A stretch of 64,000 bases of DNA, from the NCBI GenBank assembly GCA_038087875.1, contig JAXLNO010005841.1:1302001-1366000 (forward strand). The letters are read 5' to 3'. Both the position numbers and the translations under genes were made by a program. The notes under the pieces were generated by a model that had not been told where the DNA came from, made no database searches, and was given only the letters and a program-made list of their open reading frames with translations. The DNA is from Malacoraja senta (lineage: Eukaryota). Positions within the stretch are counted from its first letter, which is position 1. Every line of letters starts with the position of its first letter. Positions 1-64,000 of the stretch are shown one piece after another.

Positions 1-510
1 CCTGGCTGCAGGAACCAAGCGTAATGTGGCCAGATCCCCTATTCCACCTTTGCCCATGTGGTGGCAATAGAGAGCACTCAATGAGCATTTGGGAGGTGAC
101 GCGAAACAGCAGATTCATCGCGCAGAGGTGAATCGTCACATTTCTATTACGCCCATCGCCATTTCAGAAAGATCCAAAACGCTTTCAACCAATGGACTGA
201 TTGATGAGCTGTGCTCATTCGTGCGATGCAAGGTACAGGACAGCCAATGGCGGATCGGTTCGTCTGTGTCGGTGAATATGTTGAGGGGATAGACATAAAA
301 TGCTCGAGTAGCTCAGCGGGTCCGGCAGCATCTCTTCTGAAGAAGGGTCTCGACCCGAAACATCACCTATTCCTTTGGTACAGAATTACTCCCTGACTCC
401 AGCTTTTTTAATGTCTATCTTCGGTTTATACCTGCATCCGCAATTGCTCCCTACACAAGTTGTTGAAGGGTCTCTGTCACTGGAAAGGATTCATTCCCAC
501 TCTCCCAGAG

Positions 511-1180
511 TCATAGAATCATAGAGTGATACAGTGTGGAAACAGGGCCTTCGGCCTAACTTGTCCACACCGGTCAACATGTCCCAGCCACACTACTCCC
601 ACATGCCTACGAAAGGTCCATATCCCTGCAAACCTGTCCTATCCATGTACCTGTCTAACTATTGTTCAAACGATGGGATAATCGCAACCTCAACTACCTC
701 TTCTTGCAGCTTGTTTCATACACCCAACTCCCTTTGTGTGAAATAGTTACCCCTCGAATTCCAATTAAATCTTTTCATCTTCACCTCGAACCTATGTCCT
801 CTGGTCCTAGATTTCCCTACTCTGATCAAAAGACTCTGTGCATCTAACCGGTCTATTCCTCTCATGATCGTGTACACCTTTATAAGATCACCCTTCGTCC
901 TCCTGCGCTCGAAGGAATAGAGACACAGCCTACTCAACCTCTCCCTATAGCTCACACCCTTCCCTATAACATGTTGCCCTGAACTGAACATGATATTCTA
1001 AATGCGGTCTCACCAACGTCTTTTACAACTGCAACATGACCTCCCAACTTCCATCTCAATACTCTGATTGATGATAGCCAATGTGCCAGAACGCCGCCTG
1101 GTATACTTTCACCGATTTGTTTGGCCGACACGGTCCCGTGATCCGGCAACATCCGCACTGCCATAGTGCAGCGGTGGATC
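511..1180 (-). mobile_element. Decayed CR1 LINE 3' fragment
   Basis: The antisense translation gives RERLSRLCLYSFERRR..GDLIKVY; CATAGA-type tail repeats near 511-530. Confidence 0.8.
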
Positions 1181-1289
1181 TGTATACCTCGTACAATATC
1201 CTCCCTAATCCCCCCATACAACCCCATCTCATCTGAATGGGCGATTTGTTGACTTCAACACAGTCCTGATTTCCCGGTGAGAACATCGT

Positions 1290-1600
1290 CTGGTCCGCAA
1301 TAGCTCACCGGGGACCGATGGGGAAGGACGCTCAGCCCAGTGCATGTGTGTGGGAGGCAATAACATTGTGGAGGCGCAGGAATAAGCGAAAAACAAGAGG
1401 CAACTGATGCCTTCAGCCAGATACGTGATCAGGTCACTAGTTTGGGGGGAGAGGTGGTTGGAGAGAGAGGGGATGCAAGGGTGATTTGAATTTACGAAAT
1501 TCAAATTCATGCCGCAGGATTGTAAGCTACCCAAGCGAAATATGACATGCCTTTCCTCCAATTTGCATTGGGCCTCACTCTGAGAGTGGAGGAGAATGGG
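1290..1600 (-). mobile_element. Penelope-like element fragment (GIY-YIG C-terminus)
   Basis: The antisense frame has CKLEERHVIFRLGSLQSCGMN, typical of vertebrate PLE endonuclease ends. Confidence 0.75.
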
Positions 1601-3465
1601 ATGGGTTGGTTTAAAATACAACATGGTGTATAGGAAGAGATCAAGTTGCCTAAATCCCTTCCCAATCGCCATCTTAACCGATTTTGTCTCTCTTGGAGGA
1701 ATAGTCTCCAATCATTGGGTAGACAAGAGTCAAAATAGTCAAGAGTGTTTAATTGTTCAATCCTGACATCCGAACTCTTATCTGGTGCAGAATAATAGGC
1801 CTGTTAACACAGTGACACGCCGATAAAAAATATGCCGTTACGATGGTAAGCTTGCAGAGAAGATTTTCTAGGGTGTTGAGAGACCTTGACTGCCTGTCCT
1901 ATGGAGAGAGATTTGGCATGCAACGACTTTACTTTTTTGAGGACAGCAGGCTGAGGGATGATTTATAAGAGGTGTATAAAATCATGGGGAGAATAGATAG
2001 TGTGAATGCACATTATTTTACCCAGGGTAGGGCTGATCAGAAACTAAAGGACATTGTTAAAGGTGAGACGGGAAACATTTTAGAGGAATCTGAGAGGTAG
2101 CGTATTCACATAGACGGAAGTGGGTATAAATCAGCTGCCAGAGGAAGTAGTTGTATCGTGTACTATAACAACATTTATAAGATATTTGGATGTGCGTGTA
2201 TAGAAAAAGTTCATTTATCATATCTGGAATAGGCTGCCAGAGGAATGAGCAGACGGATACAATAAGGATGTTTAAAAAGCATTTGGATAGATAGTTGGAT
2301 CGGAAGGAATTAGAAGGCCACAGGTCGAATTCATGTAAATGATTCGAGCTCAATGTGCCAAACTGGTCAACATGGACAAGATAGGTGGAAGGGCCTGATT
2401 CCATGTTGCGTAGCTCTATATGTGTATACAGCATGTACAAATAGCATGTAGCATACAGCATATGGATGACGGTTTTCAATGACTGTTCACGTACGTAGTT
2501 ATCTTGTGCTGACCCATGAACGAAAGAAACCTCATACATAGGTGATGCTAATATAGGCCATTTTCAAGCTCTTGGAGAAGGAGGTCAGGTAGCAAGAGCG
2601 CTGAGGTCTTGTTTAATATGTACAAGTCTTTAGTGTTCATTCTCCTTCCGCAGTCAACAGTATTTGTCGGCGTAGCCGGGCCTGCATTCTTGTGATGAGA
2701 GGGGTGTCCCATGCGGATAGATTGAGAGGGGACCGCCTAATTCGTTGAAGCTGAGGACGATAAGAGGCAATGATATTGAAAGACAACACATTGGTTGGAC
2801 CACAAAGCGAACGCAGGGAGTCTGTTTTCTGTAGCTGGGAAAGCTAAAGATCGGAGATAATAGGGAATTAAACCGACGAACTTCCTTCATTCTGAGATTG
2901 TAGATCCTGACATTCTCTCCTCCAGAGGCCTATAGATGCTCCGTCACAGTATCATAGTCATACCACTGGGAAACACGCCGAACTCGTCCATACTGACTAC
3001 GTTTGGCCCAAATCCCTATTAACCTTTCGTGACCATGTAGCTGCCCAAGTATCTTTTTAACGTTGTTGTTGTATCTGCCTTAACTATCTCCTCTGGCAGC
3101 TCGCTCCATATACCTACCATTCATTGATTTAAAAATTTCCCCCTCAAGTTCGTTCTAAATCTTGCCCATCTCACATCTAACAATTGGTTTTGATCACAAC
3201 CCTCTTATAAAAAGCACAGTGATTCTACTCCATCTGTTTCCTTCATGATTTTCGAAGTTATTTTCATAACATTCTATAGCAGCGTGATCACTTGTGAACA
3301 CAATACTCCAAATGCAGCCATACCAAACTATTGCGGAAACGTGGCATGACGCCCTAATTTCCATGCGCAGTATCCTGACCAATGAAGGCGAATGCACCAA
3401 AGGCCTTTTTAACCACACTATCTATTCGTGACACTTTCAGGGAACTGCGTACCTGTATCCCAAGA

Positions 3466-4115
3466 TAGACACAAAAGCTGGAGTAACGCAGCGGGATGGG
3501 CAGCATCTCTGCAGAGAAGGAATGGGTGACGTTTCGGGTCGAGACCCTTCTTCACACTGGTTAAGGGTAAGGGAAACGAGAGACAAAGGGGATGATGTAG
3601 AGAGATAAAATACAATTAATGAAATATATGCAAAAAAGTAACGACGATAAAGGAAACAGGCCTTTGTTAGCTGTTTGTTGGGTGAAAACGACCGTTCTGT
3701 CCTAGGTCTCCTCCGTTGCCAGAGTGAAGCTAAACGCATATTGGAGGAACAGCATCTCATATTTCGCTTGGGCAGTTTACAATATCGATTCTCTCTCTTC
3801 GGATAGCCCCATCATTCCCTCTCTTCCTATATCTCCCCCACCTAAGTCGAATCAGCTTCTCGTTTTTACCCAACAGACAGCTAACAATGGCCTGTTTCCT
3901 TTATGACCTGTTTTCATTTTCTTTTATTAATTGTTCCTTTTCTGTCCACATCATCGTCTATATCTCTCGTTTCCCTTGATCCTAACCAGTCTGAGGAAGA
4001 GTCTCAATCAGAAAGTCACCCAATACTTGTGTCCAGAGATGCTGCCTTCCCCACAGTTACTCCAACTTTTTATGTCTATCTTCGGTTTAAACCAGCATCT
4101 GCAGTTCCTTCCCAC
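3466..4115. mobile_element. Penelope-derived inverted-arm (hairpin) element
   Basis: The pLTR arm at 3466-3700 recurs in inverted orientation at about 3860-4080 around an EEQHLIFRLGSL remnant. Confidence 0.75.
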
Positions 4116-7100
4116 ACATTTTACGTGTACTCCTAGATCCCTTTGCTCTCCAACGCTACGTGGAGATGTGCCAATCTTTGTGAAGGTACTGCCCGAGTTT
4201 GAATTTGCGAAATGCATCTCACACTTATGTGCATTAATCACCATTAGGCACTCCTCGGCCCACCAGCCCAGTTGATTAAGAGCCTGTAATATTTTTTGAT
4301 ATCCATCTAACAATTTGAGAGTACTGATGCAGGTTTCCCAAAAACTTAATCTGCAAGTCGAATCAGTCGTAAAGAAAGCATTTATTGCTAAAGAGCTTAC
4401 CTACAAAAACAGCGATGGAATGCTGAGGCTCTATAAGGCGTTGGTCAGGCCGTATTTAGAATATTGTGAGCAATTTTGAGCAACATATCTGAGGAAAAAC
4501 GAGCTAGCTCTGGAGAGGGTCCAGAGGAGGTTTACAATATTGATCCCAGGAATGTGTAGGTTAACATATTGTGAGCGCTGGACGGTACTGGGCCTATATT
4601 CGCTGGAGTTTCGAAAAGTGAGGGGGGTGGGGGACCACATTGAGACGTACAGAATAGTGAATGACTTGGATAGGGTGATGTGAAGAGGATGTTTCCACTG
4701 GTGGGAGAATCTAGGACTAGAACTCATAGCATGAGAATAAAAGGACGTACTTTTAGGAAGGAGATGAGGAGGAATTTGCCGCAAGAGACTGTGGAGGCAA
4801 TGTCAGTGGATATATTTAAGGAAGAGACAGATAGATTCTTGATTAGTACGGGTGTCAGAGGTAATGGTGAGAAGGCAGGAGAATGGGGTTAGATCTGCCA
4901 CCATTAAATGGCGGAGTTGACTTTATGGGCCGAATGGCCTAATTCTACTCCTGTCGTTTAAGATCAGGAATGACAACATACACTGGATCAGCTGAGCAAG
5001 TGAACATTGATTGTATAGTTTCCAGGCTGGGGGTCATCAATGCTTCGGCACTGAAGGATCTGTGTGTCTGGGCATGTTGTTCTTCCCTGCTGTGTCCGAG
5101 AATGAAGCATTGACCGAATCCCTCGGATCACAGCAATGTCCATCTGTTAGAGCGGAGTGTGCGGGTGAGGTTACGGAGCAGCGAGGCCGAGAGCCATTGA
5201 TCTCCGTCCCGGAACGTTCTGATATCCTGATATTTCCCTGGTGTATGATTCCAGTCCCAGCTCCCGAATATTATATATTTAATACAGCCGGTAAACTCGC
5301 CGCTTTCTCCCTCTCTCCCGCAGCGATCTCTTTCAGAATTATTATCAAATCAACTTATTATCAATTAAAATATTGAAGTTCATGGCTTGAAAGATCAATA
5401 AATTGTAATTTATGAGAATTCTTGCTCAAAGATTCAATTTTAGATTCAATGTCTTCCAGTTTCTGAATATTAACATTTTGTTGAAAATGCTGCTCCGTCT
5501 CTCCCCCCTCCTCCCTCGCAGGGTCCGCGCGACCGCGACACCTGCCTCGCTACACAAACAACCAAAAACAGCATTGATTTGTGTAAGGACAGCTAAATAA
5601 AGCCCACGCCAACACCGACAGGGTCCCTCGGGGAGATGACAAGAGCGCAGCTGCATCAGCGCCTCTCACACACACGGCTGGCGCCTCGGCTGCTCGGCCT
5701 CGTGAACCGTCGCCAACGTGGCGGTCACTGGAATGACCCGCGTGTGATTGCCCCATTGACACTGAGGGAGGGAGAAAAATGTCTCAATTCGTCATTGAAC
5801 TTTTCTATCGATATTACTCCCCATCTCCCAACCTCAACAGCAGCCTCCGCCCCCGTCCCAGCCCATTAGATTCCAGCTACATTTCACCCTTCTCAGCTTA
5901 AACCCATGCCTCCTAATTCATACTTCCCCTGCCCTGGAACAAAGGCTCTGTGCATTCACACTTTTTTTATCAAACTCATGATTCAATATTTCTCAAAACG
6001 ATCACCCCTCACGTGCTCCTCGTACTCCAGGGGATAAAGTCGTAGTCTGCTCAACCCTGTAGCTCAGATACTCGAGTTCTTGCAACACGCTTGTGAATCT
6101 ACTTTGCACATTTTCTAGCTGAATTACATATATCCTTCATCAGGGTGACCAAATCTGAATGCAATACTGCAAATGCGGCCTCATCAACTTTTCCTGAAAA
6201 TATCTGATACAAAATACTATACTTAATACCGGACCGATAAAGGACAATGGTCCAAAAGCCTTCTTCTTCACACTGTCTACCCATGATGCCACATTCAGGG
6301 AACGTTGTACCTGTATTCTAGATCCCTCTGGCCTGCAGCAGCCCCTGTCTATTGGTGACGCCACTTTCAAGGAACTATATATCTGCACTCCTGGCTACCT
6401 CTGCACTATTCCCTTTCTACCCGTGACGCCACTTTCAGGGAACTAGTTACCTGTACTCTGAATCCCTCTGCTCCACAACAAACCCCAAGCCTTTACTGTG
6501 AAGCTGCTGCCCTGACTTGTCTTCCCAAATGCAACACCTTGCAGTTATCTGCATTACACTCTACTGGGACGTTCCTTAGTGCAACTTACCCAGCTGATCA
6601 AGATCCTGCTGTAACACTTGATAAACGTTGCTCAATGTTCGCATTACTAGCTATCTTTGTGGCATCTGCAAACTAAGTAATCACACCTTGCACATTCTCA
6701 TCCATATTTGATGTAAATGACAAATAGCAGTGGGCCCTGCGCCGACACCGTGGCACACTATGGAACATAGAGTCTATAGGACATGTCTCTAACATACCCC
6801 AAAACTGCAAGAGATTACAAGAGACTATTTAATAAATCAAGACCACGCAAGCTGATGCGTAGTTATGTGTAACACATTGGCACCAGAACACAGGGGAAGT
6901 CGCCCGGACAGAACAGCAAACGCTCCGTCCGAAGTGTGGCCTTAAAGTGTATGCTACTGGAGCACAGTGAGGCGCAGAGGTTCAGAGTTCCAGAGCTCAC
7001 GATTACATCAGGAGAAGGCAGGAACGCTCATGGGGTCCTCAGTTAGATTTATGGACCAGTAGTAGGGAATGATGCGAAGCGGAGATGTTGGTGGTTGTAG

Positions 7101-9167
7101 CACTGCAGGAGGGAGCTTCCTAGGTCTGGGTAAGGGGTTCTGGGGATGGGCTGCGGACAATGGTGTCGGTGCTCCCGATACTTAACTGGAGGAACTTTCA
7201 CTCATCCAGATCGCAATATCCATCCATTAGTGTAGAGATGGCGAAAGTGTGAAAGGTGTTGGTGAGTCACTGAGTCATGATGAAAACCGAAACACAGCTG
7301 TCCAAGTGTAGCCGCTGTCCAATTGAAGAGGTAACTGCCTCTCAGAGCAACCTGTACCAGAGCGATTGCCACTCGATCATTTTAATGATGTATCTTAATC
7401 AGTTGGGCAAGTGGGCTGCGGAATGGTTAATGGAGATTAATGCAGATACACGTGAGGTGTTGGGAAGTCTAACCAGGGCATGACTGTCGCAGTAAAGGGC
7501 ACCGCTTTGGAGAGTGTGGATAGCAGAGGGATCTTGGAGTGCAGGGACACAGTTCCTTCAAAGTGGCATTACAGGTAGATAGGGCGGTCAAGGAATATTT
7601 CGGTACATTGAACGTCATCAGTCATTGAGTATGGAGTATATTTGTTGGGCTATTAGATTACAGATGTACAAGTCGCTGGCGTGGCCACTATTTGAGTATT
7701 GTGTTCAGATGTTGTCAGCCTGCTACAGGAAATAAGTTATTAATCTGCAAAGAGTGCAGAGAAGATTTGCGAGGATGTTGGCAAGTATTGAGAGCCTGAG
7801 CTATAGGGAGGGATTGGGCAGGCAAGCGCAGTCTTCCTTGGAGCGTAGAAAGATTTGGTGATCTTATAGTGTTTTATAAGATCAAGAGAAGAATAGATAG
7901 TACCGATACACAGAGTATTTTGTCCAGAGTACGGTAAGCAAGAACCAGACAACATAGGTTTAAGAAGAGAGTGGAAAGAATTAACATGAATCTGAGGAGC
8001 AATATATTTTACGCAGAGGGTGGCGGGTCTATGAAATAAGCAGCCTGTGTAGGTTGTGGAGGCATTAAGCTATGGCAATATTTAAAGACACGGGTACAGA
8101 TACATAGATAGGAAATATTTAGTGGGATATAGGATTAAGGAACTGAACGCAGCCAGTGGTACTAGCTTAGATGGGACATCTTGGTCGGGATGTGCAAGCA
8201 GGGCCTAAGGGCCTATTTCCATACTGTATGACTTAATGATTCTGCAATGGGACAAATGCATGCACGTTTTTCACGGCTATGTCGTTCGCAATGTTGATTG
8301 CATCATTAAGTTCCAAACTAGAAATGTTTTTCAGTCCGAGGAACCTATGGGAAGTGGCACGCGGAGCCAAATGTTTCTACAATAAGCCGAAATGTCACTG
8401 ACCACAGCACAATCCATGCTAAACCATCTTTGCAGCGGTGGAGTATCACAGAGCGGCGGGGTAAAGCCTATCTTGGCGAGTGTGCTTTATGGATTTATAT
8501 GAGCGCTATGGACTTAACTTAGAAGGAATAAAGGAGATACCTGGGTGGTTATATGTCAAAGAATGTAGAAGGACGGCCCCATGTTTGTGCTAACACACGA
8601 ACGGGCCTAAATTAAATTACAGTGGTTTTAATACAATAAATGCCTTTGACTTTTACGAAGAAACTCCCGCCTGAACAACTGCCCGGTTGGAGGTTTCTAT
8701 CAAAGTGAACGAGTTAAAATCCTGCAAAAGTAGACGAGGGCAGGATTAAGCAACAGAGATCCGAAAAATTCAGGGAGGAAAATCGAATGCAGGAGGGACA
8801 GAGCAGGAAACATAAACGCAGACCTCATAATCTGCTACATTGATGGAACGACAATAACATAAGGCAAACGTCAACGTGGATCCCCTGCGGACTGAGAATG
8901 GAGACGCCACATTAGCAATAAGGAATTGATTGTGAAGTAAAGCAAATATATCAGAATGCAAAGGAAGCTCCTATAAATATCTGAGAAAGAAAGGCCCGGC
9001 AGACGCTGAAAGAAGCTGCAGAATCGGAATTAGTTTTGGAGAGGGGAATTTCCGTAAATCCGTCACGCCGTGAGCGGCTGCACAATGATTGCCAGTGAAT
9101 TACTTTGGGAGTAACCTCAGCTCCCGTAGATTGTAAAAGTGGTCTCACCGATGGGAGATTGGGAATG

Positions 9168-9424
9168 NNNNNNNNNNNNNNNNNNNNNNNNNNNNNNNNN
9201 NNNNNNNNNNNNNNNNNNNNNNNNNNNNNNNNNNNNNNNNNNNNNNNNNNNNNNNNNNNNNNNNNNNNNNNNNNNNNNNNNNNNNNNNNNNNNNNNNNNN
9301 NNNNNNNNNNNNNNNNNNNNNNNNNNNNNNNNNNNNNNNNNNNNNNNNNNNNNNNNNNNNNNNNNNNNNNNNNNNNNNNNNNNNNNNNNNNNNNNNNNNN
9401 NNNNNNNNNNNNNNNNNNNNNNNN
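9168..9424. other. Assembly gap (257 N)
   Basis: Run of N. Confidence 1.
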
Positions 9425-11345
9425 ATAGACAAACGACAATAGGTGCAGGAGTACCTGCATCACCCTTCGTGCCAACACCGCCATTCAATGTGATCATGGC
9501 TGATCATCCCCAATCCGTACTCCGTTCCTGCCTTCTTCCCATATCCCCTGACTCTGCTATCTTTAATAGCCCTATCTAGTTCTGTCTTGAAAGTATCCAG
9601 AGAACCGGCCTCCACCGCCCTCTGAGGCAGAGAATTCCACAGACTCACAACTCTCTGTGTGAAAAAGTGTTTTCTCATCTCCGTTCTAAATGGCCTACCC
9701 CTTAAACTGTGGCCCCTGGTTCTGGACTCCCTCAACATCGGGAACATGTGTCCTCCCTCTAGCGTGTCCAAACCCTTAATAATCTTATATGCTTCAATAA
9801 GATCAACTCTCATCCTTCTAAACTCCACAGTATACAAGCCCAGCCGCTCCATTCTCTCAGCATATAACAGTCCCGCCATCCCTGGAATTATCCTTGTAAA
9901 CCTACGCTGCACTCCCTCATTGGCAAGATTGTCCTTCCTCAAATGAGGGGACCAAAACTGCACACAATACTCCAGGTGTGGTCTCACTAGGGCCCTATAC
10001 AACTGCAGAAGGACCTCTTTGCTCCTATACTCAACTCCTCTTGTTATGAAGGCCAACATGCTATTTGCTTTCTTCACTGCCTGCTGTACCTGCATGCTTA
10101 GTTCATTGACTGATGAACAAGGACCCGCATATCCCGTTGTACTTCCCCTTTTCCCAACTTGACACCATGAAGATAGTAATCTGCCTTCCTGTTTTTTGCT
10201 ACCAAAGTGGATAACCTCACATTTATCCACATTAAACTGCACCTCCCATGCATCTGCCCACTCACCCAACCTGTCCAAGTCACCCTGCATTCTCATGGCA
10301 TCCTCCTCACAGTTCACAATGGCACGCAGCTTTGTGTCATCTGCAAATTTGCTAATGTTACTTCGAATCCCTTCATCGAAATCATTGATGAATATTGTAA
10401 ATAGCTGCGGTCCCAGCACCGAGCCTTGCGGCACCCCACTAGGCACTGCCTGCCATTCTGAAAGGAGCCCGTTAATCCCTACTCTTTGATTCCTGTCTGC
10501 CAACCTATTTTCTATCCATGTCAGCACTCTATCCCCCAATACCATATGCCCTAATTTTGCCCATGTAATCTCCTATGTGGGACCTTATCATATGTTTTCT
10601 GAACGTTCAGGTACACTACATCCATTGCCTCTGCCCTGTCCATTTTCCTGGTTCCATCCTCAAAAAAATCCAGAAGATGTCAAATGATGTCCCCTTCGTA
10701 AATCCATGCTGACTCGGACCGATCCTGTTACTGCTCTCCAAATGTGCCGCTATTTCATCTTTTATGATTGACTCCAGCATCTTCCCCACCTCCGATGTCA
10801 GGGTAACTGGTCTAAAATTCCCTGTTTTCTCTCTCCCGCCTTACTTCAAAAGTAGGATAACATTAGCTACCCTCCAATGCACAGGAACTGATCCTGAATC
10901 TATAGCACATTGGAAAATGGTCACCAATGCGTCCACGATTTCTAGAGCCATTTCTTTAAGTACCCTGGGATGCAGACCATCAGGCCCTGGGGATTTAGCA
11001 GCCTTCGGTCCCATCAGTCTACCCAACACCATTTCCTGCCTAATGTGGATTTCCTTCAGTTCCTCCGTTACCCCATATCCTCTAGCCACTAGTACAGCAG
11101 GAAGATTGTTTGTGTCCTCCTTAGTGAAGACGGATTCAAAGTACCTGTTCCACTCATCTGCCATTTCCTTGTTTCCCATAACAATTTCACCCTTTTCAGT
11201 CTTCAAGGGTCCAACTTTAGTCTTAACTGTTCATTTCCTCTTTACATATCTAAAGAAAGTTTTACTATCCTTCTTTATATTCTTGGCTAGCTTGCCTTCG
11301 TACCTTATCTTTTCCCCCGTATTGCCTTTTTAGTTATCTTCTGTT
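9425..11345 (-). mobile_element. CR1 LINE, 5'-truncated ORF2 (RT) with AGACAAT-type tail
   Basis: ORF 9460-10545 has GVPQGSVLGP, KFADD and RPHLEYCVQFW; KSPGPDG in the upstream fragment. Confidence 0.95.
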
Positions 11346-13956
11346 GCTCTTTAAACATTCCCCAATCCTCAGAGTGAGAGGCACAGAGAGGGGAAGGGGG
11401 ATGGGAGAAGGTTAAGCAGAGACATACCGAGACATAAGGAGAAAGATAGAGAACGAGAGGAGGAGAGCAACAAGATAGAGAGGGTGGGCGGTGGAGAAAG
11501 GGAAAGAGAGATGCAGGCTATTTATTTTGACTCCTGTTGTTAGAGAAATACTGCAATTTATTATCGAAGAAATGCAAGCATAACGCTCGGTGTATACCAA
11601 GATATATATTATCAAAAAGCCTGTCAAACCTTTTTGGTGCCGCAATGCACAACACATAAATGTTGCCTTTCGTAGGCCGTGTGTAAGGCGCAACGCTGGA
11701 GCTGACAGAGGAAACAGCTCCAGTCGTTCGCATTCTGCATCAGAATGTTTGGATTAAGGAAATAGTTGCAATAGCTCCTGAACCGGTGACTAGACACCGG
11801 CTAGCGGGAAAGGTACATAGACGTGGAGGTGATAGTAATAGTTTGGCCAAACAAGGAAAGGAGAGGTCGGGTGGAATAAAATGATGCTAAATCGCGAAGT
11901 CATCTTTTCGCCCAGAATAAAATATATAAAATCAGAGCACAATTTAAGATGAGGGTTTGAAATGTGCTGGTGAAACGTCCCTATATCTTACATACAGATC
12001 ACAGCGAGTTAACCAGCTTCACAAACAAGTAATAAAGCAAAGGACATTCAGCAGCGAGTGCACATGTTTTGCTGCATTTAGACAGGATACCGGTGGGAAC
12101 GCAATTTGAATATCGTGCATGGCTCCTGACCTTTCTTTCTCTGGAAGGACATGCGAGAGATGGAGGGAATGCGAGAGCGGTTAATATCCTTAATTCCCGG
12201 GCACGGGTGTTTAACATGGGGAGGTCAAGCAATCTGGACCGATAGTCTCCAGTGAATGAGAGGTAAACTCACGGAAGCAAGAGACCGATCACACTAATGG
12301 TGATGATCCAACTCTCTGCAGTCTCTAGAACCAGAGACCACACTCTCAGACCAGGTGGTCTGTCGTGGCGGACTGGGATAGAAAGTTCCCCCGCAGAAAG
12401 GGGTGATGTTTTAGACTCCAGAGAATCAGTTGCTCGGGTATGCAAGAAATATTTTTAGCTTAGTTTAGAGTTACCGCCCTGCGGCCGACCGTGTCCGCAC
12501 TGACTAGCAATTCCCGCACTCATATACTATCCTGCACACAATGGGGACAATTTACATATATACTAAGCCAATTAACCTACAAACCTGTATGTACTTGGAG
12601 TGTGGGAGAAAACTGAAGATCTCGGAAAAAACCCACGCCGGTCACAGGAAGAACGTGCAAACTCCGGACGGACAGCACCCGTACTCAGGATTGAACCCGG
12701 GCCTATGGCGCTGTAAGGTAGTGGCTATATTGGTGCGCCACCGTGCCGTCCTGAAATAATGAGATTTTAGATGGATTGATGAATGTTAAAGGAATTGACG
12801 GGATGAGATTTGTGCAGGATGGTAGCGTACGTGTAAATGATCAGCCACTTTCTCATTGAACAACGGAGACGCAGAGGCGCGAGGGGCCTGTGGCCTAATA
12901 GTCAAGTGTGTTTTATTGGCAAATATATCGGGAACGGAGCAATGACATTCTCACTTGTGGCACCTTAACAGGCCATTGAACGTATGGACGCAGTGGAAAT
13001 ATACAGTAATCAATAACACAATCAATTAATAATCATTCATACAAGGTAACCATAATAGTAGAAACCGAAGCCCGTAGTGCAACCAAAATCACAATCACGT
13101 TTGTTATCCACCAAACGCACCCACTAAACACCAGCATTTTTTTTGGAGATGTGAGAGGAAACTGGAGAACGGGGAGAAGCAAATCCACACAGACAGCATC
13201 CGAGGTTAGGATCAAACTCAGGTCTCTTGCGTTTTGCGGCAGCAGGTCTACCCACTGCTCCACCGTGCCACGGCGGTCACGAGCTTGGTGGTTGCTGGGA
13301 AGGGACATGGCCTGACCCTTGTCCTTATAACTGATGTGACGTAGCACGTCTGTGCGCGAAAGGCCGAGCGAATAGATTCTCAGGGTGGTGGTGCGGAACC
13401 CGTCCCATGCGTCCGATTAGTCCGACGTTTCAAGGAGCGGGGATAGTTGGACCCTCACACAAATGGGTACATCAAAATCACTGCACCTTGCTGACACGTC
13501 GTTGGCCTATCCCGAAACAAGTCTGTCTCCATATCATCCCGACCTTTGGCCCTGGGATCGGGTAACATTAGTCATAGTCATAGTGCCATAGAGTTATAGA
13601 GTCACACGGCACAGTAACACGCGCTTTGGCCAAGCTTGCCCATGCCGCCCTTGATGTCCCATCTACACTTGTCCCAACTGCCAGCGTTGGGCCCATATCT
13701 AGCCAAACATTTCCTATCCATGTACCTGTCCAAATATATTTAAATGCTGCTCTTGTATCTGACTCAACTATCTCCTCTGTCAGCTCGTTCAATACATCCT
13801 ACCATCCTCTGTGTGAAACATTATATACACATCTTGATGTAATTAATCCGGTTTAATTTCTGGCCACTGGTCAGCGCTCAATGTCGATGGCCAGGTATAC
13901 TGCAGTGGAGGTGTCATTCGATATCACATCTTGTTCTCAGAGGCGATTGCTGGCAC

Positions 13957-15090
13957 ATAGACAATAGACAATAGACAATAGACAATAGGTGCAGGAGTAG
14001 GCCATTCGACACTTCGAGCCAGCACCATATAACCATATAACCATATAACCATAACAGCACGGAAACAGGCCATCTCGGCCCTTCAAGTCCGTGCCGAACA
14101 TTTTAATTTTTTTATTTTTTATTTATTTTTTAATTAAAAATAAATACTTCCCCCTAGTCCCATCTACCTGCACTCAGACCATAACCCTCCATTCCTTTCC
14201 CGTCCATATACCCATCCAATCTATTTTTAAAGGATAACATCGAACCTGCCTCCACCACTTCCACTGGAAGCTCATTCCACACAGCTACCACTCTCTGAGT
14301 AAAGAAGTTCCCCCTAATGTTCCCCCTACACTTCTGTCCCTTAATTCTCAAGTCATGTCCCCTTGTTTGAATCTTCCCTACTCTCAATGGAAAAAGCTTA
14401 TCCACGTCCACTCTGTCTAACCCGCTCATAATTTTAAAGACCTCTATCAAGTCCCCTCTTAACCTTCTGCGCTCCAAAGAATAAAGACCTAACTTGTTCA
14501 ACCTTTCTCTGCAACTTAGTTGCTGAAACCCAGGCAACATTCTAGTAAATCTCCTCTGTACTCTCTCTATTTTGTTGACATCCTTCCTATAATTAGGCGA
14601 CCAAAATTGTACTCCATACTCCAGAATTGGCCTCACCAATGCCTTGTACAATTTTAACATTACATCCCAACTTCTATATTCAATGCTCTGATTTATAAAG
14701 GCCAGCACACCAAAAGCTTTCTTTACCACCCTATCTACATGAGAATGTGATCATGGCTGATCATCCCCAATCAGTACCCCGTTCCTGCCTCCTCCCCATA
14801 TCCCCTGACTCCGGTATTTTTAAGAGCCCTATCTAGCTCTCTCTTGAAAGCATCCAGAGACCCTGTCTCCACCGCCCTCTGAGGCAGAGAATTCCACAGA
14901 CTCGCAACTCTCTGTGAGAAAAAGTGTTTCCTCGTCTCCGTTCTAAATGGCTTACTCCTTATTCTTAAACTGTGGCCCCTGGTTCTGGACTCCCCCAACA
15001 TCGGGAACATGTTTCCTGCCTCTAGCAGGTCCAAACCCTTAACAATCTTATCTGTTTCAATGAGATACCCTCTCATTCTTCTAACACGTG
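13957..15090 (-). mobile_element. Two nested CR1 3' fragments (inner about 14027-14737)
   Basis: The outer (AGACAAT)n-tailed copy is interrupted just after its tail by an (AACCATAT)n-tailed copy and resumes at about 14745 (ATGTGATCATGGCTGATC). Confidence 0.85.
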
Positions 15091-16499
15091 AACTGCGAAT
15101 GTTGTTTGCTTCCAACCAGCTTTGCCTGGGTGTTCACAGATCCTTCCCCACACTCCATTATCATGCAATTATTATTTTCAAGATATATTTGAACTATGTG
15201 AAGATGGACGTAAAACGCTGGAGTAACTCCTCGGGTAAGACATCATCTCAGGCGAAAAGGAATAGGTGATGTATCGGGTCGAGACCCTTCTTCAGACTTC
15301 AACCACGTGGATTGAAAGGGGTTAGGGGATTTTGGGACAACTGTGATTGAGAGATTGGTGAGACTTGATTGTTTTCACGGTAACGCCGGGGGTTGCTGGA
15401 AGCTTAATTGAGATATATAAAATGTTAATGTACACATCGTTTTTGACAAAACAGTCAGAACCTCCATGCCAAGTTCGGAAAATCAAATACTAGATGGCAC
15501 AGTTTTTAATGTGAGTGTAAGTTTCAATCAAGTGTGTGGGGCAGGGCTTTTTACATAGAGGTTGGTGGGTGCCTGGACCACGCTGCCGGGGCGGTGGTTG
15601 AGGCAGATACCACAGTGGCGTTTAAAGACCTTTGCGTTGACAGATGGACATCTGAGGAAAGGAGGGATATGGATTATGTGCATGCAGAGGAGATTTTGCC
15701 TTGACAACATGTTAGGCACCGACATTGCGGGCCGAAAGGCCTGTTCTTGTACTGTACTGTTGTATGTTCTATTTTCTAACAATCTTAATTAATGCACAGC
15801 TTGTTTGAGGCGAATCCAGATTCACCTCCAGTTTAAATTCCATTTGGAATATTTTGGAGGACCAAGGAACCAAGAACCAAGAGATTCTCCAGGCTCGCGT
15901 TCTGGCTGCTCTGGGGGAAAACGATCATTCGTCAATTAGATGTTATGTATTTTAGGGATCAGCTTCATATTAAACTTTAAATAGGCAAAGCGCAGACGCG
16001 GCATGTTAACCGCAGGCTTTTCCCCATCTTGGATCTGAACCGTTGCGTCAGTTTCGGGGAGATCAAAGAGAGTTTGTGCGGGGCAGCTCAACATAATGCG
16101 GAACGGCTTTGATCTCATTGACCGGTGGGGCAGAAGCGATAAACTCCTGCTGTCCCTGAACACAGCAGCCAATCCGAATGTCTGAAATCAGTTCGCCCGG
16201 ATATTTATCGAATGTTCACAAGCCTGAATCTGTGACATAACCGAAGATGAAACATTATAAAGTCAGAGATGAAGAATGTTAACGGTTATTCTTGAATTAA
16301 TTCAAGGACGCAATTTGGTGGAATTTCAGACTTTTGTTTAGGGACATGTTTATGAAGGGAATTCAGGGGTATGACTTATGTGCAGGCATATAAAAGTTGG
16401 TCTTGGCATCGTGTTCAGCATAGTATCTTCTGTTCTATGTTCTCTGTTCAACCAAAGATGAAACATTTTGAAGTCAGAGGTGAAGAATGTAACGACATT

Positions 16500-16694
16500 T
16501 AGTTACATTTAGCAAATTGCGGGAAGTCAGTCTCCGCCCACATCGGTTTCCTGACCCCTCCTACTCATTACATTCCGGTGAATAAAGGCACCCGGCGGCT
16601 CCTGTTTGCACACACTTGAACCGGTGCGGCTCTCGGAGTTTGCAGAGCAGCGCGTAGTTGCGTAACAAGTTTGGGCGCTCGCTGATCCAGAGGA
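16500..16694 (+). promoter_or_regulatory. Putative IgL promoter with degenerate octamer-like and Ets motifs
   Basis: GTTTGCAC (16604-16611) and GTTTGCAG (16638-16645) each differ from ATTTGCAT at two positions; GGAAGT at 16522-16527; lies directly upstream of the leader. Confidence 0.4.
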
Positions 16695-16743
16695 ATGGCC
16701 CGAGCGTTGCACCTCATTTTGTCTCTGCTGCTGCTCCTACCAG
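16695..16743 (+). CDS. IGL: Ig light chain leader exon (MARALHLILSLLLLLP-G)
   Basis: ATG at 16695, hydrophobic signal peptide, phase-1 donor G|GTGAGG at 16744; the 147-nt intron ends TTGTTGAAG at 16890 and splices in frame to the V exon. Confidence 0.92.
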
Positions 16744-16890
16744 GTGAGGCTCCGGGTGGTTCACGGACTGATTACCGTAGCGACGTTTGTTAAATTCTCC
16801 ACCGTCACCAGTGTCCTGCGCGTATTTAGCGATTGTTGAGCCTTCCGTTGGTTCCAAGTCACCCTGTTGTCCAATTGTGTTTTGTTGAAG

Positions 16891-17250
16891 GTCTCTTGGC
16901 GGTTCCACTCCTGCTTCAGAGTCCAACGTCCGACCCTGTCTCCGCGGGGCAGACCGCCCGCTTAGAGTGTCGGGTGCAGAACTTAAACGCTGGAAGTTAC
17001 GGCGGGCAGTGGTACCGACAGCGTCTCGTGGGGACACCGGAGTTGGTGCTAGTACATTGGGCTGATGGTAGCATTAGTAGAGGGACCGGTGTCACTGACC
17101 GATTCGTACCTGCCAGAGATACCTCCGCCAACAGTTATATCCTGACCATCGACAGGCTGGAGCCCAGAGACGCCGCCGTCTATTACTGTGCCGTGAAAGG
17201 AACAGATGCGGTATATTACTTCGGCGGGGGGACCATCCTGGATATAAAGA
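16891..17250 (+). CDS. IGL: Germline-joined V-J exon of an Ig light chain, type I / sigma-cart (sigma-2) class
   Basis: Open frame with LEC, WYRQ, DAAVYYC and FGGGT(ILDIK) contiguous in genomic DNA, and phase-1 donor A|GTAAGT at 17251. SDPVSAG, RGTG.TDRF and RDTS.NS.ILTI match recalled horn shark/skate type I V regions. Confidence 0.95.
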
Positions 17251-17619
17251 GTAAGTGTCCCTCGTTCAGTTTCCATCAATTCCTATTACGGTCGCTCTAA
17301 TTCCCCTGCACCGGATACATCCCCAGTCCGGGAACGCCGGTCTCGCGAGAGATCATTCTGTCTCAGCTCGGCGCGGGAGGCCATTCTGCCCATAGCGTTG
17401 GCTCCATCCGTCAGCTTCAAGCACCGTTTGTGCGCGGTGCACTCCAGGATGTGCATTTATTCTGGTGGCAATTTACATTGGGCCAATTAACTTACAAACC
17501 CGCACTTATTTGGGATGTTAGTGGAAACCATGGCGCGCAGAGAAAAAAACACGCGGTCATTAGTAGAACGTGAAAACCGCAAACCTAATTAGGATCGAGA
17601 TTAAGATCGAATTAGGGTC

Positions 17620-17915
17620 GATATTTATTCTAGTTTAGTTCAGAGAGATTGAGCAGAAAGAGGCCCTTCGACTCAGCGATCACCCCAACACTAGCACTAT
17701 CCTATACACTGGGGACAATTTTCATTTTTAACCACAGCCAAATAACCCACGCACCTGAATGCCTTTGGAGAGTGAGAGGAAATGTGAGCAGCCGGTGAAT
17801 ACCCACGTGGTCACAGGGAGAGCGTGCAAATTCCGCACTTAAAGCACCCGTGGTCAGGATCGAACCCGGGTCTCTGGCCCTGTAAGGCAGCAACTCAGTG
17901 CACCTCTGTGCCACC
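17620..17915 (-). mobile_element. HE1-type tRNA-derived SINE in the J-C intron
   Basis: Antisense B-box (GGATCGAACCC on +), conserved central core and CR1-like tail. Related copies at about 12455-12755(-), 13120-13270(-), 44176-44480(+), 50580-50822(-) and 59620-59925(+). Confidence 0.8.
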
Positions 17916-18423
17916 AGTTCAGGCAGCGGAGTCCCAGACCGATCGACTTTCCCTCTCACTTTACCGGCTCAGCTCCGGTCCAATCTCCCACCACCTCCCC
18001 ACATCATTCTGCGCAAGGGTGCGGTCGGGAGAATATTCCCGCCTGCGGTGAAAGGTAGTGAAAAGCGCGGTGATTCCTGCATCGTAAAACAAGTCGCAGT
18101 TTTCAAAAATGAAAGGTGTCAATGCGGGTATTCAAGTAAGCGAATCTGCAGACATTGTGAGCGTGAGTGAGTGTGCAGCGGGCGGGTCAAACAGAGAGTG
18201 CAGCACGAACGAACTGCGGGTCAAGTGCAGCATGGTGCGGCCTCGGGGTTTAATCCGGTCAGTCGGTTGCTGGTCTCTCCACCGCTCATCGGCTCACGCG
18301 GCCGTGCCGTGACCCGCAGCTCCCCTTGCCTCACTGCACCGGGAGTGTTCGATATCCCCGGAGCCTCTCCCGTACATGGACTTCCCAAAGCGCCATCCCG
18401 CTACCAGCACATTAAAGTGGATC

Positions 18424-18690
18424 GGCACTGTGGCGCAACGGTAGAGATTCTGCCTCGCAGCGTAAGAGACCCTGGTTCGATCCTAATCTCGGGCATTAGG
18501 TTTGCGTTTGTACGTTGTGCTAGTGACCGCGTGGGTTTTCTCTGCGTGCCATGGTTTCCTCCCACATCCCAAACGAGTGCGGGTGTTGTAGGTTAATTGG
18601 CCCTCTGTAAATTGCCGCTAGTGTGTAGGGAGTGGGAAAACGTAGAACTAGAGTGAGCGGGTGATTAACGGTCGGGGTGGACGCGGTTAA
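18424..18690 (+). mobile_element. HE1-type SINE in the J-C intron
   Basis: A box TGGCGCAACGG and B box GGTTCGATCC, followed by the family core. Confidence 0.8.
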
Positions 18691-19083
18691 AAAAGTAACA
18701 TTCACAAATTCACGGTCAAACGAATTCCAGAGCATGAAGATTGTTGAACTCTGCAATGATGTCACCTGGTCAGGATAAACCGTTGAGCGGTGCCAGGTGG
18801 GGGGACGGGGACCGATGTCAGGGTGATGTGACTGAGTAAGTGGGGCTGGCGCTCTCGGCCTGACAGGGCATTAGAGGTTGGCAGAAAGGCGGCAACTGAG
18901 ATTAATCTGGACCAGTCTATACGACTTGGACTTGATGGGCTGATTGGCCGCATCCCGCGCCCCAAATTTCACCACGTCTGATTCGCCGACGGTCGGTGCT
19001 AATTTCTGTTGCCGAATTGTTTCGCGTTGGGGTCAGAGTGTGGCGGTCTCCATCAACTAACAATGCCTCCTTTCCCCACACAG

Positions 19084-19412
19084 GTAGCGAGTCCCGGAAG
19101 CCCTCGCTTCTCCTACTCCCTCCCTCGCCGGAGGAAACCTGCTCGGGCATGGCCACTCTCAGCTGCCTGGTGAGCAGCTTTAAGCCGGGCTTGGTGGCTT
19201 TGCGCTGGGCTGTGGACGGCGTGGAGACGGAGAGCGGGGTGACGACAGGCGCCGTATCCCCGGACGCCGAGCAGACGTACAGGTTGAGCAGTTACCTGCG
19301 GGTCCCCGCCGCCGCCTGGAAAAGGGGCTCGAGCTATTCCTGCAGCGTGAGCCACAGCTCGCTGAGCTCGCCTCTGCGCCACACTGTCTCGGCGTCAGCC
19401 TGCCCACACTGA
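19084..19412 (+). CDS. IGL: Ig light chain constant exon (type I / sigma-cart-like)
   Basis: Acceptor TTTCCCCACACAG ends 19083. C1-set motifs ATLSCLV, W and YSCSVSH, terminal SAC before TGA. RKPS.LLLPPS...ESGVTTG.VS.D...SSYLRVPA.AW matches recalled shark type I CL. The spliced ORF is 49+360+329=738 nt (245 aa). Confidence 0.95.
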
Positions 19413-19714
19413 CGCCGCACCATCGGCAGCGCCTGTCTATTAGCTACCCCTGTTTAACGCTGTGAGACGCTCACTGGGTCTGCGGCCGCTTTGTGCAATG
19501 TAGCCTGTAGCAACTTACGCTTCTGGCAACAACCCGAATATGTCATTATCTCAGAGATGAGCTCGATGATTGTCCGCCTTGCACGCCGCGAAATTCTCTA
19601 TTCCCTATTTGTCCCTTGTGCCCCCTGTCCAACTCCCGCTGCGTGTATAATGGGGGTAGATACCCCTACAGACTGCGACCGTGCTGTGATTGGATCTAGT
19701 GTAACACAGTTCTC

Positions 19715-19720
19715 AATAAA
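19715..19720 (+). terminator. Polyadenylation signal of the IgL gene
   Basis: AATAAA about 300 nt after the C-exon stop codon. Confidence 0.6.
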
Positions 19721-20311
19721 GAACAAAAAACGCGATGTGTCTCCAGTGGTTTGTTTTTACTCGGGTCCTCACAATACATTGAGGGCATTGGCGCGCATAA
19801 TGGGGGGGGGGGGGGTCAGTAGCAGCCTTACATTTTACTTTTATGCATCTACGTTACTTTTTTGCATCGTTCATTCATTTGTTCTATATCTGTATATCAC
19901 CGTCTATATCTCTCGTTTCCACTTCTCCCGACTCAGTTTGAATCGGGGTCTCGACCCGAAATGTCACCTAAGCCTTTTCTCCAGAGATGTTGTCTGACGC
20001 GCATAGTTACTCCAGCCTTTTGTGTCTGTTTTACTCAAACGGCCCATTCCGTCCCCATGATCAATACCGATATATTGTCCCACACGGACCTCGTCTCTAA
20101 CCCCTTGCCATTAACCGGTCTCTCAATTCTGCGTTGCGTCTACCCTTCCTCCATAGCAACCCAACAAGTTTATCCTGTTCCCCCCCTTTCCATCCATTTC
20201 TATCCTTCCACCCCTACTTGTCGGAGCCAGATCCACAATCTCGGCGCTCTTTGCTCAAATTCGAACTTCCAGATCGGAAGTATACTTTTCAAGTCAACTT
20301 TCTGCTATTCC

Positions 20312-21447
20312 CTATTATGGATTACATTCAAATAATGTTTTTAGATACTTACAACTTAAAGATTATGTTAAATCACATACACAAGAATACAGAACTAGAG
20401 AACCAGAGATTCTAGATGAATGTTTGAATAAACACCCTAATACGGTTAAATTAATATCTTACATTTATAATACTCTTTTCGACAGTGATATTCTGTCGAC
20501 GGAATTATATAGAGTAGCATGGGAAAAGGAATTAGCCCAACCCATAACAAAATATAGTTGGGATGAAAGTCTACAACATATACATCAATGCTCATTAAAT
20601 ACCAGACATTCTTTAATACAATTTAAAGTACTACATAGACTACATTATTCTAAAACAAAATTAGAAATGTTGATTAAATTAGAAATTAGAAGATTAAATA
20701 GAATCTTTCCTAATATCTTTCCTGTCTGTGATAAAGCCAATACTCGGCGGCTAATTTAACCCATACTTTTGTAAATTGTATAAAATTAAAAATTACTGGA
20801 TGGATATTTTTAAAATAATTTCTGAAGTTGTTAATACTCAACTGGATCCCGATCCTAAATTAATAATGTTGGGCATATCAGAATAATACCTAAAACTTAC
20901 AACAAACCAAAGAAATTTCCTTGTATAATAATTGGGAAAAAAATAATATTAAACTTTTGAAAAAATCCTGCAACCCCCACAATTAAGATGTGGATTATGG
21001 AGATGTCGGAGACCTTACATTTGGAAAAAATTAGATATGTCTTAATTGACAAACCAGAATTATTTACTAAAATATGGTCTCCATTTATAGATTATTTGAA
21101 GGGGTAGACTGGGCCGGCGCGGAGGCCTGACTGAAACCTGAACCCAGGACTAGATGAATAGTTATGTTTTCTGACCTACGGACCTATCTCCTAAGTTGTA
21201 TTATTGGTAGTTTATCTTATTTTTCTAATTTCTTCTCTTTATTTCTATATTTTTCTTATCTATAAACATAAATAATTAATTAGAGGTAATTTTAATATGT
21301 TACCGATAAAGGAGGACTCCAGCTACTTTGGTAACTGGGTCCCCGGAACCCTGGATACTTAATATGTAATCGTTAAACAAAGTTTGTATTGTTTTGGACT
21401 ATGATACGCAGATACCTCTAATAAAAATTTAAATTTAAAAAAAAACG
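20312..21447 (+). mobile_element. 5'-truncated L1-clade LINE (ORF2 3' end, 3'UTR, poly-A)
   Basis: IQFKVLHRLHYS zf-RVT-like motif, AATAAA and an A-tail; flanked by the 12-bp TSD TTCTGCTATTCC (20300-20311 and 21448-21459). Confidence 0.9.
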
Positions 21448-24400
21448 TTCTGCTATTCCTGGCTTTCCCTGCATCAAGGTGTCTTGTTTTTATCTGAATC
21501 CACCTACACAATACGTTCCAAGTTTTAACAGGTCTTCGTCCTATCACTTTTAACACGTTGGGGGTGAGGACATGACAACACGGAGCTGATCTCATCCGCT
21601 CTGCTCCATCAAGTCAGCTCCACCCGGTCCGCTCCATCGTGTCAGGGGGAAGGGGGGGGGGGCATGTTGACGTAGCAAACAGAAGTCGGAGACGATCCTT
21701 GGGCTCCGTGCATTTATTGCACCATTCCATCTGATCGTGGTTAACCTTTCATCGCAGTGCCGATTTCCCCATTTGAACTCCCAACCAATAAATAGACGGA
21801 AAAACACAAAATGACGGAGTATCTCAGCGGGTGAAGCAGAATCCATTGAGAATACGGGTAGGAGGCAATCCGGTTCTGGACACTTCTTCAGATTTGGCTC
21901 AGTCCTGAAACGGCACCTCCTTGTCCTCCAGGTACGCTGTCCGACACGTTGCAGGTCCTCCAGCACGTTTTGTCCTTCCTTGCTAACCCAGCATCTGCAG
22001 TTGCTTATTTGCTGGTGCGGTTATAAATGCACCAAGTTCTCAGAACTCAGTAAGTGTGACGCTATCTTTGGGAAGCTACCTGCACTCGCCAATGAGGACT
22101 GAGTGCGTGAACACAAAAGTACACACAAGTTTATCACTGGGTTGTGAGTGGCCCTGTTAAGGTAGGACTTTACCATGAATACATGATAATTTACTGATCG
22201 TTTCACTAATTGGGCACACTTGCCTGTAGAGGTGAATTAAAACTATAAACACTCACGAAGAATTCAGTAAGATTCCACACAAAACATCGTTAGGTGAAAT
22301 GAATGCCAATGGGATTGGGTGAAGCCATTACATTGGGGTTGAGGATTACTGACAAGGTGGGAGCTGGTGATTGGGTGTAAAAATAAGGAATAGCAGGAAG
22401 CCTAGTGTAAGGCAGCACACCGATCTTGTATGTGCAGTAAGTCTCGATGAATGATTAGATGGGTATAAATTAAAACATGGAGATGGTCTTGTGGGTTGAA
22501 TAGGGGATTGCAACCGGAGAGAGAGCGTATTCCACAGGGATCAGTCATCGAATAATAGAGAGGTACACCACGGAAACAGGCCCTTCAACTCACCTTGTCC
22601 ATGCGAAACAAGTTGGCATGCCGGGTAAATCATATTTGCCGACATTTGGTCCATAGTCCTCTCGAATATCTGTCCAAATGCGCAAAACTGTCGGGGAGTG
22701 CGCAGTAATCCGGGTTACATCCGTTTCCCCATCTAAATTAGGGCGCAGTTCGGGCATGGGGAAGTCTGCATGAACGTTTCCCAATCAATTGCACAGAATG
22801 TCGGTAATATGGAGGCATGCGCGTAGTTGGCGTTGGGAAATGGCGGTAATGCGGTGATGGTGTGAGATTACGCCGAGAGTTTAGGTGATGGACATCTCCC
22901 AAGTTACTCATGTGGTCAGTGATCCGCCTCTCACAATATATGTGCCTCCTGGAACGTTAGAGCATTCAAAACTAACCCCGGCTAGAAAATGAGAACGAAG
23001 CGACAGGGAGACTACATTACGCCCTCGGCTGGTTACTTGGAGGTATTAAGTGATAATATTTTTGATGTCCTTTTAATATTCGTTGAAATTTCAAGGTCAT
23101 TCAAATGCGTCCGAACATATTTAAAATCAAGAAAGAAATTAAAAAAAATAATGAACTGAAAGAACAATCAATTCGAAAACAATTTTGCGAAAACTTACAT
23201 AAATGATAAAACTTCCAAAACAACTGTACATACCTTGAACATTAGAGTTAACACGATAATCGGGGATTTTGAAACGCGTCTGAAGAAGGGTCACCGATTC
23301 GTGTTCTCCAGACATGCTGCCTGAGACACCGAGTTACTCCAGCACTTTCTGTCCTTTTATTTAATTTAATACATTGGTAATATATATTTTCTTAACTCAT
23401 AAGAAAATTGAAATGACCATCACTGCCTGACGCTCGTTTAGACGTGTGCAATTATTCAAAGCAAGAGCGACTTGCACATTTTCCGAACAAACAATTTTCC
23501 GACGAGTTCACAAAGTTAGTGTTTGTCATTTATTCCACGTTCCCATGTTCTGGCTACTGGGACCCAGTATAATGTGGGCAGATTTATTGATGATACAAAG
23601 CTAGATACCTTACCAAAAGCCGAAATGACAGATAGTTGGATCAATTGAATAGACAAGACAGCGGTTATTGTGAGAAGATAAAATAATGATCAGCAAATTA
23701 TTATGTCACTGGAGTGGGATAAGAAAATGTAGTGCAAAGAGATCTGCGGCGCAAAGTGTGAAGGATGGGGACAGTGTAAAAGAGAACCCGTAAATTGGGA
23801 CGTGAATGGTCTGTTGGCCTCCATTGCAAATTATATGGAGTACAAAGGGGAGGAATATTCAAAGCAAATTTGCAAGGCTCTTGTGCCTGGAGTTTTGGCC
23901 TCAAAATGAATGGATATATTCACTAGGTTGACTCTTGGCTTGACGGGAATGACGTAGGAATAGCGGTTGACCAGGGTGGGTCTACGCATGCTCTCAGTTA
24001 ACTGAATATATGATGTGCCACACTTACGGGTTCTCCGGCCTTAGCCTGCACACTACGGACTAATATTTTGTTGTGTCCATATAAACGATGTCGGAATTCT
24101 GGAACTGTTTACCTCACCAACCGGCCTTTTCTTTATACTCCGCACGTACATACACACACATGCAAATCCCCACAAGGCACAAATCGGGAAAAACGTTAAC
24201 AATCTGAGAGCGGATTGTGCTGCAGATGGTGAATACCAGCGACAGATTTATGGTGATAGATGGTCAGACGAGAGGGAAAGGAACTGAAGGGGAAGGTGAT
24301 AGGGAGAAGGGGAGGGGTGAGAAATGTCTGCCGTGGATGGGAAGTACTGTCGGGAGCAAAAGAGCCGGAGGCACGTCTGCGCTCCAGAGTTTTGCTCTTC

Positions 24401-26538
24401 TATGGTAGGAGTTTTCTGAGTTCTTACCAGCTTTGGGACAATTGAATAGAGAGGTGTAGTACCTCGTGCTAGTGAAGGTAAGAACAGGAAGATAGGTGAA
24501 ATAAATGTGTGGCAGAGGAGTTGGTGCAGGGGGCAGAGATTTAAGTATCGGGACCATTGTGATCTCTTCTGGAGCAAGGGTGACCTGTGCAAAAGGGACG
24601 GGTGGCACCATACCTGGGCGGGTACTAACATCCAGGCGGGCAGGTATGCTAATGCTACAAGGGACGGGCTAAACTAGATTGCCAGGGGGTGTGGTTTCAT
24701 ATAGGACAGAGAAAGGTGAGGTTAGAAGTTGGTATGGAGGGTGGTGAGAGAAAGGTTAGTGGACAGAATAGGCAAGTGAAAGGCGTAGAGCGAGAAAGGA
24801 TGGTTGGATCAAGCTGCGCGTATTTTAATGCAAGGGGCCTGACGGGGAAGGTAGATTAGCTTGGGCCATGCATAGATACGACAGACTGAGACGTTGTAGC
24901 CATTATTGAAACCTGATTATGGGGGGGGCTAGGACTGGCAGCTCAATGTTCCTGGATACAAGAGCTTCGGGAGAGACAGGGGTGAGGGTAAACTAGGAGG
25001 GGGGTTGCATTGTTGGTAAAAGAGGATGTCACGGCAGTAGTTAGAGAAGACATTGCGGACGGTTCATTTAGTGAGGGTACATGGGTGGAGCTATGGAACA
25101 AGAAATAGATGATCACCTTGTTCGGGGGTGTACTACAGATCCCCGAATAATCAACCGGAATTAGAAGAGCAAAAACAGGAACATTTTGAATTTGGGGATA
25201 AACCACACAAACTTTTGGCCCGACAACTGAAAAAACGGGAAAAAGATCATCCGATTTTAAAGATTAAATCAGACAAAGGGAAATTGTTAACACTACCTAA
25301 GGATATTAATAAAAGATTCGCTAAATTTTATCAACATTTATACACATCTAAAGCGTTAGCAGATAGTACCAACGTTATAGAGTTTCTGGATAATTGTAAT
25401 CCCCCAAAACTCAATTTGATCGAACAAGAGGAATTAGGTGCACAAATCTCAACTAAGGAAATAGAAGAAACAATAAATACATTAAAGAATGGAAAAACAC
25501 CAGGACCAGATGGTTTTAGTAATGAATTTTATAAAAGATTCTACGAGATAATTACACCACGGCTACATAAAATGTATACATATGCTTTTAAAGAACATAC
25601 ACTTCCAGAAGCACTAGCGGAATCAACGATTACACTTATACCTAAAAAAGGTAAAGATTTAGAAGACCTGGGTTCTTATAGAGCTATTGCGCTGTTAAAT
25701 ACAGATCAAAAAATATTAGCTAAAACATTAGCTAGAAGATTAAGTAATTATGTTAGTAAATTAATAAATCCGGATCAAACGGGGTTTATACCCAAGAGAT
25801 ACTCATGCAATAATCTGAGACGTCTGTTTAATATAATGCATTCATATAAAACCGAAGAACAAGACTTATCAAATATTTCACTGGACGCAGAAAAAGCATT
25901 CGATCAAGTGGAATGGGATTACCTTGTCAAAGTATTGCAAAAAATTCAAATAGGAGAGAATTTTATCGCTTGGGTAAAATTATTATATGATAGGCCTACT
26001 GCCAGAATATTAACTCATAATATTTTGTCCCGGAAATTTCAATTATCAAGGGGAAATAGACAGGGATGTTCACTATCACCTCTGCTATTTGCTCTTCTAA
26101 TAGAAGCGTTAGCAGAAAGTAAGTGAATACATCCGAACATCCATGGTTATAATACAAAATATTCAAATAATAAAATATCATTATACGCAGATGATGTACT
26201 ACTATATATCACAAAATCACAAATCAGTATACCAAATATATTAAATTTAATAGAGGAATTTTGATCCTTTTCAGGATGTAGAATAAATTGGAATAAAGGC
26301 GAAATTATGACGATAAAACCGCAAGACCCAACACACCTGTTAAAATTCCCTTTTAAAATCGCTTCAGAAAAATGTAAATATTTGGGAATTGAAATTACTA
26401 GAAAATATAAATCTTTATTTAATGCAAACTATATGCCCTTACTCAATAAACTAAACATACTGATTACATTCTGGAAAACTCTCCCGATGTCTCTTATAGG
26501 CCGAATAAATGCTATAAAAATTATCTTTTTACCACAAA

Positions 26539-27387
26539 GTTGGCGGCGCGACTCACGTTGCAGCGGCCTCTGCAGTCCGTCTGTCTTTTTTTTCCTTTTT
26601 TTTTGTTTCGTTTGAGTTTTGTACAGTGTGTTTTTTTTAACTGGGTGTGTGTGTGGGGGGGGGGGGCGGGGGGCGGGGAAACTTTTAAAATATTTTCCCT
26701 GCACGAGAGACCCGACCTTTCTCTCTCGGGTCTCCGTTGTCGTTGGGGCCTAGCACCGTGGAGCGGCCTCCAACCTGAACGACCTGGGGCTCCAGTCGCG
26801 GAGCCTGCGGACTATCACCATCGTGGAGCTGACCGAGTTCGGAGCGGGAGGAGCTATGGTGGCGCGGTGCTGCTACCCGACCCCGGAGATTCGGAGGCTT
26901 CAGCCGCAGGTCTGGTGGATGGTAACTTCGGGAGCTCGCGGGTCCATGGTGGGAGATCGCTTTTCGGGGTTCGCGCAACGGCGGCTACTCCCGCCCGAGT
27001 TGCGGGGTTGAGGATGACCTGGAGCGGGGTCTGGCATCGCCCGGCACGGCATTGGTGGCCGTGGGACTTGCTGGCGCTACCGGGGGCTACAACATCAAGA
27101 TCCGGAGCGTGGCCTTGCATCGCCCTGTGCGACTTTAATGGCCGCGGGACATATCTACAATCGCCCGCCGGGGGCTTTGACTTTGACTTTGAGAATGTGG
27201 AGTGCAGGGGAGAGATAAGACTTTGCCTTCCATCACAGTGAGGAGGAGATTCACTGTGATTGATGTTTGTGCAAATTGTGTTGTGTCTTGGTTCTTTTTA
27301 TTTGTTTGTATGACTGCAGAAACAGAATTTCGTTTGAACTTAGGTTCAAATGACAACAAATAAATATCTATCTATCTATCTATCTAT
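26539..27387 (+). mobile_element. Non-coding GC-rich retroposon-like insert, copy A
   Basis: Interrupts the L1 frame FLPQ|MLYLFQSIP; ends in AATAAA and (TATC)n; possible CAAA TSD. Confidence 0.85.
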
Positions 27388-28651
27388 CAAATGTTATATC
27401 TATTCCAGTCAATACCGATATACTTACCAATTTTTTGTTTTTAACTGGATGCTGATATTACAAATTTTATATGGGACTATAAATCCCACAGAATCCAAAG
27501 AAGACATCTGTGCAAACCTAAAGAATTTGGCGGATTATCGCTCCCTAATTTTATAAATTATTACTGGGCCACAAATGTCAAAAATATGATTCACCTGTTG
27601 GACAATTCGGCCCAGCAGGTGGATCGGATAGTAATGGAGAGAGAGGATTGTTCCCATTTTAATATAGGAGCGATCCTTCTCTCACCAACAAAAATGAAGA
27701 ATACAATATACAGTAAAAATCCAATTATTCATAGTACAATTAGAATTTGGAAACAAATAAAATTAACTTTAAAATTAAGAAATCAATCACTTCTCTCACC
27801 TATAATGAACAACCCTTCGTTTAAACCTTCTATGATAGATAAATCGTTTATAAATTGGGAAAGTAGGAATTAAAACGTTTGGAGATATGTATGATAATGG
27901 AAGTTTTTTTTAACATTTCACCAACTACAACTTAAATACAACTTGAGTAGTAATCAATATTTTAAATATTTTCAAATATGTGAGTATTTGAAAAAATATA
28001 CACGAGAATATCAAAATATGTCTCCAGACCTATTAGACGAGATAATGAATATAAAAGCGGAATCAACTAATTTAATAACATACCTGTATAATACCATTTT
28101 AAACATAGACATTCCATCACCTGATAGGATTAGAAGAGATTGGGAACAAGAACTAGCTATAAAAATCGCGAAAGAGAGTTTGGATAAACACCTGTTATAT
28201 GTGCATAAATGCTCGATTAACGTAAGACATAATCTAATTCAATTTAAAATTGTACATAGATTATACTATTCAAAAGCTAAATTAAGTAAATGTTACCCAA
28301 ATGTCTCTTCTATCTGTGATAAATGTCTAACCCAAGAAGCAACTATAACACATTATTTCGTTTTTTGTATAAAAATCCAAACATTTTGGAATGAAATCTT
28401 TGAAATTTTCACGAAATTATTTAAAATAAAACTGAAACCGAATGCAGAACTGATCATTTTTGGAACAATCGAAGCCAGTTTGGAGCTGACTTCGTTTCCA
28501 AGGAGCTTTCTTAATTATGGCTTAAAAACGGCAAAAAAACATATTGAAATTTTGAAAAAACGCTTCCACGCCAACGACAAAAATGTGGATTTCTAATATG
28601 TCGGAAATGTTACACCTAGAAGATATGAGATTCCTCTTAGCAGGTAAACCA

Positions 28652-31600
28652 AATCAAATCAAATCAAATCAAATCAACCTTTATTGTCATCTTGCAAGCA
28701 ACAGTTGTACAGTGCAAAATGAAAAGACGTTTCCTAGGGAATACCGGAGCATCGCACATGAAATTTAAAACATTTCACACATAATAACACTAAAAACAAT
28801 CCAGTCCCTGATGGAACAGTATAAATAGTTAAAAGTAGGTAAAAAAACGTTAAAATACAGTAAAACCAATCATAAACATATCCGGGGTGGCTGATTTGAG
28901 TGGCCAGTGCCAGTTATTGAAGTGGCCGGTGCCAGTTATTAAAGTGTCCGTGCCAAGCCACAGAATCAGAGTGGCTCTTTAGCATCCTCACAGCATATGG
29001 CAGGAAGCTGTTTAGCAGTCTTGTAGTCCGGGCTTTGATGCTGCGATATCTCTTGCCTGATGGCAGGAGATCCAGGTGTATGTGGAGGGGGTGCAGTTTG
29101 TCCTTAGCAATTTTCTGAGCTTTTTACCGACAGCGGCTCTGGAACAGTTCTTGTACCGAGGGTAGGGAGACGCCAATGATCTTCTCTGCTCCCCTCACTA
29201 CCCTCTGCAGAGCCTTCCTGTCCGAGCAGTTGCAGGTGGAGTACAGGCTCTGTCTCACGGTGTTGCGGTCATCGGCGGTGAAGCGCGGCTTCGCCTGTAG
29301 AGGGGACCGCACGGCAACGGCGAGAGCGCCGAGCCTATGCCACGGGAGCGCCGCACGGGTGCTGCGCGGGGGCCGAGTGATTTAAGTACGGCTGGTCCCA
29401 CGAGCTTGCGGTAAGTGAAAAAAAAGGGCGGGCCGACTGCGATGACGTCATTTTGGATCTGCGGGGCTGTGGCGGCGGCCGTCCTGATCGCGGCGCTGTA
29501 GCGGTGGCTGTGGCGGCGGCCGTGCCACACACGTGACTCACTAGCGGCGGCTGTGCTGATCGCGGCGCTGTAGCGGTGGCTGTAGCGGCGGCCGTGCCGC
29601 ACACGTGCCTCACTGGCGGAGGCTGTGGCGGTGCAAGTTCGACGCACGGCGCTCGTGCCACACGGGCGGCGGCTGTGGCGGCGGCCGTGCTGCACTCGTG
29701 CCTCATTGGCGGCGGCTGTGCGGTAGGGACATATTTTTGAACATTGTTGGTTTTATTTTAGCACCGTGCAGTGTTGGGAACAACGCCGCACGGCCCCGGA
29801 ATTGTGCGTTTGACCGAGTGCGCGGTCTATGGCGGCCCAGGAGCGGTAGATGCTTCCTGTTTCGCCGCCAATGACCGCAGACTCGTGAGACAGGCCTTTA
29901 CCACGTATTTATGCAGTACGTGAGTACAGACTCCACCGTACCCCTGTAGAAAGTCCTGAGGATGTTGGTGGGGAGTGAGGCCTGTTATAGTTTCCTCAGG
30001 ATGTGCAGTCGCTGATGGGCCCGTTTGACGGTCCCAGTGGTGTTCCTGGACCAGGTGAGGCTGTCTGTAATTTGCACCCCGAGGTACTTTATGCTCTCCA
30101 CTCTCTCCACTGTGGCGCCACTGATGTTAAGGGGTGCATGCTTTGGCTGCGCCCTCCTGAAGTCGACAACCATCTCCTTTGTTTTGTCGACATTTGATTC
30201 TAGATTATTTTTGCCGCACCAGTCCACTAGTTGTTTTACTTCCTCCCTGTACATTGATTCATCATCTCCGCTGATGAGTCCCACCACTGTTGTGCCATCC
30301 GCGAATTTTATGATCTTATTGTCCCTGAATCTGGCAGCACAGTCATGTGTGAGCAATGTGAACAACAGCGGGCTGAGCACACAGCCTTGAGGGGAGCCGG
30401 TGCTCAGCGTGATCGGGCCTGAAGTGTTCTTGCCCACACGGACTGACTGCGGTCTCTCTGTCAGAAAGTCCAAGATCCAGTGACACAGGGTGGTGTTGGC
30501 CCAGCAGGGTTAGTTTCTCCACAAGTCTCTGTGGGATGATGGTGTTGAACGCTGAACTGAAGTCAATGTACAGGATTCTGGCGTATGTGTTTCTGTTTTC
30601 CAGATGCGTGAGCACTGTGTGCAGCGTGGTAGAGATGGCATCCTCTGTAGAACGGTTGGGGCGATAGGCAAACTGGATGGGGTGTAACGATGAGGGGAGG
30701 CTGGCAGTAATGTGGGGTTTCACCAGGCGTTCAAAACACTTCACTATTATTGGGGTCAGGGCGACAGGGCGGTAGTCATTTAGGTAGGCAACAACTGGTT
30801 TCTTCGCTATGGGGATTATTGTAGACGTTTTGAGGCATGTGGGGACAATGACTGAGGGAGATGTTATAGATGTCTGTTAGCACATATGCTAACACCTCGG
30901 CACATTCTTTAAGCACACGTCCTGGGATGTTATCGGGTCCGACTGCTTTCCACGGGTTGACCTTAGACAGGATTCTGCGTGTGTCCATCGGGTCTATGGT
31001 CAGGACTGGCTGGTCGGTTTGTAAGCAGGGGCTGGCTCTCCCCTTGGGTGTGGTGTTTGCTGCATCAAAACGAGCGAAGAAGTTGTTCAGTTCATCTGGG
31101 AGAGAAGAATCCGTGTCAGTTACGTGCTGCCTTGCCTTGTACCCCGTCAGTGTTTGGATTCCCTTCCACATCCTCCTGGTGTCTCCTGTGTCACAGAGGT
31201 GTCCCTGGATTTTCCCCGCGTAGGCACGTTTCGCTGCCCTGATTCCTTTTTCCAGTGCAGTCCTGGTAGGTCGAAGAGCGGCTGTGTTACCGGCTCTGTA
31301 GGCTGCATCATGAGCCCTCAGCAGCGAGCGCACCTCTGCTGTCATCCATAGCTTTTCGTTTCCACGTGCAGTGAAGGTTTTCATGATGGTGACATCCTCG
31401 GTGCACTTGGCAATGTAGCTGGTTACAGTCTCTGCGTACTCCTCGATGTTGATGAGGTCATCATAGGATGCCGCTGTCCTGAACACATCCCAGTCAGTGT
31501 GCAGGAAGCAATCCTGCAGTGCTGAGGCTGCTCCCTCTGGCCAGAGCCTGGTGTGTTTTCTCTCCGCTCTAGCTTGTTTCTGCAGAGGTCTGTAGGCTGG

Positions 31601-31678
31601 TGTTAAAAACACTGAAATGTGGTCCGAGTGGCCCAGGTGAGGGCGTGGGGCTGCCTTGAAAGCCTCCGGGGTGTTGGT
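28652..31678 (-). mobile_element. Rex1/Babar-clade LINE, 5'-truncated
   Basis: [33 protein letters not shown]; (GATTT)n tail; 8-bp GTAAACCA duplication (28644-28651 and 31679-31686). Confidence 0.9.
29245..29898. mobile_element. PIF/Harbinger-like MITE (654 bp)
   Basis: Imperfect TIRs of about 30 bp, AGGCTCTGTCTCACG.. / ..CGTGAGACAGGCCTT; 3-bp TAC TSD (29242-29244 and 29899-29901); removing it restores the Rex1 sequence. Confidence 0.8.
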
Positions 31679-34600
31679 GTAAACCAGACCAATTCCAAAA
31701 GATTTGGTCTCCATTTATCGACTTATTACAAATATAGGGTGCAACAAAATGTTGATAATAAACGGTTTCAGGATCTGGCGAGGGGTGAGTAAAGATATGA
31801 AGTAGGTACATCCCTTTTATATTGTCCTATCTTATCTTACTTTTTCTTTTTTCTTTTTCATGCTTTTGGTTTTTCCCTTTTTTTTAAAACTATCTCTTGT
31901 GGTTTAGGTCCATATGGGTGTTCCTGGACCACTCTTTCAATCACTCACTTACTATCTTTACTAACTCTTTCTATCCTTTCTTTTATTAAAGTTTAAAATA
32001 AGAAGTGGTACAAGAAAAGTATAACCTTATGTTTATTGGAGATCACTGTACTGTACAATACTTCTAATAAAAAAATAATAATTTACAAAAAAAGGAATTA
32101 GAAGAACAAATATGCCAGGAGATTGCAGACAGCTGTAGGTCAAATAAGGTTGTTGTAGTCGTTTTTTTAAAAACTTTACCAACATTGACTGGGTAACATC
32201 ACAAAGGGAAGGGGTTGGATGGGGTGAAATTTCTCAAAAGCGTTCAGGATGATTTCTGAAGCAGTATGTCGAGCCCCCCCACACATGAGAGAGTAAAACT
32301 GGATCTAGTATTGGGAAAATGGGAAGGGCAAGTTAATGAGTTGAGTTTGGAGGAGCCTTTTGGGACCAGTGACCACAGTTCGATTAGGTTTAAGATATTT
32401 ATGGATAGGGATGGAAAGGGCCCACGTGCTAAAATGCTCAACTTGAGTACGGCCAAATTAGAGGGTATGAGAGAAGGTCTCGATCAAGTTGCCTGGAGCA
32501 GGTTATTTGAGGGGAAACGAAATATCGGCCAAGTGGGATGTTTTTAAAAATGCGCTGACAAAATGTCTGGATGTGTACGCAGGGAAACGTAAGGTAGCTT
32601 TGCTGACGAGGATGATTGAGGTATTGGTCAAAAACAAGAAGGATAAATAGGACAGGTATAGGCAGCTGGGATCAAGTGCAACACAGGAGGAGTTTCGGGA
32701 ACAAAGGAGGTGCCATTAAGGACAATCACAAAAGATTTTATAAATACATAAGGGGGTAAAGGGTAACTAATGAGAAAGGGAGTGGGACCTCTCAGGATTC
32801 AAAGCGGTCACCTCTGTGTTGAGCCACAGGGGAAGGTCAAGGTCCTCAAAGAGTATTTCTTCTCTGTGTTTAACGAGGAAATTAAAGACTGTAAAACGGA
32901 GGAACTTGGGGCAGTCAATGGAAGTGTCTTGAGAGCAGTCATTGTTACCGTCGAAAAAGTACTGAAGGTACTTCATGTAAGAATGTAGATAAATCTCCTT
33001 GGCCTAAGCAGATATCCCCGTGGACATTGTGGTACACTGGAGGCGAAATTGCGGGAGCCCTTGTTGAAAATTATGTCGTCCTTAAATATAGGAGAGGTGC
33101 CGGAAGACTGGAGGGTGGCAAATGTTGTGCCTCTATTCAAGAAGGGCTGCAGGTAAAATGTTGGGAACTATAGGCCGGTGAGCTTAATATCTGTAGTTGG
33201 AAAGTTACTGGAGAGTATTCAGAGGAATAGGTTGGTCAGGCATTTGGATGGGCAAGGGCTGATTATGGATAATCAGCATGGTTTTTTACGTGGGAGATCG
33301 TGATTCATAAATCTGATTTATTTCTTTGAAGACGTGACCAAAAGGTCGATGAGGGCAGAGCTGTTTTGTTGTATAGATGGATTTCAGTAAGGCGTTCGAC
33401 AATTTTCTGCATGGTTCCTGCTTTGGAACGTTAGATCGCATGGGATCCAAGGAGTGATGGCTGAATGGATAGCTACTTGGCTTCTTAGCAGGAAGGGGAG
33501 GCTGATGGTGCAAGGTTGCTTCTCAGACTGGAGGCCTGTGACTAGTGGTGTTCCTCAGGTTTCGGTGCTGGGCCCATTACTTTTTGTCTTCTATATCAAT
33601 GATTTGGATGAGAACATACAGGGCAAGATTAGCAAGTTTGCTCATGATACAAAAGTGGCTGGTTTTGCAGATAGTGAAGATGGTTGTGAAAGATTGTAGC
33701 AGGATCTTGATCGATTATCCAGGTGGGCTGAGGAATGGTTGATGGAATTTAATAGAGAGAAATGTGAGGTGTTGCACTTTGGGACGTCTAACAACGGCAG
33801 GACCGACACGATGAACGGCAGGTCTTTGGGGAGTGTTGTACAGCAGAGAAATCTAGGAGTATTTGTACATAGTTCCTCCAAAGTGGCATCTCAGGTAGAT
33901 ATGGTGATCAAAAAGGTGTCTGGCACATTGGCTTTCATCAGTCAGATCATTGAGTATAGACATTGGGAGATAATGTTGCAGTTGTATAAGACGTTGGTAA
34001 GGCCGGATTGAGAATATTGTGTAGTTTTGTATACCGTGTTAGAGGAATAATTTTGTCAAGTTGGAAAGGGTGCAGCGAAGATTTTCGAGGGTGTTTCCAG
34101 GTCTCGAGGGCCTCAGCTATTGGTAGATGTGTTGCATGGTAGGTCTCTGTGAAGTGGTATAGATCAGAGGGATCCAGGAGTGCAAGTGCATGGTTCCTTG
34201 AAGGTCTAGTCGCAGGTAGATATGGCAGTCAGAAATGCTTTTGACACATTAGCCAACTGCAATCAGTGCATTAAGTATAGAAGTTGGGAGGTCATGCTGC
34301 AGTTGTATAAGACGTTGGAGAGACCGCATTTAGAATATTGTGTTCAATCTGGGCACCAGGTTATAAGAAATATACTGTCAAGCTCGAAAGGGTTCGGAGA
34401 AGATTTAGGAGGATATTGCCAGGACTAGATGGTCTCTGCTATACAGAGAGGTTGAGTAGACTGTGTCCCTATTCCTTGGAGCGCATGAGGATGAGGGGTG
34501 ATCTTATTGAGGTGTATAAAATCATGAGAGGAATTAATTGGATAAATGCACAGATTCTCTTGCCCAATCGACGACGAGAGGACATAGGTTCAAGGTGAAG

Positions 34601-36026
34601 GGGAAAATATTCAATACGAATCTGAGGGGTATCGTTTTCACACAAAGGGTGCATGGAACAAGCTGCCAGGGGAGGTAGTTGATGCTTGGACTATCCGAAC
34701 GTTTAAGAAACAGCTAGAAAGGTACATGGATAGGACAAGTATGGAGGGATATGGATCAAGCACAGACAGGTGTGACTAGTGTAGCTGGGACAAGTTGTCC
34801 GGTGTGGGCAAGTTGGGCTGAATGGCCAGTTTCCACACTGTATCGCAGTTTGGCTCTGTGAATCTAGCAGATAAATAAATTTGAGTTTTAATTTACACGA
34901 GAACAGCTGGGCTTGGACTGAAATAATCGTCTTGTACCTGATCGATTCCCTGATGGAAGCAGGTTTAACCTTCAATACCCAGCAAACTAATGAGCCACAT
35001 ATGCCGAGAGGAGAGGGTAAGGGCGTGGTGGCAGCAGATGGGCGCCTGGCGCAGACATGGACAGCTGGAGTTATACTTACACACGGCCTGGCCCACATTG
35101 AGATTTGCAATGGTTTGATTTTTCTCATATTCTGAGACTTCAAAGACATGTTAATTACTGCAGCAACTGTTGACCAACAATCTCATCATGATTGTTGCAT
35201 GAAATGGAAAAAAAGTGGCCGAACTAGAGCTCTTGTGTGTTTCCTGTTTAAGCTGTTTGATCCTGTCCGTGAGACCTCGGTAAATGGGTTCACTTCAACG
35301 ACCAGGGTGGTTCAAATGAACGGCGAGCTGATGTATGGAAATTAAACTAATTTACAGAGTCCTCCGTTACGTCCTGTTTACTCGTTCATCGAGACCTTGT
35401 AGGATAGGCGCCAACGCCAGTACCTGATCGAGAGCAACAGCAACATACAACCCAATCCAACGCCCAGAGACATAGTCACCCGTGGAAGCTGTGGGAAGGT
35501 CTGCTTGACATGCTGAGTCAGCCATAGCAGACGATGCAACTGATAATATCAGCCATTTTGGGTGCTTGACAAAATGGAGGATTTCTGCTTCTGTAAAACC
35601 TGCTTTTATCTTTTGCAAAAGCTGTAAAGACCATGTCCATAGCTCCAGAGAGACTCTAGCCTGGGACGAGGTTGAATAAAGTTTGATGTCCAGATGGCCT
35701 TTAATTGTTAATATGCATGATGTTTTGCAGAAGGAGCTAGGTCCTGAAGCAAATGCATGCCTGGAATTGGTTGGGAAATGAAAGGTTACATTAATGTTGC
35801 GGTCTTTGTTGCATGGTATTCGCGCCGTTACTTGTAATTGGTCAAGAAGAGGGGACTTGCCCAAACTGTTTACTTTACCTGGTATAATGTTTCTTTACTG
35901 AGTAGAATTGTTTCCCACTAAGTGTTTTCTATCGAAACTATGTTATGTGATGTTTTGTGTTTGGGTTATGGAACTGTCATTTAATGTATTTTGTAATCCT
36001 TATTGATAATTGGCTTGTAGACCTAT

Positions 36027-36155
36027 GGAGGTAGTTGATGCTTGGACTATCCGAACGTTTAAGAAACAGGTATAAAGGTACATGGATAGGACAAGTATGG
36101 AGGGATATGGATCAAGCACAGACAGGTGTGACTAGTGTAGCTGGGACAAGTTGTC
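36027..36155 (+). repeat. 129-bp local direct duplication of 34671-34799
   Basis: 127/129 identical by direct comparison. Confidence 0.95.
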
Positions 36156-37297
36156 AGACATGAGCAAAGCACGATGCGCCAGACTGGACAAGGGCGCCAG
36201 AACCGGATTATCCATGTTACCCTGATGAACCACCTCATTAAGAATTAATTTCACCAAGACAACACTGGAAAGGGAATAGAGGATTGGGACCAGACCAATG
36301 TTATCCTTGCGGTGAACTAGGTCACTGGAGTAGGGAGTGCCCGACACGAAAACGACATGTATGAGGGGGCCAACAGAGATAACAGAGAGATCAGAGAGAG
36401 CAAAGAGGGAACTGGCAAATAAATCAGGGGCAGAGAAGACAAACACACTTCTCCCAAACGTATCCATTCTCACGATCCTGATTAGCGAGTCTGTCCAGAT
36501 TTAAGGGACAAGTTTGCCAGCACCCTATCTCTAAGCCAGTTGAAGTGGTGTATCGGAGCAAAGCAGTAAAACATACAGGCGTAGTAACCACTGAAAATTA
36601 TGCAAGAAAAGAGTCACTGGAAAAACACCGCAGAACTATTGAAAAATAGTAGCCACCGCCATGTTTCCCTGAAAGCACATTTTGAAGTGGGCAAAGTGGT
36701 AGAATTGGATGCTTGCTTTAATTGTGGTTAGCGAGGCCCTTCGCAGCAAGGAATACCCGTCACGGAGACAAAAAATTGACTATAACAAGAGCAAAGGGAA
36801 TGCTACAGAGGGGAGACACAATAACTGCTCTTAAGATGACTCGTTAAAAAATTGGAATGTGAACATTTTGGCACTGGTAACAGGACAAGAAGGAACAGCA
36901 GAGTGCGTTAAAATACCGCTAGACATATGGAAACGAGCTTCAGAGGTTGCTCAACACATCACGAGGAAGGTGAATTTTCCAGCAAGTGCGAAAGACTTGG
37001 GAGCAACGGTAAAGAAAGCAATTGATCTGGGAGATCCGAATATATATGAAGAACAAAACATGTCTAACCAATGTACTGTTAAGTTTAATCAGACCCCGAG
37101 GACAGTTGTTGCCCAGCTACGCCAGAATCTGGGGACTGAGGTATGTGAGTATGTGGACCCGAAAGTGTGGGCAGAAGTTGCAACTCAGGTAGGATGTTTT
37201 CGCATTGATCACATCCAGGTAGCTCTTCAGAAAGGGGTGACACTGTCATCGACACAGCAGTACCCATTGAAACAACAGGCAATTCCTAATATAGACA

Positions 37298-37399
37298 GGT
37301 AGACAAAAATGCTGGAGAAACACAGCGGGTGAGGCAACATCTATGGAGCGAAGGAAATAGGCAACGTTTCGGGCCGAAACCCTTCTTCAGACTATACTG
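37298..37399 (-). mobile_element. 102-bp Penelope terminal unit with hammerhead motif, inserted in ERV pol
   Basis: 12-bp TSD CTAATATAGACA (37286-37297 and 37400-37411). Confidence 0.88.
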
Positions 37400-38164
37400 C
37401 TAATATAGACAAGCTGATTCGGGGAATGCTGGAACAAGACATCTTAGTGAAATGCCAGCCCATTTACAACACACCAATCGTTGCGGTGCCCAATGCAGGG
37501 AAAGATGGCCAGTACAGACTGGTTCAGGACTTAAGATCTGTCAATGAAGTGGTAGAATCGCTCCATGCCTTGATACCAAATCCGACTCATATTTTAGTTT
37601 TGATTCCAGCTAAAGCGAAGGCTTTTTTTAAATTGTAGACCTGCAGCATACCTTATTCTCATTACCTCTCTACAGAAACAGACAGTATTTATTTGCCTTT
37701 ACTTACAGGGGACAACAATATACGTGGACAAGACTACGTCAGGGATTCATGAATTCGCCTACCTTGTTTTCTCGATGGCTTCAAGGACAGTTAAGCACCT
37801 TATGTTTTAAAAGGAAATCCACTTTAGTACAGTATGTGGACGACTTGTTAGTGACTAGTTTAAATGAGCAGAGCAACCGTGAGGATAGTGCTCAATTGTT
37901 GAACCTCTTGGCAACCTTAGGACATGTGGTCTCTCAGTCCAAAGTATTAATGGCTCAACAAAAATAAAAGTTTCTGAGAGTAATAATTTCGGCTACGGAG
38001 AGAAGTCTAGCAAGCAGTAGACTTGAACGAATTTGCGAATTTCCTGTACCAAAAGAGGTGAAGCAGATGATACAGTGGTTCGGTATGGTGAATTACTGCC
38101 GATCCTGGATCGCTAATATTGCACCGGTCACCAAGGAATTGACTCCTTATACTAGCCTAGAGGG

Positions 38165-39538
38165 CAGCGTTTCCACACCTCAAAAAAAATCCTGAAATAG
38201 AATCCCAAATTTCCTGGAATCTTATGGTATTTCGTGACATTTTCAAAAATGCTTCCTGCGTGCTATTTGTTGTTGTTTTTCTTTCGTGGGCACACGTTAA
38301 CAACACAAAGAAGAACAAGGCAAAACACATCTATGCAACTGCACCGTATCTGCCTGCTTCTGTTACTCACTTCTGCAGGGCATAACATATGATGTAGCCT
38401 AGCCTGCATGGTATGCATATTGTGAGTTCAGTGCAGTATGTGCCTGGAATTAAGTGTCACAAATAACTCAATACAACAATCAATCAATCGAATTATTTAT
38501 TTGCCACAAGCACCAATAAAGGTACAGTGAAATGTGAGTTAACATAAGCCTCTAATTAGCCTCAAACTAAACGACTGGGTTGTGATGGCTCCCTCCCTCT
38601 CCCCTATCGCTCTACCCTCTCCCACTCCCCAACTCTTTTCCCCTCCCCTCCCCCTCTCCACCTCCCTCCCCTTCTCTCATCCTCTCCCTCCCCCTCTCTC
38701 TCTCCCTCTCTCTCTCCACTCCATCCCCCTCTCTCTCTCCCCCTCTGCCCTCACCCCTATCTTTCCCCTCCCCCTCTCTATCCCTCCCCCTGCCCCTCTG
38801 TCACATCCCCCCCTTTCCCGCTCTCTCTCTCTCTCTCCCTCTCACCTCCATCTCCCCCCCACCTCTCCCTCCCTCGCAGCTTTGGAGGGCACGCGGCTGG
38901 GGAGGCGGGAGCCCGGCCGGAACGGCGCCTGGTGTCGAGTCACGGCCGCTGCCAGGACTGGGTTCAGAATCAGTCGTTCCCGCTCCCGCTCGGGGACGGG
39001 AGAACGGTCTCCCCCGACCGCCGACAGCGAACCCGCTCCCTGGACGCTAGGCTGACCGGCGGCGAGGCTCCGATGGCGCGGATGGAGGCGATAGACCGGG
39101 CGGGCAAACACCGCAGCCCCGGGCCCGGAGAAGCGGGCACTCCTTTTTTTTTTACAAATCAGCCGCGGGCCGGATTGCACTGCCCCTTCCCCAACGCAAT
39201 ATCCCACGGCCCCACTCACCTAGACTAGGCACGAGGCGTCGAGGCGATGTATGATTGCGTGTAGTGAAAACGGTGGTGATCTGATCGCGCCGGGGCCCAC
39301 TGCGCACGCGCAGGGAGACGACGTCATTTGGCGTCCCTACCGCGGCACCGGCCTCCCCCAACTGCGCAGATGGTCGCAAATATTTTCCCCCAAATCACCC
39401 CCCGGGCCGGATACGTAAATTTCCCGAAATTTCCCCAAATTATTAAAATTCCCGAAATTATTCAATTTCCCTAAAAATACCCGAAGACAACCAGAATTTC
39501 TCGAATTTCGGGTAATTTCCCTCAAAGTGGAAACACTG
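38165..39538. mobile_element. hAT-like non-autonomous DNA transposon (1374 bp)
   Basis: TIRs CAGCGTTTCCAC / GTGGAAACACTG; 8-bp TSD CTAGAG(G/A)G; subterminal AATTTCCC repeats; removing it rejoins the ERV pol frame. Confidence 0.88.
38590..38875 (+). repeat. CT-rich low-complexity tract inside the hAT element
   Basis: Near-pure polypyrimidine sequence. Confidence 0.9.
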
Positions 39539-41233
39539 CTAGAGAGCGAATTCCAGTTGACCAAAGAAGCTCAGAAAGTCTTCGAGAATTTAAAGGGATC
39601 TTTAATGCAGGCTCCAGCACTAGGTAGGCCACACTACGATAGACCCTTCCAACTTTACTGTACCAGCATCTGACAACGGCTCCTCAAAACAAATATTAAA
39701 TTTATCAATTGAATAATCCAAAACTCAATTCAGACACTGTACAATCTGGCATCTTTCCTCATTTCATCACAATGGGAACAGTGTGGAGGCTGCTGCCTTT
39801 GAGTCACCCTTTTCAGCACAACAGGCTGAGCTGTTCACTTTAATCAGAGCATGTATTGTTGGAAAAGATCTGAGGGTAAACATATATACAGATTCTAGAT
39901 ATGCATGCGGAGTAGTACATGACTTTGGGATAGCTGTGGAGGAATAGAGGATTCCAAACCTCGGCAGAAACTCAAATATCTCATAAGCAATTGGTGACTG
40001 GTCTACTGAAGGCTCTACTGCTAGCTAGACAAATTTCGGTAATGAAGTGTAGCGCTCACACTAAGGGACAGACCCCGATAGACAGAGGGAATCATTGTGC
40101 TGATCAGGCAGCAAAGGAAGTAACCCGGGAACGAAAGGTGCTGGTGACAAAAATGATGAGGCAGATAAAAAGTTCAGGTAACAAATCTCGCTCGGAATAG
40201 CCAATGCCAACCATCCAGGAAATTATTCAGTTGCAGAAAGAAGTTCCTGAAGGGATGTAAGATTGTGGAAACAGCTTGGATGTGCAATAGATTGGATGTG
40301 GGTTACTCCGGCAGGGCAGACTTGTAGGACAGATCTTCTTGCAGCTTGGGTTGTTCAGTGTATGCACTGTGGTACGAGAGCAATTGGTGATGCTCTTTCG
40401 GCTACTTGGTGGCATCCAAGATTACAAACTTTGGCCCAGAAAGTGAGTAGCTGCTGTATTATTTGTCAGAAATATAATCCTGGGAAAGGAGTGCGTTGTG
40501 AAGATGGAAGAACACCTTTGCCCATGGGTCCTTTTGAAACTCTTCAAATGGATTATATCGAGCAGGAGAAGTGCCAAGGAATTTGATTTGTACTTGTGAT
40601 TGTCGATATATTCAGCAGCTGGATCGAGGCCCATCCAACACTTGATAACAAAGCGGCTACTGTTGTCAATGTGCTTATGCGAGAACTTATCCCTAGATTC
40701 GGTATCTTAATTCGGCTTAGTTCTGACAATGGTCCTCATTTTATTGGGCAAATTAATAAAGTATTCTGTGAACAGCTGGGCATCCAACAGCAACTACTCT
40801 GTGCTTATCGACCACAGGCTGCTAGACTTGTCGAAAAGGTCAAATCAGACCCTGAAAACTAAATTAGCTAAATTGAAAGAGGAGACAGGAATTAGTTGGA
40901 TCAAATTGCTCCCTATAGCCAACCAAGTTTCTATCCATATCAGTACCCTATCCCCAATACCATGTGCTCTAATTTTGCTCAATAATCTCCTATGTGGGAC
41001 CGTATCGTAGGCTTTCCAGGTACACTACATCCACTGGCTCTCCCTTATTCATTTTCCTTGTTGCATCCTCAAAAAATTCCAGCAGATTAGTCACTCATGA
41101 TTCCCCCATCGTAAATCCATGCAGACTCGGACCGTTCCTGATACAGCGATCCAAATGTTACAGCACCTGTAGTTCCTTTTGTTTCCTATTGTTCCAGTCC
41201 TTTTTCGGTATTTATTTGCAAATAACATTAGAA

Positions 41234-41269
41234 GGGTCTGAAGAAGGGTCTCGAACCGAAACGTCGCCC
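41234..41269 (+). ncRNA. Minimal type I hammerhead ribozyme motif
   Basis: GGGT-CTGAAGA-A-GGGT(CTCG)AACC-GAAA-C-GTC-GCCC: intact core, 4-bp stem I, one mismatch in stem II. Confidence 0.6.
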
Positions 41270-42390
41270 ATTTCTTCTCTCTAGAGATGCCGCCTCACCC
41301 GCTGATTTACACCATCAATATGTGTTTACATTAGAATGAAACATATGTCCAATACACCACACAACGCTCCACGTCTCTTCAATTACTTCCGTTTTCCAGG
41401 CCCCCATTCCCTCATATTTACCACGGATGTCCAGTCTCTCTGCACGTCCATCCCCCACCATGAATATCTTAAATGTCTATTCCTCGGCCGCAGAACCAGC
41501 CAATTCTACTAATACTCTCCACCGCCTAGCAGAGCTGGTCATCACCCTGAACAACTTCTCCTTCGACTGCTCCCGCATCCTCCAAATCCACGTCGTAGCT
41601 ATGGGCACTCGTATGGGCCCCAGCTATGCCTGCCTCTTTGTAGAGTACGTCGAACAATCACTGTCCAAGGCGTACACTTGCTCTATCCCCGAACTCTACC
41701 TCCGCTACATTGACGACTGCATCGGTGCTCCCTCCAGCACCCATCAAGAACTCACTGATTTAATCAAGTTCACAACTAATTTAAATCCTGCACTCACATT
41801 GGAACATCTCCGACATCTCTCTACCGTTTCTGGATTTCACCGACTCCAAAACAGGAGACAGATTACTGACCGACATCTACTACAAACCCAGTGACTCCCA
41901 TAGCTATCCAGACTACACTTCTTCCCACCCTGCTTCCTGTAACGATTGTATCCCCTACTCCCAATTCTTCTGTCTAAACTGCATCTGCGCCCAGGATGAG
42001 GTTTTCAACACCAGATCATCGGAGATTTCCTCATTCTTGAGGAAACGGGGGGGTCACCTCTTCCATTATAGATGAGGCTCACACCAGGGTCTCCACGATA
42101 TCCCGCAGCTCCGCTATTGCTCCCCGTCCACCCATTCGAAACAAGGACTGAGACCCCTTGTCCTCACCTTCCACACCATCAACCGTCGCATACATCATAT
42201 AATCCTCCACCAACACGTTCACCACCTTCAACGGGATCCCACTACTGGCCACAGCTTCCCATCTCCACCACTTTTTGCTTTCCGCTGAGATCGTTCCCTC
42301 TGCAACTCGCTGATCAATGCGTCACTTCCCATCCAAACCAGCCCCTCCCCAGGTACTTTCGCCTGCAAGCGCAGGAGATGCAACACCTGG
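41234..42390 (+). mobile_element. Penelope-like element: pLTR with hammerhead motif and RT fragment
   Basis: AMGTRMGPSYACLF and LRYIDDC (YIDD 41706-41717) are typical PLE RT motifs. Confidence 0.88.
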
Positions 42391-42723
42391 CCCATGTGTC
42401 TGATCATTGAATGACTTAATATCGAGAGTCATACCACACTGAAACATGCCCTTCGGCCCAGTTCATCCAGTTCATCAAGACGCCCCATCTACGCTCGTGG
42501 CCTTATCCAGCATGTGGCCCAAACCCCTCTAAACGTTTGCTATATATGTGCCAACCCGTCTTTACAACGTTGTTCTGCTACCTACCTCGATTAATTCCTC
42601 TGGCAGCTCGTTTCATATACCAAACACCCTGTGTGAAAGTTAGGAGAGGGAGGTTGGGAGATACATTTTGAGAGGCATAGATCTGAGAGGCATACATTTT
42701 GAGAGGCATAGGCAGCCACCACC

Positions 42724-43400
42724 TGGGGCGCAGCACGATTGGCAGCCCCGCCAACATTCTGTCTGTTTTTTCGTCTTTTTTTTAGTTTCAGTGTGCTTTA
42801 AAATTTGTGTAAATGTTCTCCGGCTTGTTTTATGTGAGGGGAGGGGGAGGGGGGAGGGGGAAACTTTCTTCTTCTCTCTCTTACATTGCCGGAGATGCGA
42901 TTGTTTTCAGGATCGTATCTCCGGTCGTTCTCCGCCCTTAAATCGATGCAGCTGGAAGCCTCCTCGGACTCGGATCGAAGCCTGCGGAATTTACCATCGA
43001 GCTCGCAGTCTCGGAAGAGGCCGAGTCGGGAGGTCCATAGACGCAGAGGCTCAACCATTCCGGCACCGGGGTCCGATCGCCGACGCGGGGGAGCTGACAT
43101 CCCCTCGATGCAGGAGCTGATCGTCCCGATGCGGAGAGCCCAAAGGCCGCCGGCTACGGGGGGTCAAGATCGTCCCGTCAACGGAGGGCTCGAGGCCGCC
43201 AACCGAGGGAGAGCAAAGAAGGGAAGAGATTGAACTTTTTTCGCCTTCTGTCACAGTGAAGAATGTGGAGGAGTCACTGTGGTGGATGTTTATGTTAAAA
43301 TGTGTTTTGTGTTTTCCGTTGATTTTTATTTGTATGACAGACTTGCTAAATACAATTCCACGTATGTTGCAAAACATACTTGGCTAATAAAATGTTATTG
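42724..43400 (+). mobile_element. Non-coding GC-rich retroposon-like insert, copy B
   Basis: Same head, T-tract, G-tract, stem-loop and tail architecture as copy A. Confidence 0.75.
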
Positions 43401-44060
43401 AATGCAATTTCTTTATCTTTCATTCAAAAATACGTTTGAACGAAATTTCGTTTTACCATGCAGTCATAAGAATAAAAAAGCAACAAAACACACAATTTAA
43501 CCAAAACACCCATCACAGAGACTCTCCTCCAGGCACCTCCTCACTGTGATGGGAGGCAAAATGGTGTTATCTCTTCCTTGCTTCTTCTCCCGCGAGCAGG
43601 CAGTCTAACTGCTGCGTCGAGGCGACCGGGGCTCCCGATATTGTAGCCACCGCCGGGCGATGGACGATCCCGCGGCCGATTATAAACCGCACCAAGCGAT
43701 CAAAGGCACTGTGAACGGGCCAATTCAAGCCTCACCATTCGGGGCGGACGAAGCTGCTGTTGCGGGAGCTCCCGAAAATCGGTCGCCAACCAGGGCCCTG
43801 CAAGCTCCAGATGTCACAGTCCACAGGGCCCGCGGCCGAAGCCTCCGAAGCCTCCGAAGTCAAGTCGCAGCCGCAGCGCCACCACAGCATCCGAATGTCA
43901 GCCAGCTCCGCGATGGTAATTTCACAGTCTCTGCGACCGGAGGCCTCAAGGTCGATTCCAGTTGGAGGCCGCCAACTCCTCGATGTTAGGCCTCAGCGCG
44001 AACGCAGATACGACAGGGAAAAAGGTCACATCTGCGTTGAAGAAAGAGATTAAAAACAGT
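43401..44060 (-). mobile_element. Non-coding GC-rich retroposon-like insert, copy C (head truncated)
   Basis: Antisense tail and stem-loops homologous to copies A and B. Confidence 0.72.
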
Positions 44061-47000
44061 CTCAGATTACCAATATTGCGTTTAACTCCATGTGAGAACT
44101 ATTAGCTTCCACTCAGAGTGTGTGCAGTACAATTCCAGTTACAAGGCGCAGCAGGGGCGGCGCAGTGGCTTAGGCCCTGCACAGTGGTGTAGCGGTAGAG
44201 ATGCTGTCTTACAGCGACAGAGACACGAGTTTGATTCTGACTACGGATACTGTCTGTACGGAATATGTATTGTCTCCCCAGGGCCGCGTAGGTTTTCGCC
44301 GTGTGTTCCGATTTCCTCGTCAACTCCAAGACGCCCGGGTTTGTAGGTTATTTGGTTTTGGTAAACATTGTAAAGTGTTCCTAGTTTGTCGGATAGTGTT
44401 AATGCATCGGGGTGATTGATTATCGACCCAGATTCTGCGTGCCCATGTGGCTGTTTACGCGCTGTACTTCTCAAGTGCAAAGTCTAAAGTACCTGCTGAC
44501 GTGGTCAAAGTCTTGTTTGTTACTGTAGAATTGTTCTTTACCAAGGGTATGTCAGCTCACTGACAAGGCATGTACCAAGACTGTCTCGGGCCAGAACCGA
44601 CGTTCAGTACAAGGTAAGAACACGGAATATATTGGGGAACGGCACGGTATTAATAATACGGCAACGACCAACTCGGTGTTGCTCGAATTGCTTGAAAGTG
44701 TCGATAGGATTAATCGTCGATTTATAACTAAATAAGCGTTAAGAAATTATCGAGTCATAGAGCGTGAAAACAGCCATTCGGCCTAACTTTCCCATTTCGG
44801 CCAACATATTCCAGACACACTAGTTTCACCTGCCTGCGTTTGGCCCATATCCATCTAAGCCTGTCCTATACACGCATCTGTCCAATGTTTCTCAAACGTT
44901 GCGATAGTCCCAGCCTCAACTACCTCTTCTGGCAGATCGTTCCATACGCCAACCACCCCATTGTGTGGATTATCTGGAATGTTGCGACACCGATAATCCA
45001 TCTTTGATTTTCTCAAGAAGAGGGGGACGAGGGATGACCGCGGAGGGTGTATAAAATCGCAGATAAGGTAATTGGCACAGGATAAGGCTGTATTAAACTA
45101 AAGGGCACACGTTTGATGCGAGAGGGGACAGATATAAAGGCGATATTAAAGGTACGTTTACAACACAGAAGGCAATGTGTATGTGGAAGAGGCTATCAGA
45201 TGATTTGGCTGAGGTGGGTACAATAAGTGGTTAAAACGTTTGGACAGATACATGGACAGGAACATTGAGGAATATGAGGCAAACGCAGGAAATGGGTTTA
45301 GCACTGGATCGCTACCTGAGCTACCAGAAAATTGGCATTGGTTCAATAAGATTAGAGTTTAACGTCGGCTCAGAAATTGGTGTGAAAGAAATGGGGTTGA
45401 ATTCGTGGGGAAGAGATTGGTGTGGGAGATGTGGGATTAATATTAACATCAGTATTGGGGAAGGAAGGACAGACCTCGCCTGAAACCTACTGAGCCCAGG
45501 GAACTGACGAATAGCATACATCGGCTCTAAGTATGCTTTCAACTAAACAACGGAAAGTTGTGGTGGGGGGGGGGGGGCGGTGGGGGGTAAGAGACTACAA
45601 AGAATGGGCAATATTAAAGGGAAGCAGAGCGGAGGAAGGAGTACTGGAGTCTCAGGAATAAAATGTAAGGCGTAAGTTGAGAAAGGGATAAGAGTGTAAC
45701 GTTTGGCAACATCGGAACGGAGTCTAGAAGAGGGGTAAATAAAACAGTACAGAAGGTTTTATATTTGAATGTACGCCGTAGAAACACGGTGTTTGAGCTC
45801 ATATGTGGTCAGAAAATGGCAGAATTCCCATTGTGGGCATCACAGACTCACGGTTGAAAGAGAATCAGAGCAGCTGGCTTACCACGCAAGGACACAAATC
45901 CTATGAAAGGCAGTCAGATGGGCGAGCGAATGGGCGGCTCTGTTCGTGACTACTGTAGTCCAGTGCTCAATAACAAATCACATAAGTTCAGAAAAATATT
46001 GAATTCCTGAGAGGAGATTTGAGAAACTGCAAGGCTAATAAGACCCTGATTGGACATATGTGCAGGGCTCAGAATAGAGCTCATGGTGTATGGCATAAGG
46101 TGCATCATGTTGGATTTCAATATGCAGGCAGGCTCGGACATGACGCTGGTGCTGGAACCCACGAAAATTACTTTAAAGATGGCCTATGAAATTGCGCATT
46201 AGATCAACTCGTATTTCAGCCCACTAGTGAAATGGCAATTTTGAACCTAGTGTTATGTAATGAACCTGATGTAATTTGGGGCTAAAGGTAAAGAAACCAC
46301 ACGGAGGCTGTGGTCATAATATGAAATAATTCAACTATACTCTGACAGGGAATGGCTGAAATCGTATGTATCGGTATACGGTTAAGTAATGGCTTGGCGG
46401 AGAAATTTGCTAAATTTGATTGGTACGAGACTCGAGCTAAAATGACACGAGAGCAGCAATGAGGAGAGGAGATTCAGCGAGTAATTCGGAAGACGCAGGA
46501 TCTTTTCATCCCGAAGAAGAAAAACTGACCAAGTGGAGAACAAGGCAACCGGTGCTGACAAAGGATGCCAAAGGTAGCATAAAAGCAAAAGGAAAGGCAT
46601 ACAATATAGCAAAGTGTACCGATAGACTAGACGATGAACTACCGATATTGGTTGACGGAATATTGGCGTAGGCTATTTTCTAAATGTGGAATGGATTCAA
46701 CAATCGAGATGAAAAGGGATTTGAACGTTCCGGTGCAAAGATCCCAAAGGATGAATTTATAGGTTGGGTCGGTAGTACAGAAGGCAAATGCAATGTTAGC
46801 ATACATTTCGAGAGGACTGGAATATAAATCGAAGATGTACTGGCGAGGGTGTATAGGCCGTTATCAGAGCACATTTGGGAGATATGCTGGCGTTGACGAA
46901 TGTCCATGAAGTTTACGAGAATGATTGGGTTAACGTATGAGGAGTGTTGATAGCTCAGGCCCTTTACTCTGGAGTTTTGGTAGATTGAGGGACGATCTCA

Positions 47001-50000
47001 TTGAACGTCACCATATAACCAAAGGACGATACAGAGTGGACATGGAAAGGATATATCTGATAGTTGTGTGTAGTAAAGCACCATATGGCACAACATCTTA
47101 ATAAAAGGATATACCTTTAGAAGAGAGACGGGATTTGTTTAGCCAGATCTTTGTGAATCCGTGGAAGCTATTGCCACCGGCGGCTGAGGAAGCAGTCATT
47201 GGGTAACTTCAAAGAGGAGGTTGGCAGATTCTTTATTAGCAAGGACTTTTCATTGTTATTGGGAGAAATCAGGAGAATAGGGTTGAGAGGAAAATGATCA
47301 GCCATTTTAACTCCGAAATGTAGAGCAAACTCCATGAACAAATTGGCTAATTCTGCGGTTATTCGTACCATCTAACCCGCTTCACCACCATCCCCATCAT
47401 TCCTGCCAAGGGGGCGACCGAATCCAAGCCAGTATTTTTGCGTGAACGCCGCCTTATAGCTGCTTTTTTCTCAAGGTGACCATGCTGATCACTACAAGCT
47501 CCTGCGGCGGGCAGGGTGTGGGGCAAATGTGGAATGTGGTCAAAGTCCTGTTTACTATCCTAATCAGGAACTGTTATTTCCTTCGCATGTGCTCCTTGCT
47601 TGCTCACCGTGATGGCAGATAAAGCTGAATTACATAGGATGTGAGCAACAACCAACAAGAGCTCAATACCAGGCAAGATCACAGAATATATTGGCCGATT
47701 TAACTGTTTACTGCAAACCAAATCATCCAGCACAATGAACCTGTGTAGTGGTTCGATTATCTCGATAAATCAGGGAAGTAATAATTGACCTGCAGGTAAA
47801 TAGTTGAAAAATTACCATTTACTTCCAGGAAAAATGTACGTTAAATATCCCTGAAGCAATCTCGCCGTCGATAGAGAATCATATATGTTTAGGGGGGTTT
47901 TGTCATTCCCAAGAATGTCGCGTTTCCGTAGGGTCCAGTTGCACTTTCAATTACGACTCAGATGGGAACAGACACTTAGAACATCTCATAGAGCAGTAGT
48001 GAGTTTCTCAAAAAAGACGGTTCATTCAAGCCTTTAGCAGTACACACTGGGAAACACTCTAAGACGCTAACGTGTTTAATAGATTCGCAGCACAATACTA
48101 TTCTTATATTCCCACGACACAATGGGTATTTGTGGATTATACTCCCTTGAAACAATTCACAATTGATTAATAATTCTGTATCTTTCATTCGTAATATCCC
48201 CAAAATTACCTTTTAACTTCTGTTTCCGTTACTGCACTATGTTTGTGCTCAACATGATGCCGCGTTAAACTGCTGTCATCTGCCTCTATATGATCCATAT
48301 TTCTCAACTTCTTGCATCCCACACGCCTACCAAAAAGACTTTTAAACGCCACTATTGTTTCTGCACCTACAACCACCATTGGCAATGCGTTCAAGGTTCC
48401 CACCACTTTCTATAAGAAAACTTGCCCCGCATATCTCAATTAAACCCGCTCTCATCTAATAGGTATGCCTACATGGGCATTTCCACCTGGGAGAAGGATT
48501 CTGACTGTCGATCTATTTTCTATAATTCTTACAAGTCATACACCAATCTCCAAGTTACGAAGAAAACAATTCAAGTATGTTGTCAAGCTGGAAAGGTTGT
48601 TGTCAAGATGGAAAGGGAATATTTACGAGGACGTTGCCAGGACAAGAGGGTCTGTGTTATAGAGAGAGGTTGAGTAGGTTGGGACTGTTCCTTGGAGCAC
48701 AGGAGGATGAGGCTAATCATATTGAGGTGTATATAATCATGAGAGGAATAAATCTTGAGGATTCACGGAGTCTCTTTTCCAGAGTAGGTGAATCGAGGAC
48801 CAGATGACATATGTTTAATGTGAAGGGGAAACTTATTGAATAGGAGTCTTAATAGGGTAACTTTTTCACACAATGGGTGGTGGGTGTATGGAACAAGCTG
48901 TGTGAGAGAGGTCGTTGAGGCAGGGAATATCCCAACATTTAAGAAAAAGTTAGACATGCACATGGATAGGAAAGGTTTGATGAGACATGGGCCAAACACG
49001 GGCAGCTGTGACATGTTGGCTGGTGTGGGCAAGTTCGGCCGCGTGGCCTGTTTCCACACTGTATCACTATGATTCTATGCCTCAATGACTCTATCAATGT
49101 AGCAGAATCCCACTAGTCTCGGCAACAATCTTGTAAAGCCCACCTGCATCCTCTCCAAGACCAACAAGTCTTTAATGCAAATAGCCAACCAGAACTGCAC
49201 CCAATACTCTAAATGCGGCCCACCCAAAGTCCTTTGGAACTGCTTCCTGACATCCTAAGCATTATACTCAATTTCCAGAGGAATGAAGGCAAACCACACG
49301 TATTCTGTACCACTTATTGACTTGTGCTGCCACATGTGGGGATGTAGGAACTTCACATCCAAGACCCCATTGTACATCAATGATGTTGAGGGTTTCATCA
49401 TTAACTACATATTCTCTTCCTCCATTCAACCTCCCAAAGTACGACACCTCACACTTGCTCGGATTAAACTCCATTTGCCTTTTCTCCGCCTATTTATTCG
49501 GTCGATCTATAACCCGCTGCAGCTTTTGACAGCATGCCTCATTGTCTGCAACTTCTCCAATTTTCGTGTCGTCGGCAAACGTACACACCAACGTACTTAA
49601 TGGACGTCTAGGTCTTTAATATATACTAATGAGAGGTTATTGTCGAGTTTGGGGAAAATGATAAAAGTAGGTTTGATCCATCAGTGACGTTCGTCCATGT
49701 CCTTGGTTCGGGTGCCATCCCCGGCGCGCTCGGCGGAAATGACGGCCCTCGTCCTGTAGGGGGACTGGAGCGGCACAGAAACCCTCACATTCTTTAGAAT
49801 GGAATAAATCCTCCCTAATGCCTGATTAACAGATAGTCGGCAGGATTAGAACAAACTTTGACACGACAAGCCTCGCTCTTGATAAAACAGACTCTCCAAA
49901 CCTCACGGTGCGGTGTAGGTGCCACATTGTGTATTATCGTAGAGTCATAGATTCGTAGAGTCGTAGAGCACGCAAATAATACATTCTGCCGAACCTTTCC

Positions 50001-50822
50001 ATGCGGACAACTGCTCCATCTAAATTAGATCCACTTTTCCCACGTTTGCCCAACATGCCTCTGCACCTTCCCTCTCCATGCACTTGTCAGAATATATTGT
50101 ATATGTGATAATTGTCGCTACCTCTACTACTTTCTCTGACAATTCGTTCGAGATACCCACCATCCTCTGTGGGGAAATGTTGCCACTCGTGTACATGTTG
50201 CGTCTTCCCCCTCCCAACATAACTATGTCTTCTAGTGTTGGAGATATCCATCTTGGGAAAGGTTTCTGACGGTCAACTCTATCTATGCCACGAGTAATTG
50301 CATATATTTTTATCACTTCTCCCCTCAATTTCTGCCGTTCGAGAGATAACAACCCAAGTTAACGACCCCCTCGACAACAACACGGTGTTACTCGCTGTAT
50401 TCTGTATATGATCCTTGACCTTCAGTTGGAAATCGGGCGCCCTATAATATATTCACTTTAAAATAATTGCTCCTTTCTTAGTTTAGACACCAACCCATCA
50501 CGTCTCAGTCGACGAACCCTCCAGTATGTCATCTCTGAATACCGTCATGGCATTTTCATTGATTAACGAAATTATTCGTTCATTTTAGTTTTTAGTTTTA
50601 GAGAAACAGCGCGGAAACCGGCCCGACGGCCAGCGAGTCCGCATTGACCAGTGATGCCCGCACACTAACGCTATCCGTCACACACTATGGACAATCATAC
50701 CAAACAAATTAACCTAAAAGCCTGTACGCCTTTGGAGTGCGGGAGAAAACAGAAGATCTATGATATAACTCACACAGGTCACGGAGAGAACGTACAAACT
50801 CTGTACAGAGACGTACAGTCCT

Positions 50823-52715
50823 TTAGAAACATAGAAACATAGAAAATAGTTCCAGGAATAGGCCATTCGGCCCTTCGAGACTGCAGCGCCATTTAATATG
50901 ATCATGGCTGATAATCCAACTCAGTATCCCGTACCTGCCCTCTCTCGATACCCCCTGATCCCTTTAGCCACAAGGGCCACAACTAACTCCCTCTTAAATA
51001 TAGCCAATGAACCGGCCTCAACTACTTTCTGTGGCAGAGAATTCCACAAATTCACCACTCTCTGTGTGAAAAAAAAAATCCGCATCTCGGTCCTAAAAGA
51101 CTTCCCCCTTATCCTTAAACTGTGACCCCTTGTTCTGGACATCCCCAACATCGGGAACTGTCTTTTTGCATCTAGCCTGTCCAACCCCTTAAGAATTTTG
51201 TAAGTTTCTATAAGATCCCCCCTCAATCTTCTAAATTCCAGCGAGTACAAGTCGAGTCTATCCAGTCTTTCTTCATATGAAAGTCCTGCCATCCCAGGAA
51301 TCAGTCTGGTAAACCTTCTCTGTACTCCCTCTATGGCAAGAATGTCTTTCCGCAGATTAGGAGACCAAAATTGTACGCAATACACTAGGTATGGTCTCAC
51401 CAAGACCCTGTACAACCTCCCTGCTCCTAAAATCAAATCCTTTTGCTATGAATGCTAACATACCATTCGCTTTCTTCACTTCCTGCTGCACTTGCATGCC
51501 TACTTTCAATGACCGGTGTACCATGACACCCAGGTCTCGTTGCATCTCCCCTTTTCCTAATCGGCCGCTATTCAGATAATAGTCTACTTTCCTGTTATTG
51601 CCACCAAAGTGGATAACCTCACATTTATCCACATTATAATGCATCTGCCATGCATTTTCCCACTCATCCAACCTATCCAAGTCACCTTGCAGCCTCCTAG
51701 CATCCTCCTCACAGCTAACACTGCTCCCCAGCTTCGTGTCATCCGCAAATTTGGAGATTTTGCATTCAATTCCCTCGTCCAAATTATTAATATATATTGT
51801 AAAGAGCTGGGGTCCCAGCACTGAGCCTTGTGGTACCCCACTAATCACTTCCTGCCATTCTGAAAAGGACCCGTTTTACTCCTACTCTTTGCTTACTGTC
51901 TGCCAGCCAGTTCTCTATCCACATCTATACTGAACCCCCAATACCGTGTGCTTTAAGTTTGCATACTAATCTCTTATGTGGGACCTTGTCTAAAGCCTTC
52001 TGAAAGTCCAGATATAACACATCCACTGGTTCTCCCTTATCCACTCTACTAGTTACATCCTCGAAAAATTCTATAAGGTTCGTCTGACATGATTTACCTT
52101 TCATATATCCATTCTGACTTTGTCCAATGATTTCACCACTTTCCAAAAGTGCTGCTATCCCATCTTTAATAACTGACTCTAGCATTGTCCCCACTACCGA
52201 TGTTAGACTAACTGGTCTGTAATTCCCCTTTTTCTCTCTCCCTCCCTTTTTAAAAAGTGGGATTACATTAACTACCCTCCAATCCTCAGGAACTACTCCA
52301 GAATCTATAGAACATTGGAAATTATCACTAATGTATCCACTATTTCTGGGGCTACTTCCTTAAGCACTCTGGGATGGAGCCTATCTGGCCCTGGGGATTT
52401 GTCGGCCTTTAATCCATTCAATTTACCTAACACCACTTCCCGACTAACCTGGATTTCACTCAGTTCCTCCATCTCATTCGACCCCCGGTCCCCTGCTATT
52501 TCCGGCAGATTATTTATGTCTTCCTTAATAAAGACAGAACCAAAGTGGTTGTTCAATCGGTCTGCCATGTCCTTGTTTTAACGAATCTGTTCATCTTTTT
52601 CTCTTCACATATCTATAAAAACGTTTGCAGTCAGTTTTTATGTTCCTTGACAGTTTTCTTTCTTAAATTTATTTTCCCTTTCCTAATTAAGCCCTTTGTC
52701 CTCCTCTGCTTACCC
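50823..52715 (-). mobile_element. CR1 LINE, 5'-truncated ORF2 with (AGAAACAT)n tail
   Basis: KSPGPD, KFADD and LEFRRLRGDLIETYK in the antisense ORFs. Confidence 0.93.
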
Positions 52716-53768
52716 AGAGAAGGAGAATCAAGGGAGAACACAAACAGCGTTACTCTGCACTGACCACATCACACTATCGCCGGCCGCCCATCTCCACCCC
52801 TCCATACGGTATATGGAACGAGCTTTCAAAGGGGTTATTCCCAGAGAGATATGTGACTCTCGCAATAGACAATAGACAATAGACAATTGGTGCAGGAGTA
52901 GGCCATCGGCCCTTCAAACCAGCACCGCCATTCAATGTGATCATGGCTGATCATCCACAATCAGTATCCCGTTCCTGCCTTCTCCGTACATCCCCTGACT
53001 CCGCTATCTTCAAGAGCTCTATCTAGCTCTCTCTCTAGAAAGGTTCCAGAGAACTGGCCCCCACTGAGGCAGAGAATTCCACAGACTCACAATTCTGAGT
53101 GAAAAAGTGCTTCCTCATTTCCGCTCTAAATGGCTTACCCCTTATTCTTAAACTGTGGCCCCTCCTCTGGATTCCCCTCACATTGTGGCCTCAGTGCTGT
53201 CCTTCCCACAGTGCGGATCAGTTTCAGTATTGCCCCATCCACGATGAATGGCTCCTCGGTACTTTCCCTACCACATTGCAAAACGCCTTTTGTGTGGTGC
53301 TCCTTCCACAGTGGGACACTCTGTCAGTGATGCCCTTCCAGAAAGGTCGACACATAATGCTAGAATAACTCAGCGGTACAGGCAGCATCTCTGGAGAGAT
53401 TGTAGCTCTACAATGCACAAGCTCCATCACCGCCCTATTGCCATTGCAGGGAATTATTGATCTGCCTCCTACATCTCTTGTGTGACCTTCGCTTCGCACA
53501 TTACTTAATTTGCTTGCAGCTCTGAATCTGAAACGGGACGACTGGAACTAATTTCACAACATATTTTATTTCCCAGCTGAAATATAATGACATTTCACTC
53601 TGGTGGTGTTACTGAACTTCGAACCGCACGACGCAGCACAGAGGCAACGCAGCTCTACAGGTGAGCTGATAAAGAGCCAACATTGTACTTTGAAGCAGCA
53701 ACGTACGAGACTGGCGCTGTCAGTGAGACCGTGACATTTTTCGGTGCTCAGAGCGATTGCTTTGAATT

Positions 53769-53964
53769 ATGATCGTGGGACAGCTGAGCGAGAAGGTCAA
53801 ATTGTTTTTGACGTTTGCGGCCGGGGTCATAGAGTGCATCGGCTTTGCGGGTGTGATCCAAGGCTGGCCTTCCCTGGTCTTTGTGCTGAAGGAGGAAGAC
53901 TACTTCGCTGACCTCTGTATCCCTCTGTACAACTCCAGCGATGCTGGGACGAGGAATTCTACTG
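53769..53964 (+). CDS. slc43a3: SLC43A3-like (equilibrative nucleobase transporter, MFS) coding exon 1
   Basis: [30 protein letters not shown] matches the recalled SLC43A3 N-terminus ([30 protein letters not shown]); phase-1 donor G|GTGAGT at 53965. Confidence 0.85.
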
Positions 53965-54839
53965 GTGAGTGACCGGGAATAGTACAGGGGGAGAAGGAAG
54001 TCGAGGTGTCATTGGAAATGAGAAGCAAGACTCATCAGATGCTGGAATTTCGGGCAAAACATAAAGTGCTGCAGGAAGTCTGGGGATCAGGCAACCTTTA
54101 TGGAGAGAATGGGCATGTGACGAATCGAGTGGAAGCCTTTTCCCAGATGGTTGTATTTGGGAGGAAACTGGAAAAGATCGATGGGTACTGGGGCGAAGTC
54201 GTTGCTGGATACATTTGAGGAGTGTAGGGAGGGGGGGGGGTTAGTGACCGGTGGGTGGAGTAATTGACTGGTGAGAAGGAAAAATGAGACAATTTCCTGT
54301 AAGGTGAGCAGAGATATGGAGGAGTGTGATGTAAATCCGGAGGCGGTCTAGAGGTAGGATGGTGACGTGAGGTATTTTGAAGAGGGGAAATTGATTAAGT
54401 TTAGCTTTCGGTTTAGTTTCATTGTTGTCAGGTTTACCGAGGTACTGTGGAAAAATGTTTTGCTATCCAAATTTGTTTTGCTCTCCCACAAATCAGGCAA
54501 TACTATACCTAAATATTGAAACGAAAACCAACTTGCAGTTTTATACGGTTTCGGTTAGGTCGCAGTTGGAGTATTGCACTTGGGGGTCGCCAATTCAGCA
54601 AGGATTTCGAGACTTTGGAAAGGGTTCAGATGAGGGTCATCGAGTTGCTGCTCGAATCAGGGGATATTCGTTACAGGGAGATGTCAGACAGATTTGCATT
54701 GTGTTCTCTCACACTCTGGAGGCTGAGGAAAGCCATGTAGAAGTGTATAACATCATGAGAGGCATAAATAATTTAGTCAGTCAGAACCTTATTCCCCCGG
54801 ATGGAAAAATCCTATTCAAGAGGGAATAAGATTCCCTCT

Positions 54840-55487
54840 CCAGAGAAGAAAGCGCACCAACGCCTCTACTTCCTTACAAAGCTGAGGAAATTCGGAATGT
54901 CCCGTAAATCTTCACCAACATTTACAGATGCACCACAGAAAGCATTTCATCAGAGTGCATCACAGCTTGTTTTGGGAACAGCTCGCAAGAGCGCAAGAGA
55001 TTGTAGCGAATTGTGGACGCAGCCCAGACCATCATACAGACGAACCTCTCTTTTAATGACTGTATTGATACCTCACGCTGCCTCGGCAAGGCCAGCAGCA
55101 TAATCAAGAATGAGTCGCGCCCTGGCCACTCCTTCTTCTCCCCTCTCCCATTAGGCAAAAGGTATAGAAGTGTGAAAACACACAACTCCAGATTCATGGA
55201 CAGTTTCTCCCCAGGTGTTATCATGCAATTAAATCACCCTACCCCAAACAGAGAAAGTCTTTGAACTACTATCTATCACATGGTGACCCTCGGACTTTCC
55301 TTGATCGGAATTTGCCGGCTTTACCTTGAATTAAGCATCACCCCCCTCTTCATGAATCTCTACACTGTAAATTGATCTATTGTAATCATGTATTGTCTTT
55401 CTGCTAACTCGATAGCATTCAACGAAAGCTTTTCACCGTGCCGAAGTACACGTGATAATAAACTAAACTGAACTGAGTTTGAGTTTA
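54840..55487 (+). mobile_element. Rex1/Babar 3' fragment in SLC43A3 intron 1
   Basis: KKAHQRLYFLTKLRKFG motif and an AATAAA(CTAAA/CTGAA) tail. Confidence 0.75.
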
Positions 55488-56012
55488 GAGGGGCAAGGTT
55501 TAATGGATATCCGCGGAGCATATTCTTTATAGATGAGGCGGTGAGTGCCCGGAACACGCTGCCAGTGGCCGTGGCTGAGGCAGAGTCAATAATGACATTT
55601 GAGAGACTTTTGGACGGGTATGTAGGGACCGGCGCGATATAAATTATGTGCAGGCTGATAAGATTTGGTTTTGTCATTAGCACAGACAATGTCGGCTGAA
55701 TGGCCTGATCTGTACTGTACTTCATTTTATTACTTTGCCTCACCTAATTGTATCTACAGGTCTGCCTGTATCTACCTGATAGAAATCAGGTTTCCCTTTC
55801 AAATGTACTCCCACTTTTAACCCCACATCGGCCTTTTACTTTATTACCCTCTCTCATCTTCATCGCGCTCCCTCCTCTACAGAAGACATGTATTCCACTG
55901 TATTTCCCTTTCCCCGTACCGCACCTGCGCTGTCCGTCCCTCGCTCACTCTCCACCTCTCTCTCATTGTCTCTCTCTTTCTCTCTCCCTCTCTCTCTCAC
56001 TCTTTCTCTCAG

Positions 56013-56145
56013 TGGAATGCGATCCGCAGGACGAACGCTTCACCCTCATCTTCACCATTGCCGTTTTGATCATGAATATCGCGTGTATTGCCAGTGGGGC
56101 GCTGCTCGACTACTGCGGAATCATGCCAACCCGCTTCCTGGCCAT
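56013..56145 (+). CDS. slc43a3: SLC43A3-like coding exon 2
   Basis: A long CT tract and AG acceptor end at 56012. (V)ECDPQDERFTLIFTIAVLIMN...GALLDYCG..TRFLA matches SLC43A3 DCKAQDERFSLIFT; donor AT|GTAAGT at 56146; phase compatible with exon 1. No exon 3 was found in the window. Confidence 0.87.
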
Positions 56146-56249
56146 GTAAGTCACTCTGGGCACCGGATCAGTGGTTACTGCGCCTTCGCAAAGGCAAGCG
56201 GGTGGTTTGCGGAAGCTGTGTGCGGCAGACAAGGTTCTTTAGGAGGATA

Positions 56250-59200
56250 GGCAATAGACAATAGACAATAGACAATAGGTGCAGGGCTGATCATGTTCAA
56301 TCAGTACCCCGTTCCTGCCTTCTTCCCATATCCCATGACTCCGTTATATTTAAGAGCCATATCTAGCTCTCTCTTGAAAGCATCCAGAGAATCTGCCTCC
56401 ACCGCCCTCGGAGGCAGAGAATGCCACAGACTCACCACTCTCTGTGAGAAAAAGTGTTTCCTCGTCTCCGTTCTAAATGGACTCCTTATTCTTAAACTGT
56501 GGCCCCTGGTTCTAGACTCCCCCAACATCGGGAACCTGCCTCTAGCGTGTCCAAGCCCTTAACAATCTTATATGTTTCAATGAGATAGCCGCTCATCCTT
56601 CTAAACTCCAGAGTGTACAAGCCCAGCTGCTCCATTCTCTCAGCATATGACAGTCCCGCCATCCCGGGAATTAACCTTGCTACGCTGCACTCACTCAATA
56701 GCAAGAATGTCCTTCCTCAAATTAGGGGACCAAAACTGCACACAATACTCCAGGTGCGGTCTCACTAGGGATCTGTACAACTGCAGAAGGACCTCTTTGC
56801 TTCCATATTCGATTCCTCTTGTTATAAAGGCCAACATGCAATTCACTTTCTTCACTGCCTGCTGTACTTGCATGCTTACTTTCATAGACTGATGTACAAG
56901 GACCCCCAGATCCCGTTGTACTTCCTATTTTCCCAACGATGCCATTTAGATAGTAATCTGCCTTCCTGTTTTTGCTACCAAAGTGGATAACTCACATTTA
57001 TCCGCATTAAACTTCATCTGCCATGCATCTCCCAACCTGTCCAAGTCACCCTGCATTCTCATAGCATCCTCCTCACAGTTCACACTGCCACCCAGCTTTG
57101 TGTCATCTGCGAATTTGCTAATGTTACTTTGAATCCCTTCATCCAAATCATTGATGTATATTGTAAATAACTGCGGTCCCGGCACCGAGCCTTGCGGTAC
57201 CCCACTAGTCACTGCCTGTCATTCTGAAAGGGATCCGTTAATCCCTACTCTTTGTTTCCTGTCTGCCAACCACTTCTCTATCCATGTCTGCACTCTACCC
57301 CCAATACCATGTGCCCTAATTTCGCCCACTAATCTCCTATGTGGGACCTTATCAAATGCTTTCAGAAAGTCCAGGTACACTATGTCCAGGCTACTGTTTG
57401 GGGGCCTGTAGATTAGCCCCATTTGTGTCTTTTTACCCTTACAATTCCTTAGTTCTATCCAAACTGACTCCACATCTCCTGATACAATGTCACCCCTTGA
57501 AAGGGACTGAATTTCATTCCTCGCCAACAGGGCAACCCCACCCCCTCTGCCCACCTGTCTGTCTTTTCGATAGACATAAAACGCTGGAGTAACTCAGCCG
57601 GACAGGCAGCATCTCTGGGGAGGAGGAATAGGTGACATTTCGGGTCGAAAACCTTCTTCAGACTAGGAGGATATTCAGGAAGATATGCCCGGAGTCACGT
57701 TGCCCCACAGGTTCCGGCAGGGAGGTTTAGCAAGCGAGGACCTTATTCTTCGGAGTGCAAGAGGCGGAGAGGTAATCGCATGTGACGGTATAAAATCATG
57801 ATGGGATTAGAAGTGACTCATGTACATGATTTTTCTCCGATGTTTTACAGTGGAATCCGAAAATAGATGGCATGGATTTAAGTTTACAGGAAAAACATTT
57901 AGCAGGAACATGAGGGGCAACTCTTTCTCACATATGGGACAGGGTACATGAAATTAGATAGTGGTTGAGGCTGATGCAATAACCAGAAATAAATCTCTTA
58001 CAGGAGAGCGATTGCAATAAAACCTCACTTCCATTAAAAATAATAGCAACATAATTAGACCATTCGGCCCATCGAGACCAGCCATTCGATCATGGCAGGT
58101 TTTTTTAATCCTTCATAAACCCATTCACCTGCCTTCTCCCCGTAATATTTTACGTCCTTGCTCATTAAGAACCTATCATTCTCCGCTTTAAAAAATGCAC
58201 AATGACATAACTTCCACAACCGTGTGTGTGTCAAAGAATTACGTGGATTCACCACCATCGGGCTAATGAAATTCTTCCTCGTATCCAATCATAGAAACAT
58301 AGAAACATAGAAAATAGGTGCAGGAGTAGGCCATTCGACCCTTCGAGCCTGCACCGCCATTCAATATGATCATGGCTGATCATCCAACTGAGTATCCTGT
58401 ACCTGCCTTCTCTCCATACCCCTGATCCCTTTAGCCACAAGGGCCACATCTAACTCCCTCTTAAATATAGCCAATGAACTGGCCTCAACTACCTTCTGTC
58501 GCAGAGAGTTCCAGAGATTCACCACTCTCTGTGTGAAAAATGTTTTTCTCATCTCGGTCCTAAAGGATTTCCCCTTTATTCTTAAACTGTGACCCCTTGT
58601 CCTGGACTTCCCCAACATTGGGAACAATCTTCCTGCATCTAGCCTGTCCAACCCCTTAAGAATTTTGTACGTTTCTATAAGAGCCCCCCTCAATCTTCTA
58701 AATTCTAGCGAGTACAAGCCGAGTCTATCCAGTCTTTCTTCATATGAAAGTCCTGACATCCCAGGAATCAGTCTGGTGAACCTTTTCTGTACCCCCTCTA
58801 TGGCAAGAATGTCTTTCCTCAGATTTGGAGGCTAAAACTGTACGCAATACTCCAGGTGTGGTCTCACCAAGACCCTGTACAACTGCACTAGAACCTCCCT
58901 GCTCCTATACTCAAATCCTTTTGCTATGAATGCTAACATACCATTCGCTTTCTTCACTGCCTGCTGCACCTGCATGCCTACTTTCAATGACTGGTGTACC
59001 ATGACACCCAGATGTCGTTGCATTTCCCCTTTTCCTAATCGGCCATCATTTAGATAATAGTCTACTTTCCTGTTTTTGCCCCCAAAGTGGACAACCTCAC
59101 ATTTATCCACATTATACTGCATCTTCCATGCATTTGCCCACTCACCCAGCCTATCCAAGTCACCTTGCAGCCTCCTAGCATCCTCCTCACAGCTAACACT

Positions 59201-59275
59201 GCCCCCCAGCTTCGTGTCTTCCGCAAACTTGGAGATGTTGCATTCAATTCCCTCGTCCAAATCATTAATATCAAT
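56250..59275 (-). mobile_element. Cluster of antisense CR1 3' fragments (56250-57570 and 58290-59275) in SLC43A3 intron 2
   Basis: RT motifs KFADD/KFAED and RPHLEYCVQF; AGACAAT and CATAGAAA tails. Further decayed CR1 pieces at about 1740-3465, 4130-4960, 5880-6760, 7380-9167, 45600-50345 and 60640-62930. Confidence 0.88.
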
Positions 59276-62200
59276 CTTAGGCATGCCGTCTGATTCTGAG
59301 GCTGTGCCCTCTGGTCCTAGGCATTCCCTCTAGTGGAAGCATCCTCGGTACATGCACTCTATAAGGGTCTTTTTTTTCGCCTTCCATCACGATGAGGAAT
59401 GTGGAGGAGTCACTGTGGTGAATCTTTATGTTAAAATGTATTTTGTGTGTCTTGTTGCTTTTTATTGGTATGACTGTATGGCAAATCAAATTCATCGTAT
59501 GTTGTAAAACACGCTTGGCTAGTAAAGTATCATTATGATTATGATTCTTCGATGGGGATATGGTGATCGGATATTTGATCAGCAGGTTCATAAGATCGTG
59601 GGGTTCTACAAATATTTATCGGTGCAGTAAGGAGTTAGCAGAGCCGCTGCCTCGCTGCGCCAGAGCACCGAGTTCGATAATGACATCGGATGCTGTCTGC
59701 CTGTTTTTTTTTTGTTTCTCCCCATGACGTCATGCATTTCCTACCATTGCACCGGTTTTCCCCACCCACATCGCAAATACGTACTGGTTTGTATTTTAAT
59801 TGGCCTTTGTAAATTTAACTTAATGTGCAGGGAGTGGATGCAAAAGTGAGATAACATAGAAGGGATTATCGATAATCAACTTGGTTTACGAGGGCTTCAG
59901 GGCCTATTTCGATGTTGTATATTAAAAAAAATTAAACGAAAGTGCTTGTAACGCTAAGGCTATCCGGTGGAGGGCTTATGGTGTGTGAATGGATTTAAGA
60001 TGGACCTCGGGATCAACCTTTCTTCAGACATTAGTTCAAGAGTCGCTTCCACGCATATGGACGGCGGGGGATGAATATTGCTAAAAAAAAACGTAACCCC
60101 TTCCCCAGTCGCTGCGCGACCTGCCGAGTATTCTCTGCTTTTATGCCCCAAATAACCCGTGAGCTCTATTAGCCCCTGGTTATTGTGGGGGAAGGGGGTG
60201 GGTGGGGAGCAGTGATTATAGGACAGGCGATGGCCATTGTAATGCGCGTCACAACCTCGCAGAGTTGAAAACATTATTTTCAGTTCTGGATAATGTCAGT
60301 GTTTGGACATTTAACGAGACAAGGATGTGTGGACTTCGAATCACAGAGTACTGAAAAGGATCCGTCGGCCCAACTCGTCCAAATGATCAAAATGCCTCAT
60401 CGAAACTGGTCCAATTTGTTTTTTGGCCGATATCCTTTTCATGATTTACTATCCACGTACTTGTCTTTTAAATGCTTTCACAGTAACTGCCTCAACCACC
60501 TCCTCGGGCAGTTCAGTCCTTATATCCAACATACTTTGATTATAACGGTTGCCCTTTTGATCACAACTAAATTTGTCTCCACTCGAATTTCACCGACGTC
60601 GTTTGCTTCTTGATTTTCCGACCCTGGGAAAACTCCTACCATATATTTGGGTAGGCCATTTCGGACTGAAGTGAAGAAGCCCGAGAGTTGTGCATCTGAA
60701 GAATTTGGAGTAAAATACGTAGAGGAGTTGGCTAACTAATCAATGAGAACGTCACGGCAGCTTCAGAGAGGGTATACAGGAGGTTATATTATACGTTGAA
60801 CTAAAAAATAGCAAATGAGCGATTGCTCCAATGCGATTATATTATAGGCCACCCAATAGCTAGAGGCAGATGAACGATCATATATGTAGACAGCTTGTTT
60901 AGGATATAGTAATGGGTAACTCTAAGTTCCCGAATCATTTCAAGAGGATTAGACGCAGCCGAACGCGTAAAATGTATCCAGTAAGGTTTCCTTATATAGT
61001 ATGGGGATAGTACGATCCGAAGAGTGAATATACTGGACCTTGTTTAGGGAAAGGGCCCTACACACATGACTGATGTTGCGATGGAAGAGCATTTTGGAGA
61101 TAGTGATCACAAATGCTTTAAGATTGTTCTGAATAGGGTTAGGTTGGAAAAGTACTAAATTGGGCCAAGGTAGATTACAATGACATTAGGTAGGAGCTAA
61201 GGAGGATAGATTGGCAGAAATTTCTATTAGAAAAGTCCACAGATGACTCGTTGGAGTCTTTTAAATGTCATCTGATCAAAGTGCAGGATCAGCATCTTCC
61301 AGTAAAGGATAATGACGGTAAGGTAAGAGAAATGATGATGGCCAAGGAGGTTGTAAGTTTGGTCCAAAGTAAAGGGAAGCGATAGTCGGGTGTAAGAACG
61401 CGGCATCAGACGGGGCTTATGAGGAATATAATCGGAGTAGGAAAAAATCAAGTGGGCGATTGGAAGGGCCAAAAGGGGCCATGAAATGTCATTGGGTATT
61501 GTGTTAATGAAAATGCTAAACCTCTATATACGCCCGTGACCAGGAAGAAAGTAGAACCGCTCAGGGACAAAGGAGAAAATCTGTGCTTGATGTAGCAAGA
61601 TGTAGGCGAAATACTAAACATGTACTTTGCATGTGTATTTACCGAGGAGAATTAATTGGAGGACAGCGAGATCCGTGTGGAGCAGACTAAAATGTGGAAT
61701 CGAGAAGGAGGTGTTCCGGAGGTACATCAAGATCAATAAAGATAGATACAAAATAATGGAGTAACCCAGCGGGACTGGCAGAATCTCCGGACAAAGCTAA
61801 TGGGAGATGTTTCGGGTCGAGGCGGTTCTTCGTTAAGTTCGATGTCCGTAGGACCTGATGAGATCCATCCCATGTTATTGACCGATGCAAACAGAGATAT
61901 GGGGTGCATTGCTGAGAATTTTTGCTTGTTTTCCAGCCATAGAAAAGGACTGGAGAACTGGAGAGTGCTAATGGTGTTCCTTTGTTTAATCAGGGAAGTA
62001 GAGATGATCTAGGAAACTAGAGGACAGTAAGCCTCAGGTCAGTGGCAGGTAGATTATTGGAGAGAAATATTCGGGATAGTATTTACTCCCATTTGGAAAA
62101 GATTGGGCTGATTGGGGATAGCCAGCACCACTTTGTCACGGTAGATCGTGTCACACTGTCTGGGAGGAGATTTCCGAGGAGGTGACGAAGGAGGTTGATG

Positions 62201-63600
62201 AAGATAGCTCGGTTGATGCTGTATACATAGATTGAAGTAAGACCAACCTTTGATTAGGACGCTCCTGGTAGGCTGATCCAGAAGATGCGGATATACGGTA
62301 TTCACGAGGTCGTATGTATTCAGAACTGGCTTATTCATATAAGACAGAGGAATATGGTGGAAATTAAACATTTTGGCTGATGGTTTCTGGCCAGTAGCTT
62401 TCCTCAGTGATATGCGCCGGCAATCTTTTGTTTGTGATGGATACAGTATATATATATATATATGCAGAGGGATATTCGAGTCTAAGTTTGTAGATCAATG
62501 CATGTGGTGGCACAAATAGCTAGGGTAGTAAAGAAGGCAGATGTAATGCTTGCCTTCATTGCTCGAGGCATTGTATATAATAGTCAGGAAGTCATGATAC
62601 TATAGAACTCAGGCATTATTTGGAGTATTGCGTGCAGTTCTGGCTCGTTCTTCACTGGAAAGTTGAAGAGGCCTCAGAAGGAGTGCAAAGTACCTTTGCC
62701 AGAATGCTACGTGTATTAAAGGGTTTCAGATAGAAACATAGAAACATAGAAACATAGAAACGTAGAAAATAGGTGCACGAGGAGGCCATACGGCCCTTCG
62801 AACCAGCACCAGCATTCATTGTGATCATGGCTGATCGTGCCCAATCAATAACCCGTGCATGCCTTCTCCCCATATCCCTTGATTCCACTAGCCCCTAGAG
62901 CTCTATCTAACCCTCTCGTAAATCCATCCAGATACAGCGAGAATTTTGACCGTCTTGGTTTCTTTTTTTCTGGCACAGCAGAGCATGCAGGGACGATTAA
63001 TACAATTATGAGGGGCACGAATAGGGCAGACAGTCAGATACTTTTTTCCCCACGGTATTTTCAATAGTGGAGAACATAGATATAATGCTCGAGAAAGGAG
63101 CGTTTTATAGAGACTAGACTAAGTGGGACCCAGCTTCACACGGGAGGGGAAGTCCCCCAACGTAATATTCCACCTCTCCACTAATTCCAATATTACTGTC
63201 CAGTTGGGGTAGGGGCTTTCTGGAGCGCTAGCATGAGTGTTGTGGACCGAAGGGACTGGTTTCCAGAGGGCTAGTATGGACATTGTGGGCCGAATGGATT
63301 ATTGGGCTCGAAACTCAGTCACAGGCCTGGCAGCTCAGTAACTCAGGCTTGGCGGGCTGGCAGCTCAAAAACTTCCAGAAATTCTGCCGAAAGACTGACA
63401 GACTGTGAGAGAGGCGGGGGAGAGGGTGGACAATCAATTTGAGACATTTTCATCTTTTTTTACATACCAAAGTAATGAAGGGTGAAAGTCTATGCTTGCG
63501 TGGAACTCTGGAGCGTTAGTATGGGTGTTGTGGGCTGAAAGGACCGGTTTCCAGAGGGCTAGTATGGACATTGTTAACTGAAGGAATTATTGGACTCGCA

Positions 63601-63793
63601 GTTCAGTGAGTCATGCCTGGTGGGCTGGCACTTCAGTCACTTCCAGCTGGTGAGCTGGCAGTTCACTGACTCATGCCTGGTGGGCTGGCAGTCCAGTGAC
63701 TTATGGCTGGTGGGCTGGCTGTTTACTTACTCATGGCTGATTGGCTGGCATTCCAGTCACTCATGGCTGGTGGGTTGGCAGTTCACTCAGTCA
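63601..63793 (+). repeat. 30-bp minisatellite, about 6.4 copies
   Basis: Consensus approximately GTTCA(C/G)TGACTCATG(C/G)CTGGTGGGCTGGCA repeated in exact 30-nt register. Confidence 0.95.
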
Positions 63794-64000
63794 CCCCTCC
63801 TCCCTTCACCACCCCCCCCACTCTGCTCCTTGCCATTCCCCTCCCCCATGCATTCAGTCCCTCTCCCCTCAGCCTCCCCCCCCCATGCACTATTAGTGGC
63901 TCTCCGACAACGCAGCTTTTCCTGCCCATTAGTTGCCCATTCTGATGAAGAATACGCAGGCATGGCAAGTGGAAAAAGGATTTATTAAAGTTTAAAATGT

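Follow-up and report, generated by a model that had tools for sequence, protein, structure and literature searches.

A probable LINE-mobilised, non-coding retroposon family of skates with an internal RNA hairpin and two tail types

We describe four related stretches within a 64-kb window of skate DNA (the window being the whole stretch analysed), which most probably represent a family of non-LTR retroposons in skates that is non-coding, non-autonomous and present in many copies, is moved by LINEs of the L2/Rex1 group, is probably transcribed by RNA polymerase II (Pol II) and ends in one of two tail types. An earlier note, made from the letters of this stretch, had inferred a structured RNA mobilised by LINEs, possibly a ribozyme; our analyses uphold a retroposon of high copy number that neither encodes protein nor contains a tRNA part, has a 3' end in the manner of LINEs and keeps one stem by compensation, and they do not uphold the ribozyme. 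The copies represent an unusual variety of a well-known kind of genomic parasite, pointing neither to a new class of element nor to a new mechanism. A search of the literature retrieved no description of the retroposon family.

Results

Using blastn and nhmmer, we found exactly four related stretches in the window, namely copies A, B and C and a tail fragment, T, which are true relatives lying where the earlier note had placed them (Table 1). The nhmmer profile retrieved no further copy in the window, and a covariance model of the long internal stem (SL1) retrieved no further instance of that stem. The alignment of A with C spans almost all of C (A positions 148-836), with a body identity of 71-72%, and B and T were 82% identical across 164 nt. 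A resembles B from the head through the SL1 region into the early body (A 8-316) and again in the 3' block, and the central body of B is shorter and diverged. The 3' block, which contains the hairpin SL2, is common to all four copies. Elsewhere, the window holds a run of N at 9168-9424, and a separate tRNA-related SINE adjoins C at about 44150.

Table 1. Positions, in the window, of the four related stretches and of their parts
Feature	Position	Strand	Basis or remark
Copy A, full length, 850 nt, in ORF2 of an L1/Tx1-like LINE	26539-27388	+	blastn, nhmmer, LINE frame restored on removal
Head of A, TGCAG/CTGCA hairpin	26539-26585	+	Co-located with that of B, not the preferred fold
T runs of A (8-9 T), after the head	26586-26606	+	
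G run of A, G-quadruplex-like	26655-26682	+	
SL1 of A, 9-bp stem (bulge permits extension), 10-nt pyrimidine loop	26707-26734	+	
Body of A, GC- and CpG-rich, non-coding	26745-27205	+	
Internal duplication in body of A	27016-27067 and 27099-27150	+	Spacing 83 nt
SL2 of A (ATCACAGTGA/TCACTGTGAT), in the shared 3' block	27232-27260	+	
Type-1 tail of A	27330-27388	+	SL3 27330-27353, AATAAA 27359-27364, (TATC)6 27365-27388
Copy B, full length ~676 nt, shorter diverged body, type-2 tail	42724-~43399	+	
G run of B, counterpart of that of A	42838-42861	+	
SL1 of B, stem of 13-15 bp	42889-42924	+	
SL2 of B	43250-43283	+	
Type-2 tail of B	43358-43391	+	SL3 43358-43383, AATAAA 43386-43391; other copies then (ATGATT)n
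Copy C, type-1 tail, 5' part missing up to the 3' edge of the G-run position	~43401-~44066	-	Tail to tail with B
SL3 of C	43418-43445	-	Against SL3 of A, two compensated pairs (U-A to C-G, G-C to A-U)
SL2 of C	43508-43553	-	
SL1 of C, 14-bp stem, two G-U pairs	44001-44038	-	
Fragment T, 5'-truncated type-2 copy (3' block and tail), TATGAT repeats at the end	59362-59545	+	SL2 and SL3 decayed

The copies carry the marks of LINE-dependent retroposition, including a lack of coding capacity, 5' truncation (C and T retain the 3' end without the 5' end) and a short target duplication. Excising A restores the reading frame of the LINE in which it sits (..LPQ joined to MLYLFQSIP..), and its target duplication is (C)AAA, 3-4 bp long. 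The 3' end likewise combines a stem-loop with a short tandem repeat behind it, a feature of retroposons dependent on LINEs of the stringent type. A nearby LINE ORF shows 93% identity to a protein of Leucoraja erinacea.

The family is abundant. Around 19,000-23,000 contigs per run, in runs labelled with four organisms, matched a 2.1-kb stretch at a likeness of at least 80%; this depth comes from contigs and is not a copy number, and we used it as a contrast between a single-copy flank (the bin 44075-44145, at single-copy level) and many thousands of matches. Many of the contig matches start at 42724, and loose ends lie behind 43391/43399. When metagenome contigs were scanned for exact matches to a pattern of the conserved 3' hairpin, 0 loci were found. 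We rejected a DNA transposon or MITE, as terminal inverted repeats are absent, and a processed pseudogene of a host gene, which is ruled out by the high copy number, the element's own 3' module and the series of truncations.

No partner LINE sharing the tails of the element was seen in the window. The sole L2-like LINE 3' end found there terminates in ATGACAATAAAGGTT(GATTT)n, a layout like that of the element. Local alignment of this L2-like 3' UTR with the four tails was no better than that of shuffles, so the shared 'ATGACAA.AAA' reflects a similar layout and not homology. The CR1 copies of the window end in 8-nt repeats.

SL1 lies behind a pyrimidine tract and the G run, at exactly the coordinates given earlier for A, B and C, and is a plain single hairpin whose loop sequence and flanks vary. 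Its fold z-scores are -3.2 in A, -5.4 in B and -3.5 in C. Over 14 pairs in these copies, 92.7% of cells are paired, and 5 of the 14 pairs have changed on both sides with pairing kept; this result was equalled by 8 of 500 shuffles in a comparison of three sequences (a control that ignores relatedness), and slid controls paired at just 26-48%. As a consequence of G-U pairs, SL1 of B is more stable on the sense strand than on the antisense strand (-25.8 vs -16.6 kcal/mol), as is that of C (-16.7 vs -14.4 kcal/mol), in line with the proposal that these pairs favour the sense RNA of the element. SL1 of A is equally stable on the two strands (-19.1 vs -19.8 kcal/mol). Compensating mutations have most likely kept SL1 of the sense RNA intact. 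The motif GGCCTA(A/G)C follows SL1 in A and C, as had been described, and is absent in B.

Describing the family as having covarying stem-loops, in the plural, was an overstatement, because SL2 is merely conserved and the head hairpin is known from two copies; for SL1 the description is apt. SL2 occurs in A, B and C, whereas that of T is broken. Its sequence, an almost perfect palindrome, shows very little variation, and its 1 compensatory pair was matched by 126 of 500 shuffles, which indicates conservation with no covariation. In the heads of A and B, 5-bp stems with 6-nt loops do occur at matching places (chance of co-location ~0.009 by shuffling, for the two copies with a head), but they are not the preferred folds (z of -0.7 and +0.2, respectively), and with two copies the conservation of the head hairpin is only suggestive. 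An additional hairpin, SL3, is found just 5' of AATAAA and the short-repeat tail (fold z of -3.9 in A, -2.9 in B and -1.7 in C); two of its pairs are compensated between A and C, and the type-1 tail hairpins are more stable on the sense strand. The short repeats are (TATC)6 in A and TATGAT/ATGATT repeats in T and other B-type copies, and one and the same 3' block is hence joined to either (TATC)n or (ATGATT)n, giving two types of tail.

The earlier statement that there is no real ORF held for the 233-codon open frame of A, which has no Pfam match and no relative at E<=0.001 among 5.8 billion proteins. The gaps between the bodies of A and C are not multiples of 3 and codon periodicity is absent, and these observations together rule out a coding gene. 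ARAGORN detected no tRNA in the element and no A or B boxes are conserved between copies, as had been claimed. Both A and B carry runs of T8-T9 at positions 43-66 and further runs of T4-T6. Strictly, a SINE has a tRNA-, 7SL- or 5S-derived head with A and B boxes, no run of T4 or longer inside and a length of about 80-500 nt; A and B have no such head, are not free of terminators and, at 850 and ~676 nt in full length, are beyond the SINE range. Given the T8-T9 runs, 45-65 nt behind the start, the missing A/B boxes and an AATAAA close to the 3' end, transcription by Pol III is unlikely, and the sequence indicates that the element is probably transcribed by Pol II.

No Rfam family was detected at gathering scores in the whole window, nor at E<=5 in the two regions of the element. 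Sub-threshold noise consisted of miRNA-like matches on the G-run/pyrimidine hairpin and of IRES_Bip, which scored 14.6 bits where the cut-off is 40. RNAalifold applied to the two 5' halves misaligned SL1 and paired only low-complexity T-run/G-run sequence.

Discussion

In 'stringent' LINE/SINE pairs, the LINE reverse transcriptase binds the 3' end of its partner in trans. We propose that a master copy of the skate element would be transcribed by Pol II from its first base, with the transcript ending after the AATAAA, a signal placed ~25 nt from the 3' end of the element. A LINE of the L2/Rex1 group (CR1 group) would supply the reverse transcriptase that binds, in trans, the 3' module of the element (the conserved block with SL2, SL3 and the short tandem repeat). 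Target-primed reverse transcription would then begin on the short repeat and frequently halt early, which would give rise to 5'-truncated copies such as C and T and to tiny target duplications such as that of A. The presence of two tails on the same 3' block suggests that tails were exchanged or that two related LINEs served as partners. Selection acting on the sense RNA of master copies would preserve SL1, which we take to bind protein or to confer stability within the 5' leader.

It is possible, but unlikely, that the family instead arose by internal deletion from an autonomous LINE of the L2/Rex1 group. The 5' UTR and promoter of that LINE (possibly an array of repeated subunits) would then be represented by the head, SL1 and CpG-rich body, and its 3' UTR by the 3' block, with the structures inherited and serving the LINE. 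Like LINE derivatives reduced to their UTRs, the copies are ORF-less, have a LINE-type 3' end and possess a CpG-rich, possibly promoter-bearing 5' part, and the internal duplication in the body of A, with its 83-nt spacing, fits such an origin. A survey of the CR1 group described, for elements without ORF1, repeating subunits of 100-500 bp that are species-specific and lie near the 5' UTR, as well as chondrichthyan L2s that have no ORF1 (PMC13343379), both of which favour this origin. However, no matching parent and no full-length LINE is present in the window, where the L2-like copy is 5'-truncated near 31.75 kb and has a 3' UTR dissimilar to the 3' block of the element, and two tails on the same body and 3' block are more easily explained by a tail-swapping parasite. 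We regard as slightly less probable still a lineage of Pol II-transcribed structured retroposons that is not a LINE remnant, in which the SL1 domain, with its pyrimidine tract and G run, would be needed for propagation and LINE partners would be switched via tail exchange, making this a SINE-like superfamily defined by an RNA hairpin and not by a Pol III head. In such a lineage the SL1 domain might serve to attract a protein of the host or of a LINE, or to shield the 5' end.

Two further readings concern the hairpins themselves. That they are kept at the DNA level, as palindromes maintained by templated repair or as protein-binding inverted repeats of an internal promoter, would agree with the equal stability of SL1 of A on both strands and with the scarcely variable palindrome of SL2, but it is very improbable: the G-U pairs of SL1 in B and C turn into A-C mismatches on the opposite strand, and the type-1 tail hairpins are likewise stronger in sense. 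Least credible is a self-cleaving ribozyme, or another catalytic RNA, in SL1 or the 5' 300 nt that processes the transcript of the element. Selection for sense-strand pairing would suit it, and there is precedent at the 5' ends of some non-LTR elements, with HDV-like ribozymes in R2 and its kin and hammerheads in Penelope-like elements. Against it, the Rfam searches described above found no hammerhead, HDV-like, twister, pistol, hatchet or other family, and SL1, a single hairpin with variable loop and flanks, is accompanied by no multi-helix core conserved between A and B.

Among known systems, the eel UnaL2/UnaSINE1 pair is a LINE/SINE pair of the stringent type from the L2 clade. The skate family resembles it in being non-autonomous, in its 3' stem-loop followed by a short tandem repeat, in its 5'-truncated copies and, as we infer here, in being copied by a LINE that recognises its 3' end. 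However, SINEs of the UnaSINE1 type are short, tRNA-derived and transcribed by Pol III, whereas the skate copies are 0.68-0.85 kb long and have no tRNA part, Pol III terminators near the 5' end, a CpG-rich body and AATAAA. The SVA elements of hominids have a poly(A) end and are mobilised by L1 with relaxed recognition. They share with the skate copies the form of a long, non-coding, GC-rich, non-autonomous retroposon, probably transcribed by Pol II, with a variable interior, G-rich runs and a polyadenylation signal. In contrast to SVA, the skate copies have hairpins of LINE style and (TATC)n or (ATGATT)n at their ends and are not composites of known SINE or LTR parts; where SVA has a poly(A) tail and a long target duplication of the L1 type, they have non-A repeats and a duplication of 3-4 bp. 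The CORE, V and Deu superfamilies of SINEs, of which SacSINE1 of dogfish and skate is an example (PMC2746220, PMC5499810), have a conserved internal domain and exchangeable LINE tails. The skate copies recall these superfamilies in that conserved internal sequence, namely SL1 and the 3' block with SL2, is joined to different LINE-type tails, although the heads of the superfamilies are tRNA- or 5S-derived.

If our preferred reading is correct, namely that of a LINE-dependent, probably Pol II-transcribed retroposon family, skates would hold tens of thousands of long, CpG-rich, non-tRNA parasites of LINEs, in which an internal RNA hairpin has been kept by compensation alongside two kinds of LINE tail. 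The design of non-autonomous retroposons would then extend past Pol III SINEs, and the family would offer a natural system for studying what a LINE parasite needs of its RNA other than the 3' tail. For genome annotation, such CpG-rich inserts may be mistaken for CpG islands, non-coding RNA genes or ORFs.

Copies and modular organization of the family

Searches with blastn and nhmmer retrieved exactly four related stretches in the window, at the coordinates proposed in the earlier note: three copies of the retroposon (A, B and C) and a tail fragment (T). Nearly the whole of C is homologous to positions 148–836 of A, with 71–72% identity in the body, and B is 82% identical to T across 164 nt. 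Common to A and B are the head, the region of the long stem SL1, the early body (A 8–316) and the 3' block; the central body of B is diverged and shorter. The greater length of A is partly due to an internal duplication of its body (27016–27067 and 27099–27150, 83-nt spacing, 75% identity). B and C meet tail to tail at 43392–43412, where the short-repeat tail between them is nearly absent.

Features of the window
Feature	Position	Strand	Remarks
N run	9168–9424		within a CR1 copy
Ig light-chain V-set and C1-set exons	16833–19412		
Copy A	26539–27388	+	blastn, nhmmer
G run of A	26655–26682		after T-rich DNA
L2-like LINE	28646–31714	-	5'-truncated; RVT_1 and weak, sub-threshold ALKBH8_N match
GC-rich insert in L2-like LINE	29250–29893		~640 nt; 33-nt inverted terminal repeats, 82% complementary
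Reverse-transcriptase fragment	41427–41894		weak RVT_1 match; upstream of B
16-nt tandem repeats	42661–42710		after reverse-transcriptase fragment
Copy B	42724–~43399	+	blastn, nhmmer
G run of B	42838–42861		after T-rich DNA
Copy C	~43401–44066	-	blastn, nhmmer
tRNA-related SINE, common elasmobranch type	44150–44400		starts beside C; high-copy in all four runs
Fragment T	59362–59545	+	blastn, nhmmer
Tandem array, 30-nt unit	63591–63789		6.6 copies; higher-order periods 60 and 90; inside open frame

The element opens with a GC-rich head of ~45 nt and T-rich DNA with T8–T9 runs, and 3' of the G run come GAAACTTT, a pyrimidine tract and SL1. SL1 is followed by a GC-rich, CpG-rich body (CpG observed/expected 0.93–1.06 vs 0.67 for the window) and a purine-rich stretch, which adjoins the 3' block common to all four copies. 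This block carries the hairpin SL2, and the element closes with the tail hairpin SL3, then AATAAA, then a tandem repeat of a short unit.

Conserved RNA structure

SL1, the long stem with a 10-nt pyrimidine loop, lies exactly where it had been placed in A, B and C and folds far better than shuffled sequences (z -3.2, -5.4 and -3.5, respectively). In the alignment of the three copies, its 14 pairs are 92.7% paired; both partners are altered in five of them (e.g. C-G to U-A, C-G to G-U and G-C to C-G) and one partner in two. These pairing values were attained in 8 of 500 shuffles, and pairing fell to 26–48% when the 3' arm was slid by 1–3 columns. The covariation test is about as strong as three sequences allow, yet three sequences they still are. 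Because B and C use G-U pairs, their SL1 folds more stably in sense than in antisense RNA (-25.8 vs -16.6 kcal/mol in B, -16.7 vs -14.4 kcal/mol in C); SL1 of A has no G-U pairs and is symmetric between strands.

The plural covarying stem-loops of the earlier note were an overreach. SL2 (ATCACAGTGA/TCACTGTGAT) is conserved, being intact in every copy except the fragment T, where it is broken, but does not covary beyond one compensated outer pair, which 126 of 500 shuffles reach. Real hairpins with 6-nt loops also occur in the heads of A (TGCAG/CTGCA) and B (TTGGC/GCCAA) and sit at matching places (chance ~0.009 by shuffling), but they are not the preferred fold (z -0.7 and +0.2) and the head is present in two copies only. 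SL3, a third hairpin that had gone unmentioned, lies directly upstream of AATAAA (z -3.9, -2.9 and -1.7 in A, B and C); two compensated pairs differ between A and C, and its type-1 forms favour the sense strand.

Mode of retroposition and alternative classes

Several features favour a LINE-dependent retroposon. Both C and T lack the 5' end and keep the 3' end. C is truncated at a point (5' end at 44054–44074) that corresponds to the 3' edge of the G run in A and B, a single case consistent with stalling of reverse transcriptase at a G-quadruplex. A sits inside ORF2 of an L1/Tx1-like LINE (25128–28596, +; RVT_1, zf-RVT), and its removal closes the LINE frame exactly (..LPQ|MLYLFQSIP..), the duplication being merely (C)AAA. 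Two tail types occur on one 3' block, type 1 in A and C and type 2 in B and T. The tail repeats are (TATC)6 in A and TATGAT repeats in T; loose ends of matching contigs show that ATGATT repeats come next in other copies with the B-type tail.

Abundance was sampled in Logan contigs from four runs, each carrying a different organism label; in every run ~19,000–23,000 contigs were placed on a 2.1-kb stretch at a likeness of at least 80%. Family-level matching begins at 42724 and ends between 44054 and 44074, confirming where B and C have their 5' ends, and coverage of the flank (44075–44145) is at single-copy level. Contigs of another labelled organism span the 5' junction of C and this flank, which suggests, short of proof, that the insertion of C predates the split of those organisms. 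Scans of metagenomes returned no loci matching the conserved 3' hairpin pattern.

A coding element was rejected, in keeping with the reported lack of a real ORF: the copies have no Pfam match, a search of 5.8 billion proteins gave no relative for the 233-codon open frame of A, the gaps in the alignment of the A and C bodies have lengths not divisible by three, and codon periodicity is absent. Rfam and tRNA searches and inspection for A/B boxes excluded a tRNA, 5S or 7SL SINE. Pol III is unlikely to read through, since the T8–T9 runs 45–65 nt from the start would stop it; that the family is transcribed, and by which polymerase, we infer. A DNA transposon was rejected as terminal inverted repeats are absent. 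The suggestion of a ribozyme went too far, no Rfam family, ribozymes included, matching even at E<=5.

The rival reading that head and body are the 5' UTR of a LINE is kept alive by ORF1-less CR1-group elements, in which, according to a recent survey, repeated subunits that are species-specific can occur close to the 5' UTR (PMC13343379). The several CR1 copies in the window end in 8-nt repeats (unit TTTCTATG on the minus strand; 50824–50849, 58290–58317 and 62730–62772) unlike either tail type, and are therefore unlikely partners. The L2-like LINE, whose ORF (30776–31714, -) is 93% identical to Leucoraja erinacea LOC129694857, with stingray proteins next best, has the sole L2-like 3' end in the window (28646–28740, -). 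Its hairpin, ATGACAATAAAGG and (GATTT)6 share the layout of the type-1 tail; sequence similarity to the family tails is not above chance, and no partner LINE was found in the window. The insert in this LINE contains 72-nt tandem repeats and looks like a MITE-type DNA transposon. B probably inserted within or next to another retroelement, whose 3' end would be the reverse-transcriptase fragment with the 16-nt repeats behind it.

We found no description of the family in the literature. The original observation stands, and its interpretation, a non-autonomous, LINE-mobilised, structured RNA, was right in kind. The family belongs to a familiar kind of genomic parasite, of which it represents an unusual variant.
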